In this document: piece by piece, positions 1 to 64,000 of the stretch | Numbering within the stretch: position 1 is the stretch's first letter | How the letters are laid out: each line of letters starts with the position of its first letter | Source of the DNA: an uncultured Candidatus Saccharibacteria bacterium | GTDB lineage: Bacteria > Patescibacteriota > Minisyncoccia > Phycocordibacterales > PALSA-1337 | Assembly: GCA_964645315.1 (NCBI GenBank) | Contig: CAZYBH010000003.1 | Coordinates: forward strand, 5,789 to 69,788 | Direction of reading: 5' to 3' | DNA length: 64,000 nucleotides | Notes under the pieces: generated by a model | What the model saw: only the letters and a program-made list of their open reading frames with translations | Told to the model about the DNA's origin: nothing | Database searches by the model: none | Program-made: the position numbers and the translations under genes

Positions 1-525
1 ACCCAAGAACTTGCTGACCATCTCTGATTCTGGAAGTAAATCTTCATTTTTAAGATTTGTGTATAGTTTCTTCAATGCTTCTTCTACCTTTTTTGCTAGA
101 ACTTCATTTACATGCCAGCGATGACGGAATTCATCATCTTCTTTGAATTTTCGGAAAGGTTCACCGACTACTAGCAAGAAATAGATGTGATTTTGGAGAC
201 TAGGATCTTTTGAGACATGGCCTAGGAAATCATCTTCAACGACAATACCACCTAGAGAGTGAAGTAAAGTCTCAATCTCAGCAAATGCAGATTTCTCTTT
301 TGCATAATCATCTGACTTGCGAATATTGGTCAAAGCGTAGTTTTCGATTTGACGGACTCTTTCGCGAGTAATGCCGTAGATCTTTCCTATAGCATCAAGT
401 GTCATACGCTTTACATCCTTGCCAAGACCGTATCTGTATGTGATCACTTCGCGAGCACGATCAGGAAGAGAAGACAAAAGTCTCTTTACAGTCTGTTTTG
501 GTTTGAATGTAAGTGTTGTTGCCAT
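1..525 (-). CDS. sigma-70 region 4-like HTH domain protein (N-terminal ~175 aa; gene continues past window start)
   Basis: Minus-strand ATG at 525..523. Translation MATTLTFKPKQTVKRLLSSLPDRAREVITYRYGLGKDVKRMTLDAIGKIYGITRERVRQIENYALTNIRK... has the L..RE..V...RYGL / TL..IG...G.TRERVRQIE signature of sigma-70 region 4, here at the N-terminus. Absent from the ORF track because no stop falls in the window. Confidence 0.5.
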   Translation of the reverse strand, partial: MATTLTFKPKQTVKRLLSSLPDRAREVITYRYGLGKDVKRMTLDAIGKIYGITRERVRQIENYALTNIRKSDDYAKEKSAFAEIETLLHSLGGIVVEDDFLGHVSKDPSLQNHIYFLLVVGEPFRKFKEDDEFRHRWHVNEVLAKKVEEALKKLYTNLKNEDLLPESEMVSKFLG

Positions 526-638
526 GTTTTTATAATAGTATTAATGAATATGTTTTATCATTTTATCCAATTAAAGTCAACAAGCTTGCACAACTTGTAG
601 ATTTATGGTACAACGTAAATGGAAGGAACCTCAAGACC

Positions 639-1148
639 ATGAAAAAAGTGGAATGGGAAATCGGTTTTGTACTGCCGAAGCAAATCACCGGCACACCAAT
701 GTGGCTCGACACGAAACCGTTGCGGGACTTGGACATTTCGAGATCTGTCCGTCTGATCGGAACTCCCGAAAAACAATCTGGAGAATTTCTGAACTGGGCA
801 AAGGGGCAAGCAACGGATGGGACGATCTTCGCAGATATCAGGCACTTCCAGCGTCTTGCCGAGGTGCTCGAAGGCAAGTCTAGCCAGGTCGAAGGTCGAT
901 ACACTCACTTCGTCTTGGCTGGAATTGTCTTCGATACCACGGAGCAGATTCGGGTCGTGGAAAAAGTGACCGTCGCTGGCAAAACGACAGATCAGCCGAA
1001 GATGATCGACGTCAACATGCGGTCTGTTCCCGTGATGAATCTTTTCGTGATCAATAACAAGCCGGTCTGGGGCGTTGCCCTTTATCCGGCAAATCAATAC
1101 TACGGGCGACTTGGTGGTCATGACACCGCGCTCGTACTGATCGGATGA
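639..1148 (+). CDS. hypothetical protein (GC-rich, likely foreign)
   Basis: In-frame ATG at 639 inside track ORF 513..1148, preceded by ggaagg. The segment is about 50% GC, clearly above its neighbours. No recognisable motifs. Confidence 0.5.
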   Translation: MKKVEWEIGFVLPKQITGTPMWLDTKPLRDLDISRSVRLIGTPEKQSGEFLNWAKGQATDGTIFADIRHFQRLAEVLEGKSSQVEGRYTHFVLAGIVFDTTEQIRVVEKVTVAGKTTDQPKMIDVNMRSVPVMNLFVINNKPVWGVALYPANQYYGRLGGHDTALVLIG

Positions 1149-1173
1149 AGTTTCCACACTTCGTCCATTTCAC

Positions 1174-1200
1174 AAGCGCCGACAACAATCGGCGCTTGGT
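1174..1200. terminator. hairpin between convergent genes (aagcgccg-acaaca-atcggcgctt), possible bidirectional terminator
   Basis: Inverted repeat seen directly between the 639..1148 (+) stop and the leuS (-) stop. Confidence 0.4.
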
Positions 1201-1204
1201 TTAT

Positions 1205-4200
1205 TTATGAAATAACAATATTGATCAATCTATTGGGTACAACGATAACTTTTGTAACCTTTTTGCCTTCCAACCACTTCTTGACAACCTCATTTTCCAT
1301 AGCGATTTTTTCGATAATAGATTTGTCTGCATTTGAAGGTGCTTCGAAACTTCCTCTCAACTTACCATTGATCTGAATTGTAATATTTACGATATCTTCT
1401 TGGACAAAATCTGGGTTATATTCTGGCCAAGGAGCGATATGAATTGACTTTTTATTTCCCAAATTCATCCACAATTCTTCAGTAAAATGAGGGGCAAAAG
1501 GAGCCAAAAGTTTGATCAAATTAGAAAAATTTTGTTTATCGATAATTCCGATTTTTTCTACTTCATTTACTGTAATCATAAGGGTACTGATTGCTGTATT
1601 GAATCGTAGTGATTTGATATCATCAGTCACCTTCTTGATTGCTTTGTGAATGTATTTTGATATTTCTTTTGTTTGATTTTGATCTAAGGTATTTGAAATT
1701 TTGTCATTCAATTTCCAGACTCTTTCTATGAATCTCCTTGTACCACTCAAGCCAGCAGTACTCCAAGCAATCTGTTGATCAAATGGACCCATAAACATTT
1801 CGTATAATCTCATCGAATCAGCACCATAGTTTTTGACTATATCATCAGGATTTACTACGTTGCCAAATCTCTTGGACATCTTCCTACCATCTTCACCCAT
1901 AATAAGACCGACGTGCTGAAGTTTGATAAATGGTTCGGTCGTCGAAACTACTCCGATGTCATACAAGAATTTGTGCCAGAAGCGGGCGTATATGAGATGG
2001 CGCGTTGCATGTTCTGCCCCACCAACATAGACATCGACTGGTGACCAATATTTTTCTTTTTTATTATCAACCAATGCTTTGGAATTTTTTGGATCCATGT
2101 AGCGCAAATAGTACCAAGATGAACCTGCCCACTGTGGCATAGTATTTGTCTCTCTCTTGGCTTTGCCTTTGCAAACTGGACACTTAACATTGACCCATTT
2201 GTCTATCGAAGCAAGAGGCGACTCACCAGTACCAGTAGGTTCGTAAGATTTGACTCGAGGTAATGTCACTGGCAAATCTTTGAAAGGTACGGGTACAATT
2301 CCGTTTGATTCTGGTCTTATCAATTTGCAATTTTCGCAATGAATAATTGGCATTGGCTCGCCCCAATATCGTTGACGCGAAAATACCCAATCACGAAGTT
2401 TGTATTTTGTAACCCACTTGCCACCAACAAAATCTGTAATTTCTTTTTTTATTTCTTCAGAATTTTTGCCGTTGAATTGACCTGAATCCATAACAATACC
2501 ATAACCGGTATATGCTATATCACCATTTAATCTCTGACGCCAATAAGGCATCTCCGAATGCGTCATAAAATCATCTGTAAGTGTTGAGAAAGATTCCCAA
2601 AATATTTCATGTTGGGCATTTTCTTCATCACTAACATTATCTTTTTCTTCATTTTCCAAATCAAAGGTAACCAACGATGTTAAAGCCAATCTATTTTGAT
2701 CTTTATGAGCTGCAAAATATTCTGCTCTGACTATACCGCCCAAAACTTTGCCATTTGAAAGATTTTTGTAGCCAGTCTCCTCTTGTACTTCTCTTTTGGC
2801 TGCTGTTATCAGATCTTCACCTTGTTCGACTCCTCCCATTGGGAAAGTTGTCCAAGGATGCTTTTTCCATTTCAAACAAAGAATCTTTCCATCTTTTGGA
2901 TTTCTTACAATGACATGAACATTTCTTCTTTCTACTTTTTGCTTACCAGCCACTGGAGGATTTCTTTTATCGACGATGTGTGGAGCGATGACTTGCTTTA
3001 TTGAAAGATTGTATTTTGTTGCAAACTCCCAATCTCTATCATCATGAGCGGGTACGGCCATGACTGCGCCTGTGCCATAATCTGGCAAGACATAATCAGC
3101 AATCCAAAGTGGCACAGCTTCATTGTTTGCTGGATTAATAACCTTGATACCTTTCAATTCAACACCCGTCTTTTCTTTTTTTACATCTGTCCTTTCAATT
3201 TCGCTAATATTTTTTACTTTCTTTATATATTCTTCAACTTCGTTTCTATTTTCTACAATACTCAAAAATTCAGAGACTAGTTTGTGCTCTGGAGCAAGGA
3301 CAACATAAGTAACCCCAAATAATGTATCCGGCCTTGTCGTAAATACTTCTATTTCTTTTTCACCTTTTACCTTTTCCCTATTACCTCCTTGCCCTCCGTA
3401 GCCTTGGCGAAGGAGGGTTACCTTAAATGTAATCAACGCTCCCTCACTCTTCCCAATCCAATTTTTCTGCAAAATCTTTATCGATTCTGGCCAATCAAGC
3501 AAATTACCGCCCTTTTCATTTTTCAAATCAAGATCAGATAAAAGTCTCTCGGCATAGTCAGTAATTTTCAAAACCCATTGACGCATAGGTTTCTTTTCGA
3601 CAACAGTACCACAACGCTCACAACGACCATCCTCAACATCTTCATTTGCCAAACCAGTCTTGCATGAAGGACACCAATTTATCGGCTCATATGATTCATA
3701 AGCCAAACCTTTTTCTAATAATTTCAAAAAGATCCACTGTGTCCATTTGTAATATTTTGGATCGGTGGTGTTGACCTCGCGCGACCAATCATAATCGAAG
3801 CCAAGTATTTCCAATTGCTTCTTGTATCTTGCAACATTCTTCTTGACCGAATCGGCCGGATTGGTCTTGGTCTTTAGTGCATAATTTTCTGCTGGTAGAC
3901 CGAAAGCGTCAAAGCCCATAGGATGTAGAACCGAGTGACCATTCATGCGCTTGAAACGAGAAATGACATCGGTGGCAATATAGCCTTTTGGATGACCAAC
4001 ATGCAAACCTTCACCGGATGGATATGGGAACATATCGAGAACATAAAATTTCTCTCTTTTACCAACTTCTTTTGATTGGTACAATTTGGTCTTTTGCCAT
4101 TTCTTCTGCCATTTGGATTCGATGGGGGCGGGGTTATAGGTTTTGAGCGTTATCTTTTTTGTACTTACTGATGCGCTTTTTCTTGGCTTTTGCCCTTTGC

Positions 4201-4240
4201 CTTTTACCTTTTTTAATGCCTTAGATTTTACTTTTTTCAT
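1205..4240 (-). CDS. leuS: leucyl-tRNA synthetase with Lys-rich N-terminal extension and an inserted Nudix hydrolase domain
   Basis: Class I aaRS motifs: PYPSGEGLHVGH (HIGH) and KMSKRFGNV (KMSKS). CP1 editing-domain signature GTGAVMAVPAHDDRDWEFA. Start chosen at MKKVKSK (4240) rather than the track's 4309. Nudix box GGVEQGEDLITAAKREVQEETGY inside a ~155-aa insertion at nt 2513..2980. Confidence 0.9.
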   Translation of the reverse strand: MKKVKSKALKKVKGKGQKPRKSASVSTKKITLKTYNPAPIESKWQKKWQKTKLYQSKEVGKREKFYVLDMFPYPSGEGLHVGHPKGYIATDVISRFKRMNGHSVLHPMGFDAFGLPAENYALKTKTNPADSVKKNVARYKKQLEILGFDYDWSREVNTTDPKYYKWTQWIFLKLLEKGLAYESYEPINWCPSCKTGLANEDVEDGRCERCGTVVEKKPMRQWVLKITDYAERLLSDLDLKNEKGGNLLDWPESIKILQKNWIGKSEGALITFKVTLLRQGYGGQGGNREKVKGEKEIEVFTTRPDTLFGVTYVVLAPEHKLVSEFLSIVENRNEVEEYIKKVKNISEIERTDVKKEKTGVELKGIKVINPANNEAVPLWIADYVLPDYGTGAVMAVPAHDDRDWEFATKYNLSIKQVIAPHIVDKRNPPVAGKQKVERRNVHVIVRNPKDGKILCLKWKKHPWTTFPMGGVEQGEDLITAAKREVQEETGYKNLSNGKVLGGIVRAEYFAAHKDQNRLALTSLVTFDLENEEKDNVSDEENAQHEIFWESFSTLTDDFMTHSEMPYWRQRLNGDIAYTGYGIVMDSGQFNGKNSEEIKKEITDFVGGKWVTKYKLRDWVFSRQRYWGEPMPIIHCENCKLIRPESNGIVPVPFKDLPVTLPRVKSYEPTGTGESPLASIDKWVNVKCPVCKGKAKRETNTMPQWAGSSWYYLRYMDPKNSKALVDNKKEKYWSPVDVYVGGAEHATRHLIYARFWHKFLYDIGVVSTTEPFIKLQHVGLIMGEDGRKMSKRFGNVVNPDDIVKNYGADSMRLYEMFMGPFDQQIAWSTAGLSGTRRFIERVWKLNDKISNTLDQNQTKEISKYIHKAIKKVTDDIKSLRFNTAISTLMITVNEVEKIGIIDKQNFSNLIKLLAPFAPHFTEELWMNLGNKKSIHIAPWPEYNPDFVQEDIVNITIQINGKLRGSFEAPSNADKSIIEKIAMENEVVKKWLEGKKVTKVIVVPNRLINIVIS

Positions 4241-4298
4241 AGAGCAATCATAGCGGAAAGTGGGTTTTGACGCAAAATTGTGCTGATTTAAAAGGGTA

Positions 4299-4327
4299 TT
4301 GACAATCATTATGTGGTATGCTATAAT
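4299..4327 (+). promoter_or_regulatory. consensus sigma70-type promoter (TTGACA-17 bp-TATAAT)
   Basis: ttgaca at 4299..4304, 17-bp spacer, tataat at 4322..4327. Faces away from leuS. Confidence 0.55.
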
Positions 4328-4333
4328 TGAAGT

Positions 4334-4563
4334 AGATGAATACCACCCAAATAACGACGTTCACGGGAACGCCCGAAGTCGCGGCCAGGAAGGCCGAGGA
4401 GTTGTTTGATGTCCAGAAGCTGGACATCAAACAGACTCTAGTCAATACGTCCACTACGTTGGTGGACGGGAAACTCATTCTGACCATCGTTGTAATCTGG
4501 ACCCGTCCGGTCTAGTAACAACGAACGCATCGCGTTCCCTCCGGGGGGCGCGATGATTTTTTT
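4334..4563 (+). ncRNA. candidate small structured RNA (family unassigned) or leaderless mRNA for a 59-aa ORF (4336..4515)
   Basis: Begins about 7 nt after the -10 box and ends in an intrinsic terminator. About 55% GC inside a roughly 35% GC genome. Contains a perfect 14-bp hairpin at 4403..4433 (tgtttgatgtccag-aag-ctggacatcaaaca) and further hairpins (cgttcacgggaacg, ggcc-aggaa-ggcc, gacggg...cccgtc). ORF 4336..4515 reads MNTTQITTFTGTPEVAARKAEELFDVQKLDIKQTLVNTSTTLVDGKLILTIVVIWTRPV, just under the track's size cutoff. Confidence 0.4.
4528..4563 (+). terminator. rho-independent terminator (catcgcg...cgcgatg stem followed by T7)
   Basis: GC-rich hairpin followed by a ttttttt run. Confidence 0.65.
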
Positions 4564-4580
4564 ACAAACATTTTATGGAA

Positions 4581-5165
4581 TCAGACAAACCACTTTTTCC
4601 TATGCTTATCTAAATAGGTCATAATATCTTCGAGAAAATATTGAGCAAAACTATTGTATTTGCTTGTCTTACTTCTTTTTCGATTATTAAAATCTTCAAA
4701 ACTAACTTTTCTCTTGAGCCAATGATCATCTTCAGATAGTAGTACAGTAAGAATAGGCTCAATTTTTTCTATTATATATACAAATATAGCCTCTTCATCT
4801 TGCCTCTTTTCGTAAATATCAATTTCTTTCCAAATATTAATTAAATCTGGATATCTACTTTTTAACTTTGCCAGAGATTTCAATTCTCTTTTATGTTTAT
4901 CAATCTTCTTATTTGAATATATGGAAACATCACCAGCATAAACTTCTACAAAGTCATGGATGAGTGAATACTTTATAACTTTATTTAAATCAAGTTTTAA
5001 ATTATATTTTTCAATAATCATCCAACAAAGCATAGCAACCCTATATGAATGTTCTGCATCATTGTCTCTAATCATAGAACTATGGATCGAATCGAGGTCT
5101 CTATATGTAGAATTAAAGCGCTTCAATAATTTCTGATAGGCGATAATATTTTTGAAATATTCCAT
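4581..5165 (-). CDS. HD-domain phosphohydrolase (YfbR-like 5'-deoxynucleotidase family)
   Basis: H...HSYRVA and LIHDFVEVYAGD, the HD motif. Confidence 0.7.
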   Translation of the reverse strand: MEYFKNIIAYQKLLKRFNSTYRDLDSIHSSMIRDNDAEHSYRVAMLCWMIIEKYNLKLDLNKVIKYSLIHDFVEVYAGDVSIYSNKKIDKHKRELKSLAKLKSRYPDLINIWKEIDIYEKRQDEEAIFVYIIEKIEPILTVLLSEDDHWLKRKVSFEDFNNRKRSKTSKYNSFAQYFLEDIMTYLDKHRKKWFV

Positions 5166-5214
5166 ATGGGCAGTGTACTATATTTCATAAAGAAATAAAG
5201 TTATACCTTAAACT

Positions 5215-5583
5215 CTATGACACTACCGTCTTCATCTTTTCAAGAAATTTATCAAGATTTAACTGATCTTTTACTCTTAGAAAACTTCTATCAAAGATAA
5301 TTTGGTATTCATCTTCATATAGAATTTTTTCTGGCCGATCAATTATTATTACATCAACACCTCCTTTGATGACAGATTTGTGCCAGTTCAACAATCCAGA
5401 ATCGAAATACTTTTTTAATCCGAAATCCTTCCAGAAAGATATTGCTCCAGGATATTTTGGTCCCTCCTTCGGTAACCATGATCCATCTGGTTTATTCAAG
5501 CGGCGAGGATCACTCATTTCAATCTCATTTGAGATTGCTTCATAAATTCCTACGCCATTTGTGATAAATCGGTAATATTCCAT
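5215..5583 (-). CDS. hypothetical protein (122 aa)
   Basis: Track ORF 5215..5835 would overlap ychF by about 250 nt. An internal ATG at 5583 (MEYYRFITNG...) sits just downstream of the ychF stop, so the shorter form is used. Confidence 0.45.
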   Translation of the reverse strand: MEYYRFITNGVGIYEAISNEIEMSDPRRLNKPDGSWLPKEGPKYPGAISFWKDFGLKKYFDSGLLNWHKSVIKGGVDVIIIDRPEKILYEDEYQIIFDRSFLRVKDQLNLDKFLEKMKTVVS

Positions 5584-5587
5584 ATGT

Positions 5588-6784
5588 CTAAACCTTAAAC
5601 TCAATAACATCACCATCTTTGACGACATACTCCTTACCTTCAATGCGAAGTAGACCTTTTTCGCGAGCAGAGGCATACGATCCTGAAGCGAGCAATTTGT
5701 CCCATTCAATAACTTCTGCACGAATAAATTTGTCTTTGAAATCTGTGTGAATAGCTGTACCCGCAAGAGGTGCTGTCCAACCTCGCTTGATGGTCCAGGC
5801 TCTAGTCTCATCTTCCCCAGTAGTAAAATAGACAATTAGATTCAACAAATCATAGCCAGTTCGAATAAGATTATTTATACCATCCCCCTTCGCCAAGGCT
5901 TCGGGGGACAGGTCCTCCTTCGCCAAGGCTTCGGGGGACAGGTCCTCTTTCGCTGAAACGAGTTCAGACGAGGCTGGAGAGATCGTTTCTCCAACCAAGG
6001 CTTTTCTCATTTCTTCTTTTTCCTCATGATCGAAATCTTTCAATTCATTTTCGATACCAGCATCAACGACTACCCATTTGGAATTATTATTTTGAAAAAA
6101 ACTAATCAAAGCCTTATAGCGCTCATCATTCAATTCATCCAAATTTTTGCCACCACTTTTTTTATTCAAAACATAAAGAATTGGCTTTGATGTTATCAAA
6201 CATAATTGTTTCAAATATGGTTCTTCAAATTCATCTACTTTGACCGTAGAAGCCAGTTTACCAGATTCGAGTATAGGAATAATTTTGTCCAATAGACCCA
6301 TTTCCAAAATCGCTTCCTTTCTACCTGATTTGAAGTCTTTTGAAAGATTACTCTTTCTCTTTGTCACGGTAGCGAGGTCTGCCATTATCAATTCAAGATT
6401 GATAACTTCTATATCCTTGAGTGGATTGATCTTGCCGTCGACATGGATGATATTGTCATCCTCGAAAATCCTTACTACTTCTGCAATAGCATCGGTCTCT
6501 CTAATGTTTGATAAAAATTGATTGCCCAGACCCTCTCCTTCTGATGCGCCTTTGACCAAGCCAGCAATATCGACAAATTCGATAGCGGCAGGAATTGTCT
6601 TTGCAGATTTTGAAAAATGAGATAATTTCCAAAGTCGCTCATCAGGAACAGCAACAACTCCGACAGATGGATCGATAGTAGCAAATGGATAATTTGCAAT
6701 AAGAACGCTCTTTTTTGTAAGCGCGCTAAAAAGGGTTGATTTTCCCACATTTGGCAGACCGACTATTCCGATTGATAGAGACAT
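5588..6784 (-). CDS. ychF: ribosome-binding ATPase YchF (Obg-like GTPase family)
   Basis: GIVGLPNVGKSTLF (G1 motif). C-terminal TGS-like region AWTIKRGWTAPLAGTAIHTDFKDKFIRAEVI. Start taken at MSLSIGIVG (6784). Confidence 0.9.
   Translation of the reverse strand: MSLSIGIVGLPNVGKSTLFSALTKKSVLIANYPFATIDPSVGVVAVPDERLWKLSHFSKSAKTIPAAIEFVDIAGLVKGASEGEGLGNQFLSNIRETDAIAEVVRIFEDDNIIHVDGKINPLKDIEVINLELIMADLATVTKRKSNLSKDFKSGRKEAILEMGLLDKIIPILESGKLASTVKVDEFEEPYLKQLCLITSKPILYVLNKKSGGKNLDELNDERYKALISFFQNNNSKWVVVDAGIENELKDFDHEEKEEMRKALVGETISPASSELVSAKEDLSPEALAKEDLSPEALAKGDGINNLIRTGYDLLNLIVYFTTGEDETRAWTIKRGWTAPLAGTAIHTDFKDKFIRAEVIEWDKLLASGSYASAREKGLLRIEGKEYVVKDGDVIEFKV
5889..5953. repeat. 30-bp in-frame tandem repeat x2.1 inside ychF (encodes AKEDLSPEAL repeats)
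   Basis: The unit cttcgccaaggcttcgggggacaggtcctc occurs twice in a row at 5889..5948, followed by a partial third copy. Confidence 0.8.
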
Positions 6785-6843
6785 AATTTTTATCCACAAT
6801 TAACTTGACATATTAATAATATTCGTTACAATTAAATTAATCA

Positions 6844-7458
6844 CTACGAGGAAGACCCTGATGCAGTTCCGTCTGCATTGGGGGCTTTTTCTTTTACATT
6901 CCTCTCATGTAACTCAAGGTTTGATTTTTGATCATCCAGATATGCAATCGGAGCACCAGTTCTTTTTAATAATATTGAGCATCTCTTTGGATTACTTGGA
7001 GACAAAATTGCCTTCAGCTTCCCACCGGCTAATAATACCTTTATCAGTGGTGCATAATCTCCATCACTTGCGACTATAACGGCTTTTTCTAAGAAACCTA
7101 AATAAAAATCGCTACTGGCTTTCATTAGTAAATCTGAATCACAATTACCCTTTGGTTTACCATCTGCGTAAACAACATCCTTAAAGATCAACTCAAAACC
7201 ACATTCTTGTATATAAGAATATAAATCCTTGTACTTTGGGATCAGGCCAATAAAAATATAAGCTATTTTTACATCATATTTCTCAGATAACCAGATCCTG
7301 AACTTCCGATAATCTAAACGCCAATTTAAATGATTTCTGAGAGCTTTATCAAGATTTGTAGCATCAATATAAGCAATATTGACCGGATGCTCTTTTTGCA
7401 ACTTATTTTGAAACAAAGACATGAAATGAGCATAACACAAAGCGGTGCTACTTGTCAT
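6844..7458 (-). CDS. NYN-domain (LabA/PIN-like) protein
   Basis: AYIDATNL ... CDSDL ... VASDGDYAPL acidic residues of the NYN fold. The start could be 7458 or the ATG at 7422. Confidence 0.65.
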   Translation of the reverse strand: MTSSTALCYAHFMSLFQNKLQKEHPVNIAYIDATNLDKALRNHLNWRLDYRKFRIWLSEKYDVKIAYIFIGLIPKYKDLYSYIQECGFELIFKDVVYADGKPKGNCDSDLLMKASSDFYLGFLEKAVIVASDGDYAPLIKVLLAGGKLKAILSPSNPKRCSILLKRTGAPIAYLDDQKSNLELHERNVKEKAPNADGTASGSSS

Positions 7459-7485
7459 AGCACCGCTCGAACCTCTCCAGATTCA

Positions 7486-7839
7486 CTACCGTCGAGCAGA
7501 CCGAACAGGACGAACACCCCGAGGGTCACAGAGAAAGACCTGTCCCGGACCCAGACCCGTATGTGTGGCTCGAGGAGCCGGAAGCTCCTCAGGGTTGGCT
7601 TTAAACCCGAGCTGGCTTCGTCCGTTTTTGCGGTCTCTGGCTGAACCATGAGTTCTCTTCAAAACCCACTCAGGAATTTTCCCATTGTTTTGCCGGTGAC
7701 GATGCAATGCAGACTTCGACGGAATGATTTTGTATCCATTCGCCATAGCTTTCCTTTCTACTAAGAGTTGCTCTACCGAATTCTGTCCGATAACATCATA
7801 CCACAAATAATCGATGAATTCAAACAATTCTTCCATCAC
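7486..7839 (-). CDS. hypothetical protein with a GC-rich C-terminal tail of uncertain reality
   Basis: Its ATG overlaps the zwf stop (atga at 7836..7839), suggesting translational coupling. The N-terminal 60 aa look protein-like. The C-terminal half lies in the anomalous GC-rich segment 7441..7660. Confidence 0.35.
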   Translation of the reverse strand: MMEELFEFIDYLWYDVIGQNSVEQLLVERKAMANGYKIIPSKSALHRHRQNNGKIPEWVLKRTHGSARDRKNGRSQLGFKANPEELPAPRATHTGLGPGQVFLCDPRGVRPVRSARR

Positions 7840-9275
7840 ACCACCTCACTTGCACCTTTATCGTAAAGATTGAGTGGAATTTTATCCAAATTTTGAAGAA
7901 TAGGTGTTATATATTCCCAAGAAGCCATAATTTCGCCAGTCGATGCAAAAAGAGTCTGATCACCTATGAAGGCATCGTGAATCAATCTCTCATAATCATT
8001 CTTCAACAAATTGAAATTTGGTACATCTGAATACTTGAACTTCAATGTCTTGGCCTCAGTATCAAAACCGTATCCAGGCGTTTTTACAAAAAACTTGATT
8101 TTTATACCTTCATCAGGTTGTACTCGAAAAGTCAAAATGTTTTGTTCCAAAATATCTTCATTTTTTGTTACTTTCTTTTTGCCTTTTATTTTATTTTTGA
8201 AATATATATCGATCTCAGTCTTTGTCTCACTCAAAGCCTTCCCATTTTCGAGGTAAAATGTCACTCCTTTCCATCTAGAATTTTCAACCTCTGCTTTGAG
8301 CAAAAAATATGACTCAGTTTTCGATTCTGGATTGACCTTTTCATCAAGATAACCTTTGTACTGTCCGCGTACTAGATTTTGGACAACTTGTCTTGAATTT
8401 AGCTTCTTGAGACTAGACAATACCTTTTGCCTTTCCCTACGGATATCTGTAGCCTGCATTTTCTTGGGTGTATCCATAGCGACAAGAGCGAGCATTTGGA
8501 GCATGTGATTTTGTCCTACATCTTTCAATGCACCGATCGGATCATAGAATGCGCCACGGCCTTCAAGACCGATCTTTTCGTAAAGTTTGATATGGACTTT
8601 GTCGATATGATCACTATTCCACAATGATTCGAAGATCGGATTTGTAAAGCGAAATGTCAAAATATTTTGCAAAGCTTCTTTTGCAAGATAGTGGTCGATA
8701 CGGAAAATCTGCTCTTCTTTGAATAATTTACCCAATAACTTATCCAAAGATTTTGCCGTTTCTATATCATTTCCAAATGGCTTCTCTATGAGAACGCGAG
8801 TCCAGCCACTTAGATCATCACAAGGTACAGTCAGACCTGAATTGGCCAATTCTTTCAAAATACCTTCATAAAGATTTGGTGGTACAGAAAGATGGAAAAG
8901 TTTGTTGGAACATTGACCCCAAGCATCATCGGTTTTCTTGAGTCGATCAGCCAGCCTCGAATATGCAATCGGAGAATCGAAATATCCCTGTTCGTATGAA
9001 ATATGATCAAGAAAATGTTTTACATCTTCTTCATTAAATTGACCAGGGAGAATATTGAGTCGGCTTCGAATTAATTCTCTAAATTCTTCTCTAGTAAATT
9101 GTCTTCTTGAAAATCCGACAATAGAAAATCTCGGAGGCAGAAGCTTCTTTACATAAAGTGACAATAGAGCTGGCAAAAGTTTGCGATGAGCGAGATCGCC
9201 GGTAATGCCGAAAATTACAAATATTGTCGGATGCAGAGCAAGAGGTGCTATTGGCTGATTTAGCTTGATTTCCAT
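7836..9275 (-). CDS. zwf: glucose-6-phosphate 1-dehydrogenase
   Basis: NAD(P)-binding N-terminus GITGDLAHRKL, EKPFG, and the RIDHYLAKE active-site motif. Confidence 0.9.
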   Translation of the reverse strand: MEIKLNQPIAPLALHPTIFVIFGITGDLAHRKLLPALLSLYVKKLLPPRFSIVGFSRRQFTREEFRELIRSRLNILPGQFNEEDVKHFLDHISYEQGYFDSPIAYSRLADRLKKTDDAWGQCSNKLFHLSVPPNLYEGILKELANSGLTVPCDDLSGWTRVLIEKPFGNDIETAKSLDKLLGKLFKEEQIFRIDHYLAKEALQNILTFRFTNPIFESLWNSDHIDKVHIKLYEKIGLEGRGAFYDPIGALKDVGQNHMLQMLALVAMDTPKKMQATDIRRERQKVLSSLKKLNSRQVVQNLVRGQYKGYLDEKVNPESKTESYFLLKAEVENSRWKGVTFYLENGKALSETKTEIDIYFKNKIKGKKKVTKNEDILEQNILTFRVQPDEGIKIKFFVKTPGYGFDTEAKTLKFKYSDVPNFNLLKNDYERLIHDAFIGDQTLFASTGEIMASWEYITPILQNLDKIPLNLYDKGASEVV

Positions 9276-9307
9276 AAGGATTATAGTATATGAGAAAAGT
9301 CTTCTTT

Positions 9308-9511
9308 CTACAATTTTTCACCCCATTCTGACCACTTAGGATAAAATGTACCCGCAATGAATACACTAGGCAAAATGATAATGCCACACAGTATCCAAAG
9401 TCCTAATACCAAAAGTCTTGGAATCAATTCCATTAAAAAATCGAACATCCCCTTCCAAAGCCCCCAAAGTTCTTTGAATAATTCTTCCATTGTGGCAGTA
9501 AAACCTTCCAT
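9308..9511 (-). CDS. small hydrophobic membrane protein (67 aa)
   Basis: Track ORF with two predicted TM stretches. No other support. Confidence 0.35.
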   Translation of the reverse strand: MEGFTATMEELFKELWGLWKGMFDFLMELIPRLLVLGLWILCGIIILPSVFIAGTFYPKWSEWGEKL

Positions 9512-9642
9512 AATGGCATATTAGTACATAGTCAAGTTCAAATCAATATTGTAAAGTTTTCCAGATTTTATATACCTTACTATTATAGTATAATAGTAAT
9601 AGAGCGCCTCGAGTGCCAATTAGTAATTAATTTTATAATTAT

Positions 9643-10134
9643 ATGATTGAGGCACCAATTCCCCAAAATGAGCAAGATCGTATTTGTTCTGTTCACCAGC
9701 TTTCTATACTAGACACTCCAAACGAAAAAAGATTCGATGACCTTACAGAAAAGGCTAGGGTTAGATTCAAGGTGCCAATTTCTACAATTTCAATTATTGA
9801 TACAAATAGAGAATGGTACAAATCAATCAATGGTTTGGATCTAAAAGAAGCACCCCGCAACACTTCCTTTTGTGGTCATGCCTTAAACTCGGAGGTCATG
9901 ATGGTTGTCGAAGATACGACAAAGGACAATAGATTTTCGGACAATCCTTCAGTTATCAATCCTCCAAAAATCCGCTTCTATGCTGGCAAGTCTCTCTACA
10001 ATAGAAAAACCGGTCTAGCTGTTGGAGTTTTTTGCATCAAGGATACAAAACCCAGAAAGATGGAGCTTGCAGACATCAATGACTTTCTTGAAATTGCTAC
10101 CAAGGCAGAAGACGAATTAAATACTAGTCAATAA
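9643..10134 (+). CDS. GAF-domain protein (possibly free methionine-R-sulfoxide reductase-like)
   Basis: GAF-like core around FCGHALNS...VVEDT...FY. An AT-rich promoter-like tataat lies immediately upstream. Confidence 0.65.
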   Translation: MIEAPIPQNEQDRICSVHQLSILDTPNEKRFDDLTEKARVRFKVPISTISIIDTNREWYKSINGLDLKEAPRNTSFCGHALNSEVMMVVEDTTKDNRFSDNPSVINPPKIRFYAGKSLYNRKTGLAVGVFCIKDTKPRKMELADINDFLEIATKAEDELNTSQ

Positions 10135-10161
10135 ATTGACTTGTTGTGGTATTAGAGATAT

Positions 10162-10237
10162 TGGTGGACCTGAGCGGGCTCGAACCGCTTGCCTCCGCTT
10201 TGCAAAAGCGGCGCTCTACCAGGTGAGCTACAGGCCC
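10162..10237 (-). tRNA. tRNA-Ala (anticodon UGC)
   Basis: Reverse complement reads GGGCCUGUAGCUCACCUGGUAGAGCGCCGCUUUUGCAAAGCGGAGGCAAGCGGUUCGAGCCCGCUCAGGUCCACCA. Cloverleaf with anticodon loop UUUGCAA, the G3:U70 Ala identity pair, and an encoded CCA. Confidence 0.9.
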
Positions 10238-10348
10238 AGTGCGTACATATTAACTCAAAGTATTGCTATTGTAAATGGTATTGCAAAATAATTATCTGAT
10301 ATAATTATATTGGCCGTTTATCAGTTTTAATAACTAATAATAAATACT

Positions 10349-10435
10349 ATGGCCGACGCACCAAAATGTCCGGATTGCAATCATGAACATAAGCAAGAAG
10401 ATGGTACATGTTCATGCGGTTGTACAACCAAATAA
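10349..10435 (+). CDS. 28-aa Cys-rich micropeptide (MADAPKCPDCNHEHKQEDGTCSCGCTTK)
   Basis: An ATG is followed within 2 nt of the stop by a strong intrinsic terminator. Six Cys arranged CxxC ... CxCxC. Below the track size cutoff. Confidence 0.35.
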   Translation: MADAPKCPDCNHEHKQEDGTCSCGCTTK

Positions 10436-10437
10436 AC

Positions 10438-10466
10438 AAAAAATCCCCTTTCGGGGATTTTTTGTT
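10438..10466. terminator. rho-independent terminator (aaatcccc-tttc-ggggattttttg), bidirectional
   Basis: Perfect GC stem with a T-run on + and an A-run on the other side. Sits between the micropeptide (+) and the DUF378 gene (-). Confidence 0.7.
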
Positions 10467-10476
10467 TAATCAACTA

Positions 10477-10680
10477 TTACATCTGTGGAGCTGGGGCCTT
10501 TGATTTGCCTGTAAAAAGGACAACCAAAGTAGCCAAGCCAACTACAACGTAGACGACCTGTGCACCTGTAGAACCAGCGCCGAATATATAATCGACTAGG
10601 TTCCAATTAAATGCATGTAGAAGCCAATTTAGACCTCCAACGACTAATAGAACGAATGAGACATTATGTAAAGCCTTCAT
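10477..10680 (-). CDS. DUF378-family small membrane protein
   Basis: VGGLNW...L motif typical of DUF378. Two TM helices. Confidence 0.65.
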   Translation of the reverse strand: MKALHNVSFVLLVVGGLNWLLHAFNWNLVDYIFGAGSTGAQVVYVVVGLATLVVLFTGKSKAPAPQM

Positions 10681-10865
10681 GTTATATTATTATTGATTAA
10701 TACTTACCTTATAATTATAGCATTTTTAGAAAGTAGAAAAGTAGTTATCCACAATAAGCTTATCGAATTTAGAACAGAAAATTATCTGTTAATAAACCAT
10801 ATTGAAAATCAAAAAAAAGAGTCTATAATATATGGTTAAGAAATCTACAGATCGAATATTAACAG

Positions 10866-13800
10866 ATGAATAAATTACGCTCAAAGAGGCTGATTTTGTC
10901 TTTATTGTTAACTTTTAATCTTTTTTGCTCGCCAGAAACCTCAAAAGCCTATCCACCATATACAGCGAGTAGTGACTTGGTAATATCTGGTCCTTATGAC
11001 ACAGCCACATCTGGAAGTGGTAACTGGGGTTCGTCTTCTGTCACACTTAGAGACTTCATCGCTATTGGTCAAAAATACAGAATAAGAAAAACGGGAACAA
11101 TCGAAAGAATTAGAATGTATACAGATAGCACTCAAGATCTGACAGGATTTTATTTGATGATTTGGAGGCAGAACGGATCAAATTATGATCTTGTCGGAAC
11201 ATCAGAAAATCTTGCTAGCAATCTATCTTCAGGTTCTTATTCAACTATTACACTCTCTAGTCCGATTACCGGCGTTCAGGAAGGTGACTTCTACGGAGGA
11301 AGGATGCAATGGACATCTCCACACAATTCCTTTTACGCAAGGACGGGTGTATCCGGAGTTACTTCTTATTTTTATAATGGACAAGCATCGACAACAAATT
11401 TTGCTTGGGAATCTAAAACTTCGACCGCCGGATCTGTGATGCCAATAGAGATATATATGTCTGCCCCACAAGCCGTCTTTATTGGTGATTCAATAATCAT
11501 GGGAGCTACTGACCATACATCTTACCTCACGACCACATTAGAAAGTTCTACATCTACGACGATAGAAGGACACCTTCATGATCTTACCGGTTATTCTTAT
11601 CAAAACATGGGTATAGGGTCACAAAAAACATCCGATATTTTGGCTAGAATTAGCAGTGATGTGGTGGCTCTCAAACCCCAAATTGTAGTAATAAATGGTG
11701 GAGTAAATGATATAGCCGGAAGTATAAGCAAATCAACTTTTATTGCAAATTGGACCAGTATTTTGGACACATTTCAATCAGATAGTAATATCAAAAAGGT
11801 TATCGTCCTTAAGATTCTCCCTTGGACAAATGGCACAAACACCCAAATGCAGACGAGAGATGATTGGAATGCATCGCTTGCAACTCTAGCCTCAAACTAT
11901 TCAAAAGCTCTAGTTGTAGATGCTGATTCATATGTCGGTCAATTTCGCGCCGGTGGTGATTCAAACAATTTGTGGGATATAAATCCGTCATACAATTCAG
12001 ATGGTGTACATTTTAATTCTAGTGGTCACCTTCAGATTGCTACTGCAATAAAAAACGCTTTGGACTCACTACCAGCAAAAGTACTTTCATTTTCTCCGAC
12101 AAATGGTCAAGCGGCAGTAGCAGTCAATTCAAATTTAGTTATAAATTTTGACAATATAGTCGATAGCCAATCAGGTAATGACAATGATATTCAGATTATT
12201 AATTCTGCAGATAATTCCGTAGTCGAAACCATAGACGCCCAATCATCTAAGGTCAGTGGCAGTGGTTCTTCTTCCATTACAATAAATCCGGATATAAATT
12301 TGAATACGGATTCTAGCTATCATATCCTGATTGGAGCAAATGCTTTCAAAGGAAGTGGGGCGGCAAATTATGCAGGCATTTCCAGTGGCTCGACTTGGTC
12401 TTTTGATACTGTAGATACGATTCGACCTGTAGTCAGTTCATATTATCCAAGCAATGCTAGTACTAGCGTCTCGATCAGTTCAAATCTATCAATCACTTTT
12501 GACAAGATAGTAACTGCAAGTTCTGGAATTAATAATGATATTACAATTAGAAAACTTTCCGATGACACAGTATTCGAAACTATCGATATACAATCGGCCA
12601 ATATAACTGGTAGTGGCACAAATACAATAACCATAAATCCTACCAGCAATTTTGATATAAATACCGCCTACTACGTCACTATTGACTCAGGAGCATTAGT
12701 TGATCAAAGTGGAAATTATTTCCTAGGTGTTAATAATAATACAACATGGTCATTTAGGACGATAAACTATGTCGGCTCTTATCAATATCGAAAATCTATT
12801 ACAATCAGCAATACAAATATAAGTTCGACTCTTACAGACTTCCCTCTTTACATAAAAATTACCAACGATTCAAATATTGGAAGTGCAGCGAGAAATGACG
12901 GCCATGACATTCTGTTCACAGATAGTTCAAATTCACCATTACCTTACGAAAGAGAATCATGGTCAGGCGGTGGTGGCTCGTCGGCAAATGGAAGTTTTTG
13001 GGTAAAAACTACTCTCAATGCGGACAACAATACATCTACCAATGATACTATATATGTATATTACGGATATTCAAACTCTACAGACAATCAAGATGTAGCA
13101 GATGGAAATAACGATGTCTGGAATTCAAATTTTGCCGGAGTTTGGCATCTTGCAGAAAGTGCGACTGATGAGCAAGTTGTCAGCAATAAACACATAGATT
13201 CAACTATCAATGCAAAATATGGAAATCAAAATGGAAATGCGCAGACGACTGGCAAAATTTCCTATGGACAAGCCTTCGACGGTGTCGATGACAATGTAAC
13301 AATGAGTTCAGCTGCATATTCAAGTCGAGATATTACAGTCACCTGGTGGTCCAAATGTGGGGTTGTAACACCGACAGCAGAAGGTTTGTTTGATATAAAC
13401 CGTGGAGCGACCGATAGGCTCTTTGGTTATCATTGGAGTATAGGCGGACAAAATGGAATTTATATTGACTACAGAGATACTAGTGCAAGTACTCACAATG
13501 TCAGGATTCTCGATAGTTCTATTACACAATCTGATTGGCATTATTTCGCCGCAATATGGAATGAAACTGCCCGAACACTTACTATTTACAAAGATGGTAT
13601 TGCCCAAAGTGCAAGCATGGTCAGTAGTCCAACCATTCCAAGTGGTACCGATACAAGGATTGGTATTGGTGCTGTAGCAAATGAAGGTAATGTTTCAATT
13701 GACGAATTTAGAATTTCTTCGACATCATTAAGTTCTGCTTGGATTAGGTTCGAATATGAAAACATGTCGAGCGCAACAAATGAACTTACATTTGGTAGTC

Positions 13801-14717
13801 AGACAGCAAATACAAGCTCAGACGATATCACCGCCCCACAAAATCCTTCATCACCAAGTTTTGGTACAGTCACATCGAGCTCCATCGAAATTATCAAACC
13901 AGACACTGTGACAGAGACCGAATCAGGTCTATACAAATGGCAAGCTCGTAGGGATAGTGCAACTCTACTTGGATACCAAGCTATAGCTTCCACTTCAATA
14001 ACAGATACAGGTTTGAGCCCAAATACTTCATATTCGTATGATGCAAATTTTATGGATCAAACATTCAATCTTGGATCCTATAGTAATCAAGTTTCAAAAT
14101 ATACTCTAGCAGACAAACCAACCGCTCTTGCAATCAGTGTATCAGGAGATAATGTCACAGTAAGTTCAAACGCGCTTCCAAATGATTCATCAGGTAGCTC
14201 AGGATATTATTTTACCCGCACTGGTGATTATAATTCTGGTTGGATACATTCAAATACTTGGACATTCAGCAATATTCCTTGCAACCAAAACATAGAATAC
14301 AAAGTAAAATTTCGAAATGCAGAAGGAGTAGAAACTGACTATTACAATACTTATAGACAAAGTAGTGAATGCCCTCGATCCGGTTCAACAAGTAGAGTTA
14401 TTATAAATAAAAATCTATTTACATTACCTCCCCAATTAGCTTCACCTAAGTCTAATACTTCATTTAGTAAACCAATTCCATTTGGTTCTAGGTCAAAGGA
14501 AGTTATTGAATTGCAAACTTTATTGGCAACAATGCCAGATATATATCCAGAAAAAATCATAAGTGGATATTACGGAAAATTGACAGAAAATGCCATAAAA
14601 AAGCTACAAATCAAATACAATGTGGTAAAATCTACTAATGATCCTGCCTATGGTTATATGGGTCCGAAAACTCGCGCATTAATTAATCAACTAATAAATA
14701 AAAATGAATCTAGATAA
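10866..14717 (+). CDS. large secreted cell-surface protein: SGNH/GDSL hydrolase + 2 Ig-like (Big) + LamG/concanavalin-like + Fn3-like + C-terminal peptidoglycan-binding domain
   Basis: N-terminal signal peptide. FIGDSIIMG and GGVNDI (SGNH motifs). Two tandem ~100-aa Ig-like repeats. VWHLAES...DEFRIS (LamG). C-terminus ELQTLLATMPD...GYYGKLTENAIKKLQ (PG_binding_1-like). Confidence 0.85.
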   Translation: MNKLRSKRLILSLLLTFNLFCSPETSKAYPPYTASSDLVISGPYDTATSGSGNWGSSSVTLRDFIAIGQKYRIRKTGTIERIRMYTDSTQDLTGFYLMIWRQNGSNYDLVGTSENLASNLSSGSYSTITLSSPITGVQEGDFYGGRMQWTSPHNSFYARTGVSGVTSYFYNGQASTTNFAWESKTSTAGSVMPIEIYMSAPQAVFIGDSIIMGATDHTSYLTTTLESSTSTTIEGHLHDLTGYSYQNMGIGSQKTSDILARISSDVVALKPQIVVINGGVNDIAGSISKSTFIANWTSILDTFQSDSNIKKVIVLKILPWTNGTNTQMQTRDDWNASLATLASNYSKALVVDADSYVGQFRAGGDSNNLWDINPSYNSDGVHFNSSGHLQIATAIKNALDSLPAKVLSFSPTNGQAAVAVNSNLVINFDNIVDSQSGNDNDIQIINSADNSVVETIDAQSSKVSGSGSSSITINPDINLNTDSSYHILIGANAFKGSGAANYAGISSGSTWSFDTVDTIRPVVSSYYPSNASTSVSISSNLSITFDKIVTASSGINNDITIRKLSDDTVFETIDIQSANITGSGTNTITINPTSNFDINTAYYVTIDSGALVDQSGNYFLGVNNNTTWSFRTINYVGSYQYRKSITISNTNISSTLTDFPLYIKITNDSNIGSAARNDGHDILFTDSSNSPLPYERESWSGGGGSSANGSFWVKTTLNADNNTSTNDTIYVYYGYSNSTDNQDVADGNNDVWNSNFAGVWHLAESATDEQVVSNKHIDSTINAKYGNQNGNAQTTGKISYGQAFDGVDDNVTMSSAAYSSRDITVTWWSKCGVVTPTAEGLFDINRGATDRLFGYHWSIGGQNGIYIDYRDTSASTHNVRILDSSITQSDWHYFAAIWNETARTLTIYKDGIAQSASMVSSPTIPSGTDTRIGIGAVANEGNVSIDEFRISSTSLSSAWIRFEYENMSSATNELTFGSQTANTSSDDITAPQNPSSPSFGTVTSSSIEIIKPDTVTETESGLYKWQARRDSATLLGYQAIASTSITDTGLSPNTSYSYDANFMDQTFNLGSYSNQVSKYTLADKPTALAISVSGDNVTVSSNALPNDSSGSSGYYFTRTGDYNSGWIHSNTWTFSNIPCNQNIEYKVKFRNAEGVETDYYNTYRQSSECPRSGSTSRVIINKNLFTLPPQLASPKSNTSFSKPIPFGSRSKEVIELQTLLATMPDIYPEKIISGYYGKLTENAIKKLQIKYNVVKSTNDPAYGYMGPKTRALINQLINKNESR

Positions 14718-15387
14718 AAAAAAGTTTCTAATCAACACATCGATTATATCGATATACAATATAATATTATCAATATTCTTCTATATTCAAGCGGATGGAG
14801 AAGCTATAGCATTCTTCTTCATATTGCCTACAGTAGCATTTGTCATCTTATATGCGATAACTTATTTCAAAGAGGTAAATTTTGCAAAACAATCATATAA
14901 GACTAGTCACTTATTCAATTATTTTGCCATCTTAGCTACCATAATTATACTTCTTGGTATTTATACTGATAACAAATCTTCATCACCTGGAGGCGGTATC
15001 ATTTTATTCTTTTTTGGTGCGCTTTGGGTAATTCCAATGATAGTTGCTCTGATTTCTTATTTTATTGGTTTTTTCTCGAAAAGTAAGCAAATGAGCGAAC
15101 AAATGTCTAATGATTCTGGCTTATCCAAATCAAGAAGCTTATTTTTTGTGCTCAACATTATGATGAGCGCCTTATTTATGTTTCTTTTCGTCGGAGATAT
15201 ATACCAGTACATATCTCATAGTTATAGAACTAATATAGACTACGCCATATTCATACCTATATTTGTCTTGTTAGGAGCAAGCATTCTTACAAGAAAAAAA
15301 TCATCTGTAATATACTGGGTAACTCAGGTTCTATCTATAGTAATAATAATATACATTGTATTAAAAGCTATAGGTTTCAGATTTTAA
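14704..15387 (+). CDS. polytopic membrane protein (hypothetical)
   Basis: Start overlaps the previous stop by 14 nt. At least six hydrophobic segments. Confidence 0.55.
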   Translation: MNLDKKKFLINTSIISIYNIILSIFFYIQADGEAIAFFFILPTVAFVILYAITYFKEVNFAKQSYKTSHLFNYFAILATIIILLGIYTDNKSSSPGGGIILFFFGALWVIPMIVALISYFIGFFSKSKQMSEQMSNDSGLSKSRSLFFVLNIMMSALFMFLFVGDIYQYISHSYRTNIDYAIFIPIFVLLGASILTRKKSSVIYWVTQVLSIVIIIYIVLKAIGFRF

Positions 15388-15426
15388 AATAATCATTATT
15401 CTAATATCTAATAAAACTGTCAAAAC

Positions 15427-16404
15427 TTACCTAACCTTCTCCAACAAATGCTCGATAAAATGATGCAGATCACTACCTACAGCTCTTAGAGCTTTGGGGA
15501 ATAGTGATTCTTCGGTAAGACCTGGTAGAGTATTGACCTCCAAAGTATAAATCCCACGCCTTGGGTGGATGATAAAATCAGATCGAGAGTAATGTCTGAG
15601 TCCCATAATCTCATGAATCTTTTTTGATAATTCTTCTATTTCCCTTTTTATTTTCGAAGAAAATGTAGCCGGAACTATCTCTTTAGTTTCATTGCCATAC
15701 TTGGCATTAAAATCAAAAAACTCTGAAGCTGGTCGGATCTCGACAGGAGGCAAAGCATAGAATCTCTCACCACGGAAATGATCGATCACTCCGCAAGTCG
15801 CCTCAATACCCTTGATGTATTCTTCGACTATGACTTCATCACTGTGAGCCGAAGCATTGTACAAAGCAGGATAGAAATCGCTAAATTTCCTAACTATTGA
15901 AACGCCGACAGATGAACCGCTTGCGCTAGGTTTGACGACAGCCGGCATCACAAAAGAATTGAACAGATCTCTCAATATTGATTCTGGCTCATTTTGGATC
16001 TCTCCACTTGAAATGACTACTGCATAAGGATTTTTGATACCATGACTGTTTAGAATTTTCTTGGTCATGACTTTATTCATGCCGATAGCCGAACTTGCCG
16101 ATCCACTTCCAGTAAAAGGGATTTTGTGCCATTCAAGTAGAGACTGGATCTTACCGTCTTCACCATAAGTACCGTGTAAGGCGTTGAATACTACATCAAC
16201 AAGAGAATGCAAACCGGTGACACTGATCGGATTGCCCTCATGAGTCCAATTGCCATTTCTGTCGATAATAATATCGAAGGGTCTGTATTTGTCGGAGAGA
16301 TTTTCGTTAATCGATTTTGCCACAGCCTGACCAGTACGAAGAGAGACCTCTGCTTCTGCCGAAGGTCCGCCACGCAAAATTCCAACTCTTACTATATGAG
16401 ACAT
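15427..16404 (-). CDS. ddl: D-alanine--D-alanine ligase
   Basis: ATP-grasp fold: HGTYGEDGKIQSLLE and GSGSASSAIGMNKV motifs typical of Ddl. Confidence 0.9.
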   Translation of the reverse strand: MSHIVRVGILRGGPSAEAEVSLRTGQAVAKSINENLSDKYRPFDIIIDRNGNWTHEGNPISVTGLHSLVDVVFNALHGTYGEDGKIQSLLEWHKIPFTGSGSASSAIGMNKVMTKKILNSHGIKNPYAVVISSGEIQNEPESILRDLFNSFVMPAVVKPSASGSSVGVSIVRKFSDFYPALYNASAHSDEVIVEEYIKGIEATCGVIDHFRGERFYALPPVEIRPASEFFDFNAKYGNETKEIVPATFSSKIKREIEELSKKIHEIMGLRHYSRSDFIIHPRRGIYTLEVNTLPGLTEESLFPKALRAVGSDLHHFIEHLLEKVR

Positions 16405-16423
16405 AAGAGTATTATAACTCTAT

Positions 16424-17653
16424 TTAGCCAAGACCAAAACTTTTATCCCTCAATTGGCGATGGTATTTGATAGAAAATCTATGCGCTTCAGCATTTATTG
16501 AGACAATATTTGATTTGAATTTTGAAATTAATTCTGGATTACCGACAAAACTATTAGCTTTGTGCCTGCTATCCTTGGTTACAGCTACTATAGGTAAATT
16601 GAATCTTCTTGCTTGCAATACTGCTTCAGCAACTTTGACATGTCTTTCATCACCATCGACTACCAAAAGATCTGGGAATGCCCATTCACTATGATTGAAT
16701 CTTCTGGTCAAAATTTCTTTCAAACCAGCCAAATCATCATTTTTGTCTAAAGAAATTTTGAATTTGCGATATTCATTTTTATTGAAAATACCATTTTCCA
16801 TGACAACCATAGTACCGACGACATCTTGCCCTGAAATGTGCGCTATATCATAAGCTTCAATCCTAAAATTTTTATTGCTATAACTTTCTTTTGATTTTTT
16901 GATAAGGGAAATATCATTGATATGATCCAAAGCATACAGAAGTTTTTTGCAAGAATTGGCCTGCTCAAATTTTTGATTTTGAGCACTCTCTTTCATTTCT
17001 TTTTTTAGTTCTGCTTTGAGCGTTGCGACTTTATTATCAAAAAATAAGATCAGATTATTGATTGTCTTATTGTACTCTGTGAGATTTTGATCTCTAGAAA
17101 TATCTGGCGCCCGACCAATAGCACTATAAAAAGCTTGGTGTCTTTCATCGACAGATTTTTGATCTCTATAGGGAAAGATTTTTCTCAAAATTTTCAAAGC
17201 TTCTTTGATAAGACCTGCATCAGTAAAAGGACCAAAGACTTTTTTTACTTTGTATGGCAGTGTTCCCAAAGAATTCATTTTGTCGTAATCTCTAACCCTA
17301 ACCAAAAAGACTCGAGGCCATTCTTCTTCGGTAATAATGACATACTGATCACTTTTATCATCTCTATCATCGACATTGTAGGTAGGTTGATAGCGCTTGA
17401 TCAGATTACTTTCAAGAACGATTGCCTCCAAAACACTTTTTGTTTCTTCCCAGGTAATGAATTTTGCCTTGGTGATCATATCGACAATTCTCGGACCCCT
17501 TGTTTCAATCAAATCATTGGCAAAATAGCTCTTAGTGCGATCTTTGAGTGACGTTGCTCGGCCAATGTAAATAGGACGCTTCCGATAATCGCGAAAGATG
17601 TACACCCCCGGACTATCGGGTATTTTTTTGTTTTTTATATATGTAAAATTCAT
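16424..17653 (-). CDS. uvrC: excinuclease ABC subunit C, short form (GIY-YIG + RNase H-like endonuclease domain; no C-terminal HhH)
   Basis: PGVYIF...IYIGRATSLKDRTKSYF (GIY-YIG). RIEAYDIAHISG ... PDLLVVDGD ... AEAHRF (UvrC endonuclease domain). Only 409 aa. Confidence 0.8.
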   Translation of the reverse strand: MNFTYIKNKKIPDSPGVYIFRDYRKRPIYIGRATSLKDRTKSYFANDLIETRGPRIVDMITKAKFITWEETKSVLEAIVLESNLIKRYQPTYNVDDRDDKSDQYVIITEEEWPRVFLVRVRDYDKMNSLGTLPYKVKKVFGPFTDAGLIKEALKILRKIFPYRDQKSVDERHQAFYSAIGRAPDISRDQNLTEYNKTINNLILFFDNKVATLKAELKKEMKESAQNQKFEQANSCKKLLYALDHINDISLIKKSKESYSNKNFRIEAYDIAHISGQDVVGTMVVMENGIFNKNEYRKFKISLDKNDDLAGLKEILTRRFNHSEWAFPDLLVVDGDERHVKVAEAVLQARRFNLPIVAVTKDSRHKANSFVGNPELISKFKSNIVSINAEAHRFSIKYHRQLRDKSFGLG

Positions 17654-17748
17654 TAATTTTGTCGCACTGCGTCACCGCAAGGGACAAGTATTTTATACCA
17701 GATTTTAGACGAATTGGCACTACAGTTGGTTTTGCTTTATTTTAAACT

Positions 17749-18168
17749 CTATGACACTACCGCCTTCAAATACTCATCATTACTTTCCTCATCTACCGCA
17801 TCAATTGCTCGATAATCAATAGTCATTTCTTCTCCAATTTCAATATCTCTTGTAGCAACCGTGCAAATTTCAGCGTCACCTTCAGATAATTTTTCATCTT
17901 CAGCGATGTTTGGATTTGTAGAATGATTCGTGAATCTGGTGTTGTCGATAGAATAGACATATTTGCCACTCTTTTTCGAAAGATAAGCAAAATGGACTAT
18001 CAAATCCTTTTGCAAGTCCGGCATTTTTTGTACCTCACTAGAATCAAAATATAAATCGAATCGTGGATCAAATTTCCAAGTCACAGTTCCTTTCGGAATA
18101 AACTGATCTGCGAATAATCCGATACCTTCAATGTGACTTTGTCCGATCTTAGTTTTAACAATTAGCAT
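17749..18168 (-). CDS. SET-domain protein (putative protein-lysine methyltransferase)
   Basis: GIGLFA..IPKG, FTNHSTNPN (NHSxxPN motif) and GEEMTIDY (GEE.T.DY post-SET-like motif). Confidence 0.7.
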   Translation of the reverse strand: MLIVKTKIGQSHIEGIGLFADQFIPKGTVTWKFDPRFDLYFDSSEVQKMPDLQKDLIVHFAYLSKKSGKYVYSIDNTRFTNHSTNPNIAEDEKLSEGDAEICTVATRDIEIGEEMTIDYRAIDAVDEESNDEYLKAVVS

Positions 18169-18230
18169 GAGATTATTATACTGGAAACTCGACTAACCTT
18201 AAACTCTATGATACCACTATCTTCTCAATA

Positions 18231-18584
18231 CTATTTCTGAAACATCTCAACCTTCTGTTGTTCCCAGACCTTTGTATTATAGATAGTCAAACTCATAGTA
18301 ACAATCAGAGGAATAAGACAGAACATCAAAGCAAACAATGAAAACATCAAACTACTCGAGCTTGCTTGCTTAATTTTTCTCCAAGAAATAATAGTCAAGA
18401 TCACACTGATCAAAAAGATTAGTACTACTCCCCAAAACACAAATCCTCGAGAATCGATACTACTAAACCCTCCACCTATAATGATTCCAAATATAAGAAT
18501 TGCATTACATGGAATTGATATAGCCGACAGTATTGATAATATTCTTGAAATTGATATTTTGTTCATGGGTTTATTATAACCCAA
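18231..18584 (-). CDS. small membrane protein (117 aa, hypothetical)
   Basis: Three hydrophobic helices. Track ORF only. Confidence 0.45.
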   Translation of the reverse strand: MGYNKPMNKISISRILSILSAISIPCNAILIFGIIIGGGFSSIDSRGFVFWGVVLIFLISVILTIISWRKIKQASSSSLMFSLFALMFCLIPLIVTMSLTIYNTKVWEQQKVEMFQK

Positions 18585-18623
18585 AATTTCCTAAATCATA
18601 AAACCTATAGCGCCATTTTAACC

Positions 18624-21347
18624 CTAACCCCTCAAATATTTTTTCAAATACTTACCAGTATAACTATTGGCATTCTTCGCCACATCCTCCGGCGTACCTC
18701 TGGCGACAATATTACCTCCTCTTTCACCGCCTTCAGGACCAATATCGATGATATAGTCGGCATTTTTGATCAAATCCAAATTGTGTTCGATAACTACTAC
18801 GGTATTACCTTTGTCTACGAGCTTAGTCAAAATTTCTATCAACTTCTTCACATCTTCATAATGCAAACCGACTGTCGGCTCATCAAGTAAATAAATAGTC
18901 TTTTGCAAATGTGCACGATAAAGCTCGGAAGAAATCTTGACTCTTTGGGCTTCACCACCGGAGAGTGTCGTAGCAGATTGACCGAGCTTGATATAGCCCA
19001 AACCGACATCCATAAGTGTCTGCAGACGATCCTCGACGGCCGGTATATCTTTGAAAAATTCCAAACCTTCTTCGATAGTCAATTCCAAAACTTCATGAAT
19101 ATTCTTTTTGCGATATTTAATATCCAAAGTCTCTTTCATGAAGCGTTTTCCATTACAAACATCACATGTGACATAGACCGTAGGCAGGAAGTGCATTTCG
19201 ACAGCTATCTCACCATTACCCTCGCAGGCTTCACAGCGACCACCAGGACGATTGAAAGAAAACCTGCTTGCTCCCCAACCACGCGCTCGAGCTTCGGGTT
19301 CGCTGGCAAAAAGATCGCGAATGTGAGTCCATGCGCCGGTATATGTAGCTGGATTTGATCTAGGAGTGCGTCCGATAGGAGACTGATCGATCAGTATTAC
19401 TCTGCCCAAATATTCTGAACCCGTGAATGTTTTGCAATTTACATTTTCATTGCTTCTTACTCTAGCCTCTAGTCTCTTTTGTAAATTTCTATACAAGATC
19501 TCATACATAAGAGACGATTTACCGGATCCCGAGACGCCAGTGATGACATTTAGACTGCCAAGAGGTATATCCGCATCGAGATTTTTTATATTGAATACAT
19601 TACCACCCCGAATAGAAATCTTACCTTTTGGTTGCCTTCTCTCATCTGGAATCGCAATCTTCGATTCACCTCTCAAATACGACAAAGTCAGTGAACCTGT
19701 ATGATTCTTTTTTGCTGTAAGAAGATCCTGCAAATAACCAGAAGCTACCACGCGCCCACCATGGACGCCCGCTCCTGGACCAATATCGACAATATAATCT
19801 GAAGCATACATAGTATCTTCATCATGTTCGACGACTACGATAGTATTGCCCAGATCGCGAAGCCTTATAAGAGTACTGATCAAACGATCATTGTCTCTTT
19901 GATGGAGACCGATAGTCGGTTCATCGAGGACATAGAGAGCGCCGACCAACCCTGAACCAAGTTGTGAGGCAAGACGGATGCGTTGAGCTTCACCTCCAGA
20001 TAGAGTGTGAGCACGACGATCAAGAGTGAGATATTCGATACCGACATTGACCATGAAATGTAATCGTTCCGTTATTTCTTTTAGGACAACTTTTGCAATC
20101 TCTTTTTCTACTGGACTAAGATTTATATTTTTGAAATATTCTTCGGCATTTTCGATTGACAATGAAGTCAAATTGACGATATTTTTGCCATCAATCAAAA
20201 CATTTAATGCCTCTTTGCGTAATCTTGCTCCATTACAAGTCTTACATGGATCATCAGAGAAAATAGTCTCCGTACCCAAACCATTACAAGCTTCGCAAGC
20301 ACCATAAGGTGAATTGAATGAGAATAATCTAGGTTCAATCTCTGGATACGAAAATCCATCGTAAGGACACATAAACTTCACCGACATGAGTTCGCCAGAG
20401 TAATCTTTGTTTTCGCTTGGATACTCGATGCGGATAAGTCCGTCCGCTTCATGAATTGCCCTTTCCAAAGATTCAGATAGACGCTCTTTTGCATTTTCTG
20501 CCATCTTGGCTTCTTCCTCCGTAACTTTATTTTTGCCATCTCCATTTCGGAATTCACTAATGAAAATCTCGTCTACCAACACCTCGATGTCATGTTTTTT
20601 ATTTTTGTCCAAAACAATGCGATCTCGAAGTCTAAATTCTTCTCCATCTATCCTTATCCTCTCATAACCTTTGCCGAGGAAGTCATATAGCATCTGATAA
20701 TATTCACCCTTACGACCCAGGACTACCGGAGCAAATATTCGCAATTTTGCATTGCTAATATCGACACCAAAAACCTTTTTGGCTTTTGTTGTTCTTTCAG
20801 TTATGGTCTCCAAAATTGTTCGCATTATCTCTTCTTTGGAAATTCGGTTTATAGGTCTATTACAAATAAGACAATGTGGCTTACCGACACGAGCATAGAG
20901 CACGCGGAGATAATCGTAAATCTCGGTAATAGTAGCTACTGTCGAGCGAGGATTATTTGATCGTGATTTTTGATCGATAGAAATAGCCGGCGAAAGTCCT
21001 GTGATCTCATCGACATCTGGCTTCTGCATCTTGTGAAGGAATTGGCGGGCATAGGCCGAAAGAGATTCGACATACCTGCGTTGCCCCTCTGCAAAAATAG
21101 TATCGAAAGCAAGAGAAGATTTGCCAGAACCAGAAAGTCCAGTGATAGCAATCATTTTGTTTCGAGGCATTTCGACGGTGATATTTTTGAGATTATGAGT
21201 TCGTGCACCCTTGACCACAATCTTGTCTTCTCGAGAAATATTGGCAGAGGCAGAATTGCGCATAGAGGAATATTCGCGTGCAACGGAATTTGAATTTTGA
21301 TTAGCTGTTTTTTTGCTTGATGACATAACTGGCGGATAATAGCACAA
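18624..21347 (-). CDS. uvrA: excinuclease ABC subunit A
   Basis: Two ABC ATPase modules ([10 protein letters not shown] / [10 protein letters not shown] Walker A, LSGGEAQR signature twice) with interleaved Cys-rich zinc fingers. The start may be the downstream MSSSKK. Confidence 0.9.
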
Positions 21348-21399
21348 AAAAGCGCACTTGACGAGTCTCTTCGAGGCTTCACCTCGGGGGATTTATAAG

Positions 21400-21422
21400 T
21401 TTGCGAGGTTAAACCTCGCAAA
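21400..21422. promoter_or_regulatory. palindromic motif TTTGCGAGGTT-A-AACCTCGCAAA (copy 1, upstream of uvrA)
   Basis: Perfect 11-bp arms. Variants recur at 24199..24219 and 35305..35325. Confidence 0.5.
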
Positions 21423-21442
21423 AAATATATAAAAGAAAACCC

Positions 21443-24124
21443 TTAGACTAGACCTCGAGAGAAATCTGGTACAACAACAGGACTTTCACCTTTTGAGCGT
21501 TTTTTGATGTCAAATGTAAACTTGTCATTTCGATAGTCAACGGTAATCCTACCTCCCTTCGAGACATCTTGGGCGATCAGATGATTTGCCACTGGTGTCA
21601 GGATCTTGGTCTGTATCAATCTACGCAAAGGTCTTGCTCCGTATTGAGGATTATAACCTTCTTTTGCCAAATATTCGTATACAGAAGGAGTGACTACAAG
21701 ATCGATTTGTTTGTCGGTCAATCTTCGGATGATTTCACCAACCTGTATCTCAACAATTTTCTTGATTGATTCAACATTCAAAATATCAAAGATAATTATA
21801 TCGTCTATACGATTTAGAAATTCTGGACGGAAATAATCCTTGAGAGCAGAATTGATCTTGCTCTTTGCTTCATCATAATTGTCTCGATCACGATTGTCGG
21901 TATTTGCGGCAAAACCCAATTTTTCCATTCTCTGAATATGTTGAGCGCCGATATTGGAAGTCATGATAATAACTGTATTTCGGAAATTGACTGTCCTTCC
22001 CTTGGAATCTGTAAGTTTTCCATTATCAAGAACCTGAAGGAGAATATTGAAAACTTCAGGATGAGCTTTTTCTATTTCATCAAAAAGAATAACAGAATAA
22101 GGTCGATGGCGGACCATTTCGGTCAAACCACCTGATTCATCAAATCCGACATAGCCTGGAGGAGCACCGATCAATTTTGATACGGAATGCTTTTCCATAA
22201 ATTCGGACATATCGACTCTGATCAAAGCTTTTTCATCATTGAATAGAAATTCTGCCAAAGCTTTGGTTAATTCTGTTTTACCGACACCGGTAGGACCGAG
22301 GAAGATAAATGAGCCAATCGGACGATTTGGGTCGGCAATACCAGCTCTCGAACGTCTGATTGTATCTGCGATCTTCTGGACAGCTTCATTTTGACCGACT
22401 ACCCTCTTTTCCAATTCGGCTTCCATCCTTGTAAGCTTGATCGCTTCTGACTCAAGCATCCTTGTGACAGGTATACCTGTCCAACGCGAGACCACATCCG
22501 CTATGTCTTCTGATGTTATCTCTTCTTTTAGAATTCTCCTCGACGCTTGTAGTTTCCTCAAGCGCTTGTTTTTGGTCTCTAACTCTTTTTCTAGACTTGG
22601 AATTTTGCCATAACGAATCTCTGCTGCTCTTGCAAGATCGGAACGAGCTTCTGCCGCTTCTCCTTCTATCCTTATCGCTTCCAATTCTTTTTTGAGTTTC
22701 TTGATACTTGCTATGGTTTCCTTTTCATTTTTCCATTTCAATTCGAGTTCGCTAGTACCTTCCTTTAGGTCTGCGATCTCTTTTTCGATCGCTTGCATTC
22801 TTGCTTTAGCGACTTTGTCACTTTCTTTCTTCAATGCTTCACGCTCAATCTCCAAACGCATAATCTTGCGTCTGGTCTCTTCAAGCTGTGGTGGCATATT
22901 CTCAAGTGAAATCCTGAGAGAAGAAGAAGCTTCGTCTATAAGATCTACTACTTTGTCTGGAAGAAATCTGTCAGCTATATAGCGACTTGCAAGATTGACG
23001 GCCGAAACAATCGCATCATCTGTGATCCTGACACCATGATAAAGCTCGTATTTTTCTTTGAGACCACGCAAGATAGCTATAGCATCCTCGACGCTTGGTT
23101 CATTGACATGGACTGGTTGGAATCTTCTTGTAAGCGCTGGGTCCTTCTCAATATGCTTTTGATATTCTTTGAGTGTAGTCGCTCCGATTGCTCGCAACTC
23201 ACCTCGAGCCAAAGCTGGTTTTAGCATATTTGAAGCGTCCATAGAACCTTCCGATGCACCAGCACCGACAAGAGTATGGATCTCATCTATAAATAAAATA
23301 ATCTTGCCTTCTGATTTTTCTACTTCTTTCAAAATGTTTTTGAGTCTTTCTTCGAATTCTCCGCGATATTTTGTCCCTGCAATAAGAGAACCGAGATCAA
23401 GCGAAACAAGCTCTTTATCCTTCAATGATTCTGGCACATCACCTTGAGCCATACGGATCGCCAAACCTTCGACAATAGCAGTCTTACCTACACCGGCTTC
23501 ACCGATAAGGATCGGATTGTTCTTTGTGCGTCTTGAGAGTATCTGAATAATGCGCATGATTTCAGAATCGCGACCGATCACTGGATCGAGTTTATTTTCG
23601 TGAGCGAGCTTGGTAAGCGATCGTGCATATTTGAATAATGTGCGGAATTTTTTTGGTTCGGCACCTTTTGCATTTGGATTGGCTTTGATCTCATCGATAA
23701 CTTTCGAAACCGCTTGTCTCTCGATCTTGAAACGGGCAAGAATGTCTTTTGCACTACAAGGCACATCGAATATCGACAAGAAAATGTGTTCGGTAGATAT
23801 AAATTCATCTTTGAAACTTGAAGCGATCTTGACCGAATTGTCCAAAATCTGAGCTAGATCTGGAGTGAGATAGATCTGGTATGAAGGTGATAAGACATTG
23901 GAACCCTCGGGTGATTCGATATTTTCCAAGACAACATCGATAAGCATCGGGGTATCGATCTCCAACTTATCCAAAATAGAAGCAACCATGCTTTCCTCCT
24001 GCAACACCAAAGCACAAAGCAAGTGAATAGGATTTACATGGTTTTGTCCCCTTTCTATGGCCAATTCATGGGCTCTCCTGAGCGCTTCTTTGGCTTTTGT
24101 AGTCAGTTTATTCAATGGAGGCAT
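21443..24124 (-). CDS. clpB: ATP-dependent chaperone ClpB
   Basis: Clp_N repeat, two AAA+ modules ([17 protein letters not shown]), and a long coiled-coil M-domain between them. Confidence 0.9.
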
Positions 24125-24198
24125 AACAACATACTAATACAGAAATATAGCCATAGTCAATCTGCCCCGAGGTGAAACATCGGGTGTTCTATGTTCTA

Positions 24199-24219
24199 TT
24201 GAGAGGTTAAACCTCACAA
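24199..24219. promoter_or_regulatory. palindromic motif copy 2 (TTGAGAGGTT-A-AACCTCACAA), 75 bp upstream of clpB start
   Basis: Same motif as 21400..21422 with one mismatch per arm. An adjacent CCCCGAGGTG sub-motif is also shared with copy 1 in reverse orientation. Confidence 0.5.
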
Positions 24220-24221
24220 AG

Positions 24222-25457
24222 TTAGCTAAAAGAAATTTTCTTCATCTCAACCTTCCCAGTCCTACGATCTTTGACTTCATATGAATCATCCTTTAGAGTT
24301 TTGTCGCTAATGACATAGCGCACTGGAATACCAATAAGGTCTGAATCGCCAAATTTCTCACCAGCACTGCAATCCCTATCATCATACAAAACCTCGATAT
24401 TTTGCGACGATAATCTGGCATACATTTCATCGGCAACTTTTTTGACTTCACCATTTTCATTGAACAAAGCTACAAGATGTACAGCAAATGGAGCGATATT
24501 GTCAGGCCAGACCAGGCCTTTTTCGTCAGACCAGATCTCCGCCACTGTACCCATGAGGCGTGCAGGACCGATACCATAGCTTCCCATTATTACCGGTTTA
24601 TTTTTGCCGTCTTGATCTTTGAAATTTAGACCGATCGCATCTGAAAATTTTGTCCCGAGACTAAAGATATTTCCCACTTCAACGGCTTTGCGTTCGACAA
24701 GATCTTCCCTCTTTATACCCAAATCTTGCAAGACTTCATCTTTCAAAACTTCCTTATTGACAGCAATCTTCTTGCCTTCATGCAAATATATAGTATCTTC
24801 ACCTGCATCAGTCACCGCCTGAAATTCGTGAGAATATTTGGAAAATGAACCTCCAGCAGCAAATGTCACATAAGTCTCAGCCCCCAAACCACAACGATCA
24901 AATATTCTGATATAAGCCTTCTTGGCTTGCTCATAAAATTCTAGATGAGAGGCTTCGTCAACATTGAAAGAATACAAATCTTTCATGATGAACTCTCTTG
25001 AACGCATAATCCCAGACTTGGCACGTTCTTCATTTCGAAATTTTGTCTGAAATTGGTAAACGGCGCGAGGTAGGTCTCGGAATGATCTCACATGATCGCG
25101 CATAAGGGCTGTAAGTGGCTCTTCGTGAGTAAAAGCTAGACCGAGCTCAGTGCCATTTTTGAGCTTGGTGCGAAACCAATTGTCTACCACCTCTTCACTC
25201 CATCTACCACTCTTTTCCCAATTTGTCTTTTCTTGTAATGCAGTAAGGAAGACTTCGACACCGCCGATAGAATTCATCTCTTCTCTTATGATGGCAATAA
25301 TTTTGTTTAGGGTGCGGAGACCAAGCGGAAGCATAGAATAGACTCCCGCCATTTCTTTGTGAATAAAACCAGCTCGAATGAGTAATTGAGCATTCTTAGC
25401 CACCTCGTCTTTTGGTCCTTCGCGTCTCGTCTTGGTAAATAATTGACTTTGTTTCAT
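24222..25457 (-). CDS. proS: prolyl-tRNA synthetase (minimal form without editing insertion)
   Basis: Class II motifs: LLIRAGFI...GVYSMLPLG, MRSREFIMKDLYSF (motif 2), GSYGIGPARL (motif 3). Confidence 0.85.
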   Translation of the reverse strand: MKQSQLFTKTRREGPKDEVAKNAQLLIRAGFIHKEMAGVYSMLPLGLRTLNKIIAIIREEMNSIGGVEVFLTALQEKTNWEKSGRWSEEVVDNWFRTKLKNGTELGLAFTHEEPLTALMRDHVRSFRDLPRAVYQFQTKFRNEERAKSGIMRSREFIMKDLYSFNVDEASHLEFYEQAKKAYIRIFDRCGLGAETYVTFAAGGSFSKYSHEFQAVTDAGEDTIYLHEGKKIAVNKEVLKDEVLQDLGIKREDLVERKAVEVGNIFSLGTKFSDAIGLNFKDQDGKNKPVIMGSYGIGPARLMGTVAEIWSDEKGLVWPDNIAPFAVHLVALFNENGEVKKVADEMYARLSSQNIEVLYDDRDCSAGEKFGDSDLIGIPVRYVISDKTLKDDSYEVKDRRTGKVEMKKISFS

Positions 25458-25468
25458 TTGAATAATAC

Positions 25469-26557
25469 TTACTTGAGTATTTTAACAATATCTTTGTAAG
25501 TTACAATAATCATTAATAGCATAAGCAAAACAAAACCGACAGTGTTGATAGAATTCGCATAGATCGGTTTTATTTTGCGTCTGGTAACGCTCTCTATAAT
25601 TACAAACAAAACTCTACCTCCATCAAGAGCTGGAAATGGTATAAGATTGATGACACCAAGATTGATCGAGATGAGAGCGGTGATCATAAGTAAATATGCC
25701 ATACCGAGACCGGCCGCATCTCCTACAATACCAGCAATACCTACTGGACCCGAGACATCAGAGAAATTTGCTTGGCCTCGAAATATATTGCCAAAAAAAT
25801 CATACAAACCAAATACCGTCTCTTTCATCATAAAATAAGTATAATAGCCACCCTCATAAATCGCAGAATATATAGGTAATCGTATATCGACTGTATCGCT
25901 CATCGCTATACCGATAGCATATTTGTCACTGACAATGCCTTTTTCTGGTATAGCACTAGTCTCAAGATCTTGACCCTGGCGAGTGTAAGCAATCTTCAGA
26001 GGTTTGGCAGTGCCATTATTTATCACCGATTGTATATCTTCTATTTTGGAATTTTTGGGATCTTCTATATATCTTATTGTGTCACCAATCCTAAGTCCGG
26101 CTTTTTGGGCAGGAGAATCTGGCGTGACAATAGTGATCATCACTCGCTCGTTTTTGAAATTTTCTTTGTATTGCTCGAAGCCATCTTTTGTCGCGGTGAC
26201 TCCGATACTAAATACAAGTGCATATAGCAACCAAGCAAAGAGAAAATTGAACAGTACACCAGCGACCAAAACGGAGACTTGTTGCCACGGCTTCTTGTTT
26301 ACGAAACTTCTACCGTGATCTCTACCGCTAATTGATTCGTCATCGGGATTTTCGCCATGAATTTTGACATAACCGCCAAATGGTATGAGATTTACACCGT
26401 ACTTTGTCTCACCTCTCTGCCAAGAAAACAGTCGTGGACCAAAGCCAATCTTGAATTCATCTACTCTAATTTTGTTCCACAAGGCAAAAAGAAAGTGTCC
26501 CAATTCATGGACGAATATAAGTACCGCAAGAACTATAATAAATATTAGAACTGTCAT
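25469..26557 (-). CDS. rseP: site-2 protease / M50 zinc metalloprotease RseP-like with PDZ domain
   Basis: HELGHF (HExxH) in TM1. PDZ-like GDTIRYI. C-terminal LDGG motif. Confidence 0.85.
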   Translation of the reverse strand: MTVLIFIIVLAVLIFVHELGHFLFALWNKIRVDEFKIGFGPRLFSWQRGETKYGVNLIPFGGYVKIHGENPDDESISGRDHGRSFVNKKPWQQVSVLVAGVLFNFLFAWLLYALVFSIGVTATKDGFEQYKENFKNERVMITIVTPDSPAQKAGLRIGDTIRYIEDPKNSKIEDIQSVINNGTAKPLKIAYTRQGQDLETSAIPEKGIVSDKYAIGIAMSDTVDIRLPIYSAIYEGGYYTYFMMKETVFGLYDFFGNIFRGQANFSDVSGPVGIAGIVGDAAGLGMAYLLMITALISINLGVINLIPFPALDGGRVLFVIIESVTRRKIKPIYANSINTVGFVLLMLLMIIVTYKDIVKILK

Positions 26558-26558
26558 T

Positions 26559-27110
26559 TTAACCTAGGATTTCTTTTTCTTTTTTGGAATAATGGTCGTC
26601 GAGCTTCTTATTTGTATCATCGACGAGCTTTTGGGTATCGTTTTTGAGACGGAAGATCTCATCCTTGCCATAACCACCATCCTTCTCCTTGTTCTGTAGA
26701 TCTTTGATAATCGAATCGCGATGACCCCTGACTTGCTTCTTTGCTTCTTCAAGTCTATCTTTTGCAGTCTTGGCAATGTCTTTGCGTCTATCTGCGGTAA
26801 GTTCTGGGAAATTGATCCTCAATCCCTGATCATCGACGACGACAGATAGACCGAGATTTGCTACTGTAATGGCCTTTTCGATGTCTTTTGATTGACTTTT
26901 GTCCCAAGGAACAATCCTCAATGTCCTAGCACCTTCGATAGTGACGCTTGCGAGCTCTTTGAGTGACATCGGCGCACCATAGACTTCGACTTTGACCCCA
27001 TCAAGTATCTGAGGTGAAGCCTGTCCAGTCCTTATCTGAGAAAACTCCTTTTTGAGCCAATCTTCGGCACCTGCTAGCTGTTTTTTGAATGGGTTGAAAT
27101 CGTATGCCAT
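26559..27110 (-). CDS. frr: ribosome recycling factor
   Basis: QIRTGQASPQILDGVKVEVYG is characteristic of RRF. 183 aa. Confidence 0.9.
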   Translation of the reverse strand: MAYDFNPFKKQLAGAEDWLKKEFSQIRTGQASPQILDGVKVEVYGAPMSLKELASVTIEGARTLRIVPWDKSQSKDIEKAITVANLGLSVVVDDQGLRINFPELTADRRKDIAKTAKDRLEEAKKQVRGHRDSIIKDLQNKEKDGGYGKDEIFRLKNDTQKLVDDTNKKLDDHYSKKEKEILG

Positions 27111-27212
27111 ATATTTTATTTAATGATAATGTAACTATAGTATATCACAAGAATGAATTATCAAGTTTTTATTTGAACCTAAGCTGAATTTGTTATTTTT
27201 ATTTGACCAGAC

Positions 27213-27379
27213 TTGACCCAAGAGGAGGTGTGTTTTTTATTTTTTTGTGACAACGAGTTATGCGATTGGTGCGTCAGTCTACTAAACATTCAGGCAGAAG
27301 ATTGTTTGCATACCAAGAACTCGGATGAGTAATACGCAGTTGCACAAAAAAATAAAAAACACACCTCCTCTTGGGTCAA
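27213..27379. repeat. perfect 37-bp inverted repeat flanking a 93-nt spacer (MITE-like or large RNA hairpin)
   Basis: Left arm 27213..27249 is ttgacccaagaggaggtgtgttttttatttttttgtg. Right arm 27343..27379 is its exact reverse complement. The arms carry SD-like (AAGAGGAGGTG) and anti-SD-like (CACCTCCTCTT) sequences. Confidence 0.8.
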
Positions 27380-27402
27380 TCAATAGTATTGCAAAATGTA
27401 AG

Positions 27403-28092
27403 TTAAATGCTCAAAGCTAAATATTCCAAAAGCATTTTTAGCGATGGTGCTCGGTCATTTATATAACGATTGACTATACTAATATTTTCCAACTTCTTAG
27501 CATTTGCAACCAATTTATTTTCATTATGTAAGATCTCTTCCAATCTTTGGACAAATAGAATTGCATAATGTTTGGATATTTTGTCCTTCGAAATATCATC
27601 ACAAATCTTTTTTACCATCTCCAATCTTTTTGCCTTATTTTGCTTAATAAATTTTGTAACCAAATCAGTCAATTCGACTTCATTACTTTCCACATCCCGA
27701 TCATATTCCAAAAAATATAACCTCGATCGCACTGTAGGCAAAAGCAATCCAGCACTCGGTACAACTATGAAAAAGTGAGCATAGCCCGCGGGTTCTTCCA
27801 ATAGTTTGAGTAAAGCATTTTGCGCTTCCACTGTAATATTTTGAAAAAATAAAATAAAAATCTTTTTTGAATTTACTCCGATAGGCTTAGTTTCATGAAG
27901 ATTTTTGATATGTCTAGCGTCATCGATAGTGAAATTTTCGTATTTATTTGAAATAAAATCCGGATTTCCTTCTTTTTTAATTTCAAAATCACTGACCAAA
28001 ACCTGACAGAGCAAATCTACACTAGACTCATCCCCAATAAGTCCGTATGAATTTAATTCTAAATTATTCAGTTCTAATTTTATCTTTTGCAT
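27403..28092 (-). CDS. holB: DNA polymerase III delta' subunit-like (clamp-loader subunit without Walker A)
   Basis: ALLKLLEEPAGYAHFFIVVPSAGLLLPTVRSRL resembles the LLKTLEEPP...I.SRC clamp-loader motif. Confidence 0.65.
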   Translation of the reverse strand: MQKIKLELNNLELNSYGLIGDESSVDLLCQVLVSDFEIKKEGNPDFISNKYENFTIDDARHIKNLHETKPIGVNSKKIFILFFQNITVEAQNALLKLLEEPAGYAHFFIVVPSAGLLLPTVRSRLYFLEYDRDVESNEVELTDLVTKFIKQNKAKRLEMVKKICDDISKDKISKHYAILFVQRLEEILHNENKLVANAKKLENISIVNRYINDRAPSLKMLLEYLALSI

Positions 28093-28105
28093 AGGCGTAG
28101 GAGGG

Positions 28106-29119
28106 TTACCTCTTAGAAATCATCGCCTTCTTATATACATCCAAATGCTCAAGTGCTATACCCGTACCCTTGACCACGCAATATAGAGGCTCTTCTGCAA
28201 GCTTAGCTTTGACTCCCGTCCTACGGAAAACTAATTCTGGTAAATTTCTAAGCATAGAAGATCCGCCAGTGAGAGTGATGCCCTGATCTATTATATCAGC
28301 CGCCAACTCTGGCGGTGTATCTTGCAAAACATCACGAATAGCCTTGATCATATCCCGAAGCGGATTTGCCAAAGCTTTGACTATCTCATTTGTCTTGATC
28401 TCTACAGATCTTGGCAGACCGGAGATATAATCACGTCCTTTGACCATCATACCCAACTCTTGGTCGAGCGGTACCGCCGAACCTATCTCAATCTTGATGA
28501 TTTCGGACATATGATCTCCGATAGCCAAATTAAAATTCTTTTTGATGTAATCTGCAATAGCTAAGTCCATTTTGTTTCCCGCGCATTTGACCGACGTCGA
28601 AGAGACTATACCTCCAAGAGATATCACCGCCACATCAGTCGTACCGCCACCGATATCGACGACCATATGACCCCGCGCCTCATTGATCGGTATACCGGCA
28701 CCGATCGCCGCAAGGACCGGCTCTTTGACTACATAAGCGTTTTTTGCTCCGGCTTTGATAGTGGCTTCGATGACCGCCCTTCTCTCGGTCGAACTTATGC
28801 CAGCTGGTACAGATACGATAATATCAGGACGAAAAAATGAATACTTACCCAAAGCCTTATCTATGAAATATCTAAGCATTGCCTCTGTGATGTGATAATC
28901 AGCGATCACTCCATCGCGCATCGGACGATAGGCGATGATATCATCTGGAGTCCTTCCGATCATTTCCTTGGCCTCATTGCCCACTGCCAAGACTTTTTTT
29001 TCGGTCTCGGAGATAGCGACCACAGAAGGCTCATTGAGGACTATGCCTTTCTTGGGAACGTAGACAAGGGTATTTGCCGTACCCAAATCGATTCCAAGTT
29101 TTGGAGAAAAAAAGCTCAT
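28106..29119 (-). CDS. mreB: rod shape-determining protein MreB
   Basis: GIDLGTANTLVYV N-terminus and actin-fold motifs (DIGGGTTD). Confidence 0.9.
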   Translation of the reverse strand: MSFFSPKLGIDLGTANTLVYVPKKGIVLNEPSVVAISETEKKVLAVGNEAKEMIGRTPDDIIAYRPMRDGVIADYHITEAMLRYFIDKALGKYSFFRPDIIVSVPAGISSTERRAVIEATIKAGAKNAYVVKEPVLAAIGAGIPINEARGHMVVDIGGGTTDVAVISLGGIVSSTSVKCAGNKMDLAIADYIKKNFNLAIGDHMSEIIKIEIGSAVPLDQELGMMVKGRDYISGLPRSVEIKTNEIVKALANPLRDMIKAIRDVLQDTPPELAADIIDQGITLTGGSSMLRNLPELVFRRTGVKAKLAEEPLYCVVKGTGIALEHLDVYKKAMISKR

Positions 29120-29221
29120 AGGGTGATGTTATCATACATTTACCTTGGTGCAATATGGACAGAACCGAGAAATATTAAGAAATTGACCAAATTAAAATTT
29201 AGGAGTATTTTTGATAAAGAT

Positions 29222-29473
29222 ATGAATATTCACTTCGACCCAGCACTTATCGTCTGTGCTTTGATCCTGATCTTCATGGTATTGTACCTCCGAAACAGGA
29301 TCTCTGGCACGAAGCCGACGAAAGAAGACTTCGGTTTGGAAATCGAGATAGCGATCATGAGTGCGCTTCTCAATCTGACACTCTTACTTCTCATTGCCAC
29401 CATCGTGGCTATGTTCATCAACCAAGACCCCGCCATCCGGCGGTGGTTTTTGTTGTTGAAAAGTTTTTACTAG
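29222..29473 (+). CDS. small membrane protein (84 aa)
   Basis: Internal ATG of track ORF 28892..29473, which would otherwise overlap mreB antisense. Two TM helices. Confidence 0.4.
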   Translation: MNIHFDPALIVCALILIFMVLYLRNRISGTKPTKEDFGLEIEIAIMSALLNLTLLLLIATIVAMFINQDPAIRRWFLLLKSFY

Positions 29474-29525
29474 CGCTTATTTAAGCGTAGAACCGGATAA
29501 ATAGTTCACTAAACAAAAGTCTCGA

Positions 29526-29650
29526 AGCACACCTATTCTGAGAGGCTCCGCAGAAATTTTTAGCAAAAAATTTCGAGGATTAAGCAAAAACTCTGCAGAG
29601 TTTTTGCGGCCTCGAGGAATAGGTGTGCGGAGAGATTTTTGTCTAAAAAA
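29526..29650. terminator. nested inverted repeats between convergent genes (gcacacctattc ... gaataggtgtgc arms; inner perfect palindrome aaactctgcagagttt)
   Basis: Seen directly. T-runs flank the inner hairpin. Lies between the 29473 (+) stop and the murA (-) stop. Confidence 0.4.
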
Positions 29651-29667
29651 TAACTATTCAGAAGGTT

Positions 29668-30993
29668 CTACTTAACTCTATCGATATCTGCCCCGATCGC
29701 TCTCAACCTAGTCTCTAAACTTTCGTATCCACGATCTATAAGATGGATATTTGAAATTGTAAATTTACCTTTTGCAACAAGACAAGCAAGGACGATAGCA
29801 AAACCAGCGCGAATATCATGAGCAGTTAGCTCCACATGTTCAAAATGAGAAAGTGGTGTAGGCCCATTGATCAAGGCCTTATTGCCGTCGATAATATTTA
29901 TGCACGCACCCATTTGCACTAGATCATGAGCGTATTTGAAGCGACCTTCGAATATAGTCTCGACTACCGTACTTTCACCTTCACATTGAGTAAGATAGGT
30001 CACAAGCGGTGACTGAAGGTCTGTTGCAAAACCAGGATATTCTTTTGTGACTACATTGAATGGTCGAAAAGCATTGTTATTTTTATTTGAAATTTTGATC
30101 GAACCCTCCTCACCATCTTTACCGATAATCTCAATATCGGCACCTGATTTTTTCAACAAATCAATCACTAGAGTTAGATGATCAGGGCGACAATCGTCTA
30201 TATAAAGTTCTTCGGCCAGCAACGCTCCGAGAAACAAAAAACTACCCGCCTCAATCCTATCTGGTATTGCACGATAAGCAACGCTTGTATTCAACAACTT
30301 TCCACCATTGCCATTTATGATAATAGTATCCGTACCCAAGCCTTGAATATTGGCTCCATTTTGATTTAACCAATGACCGACATTCTCTATCTCAGGTTCT
30401 TTGGCACAATTTTTCAATATTGTCTTACCATTTCCCAAGACCGATGCCATCATAAGAGTCTCGGTACCGCCGACCATTATCTTGGCAAAAGTTATCTCAG
30501 TCCCTATTAGTCTATCTGCTTCTATATAATATATTTCATTTTCCAATCGAACTTTTGCCCCCATTTTCTTGTAACCATCGATAAAGAGATCGATCGGTCT
30601 TGCACCTATCACACAACCACCTGGTGCTGGGAATGAGACTTTGCCAAATCTCGCCAACATCGGGCCAGTCAGTACCACCGACGCTCTCATCGATCTTGCT
30701 TTGTCTGGATTGATATCGGTTTTGCCTATCGTACTTGTATCTATATATAGAGTCTTAGTCAATGGATTATTATCCTTCCATTCTATCTTTGCTCCCAAAT
30801 CCTGCAAGATTTCGTTTAGCGTATGTACATCTTCGGTATTGGGTATATTATTTAGCTCGACTTTGCCCTGAAATAAAACCGCACCCGCCATTGCTTTCAA
30901 AGCAGCGTTTTTTGCGCCATTTATATATACTCTACCCTTCAAGGTTCTTTGACCTGCCAAGCCTTTAATTACAAACTTTTCTTTTTTATTCAT
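29668..30993 (-). CDS. murA: UDP-N-acetylglucosamine 1-carboxyvinyltransferase
   Basis: EPSP-synthase fold. KNAALKAMAG ... GGCVIGARPIDL ... catalytic Cys region typical of MurA. Confidence 0.9.
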   Translation of the reverse strand: MNKKEKFVIKGLAGQRTLKGRVYINGAKNAALKAMAGAVLFQGKVELNNIPNTEDVHTLNEILQDLGAKIEWKDNNPLTKTLYIDTSTIGKTDINPDKARSMRASVVLTGPMLARFGKVSFPAPGGCVIGARPIDLFIDGYKKMGAKVRLENEIYYIEADRLIGTEITFAKIMVGGTETLMMASVLGNGKTILKNCAKEPEIENVGHWLNQNGANIQGLGTDTIIINGNGGKLLNTSVAYRAIPDRIEAGSFLFLGALLAEELYIDDCRPDHLTLVIDLLKKSGADIEIIGKDGEEGSIKISNKNNNAFRPFNVVTKEYPGFATDLQSPLVTYLTQCEGESTVVETIFEGRFKYAHDLVQMGACINIIDGNKALINGPTPLSHFEHVELTAHDIRAGFAIVLACLVAKGKFTISNIHLIDRGYESLETRLRAIGADIDRVK

Positions 30994-31205
30994 ATATTGA
31001 AATTAGTTATTTCACCCTTTGAAAGCAAATATGTGAGCTCGTTTGACATACTCATTTCATCTGCTATACTATGATTACAAACATTGACTTCGAAATCCGA
31101 AGTCCCCGAGATTACCCCGAAAGGGGTTTTCGTTTTATTTATCATGGCTCTATGATGAATATTCCATTGATCAAAATCCTTTTTCATAAATATTAGTTCC
31201 TGCAT
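30990..31205 (-). CDS. hypothetical protein (71 aa)
   Basis: Shortened from track ORF 30990..31295 because the longer form would read through the terminator hairpin at 31238..31262. Stop overlaps murA start. Confidence 0.3.
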   Translation of the reverse strand: MQELIFMKKDFDQWNIHHRAMINKTKTPFGVISGTSDFEVNVCNHSIADEMSMSNELTYLLSKGEITNFNI

Positions 31206-31237
31206 TCTATCTATTTTCCACCTTTTTAACAATACAA

Positions 31238-31262
31238 AAGGCCCGCGCAGGCGGGCCCGTGA
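31238..31262 (-). terminator. GC-rich hairpin (ggcccgc-gcag-gcgggcc) followed by a T-run on the minus strand
   Basis: Terminator for the 31279..31971 gene. Confidence 0.55.
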
Positions 31263-31278
31263 GAGGCAGAAAACCAAG

Positions 31279-31971
31279 TTAGCTGAGTACCTCAAAGATC
31301 TGATCGGAAGTGGGGTGCAAGAACTTGTGAAAAATCTGCAGGTTCATCGCTCCGCCAACGCCAGAATTCAAGAATCGCTTTTGAGGTTGACTCATCTTCC
31401 TTCGCTCCTCCACCATACCATCGTGGAAGGAGACGAAAAATTGACCCCTAAGCAACTTCTTCGCCTCAGCAATAGATTTGCCGATAGCATCATCCTCGAC
31501 ATTTTTCAGATCCGGATTCGCGTTGCGAGAGCAGGCCCGAGCAAAAGTTGCGCCAAGCTTTGCACTATCAAAATTCGAAATCCTGAAGTGTTGAAATCCT
31601 GCAACACCACTACACATACCGACAGCAAGCCCTGTGAGGAATACTCCCTGATCGAGACTGCACTCGTCCTCGGTTGATTCAAAAAGTTCACAGAGTAGTC
31701 TAGGAAAGGCAACGAACGCACAACCGAGAAGAAAACCGATCTCGTATTGAGCATCCCGACCCTGGATCGCACGAAGTCTTCCGATCTCCATAAAATAGAT
31801 CCGACGATCGATAGTGGAGTCAAACAAGAAATCTTGAATCCAGATCATCAGTGTCTCGAAAGCAATCCCATGATTCCTATCGTACCGATGACTGGCCAGA
31901 CATCCCTGGAAGACCTGGCAGATCCAAGCAAGGCAGGGCACTTCGTAACTGTTCAAATGACGTCTTTCCAT
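31279..31971 (-). CDS. hypothetical protein (230 aa, ~50% GC, probably horizontally acquired)
   Basis: Long ORF in a clearly GC-elevated block. No recognisable motif. Confidence 0.45.
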   Translation of the reverse strand: MERRHLNSYEVPCLAWICQVFQGCLASHRYDRNHGIAFETLMIWIQDFLFDSTIDRRIYFMEIGRLRAIQGRDAQYEIGFLLGCAFVAFPRLLCELFESTEDECSLDQGVFLTGLAVGMCSGVAGFQHFRISNFDSAKLGATFARACSRNANPDLKNVEDDAIGKSIAEAKKLLRGQFFVSFHDGMVEERRKMSQPQKRFLNSGVGGAMNLQIFHKFLHPTSDQIFEVLS

Positions 31972-32178
31972 ACCACCTTTCTGTCCTCTCGGACAACCCT
32001 CTCGGGTATGACCTCTCGGTCAAGGTTTTTGGGGCGATCAGAGTGACCGCTTGTCCAAAATGATAATATAGCCCAATTGACACCTTGTCAAATTGATTAA
32101 TCAATGATTTTTATATTTACATAAGGGCAAATCGAGATAAGATACTTATATCCGGATGTTGCACATCCCGATAACAAA

Positions 32179-34122
32179 ATGTTCATCATCACCGTCTTAC
32201 CTATTTCAAAATCAAAACTTGGCGAGGAACTAGTCTACTTCGCTACAACTGAAGTCAAAGTCGGAGCAATACTATCCGTACCGCTCAGGAAAAAGATGAT
32301 TCCGGCACTGGTGACAAAAGTCGATCTTGCCGAAGACAAAAAATCCCAAATCCGCAATGCCCCATTTGAAATACGCAAAATTGACAAGATCAAGGCCTTG
32401 GACTTTTTCCCAGAATATTTTATACATGGAGCAAAAACGATTTCTGATCTTTATGCCTGCTCGAGCGGTGCGATCATCGATGCACTCGTACCAAAATCGA
32501 TTATCGAAAATTCTGCCAAAATTGCAAAACCTCTTGCTTCAGAAAATTCCAATCAAAGCAAAACTAAAGCTAGGATCTTGGCAGTGCAAGGTGATGATAG
32601 CGATAGGATAAGCGCCTGGAGAAGTCTTGTTAGACAAGAATTTGCAAATAAAAGATCGATCGTTTTTTATTTGCCGACCATAGAAGAATCAAATCAGCTT
32701 TTTGAGGCTTTGAAAAAAGGTATCGAGGAATATATCTTCGTCCTCAATAGTGATATCCCCCCAAAAAAGCTCATAACTTGCTGGAACAAAATATCAGAAA
32801 TAGAACACTCTATAGTCATCATTGCGACCGGCTCATTTGCTACATTACCAAGAAAAGATATAAAGACTGTGATAATAGAAAGAGAAAATGCTCGAGGCTG
32901 GATTATGCAAAAGCGTCCATATATCGATCTACGACAGTCGATTATCGAACTTGCTACATTAAATAGTCAGACTATTTATCTTGCTGATACAATCTTGAGA
33001 ATAGAAACATTACACAATCTAGAAAATGAAAAGTTCGAATATGGCTCTCCATTCAAATGGCGATCGGTCTCATCGGCAAGCGACCTAGTCATTGATATGA
33101 AAACCGACAAAAAATCTGATGCAACGGTAGAGGAAAAAGACCAGACTCCGATTATCCAAAGAAAAAGCAAGTTCAAAGTTTTGTCTGATAAACTAGTAGA
33201 GCTAATAAAACAAAATATAGAGGAGAACACTCACATGTTCATATTTGCTTTACGCAAAGGACTTTCGCCTCTGACCGCTTGCGACGACTGTGGGACTATC
33301 GTGATGTGCGACAACTGTCAGAGCCCTGTCGTCCTTCATCAAAATCCAGAATCGGGTCGAAACTATTTTATGTGTCATCGTTGTGGCGAAAGAAGCAATG
33401 CTGATACCAATTGCAAAAAATGTGACAGCTGGAGGCTCACCCCTCTTGGTATCGGTATCGATAGAGTCCAAGAAGAGATCAAAAACTTATTTGATAAGAT
33501 AGACATATTCAAAATCGATTCTGAATCGACAAAAACCAATAAGGAAATTAAAGAAAAAATTCAAGCTTTCAAAGACAAACCGGGAAGCATATTGCTTGGC
33601 ACCGAGCTCGCCATGCAAAATTTCAATGACAAAGTCGATCATGTCGCTATAGTTTCTCTCGATTCTCTATTTAGCTTGCCTGATTTCCGAATTTTGGAAA
33701 AAATCAATTACAATCTTGTCCGCTTGCGTTATCAAGCGATAAGGACGATCTTGATCCAGACCAGAAGAGCTGATCAAAAGATTTTTGATCTTGGTCCAAA
33801 GGGCAATATCTCTGATTTCTATCGAATGACGATCGACGAAAGGCGTATACTCGATTATCCGCCATTTTCTATTTTGATCAAAATAACAATCGAGGGCAAA
33901 AAAGATCAAATTGCAAATACCATGGCTGATATCGCAAAATTCCTCGAACCACACAATGTCGACATTTTCCCCGCTTTCACCTCTACGGTCCGTGGCAAAT
34001 CAGTCATCCATGGCCTTATCAAGATCGCAAGTCATGCTTGGCCTGATCATGATCTCATATCGAAACTCCGCACTTTACCACCAGAGGTTACGATCAAAAT
34101 TAATCCTGAAAGTTTGTTGTAG
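32179..34122 (+). CDS. primosomal protein N' (PriA)-like, with degenerate Walker A/B motifs
   Basis: Cys-rich zinc-binding region CDDCGTIVMCDNCQSPVV...CHRCGE...CKKCDS matches the PriA architecture. The expected Walker A position reads QGDDSDRI instead of GxTGSGKT. Confidence 0.6.
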   Translation: MFIITVLPISKSKLGEELVYFATTEVKVGAILSVPLRKKMIPALVTKVDLAEDKKSQIRNAPFEIRKIDKIKALDFFPEYFIHGAKTISDLYACSSGAIIDALVPKSIIENSAKIAKPLASENSNQSKTKARILAVQGDDSDRISAWRSLVRQEFANKRSIVFYLPTIEESNQLFEALKKGIEEYIFVLNSDIPPKKLITCWNKISEIEHSIVIIATGSFATLPRKDIKTVIIERENARGWIMQKRPYIDLRQSIIELATLNSQTIYLADTILRIETLHNLENEKFEYGSPFKWRSVSSASDLVIDMKTDKKSDATVEEKDQTPIIQRKSKFKVLSDKLVELIKQNIEENTHMFIFALRKGLSPLTACDDCGTIVMCDNCQSPVVLHQNPESGRNYFMCHRCGERSNADTNCKKCDSWRLTPLGIGIDRVQEEIKNLFDKIDIFKIDSESTKTNKEIKEKIQAFKDKPGSILLGTELAMQNFNDKVDHVAIVSLDSLFSLPDFRILEKINYNLVRLRYQAIRTILIQTRRADQKIFDLGPKGNISDFYRMTIDERRILDYPPFSILIKITIEGKKDQIANTMADIAKFLEPHNVDIFPAFTSTVRGKSVIHGLIKIASHAWPDHDLISKLRTLPPEVTIKINPESLL

Positions 34123-34165
34123 TTTCATTGCATAAGTCTGACATATGTTGATTACAATTTCTGCA

Positions 34166-35236
34166 CTATTCTAAAACCATTTTTAGATCTTGTTCGGTTT
34201 GATTTCTTCTTTCTAATTCATCAGGCTTTTCCTGTTTTGCCCAATCATAATTCTCAAAATAGCTAGACAGTCTGGTATGAGACCTTATTATGGACAATTT
34301 AATTATAATTTCTCCCAATTCCTCTTTTCCAATTTTCTTGTAATTATTTAGTAGAGCCTTATCCAATTCAAAACGAAAACTTTTATTTTTCCACGATCTG
34401 GCTCGCAAATTACCAAAATCAAAAATCATAGCTATAGCACGATTTGGTACTATGCCCACCCATTCCAAATCCAAGAATTCGACATCACCAGAATCGAAAA
34501 TATAAAGATTATTTGGAGCCATATCACCATGTATAAGTGTCACGATATTATTTTCTTCGGTCTCAATATAAGATCTGAAACTATCTATGATTTTAATTAA
34601 CTTTGATTTGATGTTTGTTATACCAAGCCTTTTTTCTAAAACTTTATGAAAATATTCAGATTCAGGATATCCTAGCGGTTTAACTTTTTTATTCAAAAAT
34701 TTAATGATCTCTGTCTTAAAAGATTTAAAATCGCCTTTATTCACTTTTAATTTACTATTCAAGGGTTCAGGTAAGAACGCGACATTAATTTGATGGAAAT
34801 GAAATAGTTGATCAATTGTTTTTTGGGCTTCAACGGCTGTCAAAAATTCAACACCATTATTATTTTCAATAAAACCAATTTTGTCTTTATTGAAAGGAAA
34901 TGTTTCCATAATTGCATACGGGGTGCCTTGTCTCGGGATTACATTGAAATTTATAACACCGCGCGTATTGATTATGTTATTTGATTTCAAATACAAAGCC
35001 ATCTCTATCTGTCGCTCAAAAGGAAGTAAAAGCTTTTTTGTATTATTTTCTGGTATTTTGATAAATCTTTCTACAACACGATCTCCTTCTTTTCTATTTG
35101 CTACCATAAAAAAATACCTCCTACCATTATTTATTCTAGCGTTAATAATTTCTCTTTCTTTATCGCCCACAATAAATCCTTGCTCACTTAGAACTTTCAT
35201 CACCTTCTTTTCATACCTCTGAATTTTATTATTCAT
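34166..35236 (-). CDS. protein-kinase-like phosphotransferase (APH / choline-ethanolamine kinase fold)
   Basis: HGDMAPNNL (catalytic HxD..N) and DLEW (DFG-like) motifs. Confidence 0.65.
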   Translation of the reverse strand: MNNKIQRYEKKVMKVLSEQGFIVGDKEREIINARINNGRRYFFMVANRKEGDRVVERFIKIPENNTKKLLLPFERQIEMALYLKSNNIINTRGVINFNVIPRQGTPYAIMETFPFNKDKIGFIENNNGVEFLTAVEAQKTIDQLFHFHQINVAFLPEPLNSKLKVNKGDFKSFKTEIIKFLNKKVKPLGYPESEYFHKVLEKRLGITNIKSKLIKIIDSFRSYIETEENNIVTLIHGDMAPNNLYIFDSGDVEFLDLEWVGIVPNRAIAMIFDFGNLRARSWKNKSFRFELDKALLNNYKKIGKEELGEIIIKLSIIRSHTRLSSYFENYDWAKQEKPDELERRNQTEQDLKMVLE

Positions 35237-35304
35237 ATTAATGATAATTATTATGCATACATTTTAGCACCTCTACTTGCATATGTCTGACATCTACTCT
35301 CTTT

Positions 35305-35325
35305 TTGCGAGGTTAAACCTCACAA
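35305..35325. promoter_or_regulatory. palindromic motif copy 3 (TTGCGAGGTT-A-AACCTCACAA) overlapping the -35 region upstream of def
   Basis: Lies 38-58 bp upstream of a TATAGT -10-like hexamer (35363..35368). That hexamer sits 6 nt before the def ATG. Confidence 0.5.
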
Positions 35326-35374
35326 AGCAACACATAACCTGTTCAAAACAATCCTTCTCTGTTATAGTTTGTAA

Positions 35375-35908
35375 ATGATAGACATAGTCCAGAGAGACAC
35401 CCCTATTTTGAGAGACAAAGCACAGGATGTGCCTATTTCTGATATTGGTAGCGATAAGATAAACAAAATAATAAGCGATATGATAATCGCAATGGATAGT
35501 CAGAAAGACGGTATTGCTATCGCTGCCCCACAGATCGGCATTCCCTACAGGATCTTCGTGGTCAAAAGCAAACTTCTCAAACAAGCCGACAAAAATTTCA
35601 AAGGTGGAGACGAAGACATGGTTTTCATCAATCCCAAAATTCTAAAACTTTCAAAAGAAAAAAAGGAAGTGGAAGAAGGATGCTTATCAGTCCGCTGGTT
35701 ATATGGCAAAGTCCGCCGTTCGGTAAGAGCGACTATCGAAGCCTACAATGAAAAGGGTGAGAAAGTGGAGCGAGGTGCAAGTGGTGTCTTGGCCCAGATT
35801 TTCCAACATGAAACTGATCATCTAAATGGAGTACTCTTCATCGACAAAGCAAAAGAAGTTTGGGAAATGACCGAGGATGAGATTAATGAAATAAATTCCA
35901 AATCATAA
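35375..35908 (+). CDS. def: peptide deformylase
   Basis: GIAIAAPQIG, EGCLS, QHETDHLNG (HExxH) motifs. Confidence 0.9.
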   Translation: MIDIVQRDTPILRDKAQDVPISDIGSDKINKIISDMIIAMDSQKDGIAIAAPQIGIPYRIFVVKSKLLKQADKNFKGGDEDMVFINPKILKLSKEKKEVEEGCLSVRWLYGKVRRSVRATIEAYNEKGEKVERGASGVLAQIFQHETDHLNGVLFIDKAKEVWEMTEDEINEINSKS

Positions 35909-36781
35909 ATGGATAGTGCAAAGACAAAATTTGCATATTTTGGTTCATCAAGATTGTCTGTGATCGTCCTTGACGAGCTCAATAGCTTGGGTTATGTACC
36001 AAGCGTGATCGTAACTACAATAGACAAACCGGTCGGTCGAAAGCAAATACTGACTCCAAATGAAGTAAAGGTCTGGGGCAAAAAACACAATATTCCAGTC
36101 CTCGATCCAGCAAAATTGAATGATGAATTCATAAATAATTTCAAAGAATTGTGCCAAAAAGATCAGATCGAAGTATATCTAGTAGCTTCATATAGCAAAA
36201 TTATTCCAAAGGCGCTCGTAAATTTGCCACAAAAAGGCATACTCAATATACACCCTTCTCTATTGCCCAAATATCGTGGCCCATCACCGCTCGGCTCCGC
36301 AATCCTGAATGATGATAAGGAGACTGGAGTCTGTCTTATGAAGATAGACGAGGAAATGGATCATGGCCCAATCGTCTCATGCGAAAAAGTCCATATTAGC
36401 GAGTGGTCAGTATATGAAGATTATGAAGAAATGATGGCAAAAATCGGCGCAAATTTATTTGCACAAAATATTGAAAAATATATGCGGAGCGAGATAAATC
36501 TTGTCGAACAAAATCATAGCGAAGCGAGTTATACCAAAAAATTCACAAAAAATGATGGCAAAATAGATCTCAATTCTTTACCAAGACAAAACTGGTTAAA
36601 ATATTGCGCTTTTCACCAATGGCCTCAAATTTATTTTATTTGGAAAAACAAAGATCGAGAGATAAGAGTCAAAATTACTGACGCTATTTATTCTGAAGAC
36701 AAATTTGTCATCAAAAAAGTCATACCCGAAGGGTCAAGTGAGATGGATTATGAAGATTTCCTAAGAGGATATAGGGACTAA
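35909..36781 (+). CDS. fmt: methionyl-tRNA formyltransferase
   Basis: Formyl-transferase motif NIHPSLLPKYRG. Immediately follows def (def-fmt operon). Confidence 0.9.
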   Translation: MDSAKTKFAYFGSSRLSVIVLDELNSLGYVPSVIVTTIDKPVGRKQILTPNEVKVWGKKHNIPVLDPAKLNDEFINNFKELCQKDQIEVYLVASYSKIIPKALVNLPQKGILNIHPSLLPKYRGPSPLGSAILNDDKETGVCLMKIDEEMDHGPIVSCEKVHISEWSVYEDYEEMMAKIGANLFAQNIEKYMRSEINLVEQNHSEASYTKKFTKNDGKIDLNSLPRQNWLKYCAFHQWPQIYFIWKNKDREIRVKITDAIYSEDKFVIKKVIPEGSSEMDYEDFLRGYRD

Positions 36782-36958
36782 GAAGTGGAATAAGCTGCAA
36801 TACTACTGCTATTGTTCCAATCATTGCCGATGTCATAAGCATGTGATCCTAGATAGTACAATACGATCCAAAAGCACCAGACTCCCAAGAACGCTATGCA
36901 AAGCCACTGGTTTACCGGTTGCTTCATCTCCGCCAAACTAAAAAACTTATTGTGCATT

Positions 36959-37330
36959 TTATTTATTCCAAGGCCAAAGACCTTTTATTATATTTTTAAC
37001 TTTTGCTCCACCGCGTCGGATCAGCGTCAACCTTTTGCTCTTATCTGAAGTCAACTCTGAGACAATCTGATCACGGACAAGATCTATAGCGGTATATAGA
37101 TCATCTTGCTCTGAAGAAGCGTAGAGATTTTTGCCGGCGCCGACGATATGGATCTCCGCTCGAAATATATCGCCCTTGTTGTGATGTCCAGTAGTCTTGG
37201 CTAGCTCTATATCGCAAATTGCACTGCTATCTGTCTCAAGCAATGTCTCAATCTTGGCAAGGCGCTTATTTGTATAATCGGAAATAGCTGGCGTAAGCTC
37301 TATTGATGTTGTCTTGATATTTATATTCAT
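36959..37330 (-). CDS. hpf: ribosome hibernation promoting factor / RaiA family
   Basis: N-terminus MNINIKTTSIELTPAISDYTNKRLAKIE, typical of the sigma-54 modulation protein/HPF family. Confidence 0.8.
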   Translation of the reverse strand: MNINIKTTSIELTPAISDYTNKRLAKIETLLETDSSAICDIELAKTTGHHNKGDIFRAEIHIVGAGKNLYASSEQDDLYTAIDLVRDQIVSELTSDKSKRLTLIRRGGAKVKNIIKGLWPWNK

Positions 37331-37391
37331 AGGCTATTTGTTATTACTACATTTCAATTTTAACAATTTATTGTTGAAAGTCCAAGAAATA

Positions 37392-37619
37392 TTAGTCGAT
37401 CGCAATAAGTTTGGATGGTGAATGATGCCCGTTTATTATTCTTATTTGCTTATTTGGAAATAGGTTCTCCATTATTTCCAAAATCCTTCTATTTGCCATA
37501 TTTCGAACTGCTTTCTCTTTTATTGAAATTTCATAATGATCAACAGAAATCTGTTTGACTTCTTCCCTCTTTGCTTCAGTTTTGACTTTGAGATGGAGGT
37601 ACATAATCTTTGATTTCAT
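37392..37619 (-). CDS. DUF167 (YggU-like) family small protein
   Basis: 75 aa. LHLKVKTEAKREEV...ISIKEKAVRNMAN resembles the DUF167 pattern. Confidence 0.5.
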   Translation of the reverse strand: MKSKIMYLHLKVKTEAKREEVKQISVDHYEISIKEKAVRNMANRRILEIMENLFPNKQIRIINGHHSPSKLIAID

Positions 37620-37668
37620 TAAATAAATATGTTACATTTTCTCATGTTAGTTCATTAAAAGAAAATAT

Positions 37669-37994
37669 TCCGGAGTAGCTCAGCGGTAGAGCAGTCGCCT
37701 GTGGAGTTCGCAGCTTCCACAAGAAATTGTGGATGACAAACGAGGTGAATTCGGGGAAACCCCAAATGTAAATAAGGGCAATCCCGAGCCAATCCCATCT
37801 TTGTGATGGGCAGGTGTAGAGACTATCCTTTCCAGGAGTAGTGCGAAGTGAAATATCTTCAAACGAAGCGCCTCGTCCCTAAATTATCAAGTTGGAAACT
37901 CGATAACATGGGAATGATATAGTCCGTCCCTATTAGTAATAGTAGGATAAGCGTAAGCGATTGGTCACAGGTTCGAATCCTGTCTCCGGAGCCC
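37669..37994 (+). tRNA. tRNA-Asn (GUU) interrupted by a group I intron; exons 37669..37702 and 37954..37994
   Basis: Exons splice to UCCGGAGUAGCUCAGCGGUAGAGCAGUCGCCUGU|UAAGCGAUUGGUCACAGGUUCGAAUCCUGUCUCCGGAGCC. U1-A72, G73 and anticodon loop CUGUUAA match bacterial tRNA-Asn (compare B. subtilis tRNA-Asn). Anticodon stem is GUCGC/GCGAU. Confidence 0.8.
37703..37953 (+). ncRNA. group I intron (~251 nt) in the tRNA-Asn anticodon loop, between anticodon positions 35 and 36
   Basis: Conserved core elements: P-like AAUUCGGGGAAA, Q-like AAUCCCGAGCC, R-like GGUGUAGAGACUAUCC, S-like AUGAUAUAGUCC (P7 GACUA/UAGUC). P9 hairpin with GUAA tetraloop. The 5' exon ends in U, which pairs with G37710 in a short P1. 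The intron ends in G (37953). Confidence 0.7.
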
Positions 37995-39614
37995 TAGTGA
38001 CGAAACCTCACATTTTGTGGGGTTTTGTCTTTTATTGCTTGATATTTTAGAGGTTCGAGCGCGCTCTAATTCTTCTTCGACCGCCTGACGACTTTTGATG
38101 ATCGTTTTAATGAAAGAATGGTAATTTACAAAGACCTTTTTGCCTTTTAGGGTGAGGTTCGAGCCAAGGCATGCGAGTATCGCTCTTTTGGCTTTATCAT
38201 CTCCTTTTTCAAACCAAATGTGGGCGTAGCAAGCGAAGTCAAAGGTCTGCTCGGTGAGTTCCACCCACTCCAATACCTCTCTGTTTTTCGTCTTCAATTC
38301 TTCTTCGAGTGCCAGTTTCTTTTTTACTATTCCAACCTTGAGCGTTTGGTATTCTTCATCAGTAATTATCGCTCGCTCACTGTTTGCTGGCGAGGTGAAG
38401 TTGAGTGTCAGTGACTGCAAATTCTTGGTGACTTCCTCAAGCTCTTTGTGCTTGCCTTTGAGGACCACAGAATCGCTGTCAACTTCTGTTTTTCGCAGTT
38501 CATGGAGGTGCTTGATTGCCCAGTCTTTGAATCTTTCCGAAATGGTGATCTCACTGAGCTTTTGTTTTATATCAAGTTCCAAGTTCTTAAGCTCTATCAC
38601 TTTCTCCGGACACTTCACGTCTACTTTTTTCTTGGTGCAATTGTAGTAAACGTAGTGGTGAACATTGCCGTTCTTACATCGCTTTACTTTCGCCTGTGCA
38701 GTGATACTACAGCCACACGTGCCGCATTTCATAAGCGAGGTGAAGGCAAAGCTGCGCTCTGGCCGAGGTCGTGGTTGCATGGTTCTTCCCATGATCTGTT
38801 GGACCTTATTGAATTCTTCTTCGGTTATCATGGCTTCATGTGCGCCTTTGTGCCATTCTCCGCTTTTGTAGGGATATTCAAACCAGCCGTAATAAAAGGG
38901 GTTGCTTAGGAGTGCATAGATGCCGCTTTTAGAAAGATGCTTGCCACCCATATTTCTTCGTTGATACGTTTTCAAATTCAACTCCTTACGAGCCACATCC
39001 CATATTTGAATTGTGCTGTAGTTACCGGTAAGCATGAGGTCAAAGAGTCTCTTTACCACAGGAAAACGTTCAGGGTCCTTCATGATGGTCTTGAATCCTT
39101 TTTCTCGGTCTGGTGTGCTCATATATCCCACAGGACACATGCTTGGTAGCCAGCCTTCTCGGACCTTCTTTGCAAGACCTCGCTTTACGTTTACTGATAA
39201 GTCTCTGATGTACTGGTTGGCCATGCCAAGCTCAACTTGCATCATGAGGACATTGTCCGTTGGGTAGTATGTTCGGCCGAATGTCACAATCTGTGCGATT
39301 GCACTTTGCTGTAGCATCCAGCTTATTTGTCCACCGTCCACAGGGTTGCGTGCAAGGCGGTCCAGTTTCCAACAGATGATTCCATTCGCTTCGCCTTTGT
39401 AAATTCTCTCAAGCATTTTGTTGAATACTGGTCTTCCTGGTTTCTTGGCCGATTGTGATTCGGTAAGGACCTCAACTATCGCCAAGCCTTGCTCTTCTGC
39501 AATCTTCAAGAGTTCATCTTTCTGAGCATCGATTGATGCCGCTTGTCTGTCTTCCGCCTCGCTTGATTTACGAGCGTAGAGGAAGTATTTGATTGTAGGT
39601 GTTTTATTATTCAT
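37965..39614 (-). CDS. large serine recombinase (resolvase/invertase-type catalytic domain + recombinase domain + zinc-ribbon)
   Basis: IKYFLYARKSSEAEDRQ...SIDAQ (catalytic Ser) and LDRLARN motifs. C-terminal Cys-rich region. The 3' end overlaps the last ~30 nt of the tRNA-Asn gene. Start taken at MNNKTPTIKY (39614). Confidence 0.85.
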   Translation of the reverse strand: MNNKTPTIKYFLYARKSSEAEDRQAASIDAQKDELLKIAEEQGLAIVEVLTESQSAKKPGRPVFNKMLERIYKGEANGIICWKLDRLARNPVDGGQISWMLQQSAIAQIVTFGRTYYPTDNVLMMQVELGMANQYIRDLSVNVKRGLAKKVREGWLPSMCPVGYMSTPDREKGFKTIMKDPERFPVVKRLFDLMLTGNYSTIQIWDVARKELNLKTYQRRNMGGKHLSKSGIYALLSNPFYYGWFEYPYKSGEWHKGAHEAMITEEEFNKVQQIMGRTMQPRPRPERSFAFTSLMKCGTCGCSITAQAKVKRCKNGNVHHYVYYNCTKKKVDVKCPEKVIELKNLELDIKQKLSEITISERFKDWAIKHLHELRKTEVDSDSVVLKGKHKELEEVTKNLQSLTLNFTSPANSERAIITDEEYQTLKVGIVKKKLALEEELKTKNREVLEWVELTEQTFDFACYAHIWFEKGDDKAKRAILACLGSNLTLKGKKVFVNYHSFIKTIIKSRQAVEEELERARTSKISSNKRQNPTKCEVSSLGLRRQDSNL

Positions 39615-40452
39615 ATGCGCTTTTAATGTTATCTTCCGACCGTTTTTCACCGTTTTTAAATGGTGGTTTTTGCTCTATGGCAGTTACATTATCGTCACTG
39701 CGTGGTTCCCGTAATTTTCCCGTTATTTCGGGAAAGGTCGTCTCACCGGGCTGACGAACGACAGTATCCCCAGAAGGGTCTCGAATAGCAACTGATTCCT
39801 GACTTCTTGGCATCTGCCATTTCTGCATTGTTCCCCTTAACACATCTCCAATGTGAGTTACAGAATTAGGAGAGTTTTTTCTTAGGTTAGTTAGAGTTTC
39901 ATTATCATCACTGCGATATGGTCGCTTATTGTAACTGCGAGGGCGTTGTTTTTGTAACTGCGGTGGTGCCTCGGATATCTTTATTTTTCGATTCCAGTTA
40001 GGGACCGGCAACCATAGCTCGCTCGCATGGAAAGTGTAGAGATTTACCATGTTGAACATACCATCAGCTCTCGTAACGCCGATAATGCCGTAGCCTTCGA
40101 GGATGCGAATTGCCTTAATGATGCTACTTCTGTTTTTACTGCCGACGAGTTCCTGAATGGTAGTGATACTTGGAAACGCCGCCTGGCTTTCGGTGTTGCA
40201 GTGGACCAAAAGCGCCATATATACTGACGTACATAACTTTGAGAGTGTTGCAAGATATCCGCCTTGCACATATTCGTTATCAACGAAGAACCTGCTCGAC
40301 TTATTCTTTTTGCGAAGTTTGGACCGATCTATCTTGTCATGCAGTCTGTTGAGGTAGGCTTTCTTTTGATTGTGGTTGAGGTCCTTTCTTGTTTTTGATT
40401 TGTCTCTTAGTATCCACTCGATCAATTCCTTGTCGTTTTCCATATTCTTCAA
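39607..40452 (-). CDS. hypothetical protein with central HTH-like segment (possible replication/regulatory protein)
   Basis: FPSITTIQELVGSKNRSSIIKAIRILEGYGII resembles a winged-helix/HTH. The N-terminal region overlaps the 40337..40600 ORF in another frame. Confidence 0.45.
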   Translation of the reverse strand: MKNMENDKELIEWILRDKSKTRKDLNHNQKKAYLNRLHDKIDRSKLRKKNKSSRFFVDNEYVQGGYLATLSKLCTSVYMALLVHCNTESQAAFPSITTIQELVGSKNRSSIIKAIRILEGYGIIGVTRADGMFNMVNLYTFHASELWLPVPNWNRKIKISEAPPQLQKQRPRSYNKRPYRSDDNETLTNLRKNSPNSVTHIGDVLRGTMQKWQMPRSQESVAIRDPSGDTVVRQPGETTFPEITGKLREPRSDDNVTAIEQKPPFKNGEKRSEDNIKSAYE

Positions 40453-40600
40453 GCCACGCTTTCTTTATTGGTCGGTAGACGAAGTTAAAAAGCGTGAGCA
40501 AATTAATTGCCTCATTAGCAAGAACGTCATCAGGAAAGACTGTGCCGGTTTCTTCCAGGTGAAGTTGTTTATATTCTTCTAGTGCGTGTTTGGTAAGCAT
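40337..40600 (-). CDS. hypothetical small protein (87 aa); possibly the 5' part of a frameshifted gene together with 39607..40452
   Basis: Track ORF. Overlaps the next ORF by 116 nt in a different frame. Confidence 0.3.
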   Translation of the reverse strand: MLTKHALEEYKQLHLEETGTVFPDDVLANEAINLLTLFNFVYRPIKKAWLEEYGKRQGIDRVDTKRQIKNKKGPQPQSKESLPQQTA

Positions 40601-40630
40601 AATGAGGGGTTCGACCTTTTGTATGAGGTA

Positions 40631-40669
40631 GTGCTCTTCCCAAGAAACAGAAAGAGCTGAGCCCCCATT
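40631..40669 (-). terminator. hairpin aaagagctgag...ctcagctcttt (11-bp stem)
   Basis: Seen directly, between the HerA 3' end and the next minus-strand gene. Confidence 0.4.
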
Positions 40670-40870
40670 GCAAGTTGACTCAGCTCTTTCCGTGCAATGG
40701 GTATCTTTATCCTAGAATCGAAATTCGTACTAAATGTAGGAATTACTTCTCTAAGATGATCTCATCGTACTGCTCTCAAACGGTAAAAAATGGTGCATTA
40801 CTTTGACCGCTTGAAATAAGGGTATTTTCGTGAATTTCGGTGGTTACTGTGCCATAGACGCAAAAACCCC

Positions 40871-40897
40871 TGAATAGGGGTTGAAAAGCGTACACAG
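40871..40897 (-). terminator. rho-independent terminator just after the HerA stop (cccccuauucagggg + U-run on the minus strand)
   Basis: + strand aaaaacccctgaataggggg. On the minus strand the hairpin is followed by uuuuug. Confidence 0.6.
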
Positions 40898-40914
40898 GGG
40901 CGTTTAGGGGGTAA

Positions 40915-42789
40915 TTAGGCTTTCTTCCACAGATCATCTAAATCTATCGTACCACTTTGAGGCCTTCGTTTCTTATCAAGAAGCTTAATTTTTAAAGAAA
41001 GTGGAAATTGAGTCATTTGTCCAGCAATAAAACAGCAACCTGTAGCAAGGTTTGAAATCGAGTCAAAAGAAAGCTTATCCAAATAACTTACCGCCTTATT
41101 AACTGACTTTAAATCATTTTCGTTCATCAATTTGTGAATAAAATAATTATGAAGCTGAGAAATTATGGTGGGAGAAATATCAGATGGTCTCTGACTAGCA
41201 ATTGTAAGAAAAACTCCAAACTTTCTACCTTCCTTTATTATTTCCTCAAACGTTTCTAGACGATAATCTTTCCAAGTTTCAGACTCTCTTACAGAGTTTT
41301 CAGATAAAATGTTATGTGCCTCGTCAATAATAATATGGAGGGATGTATTATTTTTATAAGTTTTTTTCTGATTCTCGTATAACTTTTTTAGAATGACTAA
41401 TGGCAAAGATTTTTTAATATCTCTATTGGCAGATTTTAGATCTATAACTACCAAGTTGTTGCCTTTTCCAAAAATATTCTTTTTAGCATTTGTACTAGTG
41501 TCAAAGACTTTCTGAATGCTTTTTTTGACACTTTCAAGTCTAGTTATGCAATGATAGACGTGGTCATCGTGAACTCTGTTATCTAGCAAATCATAAAGTA
41601 ATTGCATTCTTGCAAAGTCGAGGAACTTTTCAATTATATTGTCAGGAAATACATAAGTATCTGCCTGAGTATAAAATACTTGTGATTTATATTGCTCGTC
41701 AGTTATCTGGTCATAATCAGTAGTTCCACCACATTTAAAGTATGAATGGGTATTATGCCATTCAGGAATAACAAAATCTTGGTTGTCAGTTTCAATCTTA
41801 AGTATTTGTTTGTATCGATCTATACACAAAAATGCCAGTTCTTTATTTTTTAATTTCAAAATTCTGAGCGCTATTAACTTCAAGTTATTTTTGAAATAGT
41901 CATTAGAATTGTTTTCTTTTGTTATCTTTTTAAATAAGCTTATCGAGCGATTCAAAAATGGCTTTTGTGTTTTTTCACTAGCACCAGAAAGTATTGATAT
42001 AAGTTCAATATCAATAAAACCATTTTCGTTCAAAGGAACACGATTTTTGTTATTTATTTTTTCTAACTCAATTTCAGTATTAAGTTTATATACTTTTTTC
42101 TTTTTACTAAGAACATCTGAAGATGAGTATTCACCATTAAAATCAATAAATATAAACTTGGATTTGGATTTAAATTTTTCATTAAGATTTTCTAATCCAA
42201 ATAGTTCTGCATACATTTTTGCAAGAGTATTTGATTTACCAGACCCTGTATTGCCAAAAATACCAATATGACCTGCAAATAGTTTTTTAGCTGAAATTGA
42301 AATATCTTGAGTCTCTTCATCAATCAGTGATCCAAGGGTAACGGAAAGCTCTTTTTCATCAGAAAGCTGATGTAATATTTCAAATTCTTCTCTAGAAAGA
42401 AGTTTACATTCACTACCAATTAGAGGCATTTCTTTGATACCGTGTTGAAAGTTAAAATCGCTATCATAGAATCCAAAAACTGAAACATTGAGAAATCGGC
42501 TTATCTTCTTATTCTCATTTGTATATTTTTTCTTAGTTTGATATCTATCCTCTTCGAGATACTCACCCTCGACTTTACAAATTATTTCAGTAAAACCTTT
42601 AACTATTTTCACATAGTTGGATAGCCCAACAGAAACATTTTTTATTGTTCTACCTTTAAAAAATAGATGAGGGAGATTCTTGTCATTCTTTACCTTAACA
42701 ACAATATCTTTGCCCTTAACACTAAATACACTGCCAATGGTAAATACGGAATTATCAACTAGTCTTTCATGTAAATTAAAGTTGTTCAT
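40915..42789 (-). CDS. herA: HerA-like (DUF87/FtsK-HerA superfamily) ATPase, SIR2-HerA defense system component
   Basis: Walker A IGIFGNTGSGKSNTL and Walker B LHIIIDEAHNIL (DEAH). Start taken at MNNFNLHERL (42789), which overlaps the SIR2 stop by 14 nt. Confidence 0.8.
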   Translation of the reverse strand: MNNFNLHERLVDNSVFTIGSVFSVKGKDIVVKVKNDKNLPHLFFKGRTIKNVSVGLSNYVKIVKGFTEIICKVEGEYLEEDRYQTKKKYTNENKKISRFLNVSVFGFYDSDFNFQHGIKEMPLIGSECKLLSREEFEILHQLSDEKELSVTLGSLIDEETQDISISAKKLFAGHIGIFGNTGSGKSNTLAKMYAELFGLENLNEKFKSKSKFIFIDFNGEYSSSDVLSKKKKVYKLNTEIELEKINNKNRVPLNENGFIDIELISILSGASEKTQKPFLNRSISLFKKITKENNSNDYFKNNLKLIALRILKLKNKELAFLCIDRYKQILKIETDNQDFVIPEWHNTHSYFKCGGTTDYDQITDEQYKSQVFYTQADTYVFPDNIIEKFLDFARMQLLYDLLDNRVHDDHVYHCITRLESVKKSIQKVFDTSTNAKKNIFGKGNNLVVIDLKSANRDIKKSLPLVILKKLYENQKKTYKNNTSLHIIIDEAHNILSENSVRESETWKDYRLETFEEIIKEGRKFGVFLTIASQRPSDISPTIISQLHNYFIHKLMNENDLKSVNKAVSYLDKLSFDSISNLATGCCFIAGQMTQFPLSLKIKLLDKKRRPQSGTIDLDDLWKKA

Positions 42790-43789
42790 CGTCTTTATCC
42801 GGTTCAAGGACCTCTTGTTCTTTATTTGTGAATATACCAGAAAGGAATTCTGTGCTTTTTTCAAATGGCAAATTATTTTCTACATAGAAGTTTGACTTTT
42901 TCTTTTCCTCTAGATCATCTACCACTTCATCGTATTCTTTGTGATAAAGATAAACTACTATTAGGGTCGGATTGTTCTTCATTACACCGTAAAGTAACTC
43001 TCTTATATGTTTATCTTTAAGAGAAAATCCTAATATAAACAAAACACTATTTTCTTTTTCCAGCTCTAACGTAAACTTCCTTAGCATGGAAGCGTAATTA
43101 GTATCTAGAACTGTTTCAAGGTGTTTTTCTGCATTTGGATTGATGACAGCAACTTGTTTATACCCTGTAGCAAAATCATTCCCGGTTTTACTATCCAGAT
43201 CATCAGCAATATGCGAACCATTTGAATAGATGATTTTTTCCTCTTTTGTCTTCCAAGAAAGTGAACCGTGAAGTTTAATGATATTGAAAAGTGGAATGTC
43301 GGAAGTGTTATCAAATTGAAGGCTCTTATATTTTTGAATTTTGTTAAAATTTGCCACGCTAAATACTGAATTGATTTGCCCGGCAAATCCATCATTGTAC
43401 GGTATACCTAAACGCTCACAGGCATCTTCTATAAACATGTCAAAGTTCGTGCTGAAAATATTGACTTGTTTATTTACGATATGTAATGATCGACGGGAAA
43501 TAGTATCAGCCCAAAAATTTAAAAATGTATCATAGTTCTGTTTGGTTTTAGTAAGCTTACCTTGTTCTGCCACATCCACCTCAAAGGTTGAATTTAGAAT
43601 AGCTTTTGATTTGCGGATGATCTTATAATAATCTTTTTGTGCGACCTCTTTGGTAGCATCATTATTCATTCGGTTTTCAATGTCTTGCAGGGTCGAAAGA
43701 TAGTCAAGAGAACAACCAGAACCAATAAGTAGATTTATGTGGCCACTTTGAATTATTTCTTTGAGTTCTTTTTTATCGATTTTTTTCAT
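42776..43789 (-). CDS. SIR2-like NADase domain protein, SIR2-HerA defense system component
   Basis: INLLIGSGCS (GAGIS-like), FSTNFDMF (TQNID-like) and IIKLHGSLSW (catalytic HG) motifs. Lies immediately upstream of HerA in the same orientation. Confidence 0.8.
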   Translation of the reverse strand: MKKIDKKELKEIIQSGHINLLIGSGCSLDYLSTLQDIENRMNNDATKEVAQKDYYKIIRKSKAILNSTFEVDVAEQGKLTKTKQNYDTFLNFWADTISRRSLHIVNKQVNIFSTNFDMFIEDACERLGIPYNDGFAGQINSVFSVANFNKIQKYKSLQFDNTSDIPLFNIIKLHGSLSWKTKEEKIIYSNGSHIADDLDSKTGNDFATGYKQVAVINPNAEKHLETVLDTNYASMLRKFTLELEKENSVLFILGFSLKDKHIRELLYGVMKNNPTLIVVYLYHKEYDEVVDDLEEKKKSNFYVENNLPFEKSTEFLSGIFTNKEQEVLEPDKDDEQL

Positions 43790-46101
43790 ACTTTTAATTT
43801 GACCCACTCACTCCAATCACCACGTTCGCATTTTTCCCAGTTGTAAGTAGATTCTTGGTTTAATGTCCAATCTCCATTTCTCTCAATCACAACACCACCA
43901 AAAAGCTTTTTATTCTTCTGGGTCTTTATGTATTGGTACAAAGCCTCAGCCTTAGCTTTTGTGTAAGTTTTACCATCACGATCACCTGAATCCTTTACTT
44001 CAAATATACCGATCTTTCCATCAGTGAATTGGACCAGATAGTCCGGATAGAAAGTATAGATAGCACCAGAGTATTCATACTTCACGCCAAAGTATTCCTG
44101 TTTGTTTTCTCCATTTTTCCACCACCAAGTTATTTTTGAGCTATTATCATTCAAAAACTTCTCAAAAGATTTCTCGGGTAGGGATCGGTCAATGTTTAGG
44201 TAGCATGGCTGATAGGCATACTTTTTGGTAGGAACAATTTCATCAGTAAATTCGTTATAAAAAAGCTCTATAGGGAGTTCAAAAGCATATTTCTTTTCGC
44301 TTTCTTCTACTCGCTTTCGGACCTCAGCCTCTTTGACCGTCTTGTATTCATCGACTGCCTTAGTAAGAATCTTTTCAATCGCTGGACGATTGTCTTTGTG
44401 CATACAAAGCTTTTGAATGAGGAGTATTTCCTCATGCCAATCTTCTGAATTGAGGTATTTTCTGAACCACAAATAAATAGCAGTCTTTACGCTTGGAATA
44501 GAGCGCTTAACATTTCTAAATGGACCGAGCTGTGACTTAATCATTTGCTCAAAGAAAATCTGCAATTCATCAGCAGCAACACTAAGCTTTGCCATAGCAG
44601 TGGGATCTATATTTCCTTGAAGTTCATCAAAGTTTTTAGCACTGATATGAGTGTCAGCAATAATTTGTTGCTGGTACTTTTCAAGCTCAACATCAATACC
44701 CATATTCTTGAGTGACGTCTTGATCTTCACCAGTTTCTCACCATCTTCTATACCAAGTTCTCTGTTTACTACCTTTTCAAATACCGGCGTAAAGCTTGAG
44801 GTGATGTCTCCGTAATCAGCACGTGCTTTATAGTAAGAATCAATTTTGAGCGGCTTATACTCCTTAACTCTATTAGCCTTTAGATGTTTGATTATGTTTG
44901 GATTGTATTCTTCTTTCTTAACTGAAATAGATTCCAAGTTTGTATAGATGTAACCACGATTAAGAGCCTCATTTTCATAATGCTTTTGTTCTGGCATACG
45001 TAAGATTCGTCCGACAGTCTGTATTTCAAAAACAATATTCGAAGATTCTCTAAACTTCACAAGAATATGAGCACGAGGACAGTCCCATCCAGTATCAATT
45101 GCTTGTTTGAATATCAAAAACTCAATCTGATTGTCCGATTCAGAAATCCACTCGATAGTGTCTGATTTTTGTTCAGCAAGCCAAATAGCAAGCTTTCCAT
45201 TTTTCTCTGTAATACCCTTATCACCAAGAAACTTTTTAACAGCATCAATCTTTTGATCACCAGCCTCGGATGTAGGAATCTGTATTAAGACAAGAGGATT
45301 AATATCAGAATCTTCTTTTGCAAAAGCCTTCTTAAGTTCAAGACGTTTTTTATATGCCGCCTCTAAGACTGCTGTCTGTGAATCATCTTCTGATTTTGCA
45401 ATCTTCTCAATATCCTCATTGATGATGAGCTCTTTCTTAATCATCCCTTCTTCGATAACGTCTTTTGGATTCACCTTTACCAATCCAGCGCGAGTTTCAA
45501 CAATATCTTCAGCTGTAATTTTTATACTTGGTGTGGCACTCATTTCAATCGTTACATCGGCAGCAATAAGCTCACGAAGTTCCTGAGCGCGACCTGTAGA
45601 TGCGTTGGTGTGACTCTCATCAATAATAAGAATTATCTTTCTCTGTTCTTTAGTTTTTTCAAGTACATCACGGAAATTAAGTTTCTCACCATCTTTCATG
45701 GCGAGGTTTTTCCAATCACCAGACTTACCATCCTTGGCACGTAGTTTTTCCCAGTTTGCCACTACGACTTCATTCTGAACAATACGCTCTCTACCACCAC
45801 TAAATTCACCCTCAACAAGTGAGACACGAGGAAAACCCCCGAAGATTCGCTCGAGAGATCGCTTACTCTGTCCATGAAGATCACCTTTACCAATACTCAT
45901 CCAAATAAAACAAAGATCTTCGTTTGGAAGTTCTTTTATAAGACTCTCTATAAAAATAGCAGTCATGACAGTCTTGCCTGATCCGGTAGGGGCTTGAAAT
46001 ACACAAACTTCACCAGGACCGTCAAAATCCAAAAGTTTAACTGTCGTGTCAACAAGCTGGTTGACTGCTTTTTCTTGATAGGGTTTTAAATTAATACTCA
46101 T
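43786..46101 (-). CDS. res: Type III restriction enzyme Res subunit (SF2 helicase + C-terminal PD-(D/E)xK nuclease)
   Basis: FQAPTGSGKT (motif I), IIDESH (motif II), MSATP (motif III), QTVGRILR (motif VI), and C-terminal PDYLVQFTDGKIGIFEVKD. Confidence 0.85.
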   Translation of the reverse strand: MSINLKPYQEKAVNQLVDTTVKLLDFDGPGEVCVFQAPTGSGKTVMTAIFIESLIKELPNEDLCFIWMSIGKGDLHGQSKRSLERIFGGFPRVSLVEGEFSGGRERIVQNEVVVANWEKLRAKDGKSGDWKNLAMKDGEKLNFRDVLEKTKEQRKIILIIDESHTNASTGRAQELRELIAADVTIEMSATPSIKITAEDIVETRAGLVKVNPKDVIEEGMIKKELIINEDIEKIAKSEDDSQTAVLEAAYKKRLELKKAFAKEDSDINPLVLIQIPTSEAGDQKIDAVKKFLGDKGITEKNGKLAIWLAEQKSDTIEWISESDNQIEFLIFKQAIDTGWDCPRAHILVKFRESSNIVFEIQTVGRILRMPEQKHYENEALNRGYIYTNLESISVKKEEYNPNIIKHLKANRVKEYKPLKIDSYYKARADYGDITSSFTPVFEKVVNRELGIEDGEKLVKIKTSLKNMGIDVELEKYQQQIIADTHISAKNFDELQGNIDPTAMAKLSVAADELQIFFEQMIKSQLGPFRNVKRSIPSVKTAIYLWFRKYLNSEDWHEEILLIQKLCMHKDNRPAIEKILTKAVDEYKTVKEAEVRKRVEESEKKYAFELPIELFYNEFTDEIVPTKKYAYQPCYLNIDRSLPEKSFEKFLNDNSSKITWWWKNGENKQEYFGVKYEYSGAIYTFYPDYLVQFTDGKIGIFEVKDSGDRDGKTYTKAKAEALYQYIKTQKNKKLFGGVVIERNGDWTLNQESTYNWEKCERGDWSEWVKLKV

Positions 46102-47920
46102 AAATTTGTTTGTATACGTCTAGAATCTTTTGTGGAATTGGCTCGACCGTAACATCTTTCCATCCACTAAAATCTTTTTTATTTAATCCAAGAGGATCAA
46201 GAGTAAAACAGTAGAGAATCTTTTCTCCTTCGATCTTACTTAAATCCTTTTTAAGTTCTGATAAGGCCTTCCGATCTAGGGAATAGTAGGCGGCAAGAAC
46301 CCTATTACCTTTCTGGAATACTCTATAATCATCAGTTGTTTTTACTTCATCAAAAATACCTTCACGTAGACAAAGCATTTCTGTACATTCCTTTGTCATA
46401 CGGATCTTCAAATCATCTTTGTTTGCAGTTTTCTTGATGAATTTAGTTTTGAAGTATTTTAGAGATCCTACACCAGTATTTGTGAGAACATTGTTTAATC
46501 TAGGATATGTTTTTTCGAGACAAATATTTTCTTCATTATTTGTACATAAAATAAATTTATGTTGCGTACCTTTATCCTTATTAAGCTCTACAACCGCATG
46601 GCCTGTTGATCCACTTCCTGCAAAAAAGTCTAGAATTGTCGCATTATCATCTGAAACAAAATGAATTAGTTGCTTTATCAATCTAATTGGTTTTTTACCA
46701 TTCTTAAAATCAATCCCACCTTCTTTAGCAACGTTACCCATATCAAGATAAAAGCCTGGCCACCAGTCACCCCTGATAGTAGTTACACCGTAAGTTTGGT
46801 AATAGTCATCAGCCTTTCTAACTTTATCTGATAAGCGAATTCTTTGTTTATATTCTCCCTTACCGTTATATCCAACTAAATAAGATCGATCATTTGAGCC
46901 ATACTCAATTAAGATACCCTCTTTAACTTTAGATAGAACTTCTTTGTCTTTTATCTCTACAGTATCGTGAATACGAACAATCTGATCTGCTTTTTTATTT
47001 ATAAAATCTCTTACTTCATCAAGTTTTGCATAAGCATCAGAGATTTGATTATTAGTCATCGATCTCTTTCCTTTTGAATCTTTAGCTAAATTCAAAAAAC
47101 ATAATTTTTCAAATATCTTGTTATCCGCACATAAAACGCTTGTGAGTGATGTCTCTGAATAAGTTCCATCCGTATTTTTATTTATAAACAGGGAGTAGTG
47201 ATTGTCGTATTCAATCGGATCGTACAAAACATTTTTTCCGATAGTCTTTCTTCCATCTTTTGAATACACAAGAATATACTCGGCATTTTTTACTATATTA
47301 CCCATCTTTGCTGATCTTACTTTTTGACCTTGGACCGTAGACATCTGAACGTGCAAAGTGGTAACAAAATTATTTAAACCAAAAACCTCATCGCACAGTA
47401 GTCTAAGCTGAGACTGTTCATTGTCATCTATCGAAATAAAAATAACTCCAGTCTCTCTCAGTAGATTTTTTGCTAATCGCAACCTTTTTGACATGAAAGA
47501 CAACCATTTGCTGTGTTTATATTCGTCCTCACTATCAACATAATTGTCGTTATAAATAAAATCCCTATTACCAGTGTTGTAGGGTGGGTCAATATAAATA
47601 ACATCAACTTTTCCTTGATGAGTGAAATTTAAGACAGAGAGTGCATGGTAGTTATCGCCCTCAATCAATATGTTTACTGGTCTAGTGTCGTCTTTGTCAG
47701 TAATTTCTTTTCCTTTTACTTCCTTAAGAACTGGTAGTGCATTTTCGGCATCTTTCTCGAACTGTTCTTTCACCTTATCTTCATCCCAGATAAGTCCATA
47801 TTTCTTTCGAGATTCAAGCTTTTCTACAATTTTAATTAGATCCTCTTTGCTAAGGTTGGAATAATCTTTCTTTGAATTCTTATTGGTTGCAATGGGATTC
47901 ATTACACAACACTTTACCAT
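46091..47920 (-). CDS. mod: Type III R-M Mod subunit (beta-class N6-adenine DNA methyltransferase)
   Basis: DPPY (motif IV: IYIDPPYNTGN) precedes motif I FxGxG (ILDFFAGSGSTG). Overlaps the res start by 11 nt. An alternative start is MNPIATN at 47902. Confidence 0.85.
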   Translation of the reverse strand: MVKCCVMNPIATNKNSKKDYSNLSKEDLIKIVEKLESRKKYGLIWDEDKVKEQFEKDAENALPVLKEVKGKEITDKDDTRPVNILIEGDNYHALSVLNFTHQGKVDVIYIDPPYNTGNRDFIYNDNYVDSEDEYKHSKWLSFMSKRLRLAKNLLRETGVIFISIDDNEQSQLRLLCDEVFGLNNFVTTLHVQMSTVQGQKVRSAKMGNIVKNAEYILVYSKDGRKTIGKNVLYDPIEYDNHYSLFINKNTDGTYSETSLTSVLCADNKIFEKLCFLNLAKDSKGKRSMTNNQISDAYAKLDEVRDFINKKADQIVRIHDTVEIKDKEVLSKVKEGILIEYGSNDRSYLVGYNGKGEYKQRIRLSDKVRKADDYYQTYGVTTIRGDWWPGFYLDMGNVAKEGGIDFKNGKKPIRLIKQLIHFVSDDNATILDFFAGSGSTGHAVVELNKDKGTQHKFILCTNNEENICLEKTYPRLNNVLTNTGVGSLKYFKTKFIKKTANKDDLKIRMTKECTEMLCLREGIFDEVKTTDDYRVFQKGNRVLAAYYSLDRKALSELKKDLSKIEGEKILYCFTLDPLGLNKKDFSGWKDVTVEPIPQKILDVYKQIYEY

Positions 47921-48045
47921 TTTTTGCCCTAAAAATAAAGATTTTTTGAGTTCATGAATTATTTAACATCAAGCTCAATAATAGCCTTATAAACAAAGAT
48001 TATTTCACCTCTCTCTCTTCAGACACGATTTAACATTTTGTATCT

Positions 48046-48100
48046 AAATTTAAAGTTGGGGGCTTAACTTTAAATTTGCCGATTCCAAATTAAAAGTTAC
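48046..48100. promoter_or_regulatory. three alternating half-sites AAATTTAAAGTT / AACTTTAAATTT / AAATTAAAAGTT, ~130-180 bp upstream of mod; near-identical element at 62459..62512
   Basis: Half-sites at 48046..48057, 48066..48077 and 48087..48098. The last overlaps the stop codon of the Zn-ribbon gene. Confidence 0.55.
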
Positions 48101-48390
48101 TGTCCGGTCCACTCTTGCTCACAAACCGCACATTGTACATAGCCGGTATGTTCAAAATTGTTGGTAAATCCATTAGATTGATACGTTTTTGTTGTCTCAT
48201 CCCAGTAGAACTCGTCATCGATAATAGTTTCTACAAGTTTACGATCAGAGCCACAAAACTGACAGGTGTGTTTTGGATATTTTTTAGTCTTTCTTTCCAT
48301 ACGGACGATCATTGATCGAAGGCTGGAAGAAGTCAATGAAAAGCTAAAACCGCCCATTTCGAGACGGTTTCGGATACTCCTTCTACGCAT
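48097..48390 (-). CDS. small zinc-ribbon protein (CxxC ... CxxC)
   Basis: CQFCGS ... CAVCEQ. 97 aa. Confidence 0.5.
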   Translation of the reverse strand: MRRRSIRNRLEMGGFSFSLTSSSLRSMIVRMERKTKKYPKHTCQFCGSDRKLVETIIDDEFYWDETTKTYQSNGFTNNFEHTGYVQCAVCEQEWTGQ

Positions 48391-48422
48391 GGCAGACGAG
48401 ATAATATAAATATAACTTTCTT

Positions 48423-48770
48423 TTATTCAATCACAAAATCTAGCTGTTCCTCTGGAATGCCTAATGATCGGCCATAATCGCAGGCATCCTTCCATGTTTC
48501 CTTTTGATTGTACTTAAACTCAAAGACTTTGTCTTTAAATACAGCGATTACATCGTTACCGTTCCAAAAATGCATATACCACTTGCCGGACTTGATATAT
48601 CGAGAAACTTTTTGAATATCATCCTTAGTAACTTTTACTGTATACAAATGCCATCGATCGGCAGGATTCTCATCTTTTGAAATTCTAAGACCACTGATAT
48701 CTAAGTCATTAATAATTCTATTATCTTCAAGACTTTCTTCTACGATTGTGCCCTTATAAGTTATGTTCAT
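48423..48770 (-). CDS. hypothetical protein (115 aa)
   Basis: Track ORF, tightly packed between neighbouring genes on the same strand. Confidence 0.45.
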   Translation of the reverse strand: MNITYKGTIVEESLEDNRIINDLDISGLRISKDENPADRWHLYTVKVTKDDIQKVSRYIKSGKWYMHFWNGNDVIAVFKDKVFEFKYNQKETWKDACDYGRSLGIPEEQLDFVIE

Positions 48771-48771
48771 G

Positions 48772-49518
48772 TTATTTATTTAAATTAAAAGTAAAACCAT
48801 TTCTACTCCAAAACCAAAGAGGTGGATGCATATCAATAGGATCAATACCGCTGTTTTTTAGTAAATCTCTCCACCGTTCTGAAATTGCATCTTTTGTTAA
48901 ATTGGTTGCCTCTTCTGGAGAAATTACACCTAGTTTTACTGAGCATTGAGTAATGTGAGTATCGGGTGCAATTTCTATTTGGTCCCGATTATTTAGACCA
49001 ATTTTACCGTAAGTACTTATAATAAATGACCAATAATTAAATATCTTCGGACCAGATAAATAAGGAAATCCTTTCTTATGCTCAACCTTAACAAGCTGTT
49101 TTAAATTAATAAAATCACTGTCTATTGTTTCAAAGAATTTTGTGAACGAACCCCATTCTTCATGAATTGTCTTTGCGATTATTCTCCATGTATTCACGTG
49201 TTTATTAGGTTGAAGTGCAACTTTATATTTCATTAGTGCCTTACGAACCTCATCTTCCGAAGCCTTAGAGACAGCTTTTACATCAAATACAAATCTAGTG
49301 TCGGCGTCATTAAAAGTCTTGAGCGCAGATTCCCATAATTTATAACTATCTCGCTGATAGTTTAAGGCCATTGGTAAAGTAAAATATGCGATTCTAAATT
49401 CTTTGTCTGTATCAGAAAAGTCTGGACTTGAGTCTTCTGGCATAACAGTTTGTCCGAGCTTACCTGATTTAAAAGCATCAATGAGTGTTTTGCAATTTTT
49501 GAGTAAGTCTTTATTCAT
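48772..49518 (-). CDS. HhH-GPD superfamily DNA glycosylase-like protein
   Basis: GFPYLSGPKIFNYWSFII (HhH-like hairpin region) followed by IEIAPDTHITQCSVKLGV. Compare the VDTHVxRVxxRLG catalytic Asp region of Endo III/AlkA-type glycosylases. Confidence 0.5.
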   Translation of the reverse strand: MNKDLLKNCKTLIDAFKSGKLGQTVMPEDSSPDFSDTDKEFRIAYFTLPMALNYQRDSYKLWESALKTFNDADTRFVFDVKAVSKASEDEVRKALMKYKVALQPNKHVNTWRIIAKTIHEEWGSFTKFFETIDSDFINLKQLVKVEHKKGFPYLSGPKIFNYWSFIISTYGKIGLNNRDQIEIAPDTHITQCSVKLGVISPEEATNLTKDAISERWRDLLKNSGIDPIDMHPPLWFWSRNGFTFNLNK

Positions 49519-49573
49519 TAGTTAATTGCAATTTTATCATTTTTGACTCTTTTTTGCTAAAATAGTAATCACT

Positions 49574-50107
49574 ATGACATTAATCTACATACTCACTGGA
49601 ATCATTGTTGTTATTGGTGTTGTTGTTGGACTTCTGAAAGATAAGTTTGATTTTATAGACGATAAACCAAAATATAACTATAAACGTCGCAATTGGTTTC
49701 TAACTAAAGCTGAACATGAATTTTATGATGCACTTGTGAAAGTGGTCGGTAACGATTACATCATCTTTGCTCAAGTTCATTTACCAACACTTCTTGAACA
49801 TAAGGTCGTAGGACAAAACTGGAATGCAGCATTCAGACATGTGAGTCAAAAGTCTGTAGACTTCGTACTTTGTGACAAAGCGTACATTTCTCCAAAGCTT
49901 GCTATTGAGCTTGATGATAAGTCACATGAAAGGCCTGATCGTGTGGACCGAGATATTGAAGTTGAGCGTATTCTTAAGGGCGCAGGTCTGCCACTTATAA
50001 GGATCCAAAATCATGGAACATTTAATCCTCAAGAGTTAGCTCAAAAGATTAGGATCGCTATAAATCCTAGCGATACTTCGCCATCTCTTTCTCAGTCGGC
50101 CTCGTAA
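49574..50107 (+). CDS. DUF2726-like protein with N-terminal TM helix (predicted restriction-endonuclease-like fold)
   Basis: FLTKAEHEFYDAL ... YIIFAQV ... VDFVLCD ... IELDDKSH, resembling DUF2726. Confidence 0.55.
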   Translation: MTLIYILTGIIVVIGVVVGLLKDKFDFIDDKPKYNYKRRNWFLTKAEHEFYDALVKVVGNDYIIFAQVHLPTLLEHKVVGQNWNAAFRHVSQKSVDFVLCDKAYISPKLAIELDDKSHERPDRVDRDIEVERILKGAGLPLIRIQNHGTFNPQELAQKIRIAINPSDTSPSLSQSAS

Positions 50108-50121
50108 TTCCAAAGAAACCC

Positions 50122-50191
50122 TGCTTGATATTCGGTAGCCAAATATGGGCTTTATTCGTCTTCCAAAAGGTTCCTATTTCTCGTGCAATGT
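50122..50191. repeat. ~70-bp direct repeat, copy 1 (copy 2 at 50415..50483, ~90% identical)
   Basis: tgcttgatatt.ggtagccaaatatggg..ttattc...ttccaaaaggttcctatttctcgtgcaatgt is present twice. Each copy ends at an ATG. Confidence 0.75.
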
Positions 50192-50217
50192 CGAGCATTA
50201 TTATTAAATTTTACTCT

Positions 50218-50400
50218 ATGAAAAAGATTATTTTATCAGTTATAATTATCATATTTACATTTTCAGTATTATTCTTATCATCAGCAGAAGCAAAAAGTCG
50301 AGGAGGAGCGTATTATAAAAGTGCGTCGAGTGGTAGATTTACCACCAAATCATCATACTATAGAAGTCCAAGTACGACTTATAGATCTTATAGACGTTAA
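50218..50400 (+). CDS. secreted Tyr/Ser/Arg-rich micropeptide (60 aa with signal peptide)
   Basis: MKKIILSVIIIIFTFSVLFLSSAEA | KSRGGAYYKSASSGRFTTKSSYYRSPSTTYRSYRR. An alternative start is the ATG at 50188, inside repeat copy 1. Confidence 0.4.
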   Translation: MKKIILSVIIIIFTFSVLFLSSAEAKSRGGAYYKSASSGRFTTKSSYYRSPSTTYRSYRR

Positions 50401-50414
50401 ATAATACATAACCT

Positions 50415-50483
50415 TGCTTGATATTTGTAGCCAAATATGGGCCTTATTCTCTTTCCAAAAGGTTCCTATTTCTCGTGCAATGT
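50415..50483. repeat. ~70-bp direct repeat, copy 2
   Basis: See 50122..50191. The terminal ATG (50479) opens a 35-codon ORF, MLQMKNRTSIMLEAILLSHHLLFNPHVALNSFKYF. Confidence 0.75.
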
Positions 50484-50727
50484 TGCAAATGAAAAATCGC
50501 ACATCAATAATGCTAGAAGCCATTCTTCTTTCTCATCATCTCCTTTTCAACCCGCATGTTGCCTTGAATTCGTTCAAATATTTCTAAGAGATTTTTCCCA
50601 ACCTCTTACAATTTCCAAAGACTGTTCCTCAAGTTCAGCCAGATGTACCAACTTAAGTGGTCGAGATAATTAGGATTCTTTCGCCTTTTCTATTGCCATG
50701 ATTAAAAAATCTGTATCTCTCATAACT

Positions 50728-51126
50728 TTATTTCTTACACATAACCTCAAGTTTAATTCGATCAGGATCTTCAAAAAACACAGCGTAATATTCACATCCG
50801 TATTCAGAAAAAACTTTAGGTGTGTCGTATAGGGTAGATATTCCTTTTGGTTTCAAAAACTCATTTACAAAACGATCTACTTTTTCTCTTGAATCTAGTC
50901 TAAAGGCAAGATGATTAATGCCAGTATTTTTTCTATGAAATCTGTCTTTGTGAGCTTTGTCTGTTTCAATAATCCAAAAATCGGTACTGCCATTACTAAC
51001 CCCAATATGTTGTGGGCTTTCATCAATAATTTTATATTCGAGATAAGTGAAAAAGTCCTTATAGAATGGTAGTGACAATTTTGCATCAGAAACATTTATA
51101 TGGATGTGGTAAAGAAAGGCTTTCAT
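50728..51126 (-). CDS. VOC / glyoxalase-bleomycin resistance family protein
   Basis: Paired beta-alpha-beta-beta-beta modules with His/Glu metal ligands (HIHINV ... HLAFR ... E). Start at MKAFLYH. Confidence 0.6.
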   Translation of the reverse strand: MKAFLYHIHINVSDAKLSLPFYKDFFTYLEYKIIDESPQHIGVSNGSTDFWIIETDKAHKDRFHRKNTGINHLAFRLDSREKVDRFVNEFLKPKGISTLYDTPKVFSEYGCEYYAVFFEDPDRIKLEVMCKK

Positions 51127-51309
51127 TATATTTATCCTCAAAATCTAATGGCACATTACGCTCATCTTATCACCTCTGACCATTTCCCGCATCTACCGAA
51201 ACGCAATTGTAATTACTGAGGTCAATCAATACTTACAAACAATCTCAACATAACATTAAATTGACATATATTAACATTAATGTTTATATATTTATAGACT
51301 AATCATCAA

Positions 51310-51840
51310 ATGAATAATGACCTGTTCTCAATCGGACTGACAAGAGAAACGGTGGCAAAACTAGCAAAATTGGGAATCTCAACACTTCGCGGTCTAGGGA
51401 CAAGACTCAACGAAAATCTGGACCTAAGCCGAGGAAGTGAGACTTTGGCATCTGGAAGAACGATTTACAAAATACCAAGAATACCCAGTGTATTGATCAA
51501 TCAGCTCAATTTTCACACTGGCGTAAAATCGATTGAAGAACTTCTGGAGTTAAATCCGGAACACAAATTCTTCAATGGCAGACCCGGCTGGCGGATACTC
51601 CTCACTACTGGACTTATCGATCTCGGTTACGACGAAACCCATGGCACCTTTCTCTCAATGGAAAGCTGGGCAATTTTCATTAGAGACCTAAGAGCCTACA
51701 GGTTCTTGATCACATTGGATGGAAGGGGTCAGTTATCGGACAAATTCAAGTCATGGTTCAATCGAGCGATCAAAGGTTATCAATACAATCAAGATAATCG
51801 CAAAAGGACTCTGACTGTAAATCCATTTCCTGTCAAGTGA
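51310..51840 (+). CDS. hypothetical protein (176 aa)
   Basis: Track ORF followed by a terminator. Confidence 0.45.
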   Translation: MNNDLFSIGLTRETVAKLAKLGISTLRGLGTRLNENLDLSRGSETLASGRTIYKIPRIPSVLINQLNFHTGVKSIEELLELNPEHKFFNGRPGWRILLTTGLIDLGYDETHGTFLSMESWAIFIRDLRAYRFLITLDGRGQLSDKFKSWFNRAIKGYQYNQDNRKRTLTVNPFPVK

Positions 51841-51872
51841 GAAGGAACTGTCGAATCAGCAGCACCCATCGA

Positions 51873-51897
51873 AGACCCACTTCGGTGGGTTTTTCGT
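51873..51897 (+). terminator. rho-independent terminator (acccac-ttcg-gtgggt + ttttt)
   Basis: Seen directly after the 51840 stop. Confidence 0.6.
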
Positions 51898-51936
51898 TAT
51901 TAGAAAAAGTAAAAACAATTATGCTACAATTCCCCT

Positions 51937-52230
51937 ATGAAATCACCTTACTTCCACAGCTTACTTGCAGAAGTCTACATCATGGGCATATCGCTCATTA
52001 TTCATAGCCTCCAAAATCCTAATTCACCTGATACCATCTTTGCCCCTATTCTTGCCCTATCACTCTTTGTATTGTCTGCTTCGATCATGGGTTACCTATT
52101 CCTCGGCAGACCCTTCCAGCTATATCTAGATGGTCACAAAAAAGATGCTGTGACATTTTTTGCAAAAACTGTTTTTGGCTTTGCAGTGCTCACACTTGTT
52201 GCATATTTGGTTGTAAAGATTTGGGGGTAG
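51937..52230 (+). CDS. small membrane protein (97 aa)
   Basis: Three hydrophobic helices. Confidence 0.4.
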   Translation: MKSPYFHSLLAEVYIMGISLIIHSLQNPNSPDTIFAPILALSLFVLSASIMGYLFLGRPFQLYLDGHKKDAVTFFAKTVFGFAVLTLVAYLVVKIWG

Positions 52231-52257
52231 TTATTTCGTTAGATCAAAATCAAAAAA

Positions 52258-52656
52258 ATGAATACAGATCCAAGACTTCATCACTATTGTCAAAACATAA
52301 CCCGAGGAAATCTTGACCTTGTTGTCGAGATGTATAAACTTCTAAACTTCAAAGTAGTTTATACACCACCAAATAAAGACTGGATAATGGTTGCTCAAGA
52401 TAATCTCCGGTTTGCAATCCAAATAATTCAAGTCGATGACAAACCTACCGATAATTTAACAGAAAAAATTAAAACTCATATAGCATTAATTTCAGATAAT
52501 CCAGCAAATGTTATTCAAGAGATAAAAATCTGGGCAAATTCAAAAGGTCTAAGATTTAGAGAAGGTGGCTGGTCGCCCATCGAAAGATATTTCGATTTGC
52601 CAGATATTTTTGTTAATTTTGTGGTGGAAATTATGCATACATCAATAGAAGACTAA
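52258..52656 (+). CDS. hypothetical protein (132 aa)
   Basis: Track ORF. An RBS-like aaaaaa lies before the ATG. Confidence 0.45.
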   Translation: MNTDPRLHHYCQNITRGNLDLVVEMYKLLNFKVVYTPPNKDWIMVAQDNLRFAIQIIQVDDKPTDNLTEKIKTHIALISDNPANVIQEIKIWANSKGLRFREGGWSPIERYFDLPDIFVNFVVEIMHTSIED

Positions 52657-52667
52657 TACAAAATAAA

Positions 52668-52692
52668 ACACTCGACGCACATTACGCACGTC
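52668..52692 (-). terminator. hairpin ctcgacg...cgtcgag; a U-run follows on the minus strand (terminator of the PRTase gene, possibly bidirectional)
   Basis: Seen directly. Confidence 0.5.
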
Positions 52693-52724
52693 GAGCGTTC
52701 GAAATTAGTGGGGACAACCAATCC

Positions 52725-53393
52725 CTACTTACCAATCAACCGATCCCAATACTCGATAGTCTTTGGCTCTTTGAGTGCCAGCGAACCGGCTCTGCAGAGC
52801 GGACACTCAATGGTAGTCCAGGTTGGCATGTATTCATCGATGAGCGAGATAATACTGGGACCTCGCATCGACAGCGCCTGCTTACCAGACCGATTGAGGA
52901 TCGTAACTACCATCGGCATCGGTTCGATACCCATTTCGCGAAGAGCTTCGAAGACATTGAGTACACTCCCGCCAGTCGTGATCGTATCTTCGGCGACCAA
53001 GACACGAGCCGACTTGCGAATACGGTGTCTCGGAAACCGCATGGCGGGTTTACCGCCACGACTGCACTTTTCGGCATAGGCGGTGTTGATATGGTGGTGT
53101 GAGTAACTGCATTGTCTGGCAACTTCGTAAGCCAACGTAACTGCGCCCATTGCTGGACCGACGACCCAGTCGATATTATTGAAATCGGTTCCAGCATTAT
53201 GCAGCTTTTCTTGAATATGCCTGACCACATCCTCCAAAATCCGAGGACACTGGGTTACAAGAGTGCTGTTGAAATACCCTCCAGAATGAAGACCGGAACT
53301 CAAGACCACATGAGGCTTAGTCGAGTCTCCATCATGCATCCACATCATTTTTTTGTGGATAAAATAGTCCAACCACGTTTTACTGTCAGCCAT
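52725..53393 (-). CDS. type I phosphoribosyltransferase-domain protein (orotate/purine PRTase-like), GC-rich
   Basis: PRPP-binding motif VLVAEDTITTGGSV. About 50% GC. Confidence 0.7.
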   Translation of the reverse strand: MADSKTWLDYFIHKKMMWMHDGDSTKPHVVLSSGLHSGGYFNSTLVTQCPRILEDVVRHIQEKLHNAGTDFNNIDWVVGPAMGAVTLAYEVARQCSYSHHHINTAYAEKCSRGGKPAMRFPRHRIRKSARVLVAEDTITTGGSVLNVFEALREMGIEPMPMVVTILNRSGKQALSMRGPSIISLIDEYMPTWTTIECPLCRAGSLALKEPKTIEYWDRLIGK

Positions 53394-53467
53394 TTGATTC
53401 CTTTCTCAATTTCCATTTTTAGCGTATAATAAAAATGAGTGGATGTAAAGTCTGATCAAAACAAAAA

Positions 53468-53502
53468 CATCCCCGCCAACCTTGCGGTAGCGGGGACGCT
53501 GC
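53468..53502 (-). terminator. rho-independent terminator after the ABC transporter gene (ccccgc...gcgggg + U-run on the minus strand)
   Basis: + strand ccccgccaaccttgcggtagcgggg, preceded by an A-run. Confidence 0.6.
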
Positions 53503-53525
53503 GTTTTGTTCGAAATTTCGAACAT

Positions 53526-55379
53526 TCAAATCAGATCGGATGACGATTCGGCACCGAGCCGTTCGCGATCTTTGTTTCGTAGTCTGACATAGGCACCACC
53601 AAGAGCCATCAACTCTGCATGTGTGCCCTGCTCAACCACTTTACCCTTGCCCATTACGATCACCTGATCGCAACGTTCAGCGCGCGAGACATGATGCGTG
53701 ATCATGATAACCGTCACACCTGTAAGGGCGAAGACGGCATCGATGACCTTTTGAGCCGATACAGGATCGAGTTTGGCGTCAGGTTCATCCAAGATAAGGA
53801 CTGGTGTCCTGCGGTAATGGACTCGAGCAAGAGCCAAGCGTTGCTTTTGTCCGCCCGAGAATTCGCGACCACCAAACTCAGTTCCAATCTGAGCATTCAG
53901 CCCCTTCTCATCTTCGTCCACAACCTCATCGAAGTTAGCGAACTTACATGAATTGAGTACCCTCTCAGTGTTGATCGGCTCTCCAAGTCTCGATGAAGCT
54001 ATCTCCTCCCCAACCAATCTTGAAAGTACGACGTATTCTTGACTCAAGGCCGAAACGACCCGATTCCAATCTTCGGGTCGGATATTTCTCAAGTCGACAC
54101 CGCCCGCCGAAATGGAACCACTCGTTGGATCGTAGTGTCTCATGAATAATGAAACCAGGGTCGATTTGCCTGCACCACTAGTACCGACTATCGCCACCTT
54201 AGATCCCGGCTCAATCGTGAAGCTGACATCTTTCAATATCTTAGCCTCACTACCTGGGTATGTAAAGCAGACCTTATCAAATCTGATCGTCGGTATAACC
54301 GATGGATCCGGATTGACAGGATACTCTGTCTTCAACAATGGCTTCATGCCGAGGAAGTCCTCCTCAATGAGGATTACACCTTTGGCACTATTCCACTGTT
54401 CGGCAATCGTCGAAACGATAGACTCCAAGTTTCCTTGGAAAGTCTTGGCAGAAGCGATGATGATGGTCAAAGTACCGATCCCAACCGAATGTGTTATCGT
54501 CGACCAGACCGCCAATGCAACTACAAAACAGAGACCGAGCACAGCCACAAGATGAGCGAACATCTTATTCCGTATACTGGTCTTGCGTAGCTTGTCATAG
54601 TTGTCGAGCACTTCTCCAACATTAATGTCGATCTCCTTGAGAAGAGGTGACATTTGGTTGAAAGTCCGTGCCTGAATGAATGCCCTATCGTCTCCGCGGA
54701 ATGGTTGTTCAAGAACAGAGCGCTTCTTATGTAGAGGTACTTGCTCTTGAAATAACGTCCACCACTTAGATACAAGGTCGAATTCGACAATCATCATCGG
54801 TATGCCGACAAGAACCAAGATGAAAGCGTAGATCGGTTTGTACCAGAGTAGAGCTGTTCCGAAGAGTACAAATGAAACCATGGTTACGAACAAGTTGAAA
54901 AGCTCATCCGAAAACCAAATTCTTGTCTGCCAGGACGTCGGCAACTCCTGAATTCTCCTTTCCAAATCGTCAAACTCTTTGCTCCTGATTCTGGCTATAT
55001 CGAGAGTCGATCGGAGAAATGTCAGTTCCCTTTGATTGGCAAAACGCAATTTGTGATTCCACTTATTGCGAAAATACCATTTCAATGGGCCGAACAACTC
55101 ACCGAATATCGTCACAACACTCCAAAACACGACTGGAGCGACAAGTCCGGAAGTGAGAATATCGACCACTTGTCGATAGTTGTCAACCTTTCCGAGTTCT
55201 TTCTGCACACCATTGATAATGATACCAGTCGACTGAATGCCGAGGTACATAACAACGGTCGTCGCCAAGGAGATCATGATACGCGCAAAGGTATCACCCT
55301 TACTATTCCTCCAGCAAAATCCGAAGGAGTACCGAGTCGCCTTGAGTATCGTCGTTATCGTTTCCCTAATTTTCTTCAC
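53526..55379 (-). CDS. ABC exporter, fused permease + ATPase (MsbA/multidrug-type), GC-rich
   Basis: Six-TM N-terminal half. Walker A GTSGAGKSTL, signature LSGGQKQRLALAR, Walker B ILDEPDAKLD. Confidence 0.85.
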   Translation of the reverse strand: MKKIRETITTILKATRYSFGFCWRNSKGDTFARIMISLATTVVMYLGIQSTGIIINGVQKELGKVDNYRQVVDILTSGLVAPVVFWSVVTIFGELFGPLKWYFRNKWNHKLRFANQRELTFLRSTLDIARIRSKEFDDLERRIQELPTSWQTRIWFSDELFNLFVTMVSFVLFGTALLWYKPIYAFILVLVGIPMMIVEFDLVSKWWTLFQEQVPLHKKRSVLEQPFRGDDRAFIQARTFNQMSPLLKEIDINVGEVLDNYDKLRKTSIRNKMFAHLVAVLGLCFVVALAVWSTITHSVGIGTLTIIIASAKTFQGNLESIVSTIAEQWNSAKGVILIEEDFLGMKPLLKTEYPVNPDPSVIPTIRFDKVCFTYPGSEAKILKDVSFTIEPGSKVAIVGTSGAGKSTLVSLFMRHYDPTSGSISAGGVDLRNIRPEDWNRVVSALSQEYVVLSRLVGEEIASSRLGEPINTERVLNSCKFANFDEVVDEDEKGLNAQIGTEFGGREFSGGQKQRLALARVHYRRTPVLILDEPDAKLDPVSAQKVIDAVFALTGVTVIMITHHVSRAERCDQVIVMGKGKVVEQGTHAELMALGGAYVRLRNKDRERLGAESSSDLI

Positions 55380-55576
55380 TTTCTTTTCCCTTTCTGGTTT
55401 CGTTGGTTCTTAGTTATCTAGTCTCAAAAACTTAGATCTGATTTGAATTGACAAAGAGCAGATTGCTGTTGTCACGAAATCAGGATACTTGCACCATTAT
55501 ATCAGCTTGTTGACATACCGTCAAATGTGGTTTTTGTGTAATTATTCAATATATAAATCTTTGATATAATAACCCC

Positions 55577-56146
55577 ATGCCCATATATGTCCCAAAACAA
55601 ATAGTAGAAATAAAACCAAGTAAGAAAGCACCTCTTTTTTTCCTAGCGGGACCGATCCGTGGCGGAGGTGATTGGCAAACAAAGATGGCGAGAATAATCT
55701 TGGATAAAGTTCCAGATGCAAACATCGCCTGCCCTGCTCGATGGGATGCCGATCATCCACTTGCACAATATTTCTACAAACCTTTTTCTCAAGCAGACAA
55801 TCGTCAATTGGTCTGGGAAAGACACTATCTCAAACAAGCAGGAATTGAACCAAATGTACCAGGCTGTATCATTTTTTGGCTGGGTCAAGAAAGTAAGACG
55901 AATCCTCATCCAGGTCCAGAATCATATGCCATGGACACTCGTCGAGAGATCGGTAAGTTCACCGCCTTTGCCGAAATGATGAAAACAAGAATGGTTGTCG
56001 GTGGTGATCGAACTTTCCATGGTCTCGATGTAATTCTTTTCGAATTAAGCGAAGCGTACAAAAAACCTTTTCCTTTCTATGAGACTATGGATGAAACGGT
56101 AGACGCTGCAATAAAACTTGTAAATGAGAACCCTTCTAATGACTAG
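55577..56146 (+). CDS. nucleoside 2-deoxyribosyltransferase-like (NDT/SLOG superfamily) protein
   Basis: LFFLAGPIRGG resembles the YLAGP motif of the NDT family. A TATAAT (55565..55570) lies 6 nt before the ATG, giving a leaderless-like arrangement. Confidence 0.45.
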   Translation: MPIYVPKQIVEIKPSKKAPLFFLAGPIRGGGDWQTKMARIILDKVPDANIACPARWDADHPLAQYFYKPFSQADNRQLVWERHYLKQAGIEPNVPGCIIFWLGQESKTNPHPGPESYAMDTRREIGKFTAFAEMMKTRMVVGGDRTFHGLDVILFELSEAYKKPFPFYETMDETVDAAIKLVNENPSND

Positions 56147-56149
56147 ACA

Positions 56150-56570
56150 TTTTTGAAAAAAAGTCGTAACATAATCATCGGATGAAGTTGGCCAGCCTTG
56201 ATAGAAGAGAAAGCGATCTGGAACAATAGAAGACCATCGCCGATGACTGGACTATAAGATGGCAACCCTTCTACCAGAAATTCTCTTTCACTAAGGATAA
56301 GTGATCAAGTCGTTCATGATCACACGTCCTCTGTCCTTGTGGCAAAAACTGGGGCAGTAGGTTTAGTGAGGCAATCGGCTGCCTGAAAAAGAACAATAGA
56401 TCACGGCAAAGTTTCGGGACAAGACACAGTAGCTATCGCCCATGTCGAAAATGACTGTGCCAGACAACACCCGACACCTCGTCGGCGCATCCTGTTCAGT
56501 AAATGACATTGTTCGGAGGTATGCCAACCTCTCCAACCCTCGGAAGTCACGGGACTTCCGAGGGTGCTTT
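56150..56570 (+). ncRNA. candidate non-coding transcript or degraded pseudogene: ~420 bp free of ORFs (>=60 aa) in all six frames, ending in a strong intrinsic terminator
   Basis: No track ORF falls in 56147..56572. Moderate GC. Internal hairpins (ggcag...ctgcc). Terminator ccctcggaagt-cacggg-acttccgaggg + tttttttat at 56531..56570. Confidence 0.3.
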
Positions 56571-56572
56571 TT

Positions 56573-57151
56573 TTATAATAGACTTATACAAACCTGAAAT
56601 GCCTCCGTGCTGTTTTCAAAATATTGATAATTAAACTTTGTTGCCTCTTCAATATAATGAGGTCTTTCAGTATAAAAGAAATTTTTTGCTTCGAGAGTTT
56701 GAAGCTCTAAAGTATTTCCCCATCGAGGATCTTTAATATTTCTACTTAGTGTTTCTTCAAATGTTGAGCCGATCAAGACTATGCAAGGACAATCGAAAGC
56801 TCCGCGTATCAAATGTGGCAAAAGATTTACACATTCGAAAATAACAGGCTTTGTCTCATCCCTGTACTTTGAAATTTCTTCCAAGAATGCCGGCCACAAA
56901 CCCTCCGATTGCAAAACCAAATTATTCCATAAATCTGCCTCACTTGTATTTTTGAAGTACTCTTCTTCATCTTGTTCTAAATAAAAATTGGTCCATTTCT
57001 TATACTTTTCATCTTTGGCAAGCTCTTCTCGAACATCATCAAAGGAGACAACTATTGCTCCAGCTTTTTGAGCAACAGCATTTGCAAGATATGATTTGCC
57101 AGATGTAGGTATTCCTGTATTAAATAATCTTTTGCCTTTATGGTTCATCAC
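56573..57151 (-). CDS. P-loop NTPase / nucleoside-nucleotide kinase-like protein
   Basis: Walker A GIPTSGKSY near the N-terminus, followed by a D (FDDVREE). Confidence 0.5.
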   Translation of the reverse strand: MMNHKGKRLFNTGIPTSGKSYLANAVAQKAGAIVVSFDDVREELAKDEKYKKWTNFYLEQDEEEYFKNTSEADLWNNLVLQSEGLWPAFLEEISKYRDETKPVIFECVNLLPHLIRGAFDCPCIVLIGSTFEETLSRNIKDPRWGNTLELQTLEAKNFFYTERPHYIEEATKFNYQYFENSTEAFQVCISLL

Positions 57152-57185
57152 AATGAGTATAGCACTATTAATTTACCATTTACCC

Positions 57186-57548
57186 CTACCTCCCCTCCAC
57201 AAACTTGAGTGAAATAGAATTGACACAATGGCGAATGTTTTTGTCCGTCAATTGCTCGCCCACAAATACATGCCCCAAATGCCCGCCACAATTGGCACAA
57301 GTGATCTCCGTCCGCTTCCCATCCACATCTGGAGTGCGCACAACCGCACCCTCTATCTCATCATCGAAACTCGGCCACCCGCAACTGCTTTCAAATTTGT
57401 CTTTGGAATTATATAGCGGTGCGTTGCACTGCCTGCAAACATACACGCCATGAGCTTTATTATTGACATACTCACCCGTAAAAGGCGCCTCAGTGCCTTT
57501 GTCGATAATCACGCGCTTTTCTTCGGGGGTTAGGGGGTTGAGATTCAT
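57186..57548 (-). CDS. msrB: peptide-methionine (R)-S-oxide reductase MsrB
   Basis: Two CxxC zinc motifs ([20 protein letters not shown]) and the catalytic region GWPSF. Confidence 0.9.
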
Positions 57549-57692
57549 AGGGTTATGATAACATTTTTTGTTAAAATATGATTCTTTGAAAACATATTAT
57601 GCGTCATATAATCACCAAGATATACACATTTTTACCTTGACAAATGCATATTTATAGGTATATACTCTATCTATAAGTTATTGCAGAATACT

Positions 57693-57735
57693 TGTACCAA
57701 AAGAGCGTGTCCTAGGTCTAGGGCCCGCTCTTTTG
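57693..57735. terminator. hairpin aaagagcg-...-cgctcttt with flanking T/A runs (terminator of the DUF3800 gene, possibly bidirectional)
   Basis: Seen directly. A TTGACA-17-TATACT promoter-like element at 57636..57664 lies just upstream on +. Confidence 0.45.
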
Positions 57736-57739
57736 GTTT

Positions 57740-58414
57740 TTACCAGATTTTACATAGATATTTTTTATCTATAATTTTTCTCAAATCTTTATTTTTACCA
57801 GTGAAATAATCTTTGATCGCCCCGCTTACCAGATCGGATAATTGCATAGCGTTAACATACTCAGAATTAACATGAGTTATGTGTTTTATACGCTTAACGG
57901 TTTTTGTATTTACGCGATCAAATAAGTAATCATCGAAACTACTAAAATAATCACCGTTAAACATTCTCCTATCTGCACGATCAATTACAACTTCAGACTC
58001 TATGAGATTCTGTTTTCTGGTAGCAAATAAAACAAGTTTTGATAAATTGTAGTCATCAAATATATTATGTAACTTTGCATGACCAGATACTGCAAATTTA
58101 CCTTTGTAAGTTCTTTTATCAATAAGGCGAAAGTAAATCTGGATCTCAATTTTGTTTATGATTCCAAGCAGATCCTTATACATATCAAGTGGAATTTTTG
58201 TAGACTTTATTTCGCTTCTAAAGCCATACTTATGACGGATTTCCATAATCTCATTTTCTAAAGCAAATAGTTTTGTTGAATCCAGATATATTGCGGTCAA
58301 AATATAAAAAAGACTTGCTCCTGTCTCGACCTTGCTTCCTGTAGCATCATTTTCATACGGCTTCCCAGGATCGCCTGATTCGTCTATAAAAATGTAGTGT
58401 TGAATATTGGACAT
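57740..58414 (-). CDS. DUF3800-family protein
   Basis: N-terminal YIFIDESGD motif typical of DUF3800. Confidence 0.6.
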   Translation of the reverse strand: MSNIQHYIFIDESGDPGKPYENDATGSKVETGASLFYILTAIYLDSTKLFALENEIMEIRHKYGFRSEIKSTKIPLDMYKDLLGIINKIEIQIYFRLIDKRTYKGKFAVSGHAKLHNIFDDYNLSKLVLFATRKQNLIESEVVIDRADRRMFNGDYFSSFDDYLFDRVNTKTVKRIKHITHVNSEYVNAMQLSDLVSGAIKDYFTGKNKDLRKIIDKKYLCKIW

Positions 58415-58418
58415 ACTT

Positions 58419-58592
58419 TTAGTGTTTCGTTACATCAACTAGTTTATAAGACGATCCAGGTTTCGGTGTTGGTGGTAAGATCTTCCCTCGAACTCCAGTA
58501 ATCTCCTCACCTGTTTTTCCACCTCTCGGACCAATTCTCTCATATTGACCTGATTTAGGAACTGGTTGTCCTGGTTTTAGTATTTTAGACAT
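58419..58592 (-). CDS. YjzC-like small protein (57 aa)
   Basis: MSKILKPGQPVPKSGQYERIGPRGGKTGEEITGVRGKILPPTPKPGSSYKLVDVTKH shows the G..AP.SG.Y...G..G...........G..LPPT pattern of the YjzC-like family. The stop lies 5 nt before the DUF3800 start. Below the track size cutoff. Confidence 0.45.
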   Translation of the reverse strand: MSKILKPGQPVPKSGQYERIGPRGGKTGEEITGVRGKILPPTPKPGSSYKLVDVTKH

Positions 58593-58594
58593 AA

Positions 58595-59227
58595 CTATTC
58601 TTGATTATTAGAATCTGATAATATAACTTCTTCACAATAAGTATCTGAAAACTTTTTAAGTTCAATCTTAATCTGTTTTAACTCACCATCCATGATTGCT
58701 TCTGTAGCTTTTATTGTTTTAGGAATCAGTAATTTAACACCTCCAGTGAAATCAAATACATGTACTGAATTCCCGGCATCTGTACTAAAAGCACCAGTAT
58801 TTTGGGTAGATTTAATATTTTCTGTCAAAGTATTTTGCTTTTTGGGGCGGCTAATTACTTTAGGTGACCATCCTGCCATCTTTGTTGGGTCAATTCCATA
58901 TTTTTCAAAATCTGAAAGTGCCTTTAGTACTCGCGATTTGTATGTTGCTAATGAACCCGCACTGAAATTTTTATTTTTAGAGAAAACACTTTGGTATATT
59001 TGATCTATATTCTTCCTAAACTCTTCCACAGAATTACGTTCCTCATCGTTCAACTCGGCGTCAAAAAGTTTTAACGCGGTTTTTAATGCCATACCAGTAT
59101 TTTCTGGATATTTCCTACTTTTTATAGCCCTGTCCACGAAATCATATATATCTTGAATTTTTTTCATAGAATTGTTTACGCAAACTAATAATATGTCCAT
59201 CATATCAAAATGAACTATATTAGTCAA
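58595..59227 (-). CDS. hypothetical protein (210 aa)
   Basis: Track ORF only. Confidence 0.45.
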   Translation of the reverse strand: MTNIVHFDMMDILLVCVNNSMKKIQDIYDFVDRAIKSRKYPENTGMALKTALKLFDAELNDEERNSVEEFRKNIDQIYQSVFSKNKNFSAGSLATYKSRVLKALSDFEKYGIDPTKMAGWSPKVISRPKKQNTLTENIKSTQNTGAFSTDAGNSVHVFDFTGGVKLLIPKTIKATEAIMDGELKQIKIELKKFSDTYCEEVILSDSNNQE

Positions 59228-59302
59228 GTAAAATCACGACTTAATTGAGATATACCATCAAATACGGCTATATTCAAGGCTTAAATATATGGCCGTCATA
59301 TC

Positions 59303-62300
59303 TTAATCAGTACGAACTAAATCAATCTCTCGCATAATCCTGTCTGTTTCAATAAGCAATGTAATTATTTTTTGATAGTGTTTTAAATCATCACTGGATA
59401 ATGTTCTACCTTGCCGGTCTTTAAGCCATTTTTGCACAGGTTGATATGCTCCTATCGTAAAGTTCCAGGCAGTTTCTGGTACATTGCCGAAATATTGTGT
59501 CTGATTAATAAAAACTTTCCCATCTTTATATTTTGGGTACTTCTCGTCCACGACATCAGTTCCAACCTCAGGGAATGTAGTGAGTAACGTATTTAATTTT
59601 GAAGATTCCATCAAGTGGAGTTCTCTTAACTCTTTACCTAGTTTTACCAACGAATTAAATATGGCCTTATCTTTTGGATAAGGTACTCTCGGGAAATCAA
59701 TCTTCAAAAACTCTACATACTTCTTACGATAATCGGGTGAATATAGAACGGCGTATACATAATCGAAGACGTCTTCAGGGGTAATTTTGTTTACAATCTT
59801 TTCAAAGTTGTTAATAATTTCCTTGTTCAAATTTATGACTTTAGAGCCATCATTTGCATAAAGGTATAGAGGTAATACATAGTCAATTTCACTTGTCTTA
59901 TTTGATATAAGGGTCGATTCAGTAATATACTTTGAAACCAATACATGCTGATACACATCTCCGGATTTTATCTGCCTTAAAACATTCAAAACAATGTTCC
60001 CTTTAGATAAATGTTGCATGACAACTTTTCTTGATCGCTCTACAAAATCATCACTGTAATAGATGAATCGATCATCAAATGGGCGATAACTTATTGGTAC
60101 TAGATTAGTCTCATCATATTGGTGTTTGAGTGCATTTACCGCTTTCCATTTCAAGTTTTCTTTTAGATCAAACTTCTTCAGCGCATCTTTTGCATCCTCG
60201 GTCCTTAGAAAATCAATTATGCGATCTTTCAGGGTTTGTTTATTAAAATCGATCACAAAAGCGTCGCGCGAAGTTACGATACCAACGCTTGATATAGGAA
60301 AAAGATCCGCTACGGAAAAACCCTTTCTATATTCTTCCAGAGTTTTCGTATCTCGTGCCACCCACTCAAAATTCGGAGCAGAAGGTTTTATCTCAGTCCA
60401 TTCCAAGGTATCAAGAGACCCATCGTTAAGGTATCCGAATTTATGATTACGAGCCCCATAAGAATCTGCTTTGAATACCTTACAGTTTTTTGGTGATTTA
60501 CCCTTATGCTTAATACCTATGAATATTGAGACTCCTGTTTTTATATTAAATACATTCTCATCTTTGCTTCCATCAAGAGCTTTTTCCTTTTTGTTTGCGT
60601 TTCCGTGGAGATCAAGCACGTATATCTTTTCAAATGTCTGCATCAAATGATGGCGCATTCCACGGAAGGTTGGATTATCAATATATCCATGTGCTGTAAT
60701 CATGGCCACAACGCCTTCATCTGTTTTTTCAATCATGCTTTCAGCCAATCTGATGAATTTTACATAGTCGTCGTTAAGCCACTTTGAATTTCTTTCCTGT
60801 AACTTACCCCCACCTGGTTCGGCTTTGTATACATCATTACCTTTATAGTGAGCGTTGCTTGATTCACCGGAATAGGGAGGGTTACCAATGACTACCATAA
60901 TCGGCAATTCATTTTTTACCTTATTCGCCTGATTGGATTCTTCTGTAATAGCTTTTCCAAGCCCAATATCAAAGAGGGTCTTCTCCTGTATTTCAGCTTT
61001 CTCAAGAGAGTTTGTCAGGTATATACCAAGACGAGTGTTTTCTATTTTTGCGCCACTCTCAGCGATCGTGGATGAAAGTTTAAGATGGGCAATCGTGTAC
61101 GACGCCATCATAAGCTCGAAACCGTGCATTCGCGGTAAAAGATCTTCATTCACATATGAAGACCACCTACCTTCCTGTCCTATAAAAGATTTCTTTATAT
61201 GAAGTATTGCTTCATTTAGAAATGTTCCGGTACCCGTTGCCGGATCAAGTACCTGAACTTTATGTACAGACACTTTTCCACGCTTTCCCTGAACCTCTCT
61301 ACTAATACTTATCTTAGAATTATCGGCAAGACCTTGAGGCAAATCAAATTCCTTTTTTAGAATGTCATCAACGGCACGGATAATAAAACGAACTACAGGG
61401 AGTGGTGTATAGAAAACACCCATCTTCTTACGTTCTGCGGAATCATATTCCTGAAGGAAGTCCTCATAAAAATGAATGATGGGGTCTTTGCTTTCATGGA
61501 CTTTTCCAAAAAGATCGGTTTTGTAATATTTATGTATAATTTCTTTAACATCTGCATGGTTAAATTCCTCACACAACTCATTAACTATATATTCGATTCG
61601 ATTATCGAAAGACGATCCTGCGATATGATTAAAGAACTCTCTCAAAAATGGATTTGATGGTGGTATAAGATCGCGAGCTTCTTGTCTAGTAAAATTCTCT
61701 TGCGTTTTATCATTAAATCGTGCAACAAAAAGTCCATATACTAGTGTTTGTGCATACATATCAGCAAACTTTGTATGATCTAGATCAGCCAAAAGTAATT
61801 TTTTTATAACTTCATAAACACCAAGAAGATTTTCATTTCTTGGGTTTCTTTCATCTTCTAAAAACTTTTTTACATTATCTCTTATACGACGAGCTTTTCC
61901 CGCCATAACCTTCGAAAGCACTGCGCCAGATCTTATAGGTTCCTTGGACTTTTTGATAAAATCGAAGATTGTATCTGCCAGTAATTGAAAATACTTTTCG
62001 TCCGCGGAAACAATACCATTATCAAGTTTACCAATAATAACCGGATCGACTTGACGCGTACCATTTACATAAAAACGAAAATCCAAACCATTAGTAAGTA
62101 TAATGTTTGAATAGCCGTAATATCGGACCATTTGTTCACTTTTTTCTATATCATCTAGCAGGACATCAATATCTTTCGCTTCTGCATAGGCTACAACTAA
62201 TTTTTCCTTAAGAAATATAAAATCTGGAGCACCATGTTCGCTGCGCTTTGGTTCATTTATGACATTCAAGCTAGTTATCTTTTCAAAAAGTTCTTTAAGT

Positions 62301-62383
62301 GCTGGACGATAAGAATGTTCTCGTGCATGACCACTACTGTGTGTTTCTATTACTTTTTGAATAAAAGCTGAAACAGGATTCAT
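59303..62383 (-). CDS. Type IIG restriction-modification enzyme (N-terminal PD-(D/E)xK nuclease + gamma-class N6-adenine MTase + TRD; MmeI-like architecture)
   Basis: N-terminus APDFIF...AYAEAKD (PD..ExK). MTase motif I VLDPATGTGTFL and motif IV VIGNPPYSGE. 1026 aa. Confidence 0.8.
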   Translation of the reverse strand: MNPVSAFIQKVIETHSSGHAREHSYRPALKELFEKITSLNVINEPKRSEHGAPDFIFLKEKLVVAYAEAKDIDVLLDDIEKSEQMVRYYGYSNIILTNGLDFRFYVNGTRQVDPVIIGKLDNGIVSADEKYFQLLADTIFDFIKKSKEPIRSGAVLSKVMAGKARRIRDNVKKFLEDERNPRNENLLGVYEVIKKLLLADLDHTKFADMYAQTLVYGLFVARFNDKTQENFTRQEARDLIPPSNPFLREFFNHIAGSSFDNRIEYIVNELCEEFNHADVKEIIHKYYKTDLFGKVHESKDPIIHFYEDFLQEYDSAERKKMGVFYTPLPVVRFIIRAVDDILKKEFDLPQGLADNSKISISREVQGKRGKVSVHKVQVLDPATGTGTFLNEAILHIKKSFIGQEGRWSSYVNEDLLPRMHGFELMMASYTIAHLKLSSTIAESGAKIENTRLGIYLTNSLEKAEIQEKTLFDIGLGKAITEESNQANKVKNELPIMVVIGNPPYSGESSNAHYKGNDVYKAEPGGGKLQERNSKWLNDDYVKFIRLAESMIEKTDEGVVAMITAHGYIDNPTFRGMRHHLMQTFEKIYVLDLHGNANKKEKALDGSKDENVFNIKTGVSIFIGIKHKGKSPKNCKVFKADSYGARNHKFGYLNDGSLDTLEWTEIKPSAPNFEWVARDTKTLEEYRKGFSVADLFPISSVGIVTSRDAFVIDFNKQTLKDRIIDFLRTEDAKDALKKFDLKENLKWKAVNALKHQYDETNLVPISYRPFDDRFIYYSDDFVERSRKVVMQHLSKGNIVLNVLRQIKSGDVYQHVLVSKYITESTLISNKTSEIDYVLPLYLYANDGSKVINLNKEIINNFEKIVNKITPEDVFDYVYAVLYSPDYRKKYVEFLKIDFPRVPYPKDKAIFNSLVKLGKELRELHLMESSKLNTLLTTFPEVGTDVVDEKYPKYKDGKVFINQTQYFGNVPETAWNFTIGAYQPVQKWLKDRQGRTLSSDDLKHYQKIITLLIETDRIMREIDLVRTD

Positions 62384-62458
62384 AATTAAAGAGCATTATA
62401 GCATTTTGAGCGCCAAAAATAAAGGTATTTTCCCCTTAACCCGTATTCAGTCCCCTCA

Positions 62459-62512
62459 TATTAAAACTTAACGCCTTAACTTTTAATTTGCCCAATTCAA
62501 ATTAAAAGTTAC
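62459..62512. promoter_or_regulatory. second copy of the AACTTT(T/A)AATTT half-site element: perfect 14-bp inverted repeat TAACTTTTAATTTG-n7-CAAATTAAAAGTTA plus an upstream partial half-site
   Basis: Arms at 62477..62490 and 62498..62511. Lies ~95-130 bp upstream of the Type IIG gene start. Confidence 0.55.
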
Positions 62513-62533
62513 GTGCGATCTAAAGGGGCATAT

Positions 62534-62881
62534 TTACAACCTATCATACTTCGTATGCTTCCCCTTGGCCTTTTCCTCGGGATACTTAGCTTCATTGATT
62601 TTCAACTTGCGGTCGAGGGCGGAGAGAATGTCGATATCGAGATCATGACTCATGAGGAGGACCCAATAGAGAACATCAGCCAACTCTTCACCTATTGCTG
62701 TTTTGTTTTCTTTAATATATTTTTCCATTTCCTCAACACTTTTCCACTGAAAATGTTCCATCACTTCAGTGGCCTCAAGGACAAGTGACAAGGCAACATC
62801 TTTTGGATTATGGAATTGTTTCCAGTCTCGCGCGTCGCGGAATTTAATTATCCGATCAGTCAAAGTCTTAATATTAGACAT
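62534..62881 (-). CDS. MazG-like nucleotide pyrophosphohydrolase (small all-alpha NTP-PPase)
   Basis: FRDARDWKQFHNPKDVALSLVLEATEVMEHFQW ... EELADVLYWVLLMS, typical of the MazG/YpjD family. Confidence 0.7.
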   Translation of the reverse strand: MSNIKTLTDRIIKFRDARDWKQFHNPKDVALSLVLEATEVMEHFQWKSVEEMEKYIKENKTAIGEELADVLYWVLLMSHDLDIDILSALDRKLKINEAKYPEEKAKGKHTKYDRL

Positions 62882-62932
62882 ATATTTTAATAGAAAAACT
62901 CTACCACTTTACCGGCCAAAAATAAAGCTATT

Positions 62933-63574
62933 TTACACCCCACCCCAATCCTTCTCATCACCCTCTACCATCACAACAAAATCAATTCCCTGCTCGGATA
63001 AAATCTTCTTTGGAATGATATGGGCAGCGCCGAAGCGGGTGCCATCGTGGACTGGAAAAGCAAATTTTGGTTTGATCTCAAGGGCGAAGTCGATGGCCTC
63101 ACCAAGTTTCATCCAGGGACCAGAGACTGGGAGAGCCAAGATCTCGACTTTTTTATTTGGATTTGTAAATGAATCACCGGGATACCAAAAACGATTGTCG
63201 AAAAAGAAACCAATATTTGCACTTTGAGGAATACTTCTGTGCATTTGGGCATGTTTGGTGCCGATACCAGCAACTGTCAAACCATCAAGATCGATAATGT
63301 CGCCATCTTTGACCAAATTATGTGAAATATTTTCTTTTGACAATAGATCGCTGACCGAGCTATTTGCATAAACAATAATTTTTGGATTATTGGTCAAAAT
63401 AATCTTTAGAGAATCAATGTGGAAGTGATCAGCATGCTCATGTGTAAAAAATACATAATCTATATCTTTTAATTTCACCTGACTTTCAATTGTATAATTA
63501 CCTGGATCTGTAAGAATCCTTTTTCCTTTACATTCGATAAGCATGCAACAGTGACCCATTTTTGTTATTTTCAT
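62933..63574 (-). CDS. metallo-beta-lactamase-fold hydrolase
   Basis: THEHADH motif and the downstream His/Asp ligand pattern. Confidence 0.75.
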   Translation of the reverse strand: MKITKMGHCCMLIECKGKRILTDPGNYTIESQVKLKDIDYVFFTHEHADHFHIDSLKIILTNNPKIIVYANSSVSDLLSKENISHNLVKDGDIIDLDGLTVAGIGTKHAQMHRSIPQSANIGFFFDNRFWYPGDSFTNPNKKVEILALPVSGPWMKLGEAIDFALEIKPKFAFPVHDGTRFGAAHIIPKKILSEQGIDFVVMVEGDEKDWGGV

Positions 63575-63671
63575 ATTTACATTCTACCACTTAACTTGTG
63601 TTTTGTATATATTTGTGTAATATGAGGTTGGAAACCGTAGTAACAAACTGAATAAAAGGAATCAACTCGAA

Positions 63672-64000
63672 TGAAAGCGCTGAGACCTTACATTGGAATC
63701 ACGGGATTCAAAACTCCCGAGCAGGTCAGCCGTTTGGCTCAAGTCTTCGCTCACAACAAGAAGCCTGGTTCCGACCGGCTTCTGCACGTCGGTGTGATGA
63801 TGGGTTTAAGGACTTTGAATAAACTCACGTCACGATTCACCAATGTCTTCCCTACAAGTGATACCGTGCGTGACATCTATGCCGTTCGTCATCAAGGTAC
63901 ATACAATTGCCTTCATTGGGCGGATTACATAAACGACACTGAATGGACCGATCTCGAAAAAGCAATCGACCTTTGCGGGCCAAACCTCGACGCTGTCCAA
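63672..64000 (+). CDS. hypothetical protein, 5' partial (runs off window), GC-rich
   Basis: An ATG at 63672 opens a frame to the window end (MKALRPYIGITGFKTPEQVSRLAQVF...). GC is elevated. Confidence 0.4.

What the first reader, a model, noticed from the sequence alone, without database searches (positions are those of the whole stretch)
37965..40600. Large serine recombinase overlapping the 3' end of tRNA-Asn: left junction of an integrated island of at least 26 kb
The recombinase ORF converges on the tRNA and its last ~10 codons overlap the tRNA T-arm and acceptor 3' strand (37965..37994). An integrative element providing a replacement tRNA 3' end is the classic explanation. Upstream on the same strand are a putative HTH protein and an 87-aa ORF that overlap in different frames (39607..40452 versus 40337..40600), possibly one gene with a frameshift. 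Serine integrases leave only 2-bp crossover duplications, so no long direct repeat is expected. I did not find a second copy of the tRNA 3' end in the window, so the right boundary is unresolved.
Basis: partly seen in the sequence, partly recalled or inferred. Interest (0 to 1): 0.55.

Follow-up and report, generated by a model that had tools for sequence, protein, structure and literature searches.

The report
tRNA-targeting serine-integrase defence island, split gene
A 12.2-kb mobile defence island sits exactly at the 3' end of an intron-containing tRNA-Asn gene in a candidate-phyla bacterium, and inserting there split its own serine-integrase gene, leaving the last 41 codons at the island's far end.

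Summary
A 549-aa large serine recombinase (LSR; 37965..39614, minus strand) runs antisense into the last 27 nt of a genuine tRNA-Asn(GUU). That tRNA is interrupted by a 251-nt group I intron.

- **Size:** the island is 12,204 bp (GAGC cores at 37989-37992 and 50193-50196), not at least 26 kb.
- **tRNA 3' end:** the T-arm and acceptor are host DNA. The crossover lies in the last 3 nt of the tRNA plus one trailer base. What the element supplies is a new trailer and an intrinsic terminator, encoded antisense within the LSR's last codons.
- **Split gene:** the LSR gene spans attP. The 41 codons lost on integration lie at the far end (50067..50195, minus strand). Rejoining the parts gives a 583-aa ORF that is 82% identical end to end to a 582-aa homologue.

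In 56 of 75 evaluable loci (the window plus 74 relatives, mostly Patescibacteria), the ORF end overlaps a convergent tRNA 3' end. Relatives with the same left-flank synteny have empty sites. The cargo is SIR2-HerA plus a type III R-M system.

The closest precedent is the Dehalococcoides ssrA islands with DsiB, so I rate this a new variant of a known kind.

The parts
37669..37702 (+). tRNA-Asn(GUU) exon 1 (34 nt, ends ...CCTGT inside the anticodon)
   Evidence: Joined exons are identical to the intron-less tRNA-Asn of L088.
37703..37953 (+). Group I intron (251 nt) between anticodon nucleotides 35 and 36. It belongs to the host target gene, not to the island.
   Evidence: Rfam RF00028, 73 bits, E=1.3e-16. 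Boundaries are fixed by the intron-less allele in L088. By inspection: U.G pair at the 5' splice site (exon CUGU with intron GCAG) and a terminal G.
37954..37991 (+). tRNA-Asn exon 2. The T-arm and acceptor 3' strand form the host B half-site of attB/attL.
   Evidence: The sequence varies with the host and pairs with each host's 5' acceptor strand, while the element side stays constant. In L092 a 19-nt partial copy (CGAATCCTGTCTCCGGAGC) is enough to serve as the target.
37989..37992 (.). attL core GAGC (G71-A72-G73 of the tRNA plus the first trailer base). The crossover lies within it.
   Evidence: GAGC is the only sequence shared by the two junctions. Every detached tail copy in other loci is preceded by GCTC on the LSR strand (L028: ACTC). 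Independent Logan contigs break exactly after this core.
37993..38040 (+). P' arm of the element plus an intrinsic terminator in the tRNA sense (stem 37999-38029, then a T-run). It is encoded antisense to LSR codons ...NKRQNPTKCEVSS.
   Evidence: It is the top terminator-like hit of the scan (14-bp stem). A hairpin plus TTTTGTCTTTT sits at the same place in 39 distinct elements, with about 30 different stem sequences. Mean dG is -16.5 kcal/mol against -9.3 for other windows of the same genes.
37965..39614 (-). Large serine recombinase, integrated isoform (549 aa). The last 7 residues (RRQDSNL) and the stop codon are encoded by the antisense strand of the host tRNA.
   Evidence: Pfam Resolvase, Recombinase and Zn_ribbon_recom. 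PHROG 95 integrase, 2.6e-67. Catalytic-region residues R15, S17, R86 and R89 are invariant in 36 homologues.
39607..40452 (-). HTH_36 DNA-binding protein (about 278 aa from ATG 40443), part of the conserved module. Role is inferred only: regulator or replication initiator.
   Evidence: Pfam HTH_36, 5.4e-07. Conserved next to the LSR in at least 20 loci.
40337..40600 (-). 87-aa ORF with a conserved 53-aa N-terminal core. It is a module gene and a candidate recombination directionality factor or regulator (inference only).
   Evidence: tblastn hits in more than 35 elements, with the motif ...EA.NLLTLF..VYRPIKK.WL.EY. No Pfam, PHROG, NCBIfam or PADLOC match.
40858..40926 (-). Conserved non-coding boundary block between cargo and module: GTGTACGCTTTTC, a small hairpin and T5.
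   Evidence: 82-86% nucleotide identity in 10 elements. The hairpin shows compensatory changes. The overlapping 53-aa ORF has no protein-level conservation.
40915..43789 (-). Cargo: SIR2-HerA defence pair (HerA 40915..42789; SIR2 42776..43789)
   Evidence: PADLOC HerA 7.5e-169 and SIR2 1e-49. Pfam DUF87 and SIR2_2. Gene starts are taken from the Logan gene calls.
43786..47902 (-). Cargo: type III restriction-modification system (Res 43786..46101; Mod 46091..47902)
   Evidence: PADLOC REase_III 3.5e-18 and MTase_III 4.1e-85. Pfam ResIII and N6_N4_Mtase.
48097..49518 (-). Cargo: three ORFs of unknown function (97, 115 and 248 aa)
   Evidence: Called as genes in the independent Logan assembly. 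No significant family match.
49574..50107 (+). DUF2726 (nuclease-related fold) gene near the far end. The same gene recurs near the far end of other elements.
   Evidence: Pfam DUF2726, 4.9e-29. 84% aa identity in L023 and 52-54% in L065 and L077, in the same relative position.
50067..50195 (-). Detached 3' end of the LSR gene (P arm plus 41 codons and the stop): L-DIAREIGTFWKTNKAHIWLPNIKQGFFGITRPTEKEMAKYR*
   Evidence: It aligns without gaps to residues 541-582 of the full-length homologue P0005 (55% identity, E=2e-16). LSR body plus this segment gives a 583-aa ORF, 82.1% identical to P0005 over 581 aa. Homologous detached tails lie upstream of the LSR, on the same strand, in L005, L023, L028 and L030.
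50193..50196 (.). attR core GAGC. Sequence from 50197 onward is B'-side DNA.
   Evidence: Similarity to the far ends of L005, L030 and L023 stops exactly at ...ATGTCGAGC. Coordinates verified.
50410..50486 (-). Degenerate second copy of the tail/P arm that has lost its core. It is probably the scar of an older element, and ancestral host DNA may resume at 50487.
   Evidence: Direct repeat of 50110-50197. The core is mutated. Position 50487 gives the best anchored match (12 of 16) to the native B' of the empty-site locus L101 and of L092 (full tRNA plus native terminator; LSR 174 nt further on). This is suggestive only.

Best explanation
Window 37989-50196 is a 12.2-kb integrative island. It was inserted by its own large serine recombinase (LSR) at the extreme 3' end of the host tRNA-Asn gene.

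**Shown**
- attB consists of the tRNA T-arm and acceptor (B arm), a GAGC core (tRNA nucleotides 71-73 plus one trailer base), and an A/T-rich trailer (B').
- attP lies inside the 3' end of the LSR gene. On the free (or tandem) form the gene encodes about 583 aa. Integration cuts it at the core.
- After integration, the body stays at attL and reads on for 7 codons into the antisense strand of the tRNA (RRQDSNL*).
- The last 41 codons end up 12.2 kb away, at attR.
- The tRNA stays intact. Its native trailer and terminator are displaced, and the element supplies a new intrinsic terminator encoded antisense within the LSR's C-terminal codons.
- The conserved backbone is LSR, an HTH_36 protein, a small 87-aa protein, a boundary terminator, and the DUF2726 gene with the tail segment at the far end.
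- The variable cargo here is SIR2-HerA plus a type III R-M system.

**Inferred**
- Excision by attL x attR recombination would restore the full-length gene.
- The two isoforms may differ in activity or stability.
- The 87-aa or the HTH protein may act as directionality factor or regulator.
- The element has no capsid or conjugation genes, so it is an integrative (possibly mobilisable) element, not a prophage.
For: **Junction mapping.** Fourteen close elements are near-identical up to ...CACTAGGGCTC(C). They then diverge into host-specific tRNA sequence.

**Far end.** A block conserved in L005, L030 and L023 stops at ...ATGTCGAGC. It encodes a peptide that matches the C-terminus of P0005 (E=2e-16). 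The reconstructed 583-aa ORF is 82% identical to P0005 end to end. Detached tails are always on the LSR strand, upstream of the LSR, and start exactly at the GCTC core (L028: ACTC). Fused forms with an attP-type junction occur in L084, L008, L022, L020 and L076.

**Family-wide tRNA association.** 56 of 75 evaluable loci (the window plus 74 relatives) show it, for Asn, Ser, His, Gln, Trp, Thr, Lys, Leu and Ile tRNAs.

**Mobility.**
- LSRs 83-97% identical sit in hosts whose flanking core proteins are only about 40-65% identical, and the cargo differs between them.
- Relatives with the same left-flank synteny have empty sites with native terminators (L101, L094, L097, L093).
- Independent assemblies branch exactly after the core.

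**Composition.** The flanks are 39.1% and 39.4% GC. The module is 44.1% and the cargo 34.2%.

**Terminator.**

**Cargo.**

**Not a phage.** There are only 4 weak relatives in IMG/VR and no structural genes.
Against: - No empty site or circular junction of this particular host and element was found. The reconstructed attB 25-mer had no hit in the metagenome contigs, and the attP 18-mer had none in the viral contigs.
- The right host flank could not be confirmed by synteny, because the relatives are too divergent or their contigs end at the tRNA.
- The sequence right after attR (ATTATTATT...) is followed 213 nt later by a second, degenerate tail copy. The element may therefore have entered next to the remnant of an older one, and the true ancestral host junction may be at about 50487.
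- The P and P' arms show little obvious inverted symmetry in this element. Searches for a mirror-image P arm found nothing.
- Activity of the recombinase and any functional difference between the isoforms are untested.
- The break of the Logan contig at 50190 is equally explained by a 31-mer shared with copy 2.
Confidence: 0.8

Rival explanations
1. The island is at least 26 kb and runs past the end of the window. It carries its own copy of the tRNA 3' end, which replaces the host's, as classic tRNA-integrating islands do.
For: The ORF does overlap the T-arm and acceptor. Genes beyond 50.5 kb also look accessory: a Type ISP-like methyltransferase, DUF3800 and an ABC transporter.
Against: - The T-arm and acceptor differ between hosts while the element side is constant.
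- There is no displaced tRNA 3' copy.
- The far end, with the core and the missing 41 codons, is at 50067-50196.
- GC content returns to the left-flank value to the right of 50.5 kb.
Confidence: 0.04
2. The tail-coding segments at 50067-50195 and 50410-50486 are leftovers of the 3' ends of older, deleted LSR genes in a tandem array. They are not the other half of this element's gene. On this reading the true right boundary of the present element is undefined.
For: Two tail copies lie 300 bp apart in the window and three in L030. Tandem arrays exist in L011, L020 and L023.
Against: - Random deletion would not leave every copy starting exactly at the GCTC core, with unrelated A/T-rich DNA on the other side.
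- Copy 1 keeps an intact core and an intact 41-codon frame with a conserved stop. Copy 2 has lost both.
- In single-element loci (L005, L028) one tail lies 7.7-10 kb upstream, at plausible element lengths.
Confidence: 0.1
3. The region is an integrated prophage, or a remnant of one.
For: The LSR matches PHROG 95 'integrase'.
Against: No capsid, terminase, tail or lysis genes are present in 12.2 kb. The family is almost absent from 2.9 million viral contigs. Related elements carry metabolic or defence cargo.
Confidence: 0.03
4. The element is real but now fixed. The truncated integrated isoform is inactive, and the overlap with the tRNA has no functional meaning.
For: The tRNA-encoded tails vary in length and sequence. 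No circular form of this element was found.
Against: - The 549-aa ORF is intact and 93-97% identical to copies in other hosts.
- The detached tail keeps its frame and its core.
- The assembly graph branches exactly at the core in two samples.
- This rival is about activity, so it is not exclusive of the best explanation.
Confidence: 0.15

Closest known systems
Dehalococcoides ssrA-specific genomic islands with the serine recombinase DsiB (McMurdie et al. 2011, PMC3146451; read)
   Same: - An LSR of about 540 aa sits next to attL on the reverse strand, and its ORF always runs across attL into the tRNA-like target gene.
- The islands have no transfer genes and carry variable cargo.
- Islands and scars occur in tandem.
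- The authors already guessed that the gene may be complete only on the circular element, or next to another island that carries 'the requisite 3' gene fragment'.
   Different: - The target here is the extreme 3' end of true tRNAs (mainly Asn). There it is the T-loop of tmRNA.
- Here there is a 4-nt core and no direct repeat. There the repeat is 20 bp.
- The module differs: LSR, HTH_36 and an 87-aa protein here, against DsiB, DsiA, RecF, ParB and Mom.
- The missing 3' fragment is actually located and matched to full-length homologues here.
- An antisense terminator is embedded in the gene here.
- The hosts are mostly Patescibacteria.
- Sequence homology to DsiB was not tested, because no DsiB sequence was available.
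Canonical large serine integrases (phiC31, Bxb1, A118/LI, TP901-1) and SCC Ccr recombinases
   Same: - Same domain set: Resolvase, Recombinase and a zinc ribbon.
- Short att sites with a tiny shared core and no long repeats.
- Like Ccr at rlmH/orfX, insertion at the 3' end of a conserved gene leaves that gene intact.
- NCBIfam gives sub-threshold matches to XisF and CcrB/A/C.
   Different: - By my own knowledge, the known examples target protein-coding genes or intergenic sites, and their attP lies outside the integrase ORF.
- Here attP is inside the ORF, and the target is a tRNA end.
- All NCBIfam scores are far below the cut-offs (112.7 against 375, and 82.5 against 900), so this LSR is not a member of those named equivalogs.
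Classic tRNA-integrating genomic islands with tyrosine integrases (Williams 2002 sublocation scheme, as cited in PMC12884075; my own knowledge)
   Same: - They use a tRNA 3' end as a conserved, single-copy landing site and leave the tRNA functional.
- They carry defence cargo.
- The integrase gene lies next to the tRNA junction.
   Different: - The recombinase family and chemistry are different.
- There is no duplicated tRNA segment at the far end.
- The element does not rebuild the tRNA 3' part. It only supplies the trailer and terminator.
SSV-type archaeal tyrosine integrases, whose attP lies within the int gene (review PMC8371274; found, abstract only)
   Same: Integration partitions the recombinase gene, and excision restores it.
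   Different: - Those are tyrosine recombinases of archaeal viruses.
- There the gene is cut so that no intact integrase remains (my own knowledge).
- Here 540 of 583 residues, including all the recognised domains, stay in one ORF.
Tycheposons and cryptic elements of Prochlorococcus (preprint 10.1101/2020.12.28.424599)
   Same: They are small integrative elements with adaptive or defence cargo, described in a study of elements at tRNA genes. A minority (27 of 937) carry an LSR instead of a tyrosine recombinase.
   Different: That paper gives no att or junction analysis for its LSR elements in the text I read. The phylum is different. No relationship between the proteins was tested.

Membership tests
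Large serine recombinase (serine integrase) | N-terminal resolvase catalytic domain with the catalytic Ser and conserved Arg residues | tested here: met
   PF00239, 2.3e-22. R15, S17, R86 and R89 are invariant in 36 homologues.
Large serine recombinase (serine integrase) | Recombinase domain plus a zinc-ribbon domain C-terminal to the catalytic domain | tested here: met
   PF07508, 2e-10. PF13408, 3e-06, which is above its cut-off. Cysteines C297, C300, C326 and C335 are invariant.
Large serine recombinase (serine integrase) | Short att sites that share only a few bases at the crossover, with no long direct repeats flanking the element | tested here: met
   Only GAGC is common to attL and attR. 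There is no second tRNA 3' copy.
Large serine recombinase (serine integrase) | Catalyses attP x attB recombination | not testable with these tools
   This needs an in vitro or in vivo assay.
Classic tRNA-replacing genomic island (tyrosine-integrase type) | Tyrosine recombinase | tested here: not met
   The only recombinase in 37.9-50.2 kb is of the serine family.
Classic tRNA-replacing genomic island (tyrosine-integrase type) | The element carries the tRNA 3' segment, and a displaced copy forms a direct repeat at the far end | tested here: not met
   The T-arm and acceptor are host-specific. There is no repeat with up to 3 mismatches in 29 nt.
Dehalococcoides-type ssrA-GI (DsiB) integrative elements | An LSR of about 540 aa next to attL, with its ORF running across attL into the target RNA gene | tested here: met
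   The description of the family is from PMC3146451.
Dehalococcoides-type ssrA-GI (DsiB) integrative elements | Target is the ssrA T-loop, with a 20-bp direct repeat | tested here: not met
   The target is the end of tRNA-Asn, the core is 4 nt, and there is no repeat.
Dehalococcoides-type ssrA-GI (DsiB) integrative elements | Six-gene integration module (DsiB, DsiA small serine recombinase, RecF-like, ParB, Mom, large protein) | tested here: not met
   The module here is LSR, HTH_36 and an 87-aa protein. There are no second serine recombinase, ParB or Mom domains.
Dehalococcoides-type ssrA-GI (DsiB) integrative elements | Sequence homology of the recombinase to DsiB | not tested
   No DsiB sequence could be obtained with the tools.
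SIR2-HerA anti-phage defence system (cargo) | Adjacent SIR2-domain and HerA-like ATPase genes | tested here: met
   PADLOC HerA 7.5e-169 and SIR2 1e-49. The genes overlap in one operon, 40915-43789.
Type III restriction-modification (cargo) | Mod methyltransferase plus Res helicase-nuclease in one operon | tested here: met
   PADLOC MTase_III 4.1e-85 and REase_III 3.5e-18. The genes are adjacent and overlapping, 43786-47902.
Group I intron (in the target tRNA) | Match to the group I covariance model above the curated threshold, with precise exon junctions | tested here: met
   RF00028, 73 bits against 50. Removing 37703-37953 gives a tRNA identical to the intron-less allele in L088. Six further tRNA-Asn loci reach the gathering score.
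Group I intron (in the target tRNA) | Self-splicing activity | not testable with these tools
   This needs an in vitro splicing assay.

The most novel reading that the evidence does not exclude
Splitting the LSR gene by integration may be a built-in state switch. The free element would make a 583-aa integrase with a conserved 41-residue tail. The integrated element would make a 549-aa isoform whose tail is replaced by a few residues encoded by the tRNA antisense strand. The two isoforms would differ in directionality, stability or need for a partner such as the 87-aa protein. The recombinase would then 'know' whether it is integrated without a separate sensor. The same few dozen bases would also serve as P' arm, recombinase C-terminal codons and terminator for the host tRNA. 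This would be a general property of a large, mostly Patescibacteria-borne clade of tRNA-end-specific serine integrases with compact, predictable attB sites.
Probability: 0.3. Interest if true: 0.75.

Novelty: new variant of a known kind. Interest (0 to 1): 0.55.

Why it matters
**For integrase biology.** Serine integrases are the workhorses of large-cargo genome engineering, and their natural targets are generally described as protein-coding or intergenic sites (my own knowledge). This is a broad clade: 570 relatives were confirmed in one scan, and 56 of 75 evaluable loci (the window plus 74 relatives) show the overlap. Its attB is the highly conserved 3' end of a tRNA, so target sites can be predicted from the tRNA sequence alone. 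The attP, attB, attL and attR sites can be read off genomes to the nucleotide.

**For the Dehalococcoides question.** This locus answers a question left open for the Dehalococcoides ssrA islands in 2011: where the 'missing' 3' end of the recombinase gene is. It shows that the gene is restored on excision or in tandem arrays.

**For Patescibacteria.** It shows how defence systems (SIR2-HerA, type III R-M) move between genera in a phylum with tiny genomes and few recognised mobile elements.

**For annotation.** Intron-split tRNA genes hide both the tRNA and the island junction from standard annotation tools.

Tried and rejected
- **Second copy of the tRNA 3' end.** I searched the window with a 29-mer and a 15-mer, allowing up to 3 mismatches. 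There was none.
- **Mirror-image P arm.** I looked for CACTAGGG, GTCACTAGGGCTCC and GTTCTGAAC-N-GGAG at the far end. Nothing was found, so this element's P arm is not a simple inverted copy of P'.
- **The 13-nt match.** I first took TTGCTTGATATTT (38035 versus 50114 and 50416) for the att core. I rejected this once the junction alignment placed the core at GAGC.
- **The invariant R520-T521 ('ARTS').** I first suspected a DNA-level, T-loop-like constraint. The Arg codon varies (CGA or AGA), so the constraint is on the protein.
- **The break of the Logan contig at 50190.** I first read it as an island end. It is equally explained by a 31-mer shared with copy 2.
- **Exact junction searches.** The reconstructed attB had 0 hits in metagenome contigs. 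The attP junction had 0 hits in viral contigs.
- **Right-flank synteny.** The relatives are too divergent, or their contigs end at the tRNA.
- **RNAalifold on an ungapped alignment of the terminators.** It gave no consensus because the stems are in different registers. I replaced it with per-sequence folding against own-gene background.
- **Circularity of L084 and other short contigs.** There is no terminal overlap.
- **The 53-aa ORF under the conserved block 40858-40926.** It shows no protein-level conservation.
- **tmRNA or Rfam identity for the GC-rich element downstream of empty sites.** None was found.
- **One failed exact look-up.** The LSR from the GTG start is not on record. The ATG-start version is.

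Full report
**1. The observation**

The ORF at 37965..39650 (minus strand) is a large serine recombinase (LSR). It has Resolvase (2.3e-22), Recombinase (2e-10) and Zn_ribbon_recom (3e-06) domains, and it matches the PHROG 95 integrase family at 2.6e-67. The gene caller's start is ATG 39614, giving 549 aa, and that exact protein is on record in an independent Logan assembly.

Default ARAGORN finds no tRNA near it. The reason is a group I intron (Rfam RF00028, 73 bits against a gathering score of 50) that splits the gene. Exon 1 is 37669-37702, the intron is 37703-37953 (251 nt), and exon 2 is 37954-37991. A genus-level relative (L088; fmt 66% identical) carries an intron-less tRNA-Asn(GTT) that is base-for-base identical to the joined exons. 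This fixes the identity as Asn and places the intron between anticodon nucleotides 35 and 36. The 'Thr-CGT' call from ARAGORN -i is an artefact.

The LSR stop codon (37965-37967) lies in the T-stem, and the ORF overlaps the tRNA over 37965-37991.

**2. The overlap is a property of the family**

In an alignment of 36 homologues (48-96% identical), the otherwise variable C-termini keep ending in ...DSN(L/P/Q).... This is GAT-TCG-AAC, the reverse complement of the T-loop.

I fetched 80 loci from reference genomes. Nearly all are Patescibacteria MAGs, with a few from Ignavibacteria, Omnitrophota, Clostridia and other groups. I extended each ORF to its stop. In 56 of 75 evaluable loci (the window plus 74 of these), the ORF end overlaps the 3' end of a convergent tRNA. 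This is mostly Asn(GTT), but also Ser, His, Gln, Trp, Thr, Lys, Leu and Ile.

Of the other 19 loci, at least eight continue into non-tRNA sequence (section 4). Five of these carry the tail fused to the LSR. Three more lie at contig ends.

**3. Where the junction is**

I aligned the DNA around the stop codon for the window and 14 close relatives. The sequence is near-identical up to ...GTTTCGTCACTAGGGCTC(C). It then diverges into each host's own acceptor and T-arm.

The T-arm is therefore host DNA. The element contributes at most the last three tRNA nucleotides, which are the same in all these tRNAs. This contradicts the 'replacement 3' end' idea.

In L092 a 19-nt partial copy of the tRNA end is fused to the element. 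About 19 nt is therefore enough to act as the B half-site.

**4. The right end and the split gene**

A block at 50110-50197, with a degenerate second copy at 50410-50483, is conserved in L005, L030 and partly L023, several kb upstream of their LSRs. The similarity stops at ...ATGTCGAGC.

On the minus strand this block encodes L-DIAREIGTFWKTNKAHIWLPNIKQGFFGITRPTEKEMAKYR*. It aligns without gaps to the last 42 residues of P0005, a 582-aa homologue (55% identity, E=2e-16). Joining the LSR body (up to the core) to this segment gives a 583-aa ORF that is 82.1% identical to P0005 over 581 residues.

A profile of such tails finds two kinds of copy:
- Detached copies, always upstream of the LSR, on the same strand, and starting exactly at the core GCTC (L028: ACTC). 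These occur in the window, L005, L023, L028 and L030.
- Copies fused to the LSR, in L008, L020, L022, L076 and L084. L084 carries an exact attP-type junction.

L011, L020 and L023 have the host genes DUF167 and HPF 8-10 kb beyond the LSR. This indicates tandem elements.

The gene therefore spans attP, and integration cuts it. The two cores are GAGC at 37989-37992 and at 50193-50196, so the element is 12,204 bp.

The GC content agrees with these boundaries. The flanks are 39.1% and 39.4%, the module 44.1% and the cargo 34.2%.

**5. Mobility**

The host side of the junction (tRNA-Asn, DUF167, HPF, fmt, def, PriA) is syntenic in many relatives, but at only 40-65% amino-acid identity. The LSRs in those same genomes are 83-97% identical to the window's, and the cargo differs between them.

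A scan for this tRNA allele followed by GAGC and then any base other than C returned 12 loci.
- L101, L094, L097 and L093 have the same left-flank synteny and no LSR. In L101 and L094 the tRNA is followed at once by a native terminator hairpin.
- L091 and L095 carry LSRs only 25-29% identical to the window's, and these overlap the same tRNA end by about 25 nt. The habit therefore extends to a wider clade.

In two Logan assemblies the contigs break exactly after the core, with a k-1 overlap. That is what reads with a different continuation after GAGC would produce. It is indirect evidence only.

**6. The embedded terminator**

Directly after the core, in the tRNA sense, lies a 14-bp hairpin followed by a T-run (37999-38040). 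It is the strongest terminator-like site in the region.

It is encoded antisense to the LSR codons ...NKRQNPTKCEVSS. Thirty-nine distinct elements have a hairpin at this position, with about 30 different stem sequences, followed by TTTTGTCTTTT. Mean dG is -16.5 kcal/mol, against -9.3 for other windows of the same genes.

Empty sites have their own terminator at this position. The element therefore replaces the tRNA's trailer and terminator, not its 3' end.

**7. The rest of the element**
- *Module genes.* The HTH_36 protein and the 87-aa ORF are conserved module genes. The N-terminal 53 residues of the 87-aa ORF are conserved in more than 35 elements. Its variable C-terminus overlaps the conserved start of the HTH gene in the same +1 register in about 10 assemblies. 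In L084 the two are called as separate adjacent genes. They are two genes, not a frameshifted one.
- *Boundary block.* A conserved non-coding block (40858-40926) with a small hairpin and a T-run marks the border between cargo and module.
- *Cargo.* SIR2-HerA (PADLOC 1e-49 and 7.5e-169), a type III R-M system (MTase_III 4.1e-85, REase_III 3.5e-18), three ORFs of unknown function and a DUF2726 gene.
- *Not a phage.* There are no phage structural or conjugation genes, and only four weak relatives among the viral contigs.

**8. The second tail copy**

The copy at 50410-50486 has lost the core. The sequence right after it (AAATGAAAAAT...) gives the best anchored match, 12 of 16, to the native B' sequences that follow the tRNA in L101 (an empty site) and in L092.

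I read this copy as the scar of an older element, with ancestral host DNA resuming at about 50487. This is suggestive only.

**9. Comparison with what is known**

The closest precedent is the Dehalococcoides ssrA islands (PMC3146451). [quoted passage not shown] The islands occur in tandem, and the authors speculate that the gene is complete only on the circle or beside another island.

The differences here are:
- the targets are true tRNA ends, not the tmRNA T-loop;
- there is a 4-nt core and no 20-bp repeat;
- the accessory module is different;
- the missing fragment has been located;
- a terminator is embedded in the gene.

Other context from the literature:
- Splitting of an integrase gene by its own attP is known for SSV-type tyrosine integrases (PMC8371274).
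- LSRs were noted in 27 of 937 Prochlorococcus elements.
- Group I introns in CPR tRNAs are mentioned only anecdotally (PMC8172020).
- I found no description of this LSR clade or of its tRNA specificity. The library is limited, however.

**10. Verdict**

The finding is a real mobile element. It is a new variant of a known kind.

The most interesting open point is whether the change of isoform on integration has a regulatory role. I put that at about 0.3.

Noticed in passing
window 37703-37953: A 251-nt group I intron splits the anticodon (GU|U) of tRNA-Asn. Intron-bearing and intron-less alleles of the same tRNA both occur among relatives. The intron reaches Rfam's gathering score in L005, L006, L015, L016, L092 and L093, and it is absent from L088, L094, L097 and L100. 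Default tRNA finders miss the gene.
   Followed up: partly
window 50218-50400 and 50410-50486: A small ORF (MKKIILSV..., signal-peptide-like start with an R/S/Y-rich tail) lies between attR and a degenerate second copy of the LSR tail/P arm. The pair is probably the remnant of an older element.
   Followed up: partly
window 40858-40926 (minus strand): A non-coding block (GTGTACGCTTTTC, a small hairpin and T5) is conserved at 82-86% in 10 elements at the border between cargo and module. The overlapping 53-aa ORF is not conserved as protein. It may be a terminator, a promoter or an operator.
   Followed up: partly
L092 1395-1525; L100 4378-4440; L094 about 4090-4150: A GC-rich element of about 130 nt, with an antisense T-arm-like motif (GACAGGATTCGAAC), lies just downstream of tRNA-Asn and its terminator in several relatives. 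Neither ARAGORN (tRNA and tmRNA) nor Rfam calls it.
   Followed up: partly
L100 4268-4330; L090 10252-10350: Scars next to tRNA-Asn: a P'-like TAAGTGACG stretch followed by a duplicated 3' half of the tRNA. They may be traces of a different integration or excision history at the same site.
   Followed up: no
L091 193-1884; L095 314-1864: LSRs only 25-29% identical to the window's overlap the same tRNA-Asn end by about 25 nt. They also have a hairpin and T-run just past the core. Targeting of tRNA ends may be older than the family studied here.
   Followed up: no
L087 8560-9015; L088 7637-8092: In the closest sampled relatives a PemK-family toxin gene sits between DUF167 and tRNA-Asn. It is absent from the window. 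The L087 contig ends 2 nt past the intron insertion site, which hints at intron presence/absence polymorphism in that sample.
   Followed up: no
window 57740-62383: Outside the island lie a 1026-aa protein with N6_Mtase and Type_ISP_C domains (5.8e-87), which lacks the nuclease and helicase part of full Type ISP enzymes, and a DUF3800 protein. A GC-rich stretch (46-49%) at 53-55 kb covers an ABC-transporter gene. The right flank may hold other accessory DNA.
   Followed up: no
L030 1839, 4780, 5365: Three detached LSR tail copies of two sequence types (FRTIDW-type and GTFWK-type) lie upstream of one LSR. This suggests repeated insertions by different element lineages at one site.
   Followed up: no

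What the first reader, a model, noticed from the sequence alone, without database searches (positions are those of the whole stretch)
40915..47920. Type III R-M (mod-res) and SIR2-HerA antiphage module fused into one overlapping four-gene operon
On the minus strand the genes run mod (47920) to res to SIR2 to HerA (40915), with 11-nt, ~1-nt and 14-nt stop/start overlaps. A single terminator follows HerA, and no internal terminators occur. Type III Mod/Res motifs, the SIR2 motifs and the HerA Walker A/B are all seen directly. SIR2-HerA is an established abortive-infection-type defense system, and Type III RM is well known. Their tight translational coupling as one transcription unit suggests co-regulated or even functionally coupled defense, for example a SIR2-HerA second layer behind restriction. 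Defense systems are reported to be sparse in small-genome lineages, which makes this dense array notable if the host is CPR-like.
Basis: partly seen in the sequence, partly recalled or inferred. Interest (0 to 1): 0.65.

Follow-up and report, generated by a model that had tools for sequence, protein, structure and literature searches.

The report
Restriction operon carrying a SIR2-HerA module
A tiny-genome (CPR/Patescibacteria) bacterium carries a Type III restriction-modification system and a SIR2-HerA NAD-depleting antiphage module as four overlapping genes beside a tRNA gene; relatives of this SIR2-HerA module sit at the ends of at least ten other kinds of restriction operon, which suggests restriction and abortive infection are wired together.

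Summary
On the minus strand, mod (46091-47920), res (43786-46101), SIR2 (42776-43789) and herA (40915-42789) overlap by 11, 4 (not ~1) and 14 nt. All catalytic motifs are intact, and profile matches are strong (PADLOC MTase_III 4e-85, SIR2 1e-49, HerA 7e-169). A terminator-like hairpin follows herA. The host is Patescibacteria. The cassette lies in a variable region beside tRNA-Asn, next to a large serine recombinase, and a 96-98% identical strain lacks it.

The exact four-gene order recurs in only three other loci. The same Type III system (Res 97% identical) also occurs without SIR2-HerA. The wider pattern is that, in 31 of 45 loci of this SIR2-HerA clade, the pair sits co-directionally at the 3' end of an RM operon of at least ten architectures. 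In one locus it sits between mod and res. The median gap is about 11 nt. Nearly identical SIR2-HerA modules are joined to different RM systems. Distal flank genes (0 of 52) and distant SIR2-HerA homologues (1 of 8) lack the association.

My best reading is a co-transcribed two-layer defence in which restriction-made DNA ends may license SIR2-HerA. That last step is inferred. Earlier papers hinted at such links, so I rate it a new variant of a known kind.

The parts
47921..48096 (-). 176-nt AT-rich spacer upstream of mod; presumed operon promoter region (not mapped)
   Evidence: This is the only sizeable non-coding gap upstream of the four genes. About 240 nt upstream of mod is conserved at 77% with the related Type III locus L055. 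The consensus scan found no sigma-70 match here.
46091..47920 (-). mod: Type III beta-class N6-adenine DNA methyltransferase (609 aa; alternative start 47902)
   Evidence: PF01555 1.4e-30 and PADLOC MTase_III 4e-85. DPPY at aa 111-114 lies before FAGSGST at aa 433-439. The central part (about 46465-47404) is not conserved with L055 or L010, as expected for a target-recognition domain.
43786..46101 (-). res: Type III restriction subunit (771 aa), an SF2 helicase with a C-terminal PD-(D/E)xK motif
   Evidence: PF04851 7e-17 and PADLOC REase_III 3.5e-18. Motifs I, II, III and VI, and PD(686)...EVK(703), are present. A source names a >=90% identical cluster member 'type III restriction enzyme'. 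It overlaps mod by 11 nt.
42776..43789 (-). SIR2-family NADase-type effector (337 aa)
   Evidence: PF13289 1.6e-14, PADLOC SIR2 1e-49, NCBIfam SIR2_antiphage 3.5e-25 (below that model's cut-off). It aligns to SIR2 chains of solved SIR2-HerA complexes (8j4u, 8w9l, 8yhx), with TNFD and KLHGS conserved. Its ATG overlaps the res stop as ATGA.
40915..42789 (-). herA: HerA/FtsK-type hexameric ATPase partner of SIR2 (624 aa)
   Evidence: PADLOC HerA PDLC04097 6.6e-169 end to end, and PF01935 1.6e-17. It matches HerA chains of solved SIR2-HerA complexes (8yho, 8j4u_M, 8wiv). Walker A GNTGSGKS and Walker B IIDEAH are present. It overlaps SIR2 by 14 nt.
40862..40882 (-). Intrinsic-terminator-like hairpin (AACCCCU-AUUC-AGGGGUU, then U-run) after herA
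   Evidence: RNA fold -19.2 kcal/mol, z = -2.8 against shuffles. A second hairpin at 40652-40666 was found by the scan.
39607..40452 (-). HTH_36 DNA-binding protein of the island (281 aa)
   Evidence: PF13730 5e-7. It overlaps the recombinase gene. GC is 43%, against 30-38% for the defence genes.
37965..39650 (-). Large serine recombinase (561 aa), the likely mobility gene of the island; its last codons overlap the tRNA 3' exon
   Evidence: Resolvase, Recombinase and Zn_ribbon_recom domains. NCBIfam gives XisF/Ccr-like matches. Homologous recombinases flank SIR2-HerA cassettes in L004, L010, L024, L036, L051, L068 and L070.
37669..37991 (+). tRNA-Asn(GUU) split by a 251-nt group I intron (37703-37953); marks the left edge of the variable region
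   Evidence: Rfam RF00028, 73 bits. The exons match the intron-less tRNA-Asn of the related strain L052. Synteny with L052 ends at the tRNA. A Logan contig equals window 37963-50190 exactly, and another stops at 37992.

Best explanation
The locus is a compact, horizontally acquired defence cassette in a Patescibacteria (CPR) genome. A complete Type III restriction-modification system (mod, res) and a complete SIR2-HerA module are transcribed as one unit. The promoter lies upstream of mod and the terminator after herA, and translation is coupled at each junction.

Shown:
- The identity and intactness of all four genes.
- The overlaps between them.
- The absence of any spacer that could hold a SIR2-HerA promoter.
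- The location in a strain-variable region next to tRNA-Asn and a large serine recombinase.
- This SIR2-HerA clade is, in about two thirds of loci, appended co-directionally to the 3' end of RM operons of many unrelated types. Once it is inserted between mod and res.
- Modules have been swapped recently between RM types.

Inferred mechanism:
1. Mod methylates host sites.
2. Mod-Res cuts unmodified incoming DNA.
3. The resulting linear DNA ends load the HerA hexamer of the SIR2-HerA complex. This drives ATP hydrolysis and releases the SIR2 NADase, as shown for an E. coli Sir2-HerA in which DNA ends license the NADase.
4. So when restriction engages but does not clear the phage, NAD+ is depleted and the infected cell is arrested.

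In this reading the RM system supplies self/non-self discrimination and SIR2-HerA supplies an abortive second layer. The coupling is facultative, because both modules also exist on their own.
For: Gene identities and motifs. Overlaps. Terminator.

Host and island:
- The host is CPR.
- A strain 96-98% identical in nucleotide sequence lacks the cassette and differs from the tRNA-Asn onward.
- Composition is mosaic: herA 30%, SIR2 33%, res 38%, recombinase 45% GC.

Comparative evidence:
- In a first sample of 36 assessable loci, 28 have an RM operon directly abutting SIR2-HerA.
The total is 31 of 45, all co-directional.
- Gaps include six ATGA overlaps, a median of about 11 nt, and 20 of 26 at <=34 nt.
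- Similarity between loci begins exactly at the SIR2 ATG.
- L051 has mod-SIR2-herA-res. Its Mod and Res are 62% and 71% identical to those of L012, which has mod-res-SIR2-herA.
- HerA proteins 96% identical sit behind AlwI-type and EcoRI-MTase/HNH-type systems. HerA proteins 91% identical sit behind Type III and HpaII-type systems.

Controls:
- 0 of 52 distal flank ORFs resemble RM genes.
- 1 of 8 distant SIR2-HerA loci has an adjacent RM.

Literature:
- DNA ends activate the Sir2-HerA ATPase and license the NADase (PMC13434337).
- How infection is sensed was called unclear in PMC11514289 and PMC11472057.
Against: - Nothing was measured, neither transcripts nor proteins. Co-transcription is inferred from geometry alone.
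- Four to six same-clade loci (72-78% HerA identity) have no RM in the operon and have a 100-280 nt spacer upstream of SIR2. The module can therefore run alone.
- The second sample gave 3 of 9, against 28 of 36 in the first. The frequency is heterogeneous and the first estimate may be too high.
- SIR2/HerA pairs cloned alone protect in S. thermophilus and Lactococcus (PMC11514479), and in E. coli and Paenibacillus systems.
- The same Type III RM (Res 97% aa, 86% nt) occurs with DUF4145 instead of SIR2-HerA. A 63% relative carries an AAA ATPase plus S8 peptidase instead. The slot after res is therefore generic.
- RM systems are the commonest defence genes, so some adjacency is expected in any defence island.
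- The DNA-end result comes from a distant E. coli subtype whose triggers are phage proteins.
Confidence: 0.45

Rival explanations
1. The two systems are biochemically independent and merely share a transcript and a vehicle. Selection for compact, co-transferred, co-expressed defence cargo on mobile islands, together with streamlined CPR genomes, packs SIR2-HerA behind whichever RM is present. SIR2-HerA senses phage by its own route, for example phage SSB-like proteins, regardless of restriction.
For: - Stand-alone same-clade loci exist.
- Cloned SIR2/HerA pairs work alone (PMC11514479).
- Phage proteins trigger an E. coli Sir2-HerA.
- The slot after res also holds DUF4145, T5orf172, or AAA plus S8 protease.
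- Serine recombinases lie next to many cassettes.
- RM systems are the most abundant defence genes (general knowledge).
Against: - Chance or island clustering predicts mixed orientations and ordinary spacers. Instead, 31 of 33 RM systems lying within about 3 kb are co-directional and abutting, many with ATGA overlaps.
- Near-identical modules have repeatedly re-docked onto RM systems rather than onto other operons.
- One insertion splits mod from res.
- The pattern also holds outside CPR, in Saprospiraceae, Dormibacterota, Bdellovibrionales and Ignavibacteriaceae.
Confidence: 0.35
2. A guard model like PrrC-EcoprrI. The RM proteins bind SIR2-HerA and hold it silent. Phage anti-restriction proteins that disable the RM complex release it, and abortive infection follows.
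For: - The topology matches. An effector gene sits inside or at the end of an RM operon, and L051 has the effector between mod and res as prrC sits within the EcoprrI genes (the PrrC link is discussed in PMC3506569).
- Translational coupling would favour co-assembly.
Against: - At least ten unrelated RM architectures share no common protein that SIR2-HerA could bind.
- HerA proteins 96% identical pair with unrelated RM enzymes.
- The module also exists with no RM.
- Solved SIR2-HerA complexes are self-contained.
Confidence: 0.08
3. A selfish-stabilisation model. The RM system acts mainly as an addiction module, through post-segregational killing, that keeps the island and its SIR2-HerA cargo in the genome. 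Alternatively, SIR2-HerA is a promoter-less cassette that parasitises any constitutively expressed mobile operon.
For: - There is no conserved sequence upstream of the SIR2 ATG.
- The cassette sits in a strain-variable, recombinase-bearing region.
- RM addiction behaviour is established (general knowledge).
Against: - It does not explain why the host operon is almost always an RM and not another mobile operon.
- It does not explain placement downstream rather than anywhere on the island.
- Type III systems are weak addiction modules compared with Type II systems (general knowledge).
Confidence: 0.07

Closest known systems
SIR2-HerA antiphage system (Nezha / PADLOC GAO_19; E. coli, Paenibacillus and S. 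aureus systems with solved complexes)
   Same: It has the same two-gene core, with SIR2 upstream of and overlapping herA. The SIR2_2 domain keeps the catalytic Asn and His motifs. HerA keeps Walker A and B. There are direct sequence matches to the chains of solved complexes.
   Different: It is distant in sequence: matches to the solved SIR2 chains reach only E about 1e-15 to 1e-11, and to the HerA chains E about 1e-31 to 1e-18, over part of the query. It has no promoter spacer of its own and is the 3' half of an RM operon. The studied systems and distant plasmid homologues are stand-alone pairs with 110-1300 nt upstream spacers.
Type III restriction-modification systems (EcoP15I / EcoP1I type)
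   Same: The order is mod then res, with an overlap. Mod is beta-class, with DPPY before FxGxG and a variable middle region. Res has SF2 helicase motifs and a C-terminal PD-(D/E)xK motif.
   Different: Res is short (771 aa). Its endonuclease region is seen only as a motif, not as a Pfam RE_endonuc match. The operon continues into two further defence genes.
PrrC anticodon nuclease embedded in the Type Ic EcoprrI operon
   Same: An abortive-infection effector is encoded within or at the end of an RM operon. The close topological parallel is L051, with mod-SIR2-herA-res. The concept of RM-linked suicide modules, naming Sir2 with Type I and III systems, appears in PMC3506569.
   Different: PrrC is held in check by one specific RM complex. 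Here one effector clade pairs with at least ten unrelated RM architectures. The effector chemistry is NAD+ depletion, not tRNA cleavage.
SIR2/HerA (GAO_19) in the Streptococcus thermophilus CR3 defence island
   Same: It is reported as 'inserted between ... or downstream of ... R/M systems' (PMC11514479). This is the same kind of neighbourhood.
   Different: It was described as island organisation in one species, and the pair was shown to act alone when cloned. No operon fusion, cross-RM-type pattern or module swapping was reported. It belongs to a different, distant SIR2-HerA lineage; Lactobacillales homologues are about 31-34% identical to the window HerA.
E. coli type III Sir2-HerA gating by DNA ends (PMC13434337)
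   Same: It provides the biochemical precedent for the inferred step. Linear DNA with exposed ends, but not supercoiled DNA, turns on the complex's ATPase and licenses the NADase.
   Different: In that system the ends are made by HerA's own nickase after phage SSB/Gp5.9 triggering. Here the ends are proposed to come from the co-encoded restriction enzyme, which is untested.

Membership tests
Type III restriction-modification system | Mod is a beta-class N6-adenine methyltransferase: motif IV (DPPY) precedes motif I (FxGxG), with a target-recognition region between them. | tested here: met
   DPPY at aa 111-114 and FAGSGST at aa 433-439. PF01555 1.4e-30. The top eleven PADLOC hits are MTase_III, the best at 4e-85.
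Type III restriction-modification system | Res has SF2 helicase/ATPase motifs and a C-terminal PD-(D/E)xK nuclease. | tested here: met
   PTGSGKT, DESH, SATP and QTVGRILR are present, and PD686...E701-V-K703. PF04851 7e-17 and PADLOC REase_III 3.5e-18. The nuclease is supported by the motif only, with no Pfam RE_endonuc hit.
Type III restriction-modification system | mod lies immediately upstream of res in one operon. | tested here: met
   There is an 11-nt overlap. The same pair is conserved in L010, L045, L055, L056 and L057.
Type III restriction-modification system | ATP-dependent cleavage requires two inversely oriented unmethylated sites, with hemimethylation by Mod. | not testable with these tools
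   This needs enzymology or methylome data.
SIR2-HerA (Nezha / GAO_19) | A SIR2_2-family protein with a Rossmann Gly-rich motif and catalytic Asn and His. | tested here: met
   PF13289 1.6e-14 and PADLOC SIR2 1e-49. GSGCS, TNFD and KLHGS are present and align to TNYD and KLHGS of 8j4u_A and 8w9l_A.
SIR2-HerA (Nezha / GAO_19) | A HerA-type ATPase with Walker A and B, encoded directly downstream of SIR2. | tested here: met
   PADLOC HerA 6.6e-169 across 610 of 618 model positions. Walker A and B are present. There is a 14-nt overlap with SIR2. The pair is conserved wherever the contig allows, about 50 loci in all.
SIR2-HerA (Nezha / GAO_19) | NCBIfam equivalog cut-offs (SIR2_antiphage 500 bits; HerA_antiphage 800 bits). 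| tested here: not met
   Scores are 88.8 and 137.4 bits. It is a member of the broad family but not of the narrow equivalog groups, which is consistent with a separate clade.
SIR2-HerA (Nezha / GAO_19) | A HerA6-SIR2(12-14) complex with NADase activity and phage protection. | not testable with these tools
   This needs biochemistry and phage assays.
RM-embedded abortive effector (PrrC-EcoprrI type guard) | The effector gene lies inside or at the end of the RM operon. | tested here: met
   Window: appended after res with an ATGA overlap. L051: between mod and res.
RM-embedded abortive effector (PrrC-EcoprrI type guard) | The effector is physically silenced by its RM partner and released by a phage anti-restriction factor. 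| not testable with these tools
   Indirect evidence argues against it. One effector clade pairs with at least ten unrelated RM types, and near-identical HerA proteins pair with different RM systems.

The most novel reading that the evidence does not exclude
This SIR2-HerA clade is a portable, usually promoter-less 'restriction-licensed abortive infection' cassette. It plugs into the 3' end, or the middle, of any RM operon and uses the DNA ends made by that restriction enzyme as its infection signal. The RM system would then act as the non-self sensor for an NAD+-depleting suicide response. That would name a physiological trigger for a SIR2-HerA lineage. It would also define a general wiring between innate 'immune' (RM) and 'suicide' (Abi) defence that has so far been argued mostly from the PrrC case.
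Probability: 0.3. Interest if true: 0.8.

Novelty: new variant of a known kind. Interest (0 to 1): 0.6.

Why it matters
How SIR2-HerA senses infection has been described as unclear. Only in 2026 was DNA-end licensing shown, for one E. coli subtype. A lineage that is repeatedly and recently re-attached to restriction operons of unrelated types points to a simple hypothesis that can be tested directly: restriction cleavage products are the signal. The test needs four constructs, namely the operon, a nuclease-dead Res, a SIR2-HerA deletion, and methylated versus unmethylated phage.

The finding also gives a concrete and abundant example of the long-proposed coupling between immunity and programmed dormancy or suicide. 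It shows that small-genome CPR bacteria, which depend heavily on RM systems, can add an abortive layer at a cost of 3 kb and no extra regulatory DNA. For annotation, tools that call 'RM' and 'SIR2-HerA' as separate systems miss the fact that they form one unit here.

Tried and rejected
- att-site search. I looked for a second copy of the tRNA 3' end and for long direct or inverted repeats around the island. There was none. This is unsurprising for a serine recombinase, so the right island boundary stays uncertain, at about 48.4 kb or 50.19 kb.
- Conservation of the exact four-gene order. It is found in only L010, L045 and L046. I therefore dropped the idea of a conserved 'Type III + SIR2-HerA system' in favour of a modular association.
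- Viral contigs. There are no HerA relatives. The two Res relatives carry other accessory genes, so there is no evidence that the cassette is phage-borne.
- PADLOC and NCBIfam on the small neighbouring ORFs (97, 115 and 248 aa, HTH_36, DUF2726). There were no defence-family hits, so I did not count them as parts of the system.
- Remnants of RM genes upstream of the RM-less loci. Only L018 has one, a decayed GmrSD_N-HNH gene.
- Promoter scan. No consensus site lies between or just upstream of the junctions. This is uninformative for CPR promoters, so I did not lean on it.
- MADS-like reading. Both Res and HerA give weak PADLOC mad8 hits. I rejected this because the E-values (1e-3 and 6e-20) are dwarfed by the REase_III and HerA matches.
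- The first sample suggested 78% RM linkage. The deliberate second sample gave 3 of 9, so I report the pooled 31 of 45 and the heterogeneity, not the higher figure.

Full report
**1. What is in the window**

Four long ORFs lie head to tail on the minus strand.

| Gene | Coordinates | Length |
|---|---|---|
| mod | 46091-47920 | 609 aa |
| res | 43786-46101 | 771 aa |
| SIR2 | 42776-43789 | 337 aa |
| herA | 40915-42789 | 624 aa |

Junctions read from the sequence:
- mod/res overlap by 11 nt (ATGAGTATTAA).
- res/SIR2 overlap by 4 nt (ATGA).
- SIR2/herA overlap by 14 nt (ATGAACAACTTTAA).

An independent gene call on an identical public contig uses the same SIR2 and herA starts.

**2. Identity of the genes**

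- **Mod.** It matches PF01555 (1.4e-30) and PADLOC MTase_III (4e-85). The motif order is that of Type III Mod proteins: DPPY at aa 111-114, then FAGSGST at aa 433-439.
- **Res.** It matches PF04851 (7e-17) and PADLOC REase_III (3.5e-18). It carries helicase motifs I, II, III and VI and a C-terminal PD...EVK motif. Its nuclease region is supported only by that motif.
- **SIR2.** It matches PF13289 (1.6e-14) and PADLOC SIR2 (1e-49). It aligns to the SIR2 chains of solved SIR2-HerA complexes, with TNFD and KLHGS conserved.
- **HerA.** It matches a PADLOC HerA model end to end (6.6e-169) and the HerA chains of the same solved complexes. Walker A and B are intact.
- **NCBIfam.** Both SIR2 and HerA fall far below the NCBIfam equivalog cut-offs. 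This marks them as a separate clade within the family.

**3. Signals around the genes**

- A 7-bp GC-rich hairpin with a U-run follows herA at about 40862-40882. Its fold energy is z = -2.8 against shuffles.
- A second hairpin lies at 40652-40666.
- One terminator-like consensus match lies inside res. The number of such matches in the region is not above the shuffled expectation.
- No promoter-like match lies within 300 nt upstream of SIR2.
- The only real spacer is the 176 nt upstream of mod.
- Co-transcription is therefore the simplest reading. It is inferred from geometry and has not been measured.

**4. Host and genomic setting**

- Named homologues of the window's MurA are all Patescibacteria (Paceibacterota, Parcubacteria and others) at 56-60% identity. 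Flanking genes are housekeeping genes.
- Downstream of herA lie an HTH_36 protein and a large serine recombinase.
- The last codons of the recombinase gene overlap the 3' exon of a tRNA-Asn(GUU). This tRNA is interrupted by a 251-nt group I intron.
- A strain 96-98% identical in nucleotide sequence (L052, a 569-kb contig) has the same tRNA without the intron. It has none of recombinase, HTH, herA, SIR2, res or mod. Synteny resumes partly at 48427 and fully from about 51.9 kb.
- One public assembly holds window 37963-50190 as a separate contig. Another stops at 37992. This is what a strain-variable insertion produces.
- GC content is mosaic: herA 30%, SIR2 33%, res 38%, mod 33%, recombinase 45% and core about 40%.
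- A Type IIG RM enzyme lies 11 kb away at 59303-62383.

**5. Is the four-gene order conserved?**

Not as such. HerA relatives were collected from species-representative genomes. SIR2 relatives were collected from metagenome contigs.
- The SIR2-herA pair is always kept.
- A window-type Mod/Res (67-73% identical) precedes it only in L010, L045 and L046.
- Conversely, a Res 97% identical in protein (86% in DNA) occurs in another genome (L055) with its Mod. There, DNA similarity to the window stops exactly at the res stop codon, and a DUF4145 gene follows instead of SIR2.
- A 63% identical Res on a viral contig is followed by an AAA ATPase and an S8 peptidase.
- L010 has a T5orf172 gene between res and SIR2.

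The position after res is therefore a slot for exchangeable accessory genes, and the RM part and the SIR2-HerA part are separable modules.

**6. The wider pattern**

The genes immediately upstream of SIR2, on the same strand, proved to be RM systems of many different kinds:

| RM architecture | Loci |
|---|---|
| Type III, family a | window, L010, L045/L046 |
| Type III, family b | L012, L051 |
| HsdR-like plus fused HsdM-HsdS | L002, L006, L009, L017, L020 |
| Canonical Type I HsdR/M/S | L067 |
| EcoRI-family methylase plus GmrSD_N-HNH nuclease | L004, L014, L015, L019/L044, L040, L042, L049, L063, L070 |
| RadC-Dam, Dam and AlwI | L003/L038, L041, L043 |
| C5 methylase plus HpaII, with or without Vsr | L023, L024 |
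| HaeIII plus C5 methylase | L035/L036/L039 |
| Eco57I-type IIG enzyme | L034 |
| PLD-SNF2 helicase plus Eco57I-family methylase | L013 |
| N6_N4 methylase, partner unknown | L031 |

- In L008 and L018 the RM lies just downstream of herA. L018 also keeps a decayed HNH gene upstream.
- In L051 the pair lies between mod and res. Its Mod and Res are 62% and 71% identical to those of L012, where the pair lies after res.

**7. How strong is the association?**

- After collapsing near-duplicates, 28 of 36 assessable loci in the first sample have an RM operon abutting SIR2-HerA.
  - Three have an RM in the operon (L063, L067, L070).
  - Two have an RM within 1-3 kb but not co-oriented (L064, L068).
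  - Four have none (L062, L065, L066, L069).
- Pooled, the figure is 31 of 45. The two samples differ, so the true frequency is uncertain and probably varies between sub-lineages. Selecting long contigs may also disfavour strain-variable islands.
- All 31 are co-directional with SIR2-HerA.
- Spacing between the last RM gene and the SIR2 ATG includes six ATGA overlaps, has a median of about 11 nt, and is <=34 nt in 20 of 26 loci.
- RM-less loci have 100-280 nt upstream of SIR2.
- Sequence similarity between loci begins exactly at the SIR2 ATG. The upstream sequences are unrelated.
- Control 1: none of 52 ORFs of at least 200 aa from the distal flanks of the same loci resembles any of the RM proteins. 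None of the 25 Pfam families listed for them is an RM family.
- Control 2: among distant SIR2-HerA homologues (30-41% HerA identity), only 1 of 8 has an adjacent RM. The plasmid-borne ones are stand-alone pairs with their own spacers.

**8. Module swapping**

- HerA proteins of L003 (behind AlwI) and L004 (behind EcoRI-methylase/HNH) are 96% identical.
- HerA proteins of L010 (Type III) and L023 (HpaII) are 91% identical.
- SIR2 proteins of L014 and L024 are 93% identical but sit behind different RM systems.
- The window's HerA is closest (81-82%) to one behind a Type I-like system. HerA proteins behind window-type Type III systems are only 56-63% identical to it.

The junction has therefore been re-formed many times and recently, and nearly always with an RM partner.

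**9. How it most likely works**

Shown: the gene content, the operon geometry, the mobile setting and the recurrent docking onto RM operons.

Established for the families (my knowledge and the cited papers):
- Type III Mod methylates host sites, and Mod-Res cuts unmodified DNA.
- SIR2-HerA forms a HerA hexamer with a SIR2 12- to 14-mer complex. Its NADase depletes NAD+ and aborts infection (PMC11472057 and PMC11514289).
- In an E. coli subtype, linear DNA with exposed ends, but not supercoiled DNA, switches on the complex's ATPase. This lifts ATP inhibition and licenses the NADase (PMC13434337).

Inferred: in this clade the co-encoded restriction enzyme supplies those DNA ends. SIR2-HerA would then fire when restriction engages foreign DNA but does not stop it. 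This explains why the partner can be any RM type, since the shared output is cut DNA and not a shared protein. I put about 0.45 on this overall reading.

**10. Rival explanations**

- **Independent systems sharing a transcript (about 0.35).** The two systems act independently and are packed together only for co-expression and co-transfer. This is supported by the RM-less same-clade loci, by cloned SIR2/HerA pairs that work alone (PMC11514479), and by the generic accessory slot after res.
- **PrrC-like guard (about 0.08).** This is unlikely because one effector clade pairs with at least ten unrelated RM architectures.
- **Addiction or promoter-parasite model (about 0.07).** This does not explain the preference for RM operons.

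**11. Relation to what is known**

- All four proteins belong to known families.
- Makarova and colleagues noted in 2012 that Type I and III RM systems include toxin-like genes, Sir2 among them. They proposed coupling of immunity and suicide (PMC3506569).
- A 2024 study noted SIR2/HerA pairs 'inserted between or downstream of' RM systems in one S. thermophilus island (PMC11514479).
- My literature searches found no report of the following:
  - operon-level fusion;
  - one SIR2-HerA clade docking onto many RM types;
  - an insertion between mod and res;
  - recent module swapping;
  - a proposal that restriction products trigger SIR2-HerA.
- The library is incomplete, so absence there is not proof.
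- I rate the finding a new variant of a known kind, with interest 0.6.

Noticed in passing
window 37669-37991 (+); intron 37703-37953: tRNA-Asn(GUU) carries a 251-nt group I intron in the anticodon loop. The 5' exon ends in U and the intron ends in G. ARAGORN misses the gene. A strain 96-98% identical (L052 12295-12367) has the same tRNA without the intron, so intron presence varies within a CPR population.
   Followed up: partly
window 37965-38000: The large serine recombinase ORF ends inside the tRNA-Asn 3' exon. Synteny with the related strain breaks exactly at the tRNA 3' end, and public assemblies break there too (one contig ends at 37992, another starts at 37963). No att repeat was found, so the right end of the island is undefined.
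   Followed up: partly
window 50117-50191 and 50410-50483: A direct repeat of about 75 nt (57-nt core, 93% identical) occurs 293 nt apart and brackets a small ORF. A 97-nt stretch overlapping the first copy (50082-50178) is 88% identical to DNA just upstream of the related Type III RM in L055. It may be a small mobile or regulatory element linked to the RM module.
   Followed up: partly
window 59303-62383 (-): A second restriction system lies here: a single-polypeptide Type IIG/ISP-like enzyme of 1026 aa (PADLOC REase_MTase_IIG 2e-279; Pfam N6_Mtase plus Type_ISP_C). The 64-kb window therefore holds three defence systems.
   Followed up: partly
L002 11885-12634; L012 10126-10881; L043 12911-13660; L045 5719-6465; L046 4121-4867: A PD-(D/E)XK nuclease gene of about 248 aa (PF12705 in L002 and L045) sits 6-60 nt downstream of herA in five loci. 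A conserved small ORF of about 100-120 aa often follows. It may be an optional third component. It is absent from the window.
   Followed up: partly
L055 12295-13002; L056 10475-14036; L010 8270-8926: The position directly after res of this Type III family holds different accessory genes in different genomes: DUF4145, an AAA ATPase plus S8 subtilase pair (on an IMG/VR viral contig), or a T5orf172/GIY-YIG-like gene. This suggests a general accessory slot.
   Followed up: partly
L003 4591-6399; L024 3523-5187: RadC-like JAB domains are fused to the N-terminus of DNA methyltransferases (RadC-Dam, RadC-C5 methylase) in the RM operons that precede SIR2-HerA. The role of the RadC domain in an RM methylase is unclear.
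   Followed up: no
L004, L010, L024, L036, L043, L051, L068, L070 and the window: Large serine recombinases (28-44% identical to the window's where they were compared by BLAST; L068 and L070 were identified from Pfam domains only) lie within a few kb of many SIR2-HerA cassettes in unrelated phyla. This hints at a shared family of integrative elements that carries them.
   Followed up: no
window 49574-50107 (+); L010 12947-13180: A DUF2726 (nuclease-related) gene lies near the cassette both in the window and in the Bdellovibrionales locus L010 (32% identity). PADLOC gives no hit.
   Followed up: no
L070 3604-3810: A 68-aa HTH_3 protein directly precedes the EcoRI-methylase/HNH/SIR2/herA genes. 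It looks like an RM controller (C) protein. If so, SIR2-HerA expression there would fall under RM establishment control.
   Followed up: no

What the first reader, a model, noticed from the sequence alone, without database searches (positions are those of the whole stretch)
48046..48100. Shared three-half-site palindromic element upstream of both restriction-modification methyltransferase genes
Element A (48046..48100) has three alternating half-sites: AAATTTAAAGTT, AACTTTAAATTT and AAATTAAAAGTT. Element B (62459..62512) contains the perfect inverted repeat TAACTTTTAATTTG-n7-CAAATTAAAAGTTA plus a partial third half-site. Overall identity over ~50 bp is ~85%. Both lie ~100-180 bp upstream of the start codons of the Type III mod gene and the Type IIG RM gene, the only two DNA MTase genes in the window, and nowhere else in the window. 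This looks like a common operator, comparable to C-protein boxes, that co-regulates two unrelated RM systems; no obvious C-protein is adjacent. Candidate regulators are the small Zn-ribbon protein whose stop overlaps element A, and the MazG-like gene next to element B.
Basis: seen in the sequence. Interest (0 to 1): 0.6.

Follow-up and report, generated by a model that had tools for sequence, protein, structure and literature searches.

The report
Conserved three-arm element before defence operons
A 55-bp DNA element with three alternating AT-rich arms sits just upstream of both restriction-modification operons here and of many kinds of anti-phage operons in related ultra-small (Patescibacteria) bacteria, so it is a real conserved protein-binding-type site whose job is still unproven.

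Summary
Elements A (48045-48099) and B (62457-62511) share three 13-14-bp arms separated by two 7-bp spacers. The dyad occurs nowhere else in the window, where 0 copies are expected by chance.

Sixteen distinct loci carry the same element, and every named one is a Patescibacteria MAG. It always has the same orientation. In 11 of 13 assessable loci it lies 85-231 nt before a defence operon: Type I, Type III or Type ISP RM, or AbiE. In 12 of 16 loci it starts at the stop codon of an orphan acidic 67-aa zinc-ribbon gene.

The arms are far more conserved than synonymous codon positions (identity 1.00 and 0.89 against 0.60). Their few changes are not compensated, so sequence rather than RNA pairing is under selection.

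The link to RM and defence genes holds. However, the distance to the ATG-proximal promoters runs from 0 to about 150 bp, terminators intervene in some loci, and neither proposed regulator shows evidence of DNA binding.

My best reading (about 0.4) is a tripartite protein-binding gate, an operator or insulator, at the 5' boundary of defence operons. The main rival (about 0.2) is a recombination or junction site for cargo exchange. No match to the motif was found in the literature, Rfam, phage or plasmid collections.

The parts
48045..48099 (-). Element A. On the minus strand: H3' 48099-48086, spacer 1 48085-48079, H2' 48078-48065, spacer 2 48064-48058, H1' 48057-48045.
   Evidence: Sequence; repeat family D9; dyad unique and expected 0 by chance; nhmmer profile E=3e-16.
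62457..62511 (-). Element B. On the minus strand: H3' 62511-62498, spacer 1 62497-62491, H2' 62490-62477, spacer 2 62476-62470, H1' 62469-62457.
   Evidence: Sequence; nhmmer profile E=1e-14.
48097..48300 (-). Orphan 67-aa zinc-ribbon gene (CxxC...CxxC). Its TAA stop codon is the first three bases of arm H3'.
   Evidence: Translation. Small family: 21 clusters and 28 representatives among 1.84 billion proteins. AlphaFold2 model is a long beta-hairpin zinc ribbon, pLDDT 78. No significant PDB match. pI 5.2.
48308..48336 (-). Promoter-like site of the zinc-ribbon gene (TTGACT-17-AATGAT). It marks the left edge of the conserved 290-bp module.
   Evidence: Promoter scan. Homology among 10 loci starts exactly here.
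47911..47945 (-). Promoter-like region of mod: CTTTATTTTT motif plus extended -10 TGGTAAAGT, 8 nt before the ATG at 47902.
   Evidence: Repeat family D3; genome-wide use of TGnTAnnnT close to the ATG.
43786..47902 (-). Type III RM operon: mod 46091-47902 and res 43786-46101. This is the cargo downstream of element A.
   Evidence: Pfam N6_N4_Mtase and ResIII. Orthologues with the element upstream are in L003, L034 and L036.
62395..62430 (-). Promoter-like region of the Type ISP gene: CTTTATTTTT motif plus extended -10 TGCTATAAT, 11 nt before the ATG at 62383.
   Evidence: (D3).
59303..62383 (-). Type ISP/IIG restriction-modification fusion gene. This is the cargo downstream of element B.
   Evidence: Pfam Type_ISP_C 5.8e-87, N6_Mtase, Eco57I.
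62534..62881 (-). MazG-like gene ending 22 nt before element B. With the element it forms a module shared with L002.
   Evidence: Pfam MazG-like 8.8e-17. The winB-L002 homology runs only from -340 to +54 relative to the element.

Best explanation
The element is a tripartite, sequence-specific protein-binding DNA site. Two strong inverted 14-bp arms (H3' and H2') and a weaker third arm (H1') are centred 20-21 bp apart, so they lie on one face of the helix. The element forms the conserved upstream boundary of defence operons in a group of Patescibacteria.

I think it most likely acts in cis as a gate between a small upstream transcription unit and the defence operon. An unidentified factor would bind the strong dyad and, cooperatively, the weak promoter-proximal arm. 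That binding would either occlude the -35 where the arm overlaps it (L001, L002), or block or insulate transcription entering from upstream where the defence promoter lies further away (the window, L003, L005, L033).

Shown: the anatomy, the conservation pattern, the defence association, and the overlap with a -35 in L001 (by scan) and L002 (by my reading).

Inferred: that a protein binds, and that binding controls transcription.

The only syntenically linked candidate for the factor is the orphan zinc-ribbon protein, and that assignment is weak.
For: 1. Specificity: the dyad is unique in the window and expected 0 times by chance. There is one copy per related locus.
2. Selection on sequence: in 9 zinc-ribbon-linked loci the pairwise identity is 1.00 for H3', 0.89 for H2', 0.86 for spacer 1 and 0.75 for H1'. 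Spacer 2 is 0.59 and third codon positions of the adjacent ORF are 0.60. Both spacers are always 7 nt.
3. Pairing is not what is conserved: the H3':H2' helix has 0 compensatory pairs, its central pair is unpaired in 11 of 15 sequences, and it does no better than shuffles. The same holds for H2':H1'. The RNA fold of A is weak (-10.8 kcal/mol, z = -1.3).
4. Defence association across independent cargo types: Type I, III and ISP RM and AbiE. Orientation is constant and the weak arm always faces the defence operon.
5. In L001 the promoter scan finds TTGACT-17-TATACT overlapping H1'. In L002 my own reading gives TTGCAT-17-TACCCT at the same place; the scan did not report it. Both genes start at +85 although the cargo is only 73% identical. 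A strong distal site with a weak site over the -35 is the logic described for C.PvuII operators (PMC2175313).
6. In L033 the zinc-ribbon ORF is frameshifted but the element is intact. In the window, element B lies 14 kb from the only zinc-ribbon gene. Both facts fit a factor acting in trans.
Against: - The distance from H1' to the -35 of the defence promoter varies from 0 to about 150 bp with no constant helical phase.
- An intrinsic terminator (L006) or a strong hairpin followed by a U-run (L033) separates the element from the defence promoter. That is unusual for an operator, though it fits an insulator belonging to the upstream unit.
- No regulator gene is shared by all loci.
- The zinc-ribbon protein is acidic and carries an invariant ETIIDDEFxWxE patch. 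It has no DNA-binding family or fold match.
- Zinc-ribbon homologues without the element are interleaved in identity with those that have it.
- A 21-bp centre-to-centre distance between half-sites is longer than for typical dimeric HTH operators.
- No binding or expression data exist.
Confidence: 0.4

Rival explanations
1. The element is a recombination or junction site. It would be the binding site of a recombinase, with 14-7-14 inverted arms plus a third arm like the core sites of tyrosine recombinases, or a preferred insertion target. Through it, defence cargo would be inserted or swapped next to small anchor genes.
For: - The geometry matches lox/FRT/dif-type cores: 11-14-bp inverted arms, a 6-8-bp spacer, and a third arm in FRT. 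That comparison rests on my own knowledge.
- Flanks are unrelated on both sides, and homology ends at the element's edges. The zinc-ribbon module is conserved from -240 to +52 in 10 loci with different cargo. winB and L002 share only -340 to +54. L001 and L002 share sequence from position 0 rightwards.
- The window and L013 share the element module on one side and a large-serine-recombinase + HTH_36 module on the other (37964-40910, 91% identity), with different defence cargo between them.
- The stop codons of two unrelated upstream genes, the zinc-ribbon gene and ParE in L006, coincide with the TAA of H3'.
Against: - No tyrosine recombinase was found in the window or the held flanks.
- There is only one copy per cargo, and no second site or single arm at the 3' ends of cargo.
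- Spacers differ between A and B, and spacer 2 evolves neutrally.
- Homology breakpoints fall at the ends of the element, not inside a spacer.
- No similar sequence lies next to the serine recombinase or the tRNA.
- The one clear deletion derivative (L030) arose by microhomology inside the zinc-ribbon ORF, not at the element.
Confidence: 0.22
2. The element acts at the RNA level. It would be a 3'-UTR hairpin of the upstream small gene, or a switch between the alternative hairpins H3':H2' and H2':H1'. A ribosome stopping at the TAA inside H3' would set the switch, which in turn would control read-through, stability or processing.
For: - Orientation relative to transcription is constant.
- The stop codon lies inside H3' in the zinc-ribbon loci and in L006.
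- Canonical terminators follow the element in L006 and L033, which places it in the upstream gene's 3' UTR.
- Some arm changes are compatible with wobble pairing: L034 gives G·U and U·G, and L013 and L017 give U·G.
- Element B and the L006 element fold significantly better than shuffles (z about -4.2).
Against: - There are no compensatory changes. The central pair is mismatched in 11 of 15 sequences, and other changes break pairs (L036 C·U; L001 and L002 C·A).
- H2':H1' pairs no better than shuffles.
- Element A folds no better than shuffles.
- The stems are AU-rich without an adjacent U-tract, so they are not detected as terminators.
- In winB and L002 the stop codon is 22 nt away, and in L001 it is 150 nt away.
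- No Rfam family matches.
Confidence: 0.08
3. The element is a relic or passenger. It would be the end of an extinct small mobile element (MITE-like), or sequence that simply hitch-hikes with frequently exchanged anchor genes, with no present function.
For: - The element is rare. It was found in 16 loci across one genome for each of 185,579 species and 241 million metagenome records using the exact-dyad pattern.
- Most copies belong to one syntenic neighbourhood that also holds the 43-aa ORF, the zinc-ribbon gene and a tRNA.
Against: - The arms are invariant where synonymous sites and spacer 2 are only about 60% identical.
- The element persists next to zinc-ribbon genes only 62-66% identical in protein sequence (L034, L036).
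- It sits in four different upstream contexts.
- No terminal inverted repeat partner or target duplication was seen.
Confidence: 0.1
4. The similarity between A and B is a chance resemblance of AT-rich intergenic DNA.
For: The genome is about 38% G+C. Arm-like 13-mers with 2 mismatches are common: 27 were found against 14 expected.
Against: The dyad matched 0 times in 100 shuffles. The element is conserved in 14 further loci from other assemblies.
Confidence: 0.01

Closest known systems
C-protein operators (C-boxes) of Type II RM systems, e.g. C.PvuII OL/OR
   Same: Both are palindromic protein-binding sites upstream of RM genes. Both pair a stronger distal site with a weaker proximal site, and the proximal site can overlap the -35 (here L001 and L002). 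In C-protein systems the presumed purpose is to time or limit expression of a toxic defence operon (PMC3874152, PMC2175313).
   Different: No HTH C gene is adjacent. The element has three 13-14-bp arms with 7-bp spacers instead of two dyads with a highly conserved 4-nt spacer. Here the spacers are the least conserved part. The systems served are Type I, III and ISP RM and AbiE, not Type II. The distance to the promoter is variable, and the sequence is unrelated to GACT...AGTC-type boxes.
Tripartite operators of temperate phages (lambda OR1-OR2-OR3)
   Same: Both have three similar sites of graded affinity, separated by short spacers and phased on one face of the helix. That arrangement is suited to cooperative binding. 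This comparison rests on my own knowledge.
   Different: The arms alternate in orientation. No repressor gene lies next to the element. It does not sit between divergent promoters.
Core sites of tyrosine recombinases (loxP 13-8-13; FRT 13-8-13 plus a third arm; dif 11-6-11)
   Same: The arm length, the inverted arrangement, the 7-bp spacer and the third arm all resemble these sites. The flanks on both sides are variable.
   Different: No cognate recombinase was found. Spacers are not conserved between copies. Each cargo has a single site. Homology breakpoints lie at the element's edges rather than inside a spacer.
SCC-type cassette arrays at the 3' end of rlmH, mobilised by large serine recombinases and reported to carry anti-phage defences (PMC11470126, title and abstract only)
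   Same: In both, a site overlaps the 3' end of a small conserved gene, with variable defence cargo beside it. A large serine recombinase is present in the same island in the window and in L013.
   Different: There are no repeated att copies bounding the cargo. The recombinase is absent from most loci. No similar sequence lies at the recombinase end.
Mu com-mom control (a small zinc-finger protein acting on a hairpin before a DNA-modification gene)
   Same: A small zinc-binding protein gene lies immediately upstream of a hairpin-capable element and a DNA modification gene. This comparison rests on my own knowledge.
   Different: Com acts on RNA at the mom start codon. Here the defence genes have their own promoters at the ATG, 35 to about 150 bp downstream of H1'. 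There is no sequence or fold similarity.

Membership tests
C-protein / C-box control of RM systems | An adjacent helix-turn-helix C-protein gene, usually co-transcribed with the REase gene | tested here: not met
   Pfam, NCBIfam and PADLOC scans of all flanking ORFs find no HTH regulator next to either element. The only HTH gene, HTH_36 at 39607-40452, is about 7.6 kb from A.
C-protein / C-box control of RM systems | Two dyad operators (OL, OR) separated by a highly conserved 4-nt spacer, with OR overlapping the -35 | tested here: not met
   The element has three arms with 7-nt spacers. Spacer 2 is the least conserved part, at identity 0.59. A -35 overlap appears only in L001 (scan) and L002 (my reading).
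Tyrosine-recombinase core site (lox/FRT/dif type) | Inverted 11-14-bp arms flanking a 6-8-bp spacer | tested here: met
   14-7-14 for H3'/H2' and 14-7-13 for H2'/H1' in all 15 aligned sequences.
Tyrosine-recombinase core site (lox/FRT/dif type) | A cognate tyrosine recombinase encoded nearby | tested here: not met
   None was found among window ORFs or in the held flanks of 16 loci. The rest of those genomes could not be searched.
Tyrosine-recombinase core site (lox/FRT/dif type) | Partner sites share the spacer, and junctions fall inside it | tested here: not met
   Spacers are GAATCGG/AGCCCCC in A and AATTGGG/AGGCGTT in B. Homology ends at positions 0 and about +52.
dif (chromosome dimer resolution site) | A single copy at the replication terminus, where GC skew changes sign | tested here: not met
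   There are two copies 14.4 kb apart. Cumulative GC skew falls monotonically across the window.
Integron attC | R''/R' boxes (RYYYAAC / GTTRRRY), an unpaired central spacer, arrays of cassettes, and an IntI integrase | tested here: not met
   H2' is followed by GTTRRR in most copies (my reading). However, there are no arrays, no IntI (Pfam calls), and the arms are conserved in sequence, unlike attC.
Large-serine-recombinase att site | attL and attR bound the element that carries the recombinase gene | tested here: not met
   No element-like sequence lies near the recombinase or tRNA end at 37.9-41 kb. Most loci with the element have no serine recombinase in the held flanks.
Intrinsic (Rho-independent) terminator | A G+C-rich stem followed directly by a U-tract | tested here: not met
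   The terminator scan does not detect either element, although it finds canonical terminators nearby. The stems are almost entirely A-U.
Known structured RNA families (Rfam 15) | A match at the gathering score | tested here: not met
   There is no hit at gathering score. Permissive scans give only sub-threshold chance hits.
Generic genome-wide repeat (REP/MITE) | Many scattered copies in unrelated intergenic regions | tested here: not met
   There are two copies in 64 kb and one per related locus. Only the window and partial flanks were available, not whole genomes.

The most novel reading that the evidence does not exclude
The element could be the recognition site of a still unidentified recombination system that loads and swaps anti-phage cassettes next to small anchor genes in Patescibacteria. 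It would work like an integron or SCC array for defence genes, but with a sequence-conserved three-arm site and no linked integrase. A less radical novel reading is that the orphan acidic zinc-ribbon protein and the element form a portable, non-HTH controller that serves many unrelated defence systems.
Probability: 0.18. Interest if true: 0.8.

Novelty: new variant of a known kind. Interest (0 to 1): 0.5.

Why it matters
Almost nothing is known about gene regulation or the organisation of defence islands in Patescibacteria (CPR). Here one short, strongly selected DNA element precedes Type I, III and ISP RM and AbiE operons.

If it is a regulatory gate, it would be a shared control point for unrelated immune systems that works without a C protein. 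If it is a recombination site, it would explain how defence cargo is exchanged in these reduced genomes.

Either way it gives a concrete 55-bp probe for EMSA, DAP-seq and reporter assays, and one candidate partner, the 67-aa zinc-ribbon protein. It is also a practical marker for finding defence cargo in CPR metagenomes.

Tried and rejected
- Chance similarity: rejected.
- Generic repeat: rejected.
- Phage or plasmid origin: no hits in IMG/VR pattern scans or in the INPHARED and PLSDB BLAST searches.
- Other palindromes caught by the metagenome pattern (L008, L009/L011, L012/L019, L014, L018): these are unrelated hairpins, mostly in intergenic gaps between unrelated genes, or lie in DNA with no clear genes.
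- dif site: rejected on copy number and GC skew.
- Serine-recombinase att site: no partner sequence at the recombinase/tRNA end.
- Single arms at the 3' ends of cargo: the only candidate (43789-43801) lies inside the res coding sequence and is not conserved in L003.
- RNA structure: no covariation.
- Known RNA families: none.
- Function of the zinc-ribbon protein: Pfam, NCBIfam, PADLOC, a Foldseek search of the PDB with an AlphaFold2 model, and an HMM search of 1.84 billion proteins gave no annotation and no informative fused architecture.
- A shared regulator gene in the flanks of all loci: none was found by all-against-all clustering. An ECF sigma-like gene is present only in L005 and L017.
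- DnaA boxes near the element: present in L005, L013 and L015 but not in the window.
- Literature search for the arm sequences: two hits, both on C. elegans locomotion and unrelated to this motif.
- The 248-aa ORF upstream of the zinc-ribbon gene as a DpnI homologue: no similarity.

Full report
**Observation**

All genes around both sites are on the minus strand, so I describe the element on that reading strand.

- Element A (48099 down to 48045) reads TAACTTTTAATTTG-GAATCGG-CAAATTTAAAGTTA-AGCCCCC-AACTTTAAATTTA.
- Element B (62511 down to 62457) reads TAACTTTTAATTTG-AATTGGG-CAAATTAAAAGTTA-AGGCGTT-AAGTTTTAATATG.

I call the arms H3', H2' and H1', in the order of transcription. The repeat finder lists A and B as family D9, 81% identical over 53 nt. 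The dyad with up to 3 mismatches occurs only at these two places and never in 100 shuffles. The exact arm 13-mer occurs only inside the elements.

Pfam confirms Type III mod and res downstream of A, a Type ISP/IIG fusion enzyme downstream of B, and a MazG-like gene ending 22 nt before B. The stop codon of a 67-aa CxxC...CxxC zinc-ribbon ORF is the TAA of H3' in A. No other DNA methyltransferase was found among the window's ORFs. The only correction is that B is 73 nt, not 100-180 nt, from its start codon.

**Context in the window**

Positions 1-37 kb hold housekeeping genes: LeuRS, G6PD, Ddl, UvrC, UvrA, ClpB, a class II aminoacyl-tRNA synthetase, RseP, RRF, MreB, MurA-like, PriA, Def and Fmt.

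A tRNA gene interrupted by a group I intron sits at 37671-37994. From there onward the DNA is a defence island:

- a large serine recombinase and an HTH_36 gene (37965-40452);
- HerA and SIR2 (40915-43807);
- Type III RM;
- the zinc-ribbon gene;
- DUF2726;
- DUF3800, which matches a PADLOC candidate family;
- the Type ISP gene;
- the MazG-like gene.

**Related loci**

An exact-pattern scan of one genome per species found six loci. All are Patescibacteria MAGs: four Saccharibacteria, one Paceibacterota and one Taylorbacteria. The metagenome scan added seven true members and six unrelated palindromes. Context look-ups of zinc-ribbon and Mod homologues added L033, L034 and L036/37/38. In total I count 16 distinct loci.

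An nhmmer profile of the element finds one copy per locus, two in the window, and no partial copies elsewhere. Nothing was found in viral contigs, phage records or plasmids. No relevant paper contains the arm sequences.

**Anatomy and selection**

The 15-sequence alignment gives the consensus [T/C]AACTTTWAATTTG-N7-CAAATTWAAAGTTA-N7-AAnnTTWAAWWnn, and both spacers are always 7 nt.

For nine zinc-ribbon-linked loci, pairwise identities are as follows:

| Segment | Identity |
|---|---|
| H3' | 1.00 |
| H2' | 0.89 |
| Spacer 1 | 0.86 |
| H1' | 0.75 |
| Spacer 2 | 0.59 |
| Third codon positions of the adjacent ORF | 0.60 |

The arms are therefore under strong purifying selection, and spacer 2 is not.

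For the H3':H2' helix there are no compensatory pairs. The central pair is unpaired in 11 of 15 sequences, and the score does not exceed shuffles. The alternative H2':H1' helix is also no better than shuffles. Arm variants in L034 (H2' TGTATTAAAAGTTA) and L036 (H2' CAAATTTAAATTTG) are not compensated in H3', although two of the L034 changes would still allow G·U pairs. RNA folding of A is unremarkable (-10.8 kcal/mol, z = -1.3). B and L006 fold better (z about -4.2). Neither element is detected as an intrinsic terminator, and no Rfam family matches.

Taken together, the sequence is what is conserved, as expected for a protein-binding DNA site. The three arms are centred 20-21 bp apart.

**What flanks the element**

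Downstream, in the same orientation and 85-231 nt away:

- Type III mod-res (winA, L003, L034, L036);
- Type ISP (winB);
- Fic + HsdM (L001, L002);
- AAA_21 + RloB, followed by HsdM in L013 (L005, L013);
- HsdM + HsdS (L006);
- AbiEi + AbiEii (L033; L010 and L017 have the same leader but end early).

The exceptions are L015, where a reversed DUF3800 pair precedes a methyltransferase, and L004/L007, which keep only a remnant of the Type III leader.

Upstream, the zinc-ribbon gene is present in 12 loci. The others have MazG-like (winB, L002), a Phd-ParE toxin-antitoxin pair whose ParE stop codon is again the TAA of H3' (L006), and an unannotated 139-aa ORF 150 nt away (L001).

BLAST among the oriented loci shows that the conserved unit runs from the -35 of the zinc-ribbon promoter (-240) to the end of H1' (+52). 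It is 85-92% identical, and the DNA on both sides is unrelated. winB and L002 share only -340 to +54. L001 and L002 share sequence from position 0 rightwards.

The window and L013 also share the recombinase + HTH_36 module (91%), with different cargo between that module and the element. L033 has only AbiE between the element and the tRNA flank. L030 is a deletion derivative in which the zinc-ribbon ORF is fused to the tRNA flank through a 9-bp microhomology, not at the element.

**Promoters**

In this genome an extended -10 (TGnTAnnnT) lies within 60 nt of the ATG in 20 of 51 ORFs, against 6.7% of random 60-mers. It often lies only 6-12 nt from the ATG, which suggests leaderless or short-leader mRNAs. 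mod, the Type ISP gene and the MazG-like gene have such boxes, preceded by a shared CTTTATTTTT motif.

Relative to these promoters the element has no fixed position:

- It overlaps the -35 in L001 (TTGACT-17-TATACT) and L002 (TTGCAT-17-TACCCT, by my reading).
- It lies about 35 bp upstream in winB.
- It lies about 90-150 bp upstream in winA, L003, L005, L013 and L033.

In L006 an intrinsic terminator follows H1' directly. In L033 a -24.7 kcal/mol hairpin with a U-run does the same.

**Candidate regulators**

The zinc-ribbon family is tiny: 21 clusters at 90% identity and 28 representatives at 50% identity among 1.84 billion proteins. It matches no Pfam, NCBIfam or PADLOC model. The AlphaFold2 model (pLDDT 78) is a long beta-hairpin closed by two zinc knuckles and has no significant PDB neighbour.

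The protein is acidic (pI 4.7-6.1) with an invariant ETIIDDEFxWxE stretch. That does not look like a surface for binding double-stranded DNA.

Homologues without the element (74.6, 71, 65.7, 65, 60.6 and 57% identity) are interleaved with homologues that have it (100-89, 65.7 and 62%). Several of those lacking it follow a DpnI gene. In L033 the ORF is frameshifted while the element is intact.

The synteny is therefore real but not obligatory, and there is no positive evidence that this protein binds the element. MazG-like is an enzyme family and is not a candidate regulator on any evidence here. No other gene recurs in the flanks of all loci.

**Interpretation**

I favour a tripartite protein-binding site acting as a gate (operator or insulator) at the 5' boundary of defence operons, with confidence about 0.4. 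The reasons are:

- selection acts on arm sequence;
- spacing is fixed;
- the weak arm always faces the defence operon;
- the weak arm overlaps a -35 with conserved geometry in L001 and L002;
- the association holds for at least six independent cargo types.

The variable distance to the promoter and the intervening terminators argue against a classical operator. They push the model towards insulation of the defence operon from the upstream unit, or control from a distance.

The main rival (about 0.2) is a recombination or junction site. The 14-7-14 geometry with a third arm resembles lox/FRT-type cores, and the flanks change on both sides. Against this, I found no recombinase, no second site, no shared spacer and no breakpoint inside a spacer. 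An RNA-level role (about 0.1) and a functionless relic (about 0.1) are less likely, and chance is excluded.

**Comparison with known systems**

The element works most like C-box operators of RM systems (PMC3874152, PMC2175313), but it fails their defining features. There is no HTH C gene, the operator architecture differs, the spacers are not conserved, and the systems served are not Type II. It shares geometry with tyrosine-recombinase core sites but fails the tests for a recombinase, a shared spacer and internal junctions. It is not a dif site, an attC site, a terminator or a known RNA family.

I rate it a new variant of a known kind, namely a cis-acting protein-binding element associated with RM and defence genes. 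It is of moderate interest because it is rare and its function is unproven. It is unusually clean, however, and it links unrelated immune systems in a poorly understood phylum.

Noticed in passing
window 37671-37994 (+): A tRNA gene is interrupted by a group I intron (Rfam RF00028, 73 bits, 37623-37946). Its 3' end abuts or overlaps the stop of a large serine recombinase ORF (37965-39650, minus strand). This looks like the edge of the defence island. ARAGORN did not call this tRNA.
   Followed up: partly
window 37964-40910; L013 10831-13777: A 2.9-kb module holding a large serine recombinase and an HTH_36 gene is 91% identical between the window and L013. The defence cargo next to it differs: SIR2-HerA plus Type III RM in the window, and AAA_21/RloB plus Type I RM in L013. 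L033 keeps only about 130 nt of its recombinase-end/tRNA flank.
   Followed up: partly
window 50070-50198 (-), partial copy 50428-50490 (-): The repeat family D6 is a conserved 43-aa ORF (MLDIAREIGTFWKTNKAHIWLPNIKQGFFGITRPTEKEMAKYR). It recurs, sometimes twice, in L003, L004/7, L013, L015, L017, L030, L033, L034 and L036, usually near the zinc-ribbon gene. It has no Pfam match.
   Followed up: partly
window 47931-47945, 62415-62430, 62918-62933 (-): A shared promoter-like motif, AAAATAnCTTTATTTTTRGS...TGnTAnnnT, lies just upstream of mod, the Type ISP gene and the MazG-like gene. It is also present before the Type III operons in L003, L016, L034 and L036. The other CTTTATTTTT copies in the window lie inside ORFs.
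   Followed up: partly
window 47959-47970 and 48022-48030 (-); L034 2190-2330; L036 3840-3960: The leader between the element and the Type III mod promoter carries 2-4 copies of (G)ATGTTAAAT(AA). In the window alone this is not significant (3 matches against 1.1 expected). It recurs in orthologous leaders and may be a separate operator.
   Followed up: partly
whole window: Extended -10 boxes (TGnTAnnnT) lie within 60 nt of the ATG in 20 of 51 ORFs, against 6.7% background. They often lie 6-12 nt before the ATG, which suggests that leaderless or very short-leader mRNAs are common in this organism.
   Followed up: partly
L022-24, L028, L032, L034: Zinc-ribbon homologues repeatedly lie 26-45 nt downstream of a DpnI-family (methyl-directed) restriction gene. 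This hints that the protein works with nucleases rather than as a transcription factor.
   Followed up: no
L030 4590-4892: The zinc-ribbon ORF is fused after codon 62 to the recombinase-end/tRNA flank through a GA(R)(S)AAGA(R) microhomology. The deletion removed the element, the cargo and the recombinase.
   Followed up: yes
L005 6216-6224, L013 2647-2655, L015 8911-8919: Perfect DnaA-box 9-mers (TTATCCACA) lie 15-45 nt downstream of H1' in two independent downstream contexts. None is near the window's elements.
   Followed up: partly
window 27213-27249 / 27343-27379: A perfect 37-nt inverted repeat with 93 nt between the arms lies in the gap between the RRF gene and a DNA pol III delta'-like gene. 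Its only Rfam hits are sub-threshold plant miRNA precursors, which means it is simply a long hairpin.
   Followed up: partly
window 21400-21424, 24198-24220, 35302-35326: There are three copies of the palindrome TTTGCGAGGTTAAACCTCGCAAA at gene ends. They are probably a reused bidirectional terminator.
   Followed up: no
window 1205-4309 (-): The leucyl-tRNA synthetase ORF carries a NUDIX domain (residues 461-577) inserted after the editing domain.
   Followed up: no
window 3390-3416, 5884-5910, 5914-5940: A G+C-rich 27-nt repeat (CCTCCTTCGCCAAGGCTTCGGGGGACA and its complement) occurs three times within 2.5 kb, including a tandem pair.
   Followed up: no
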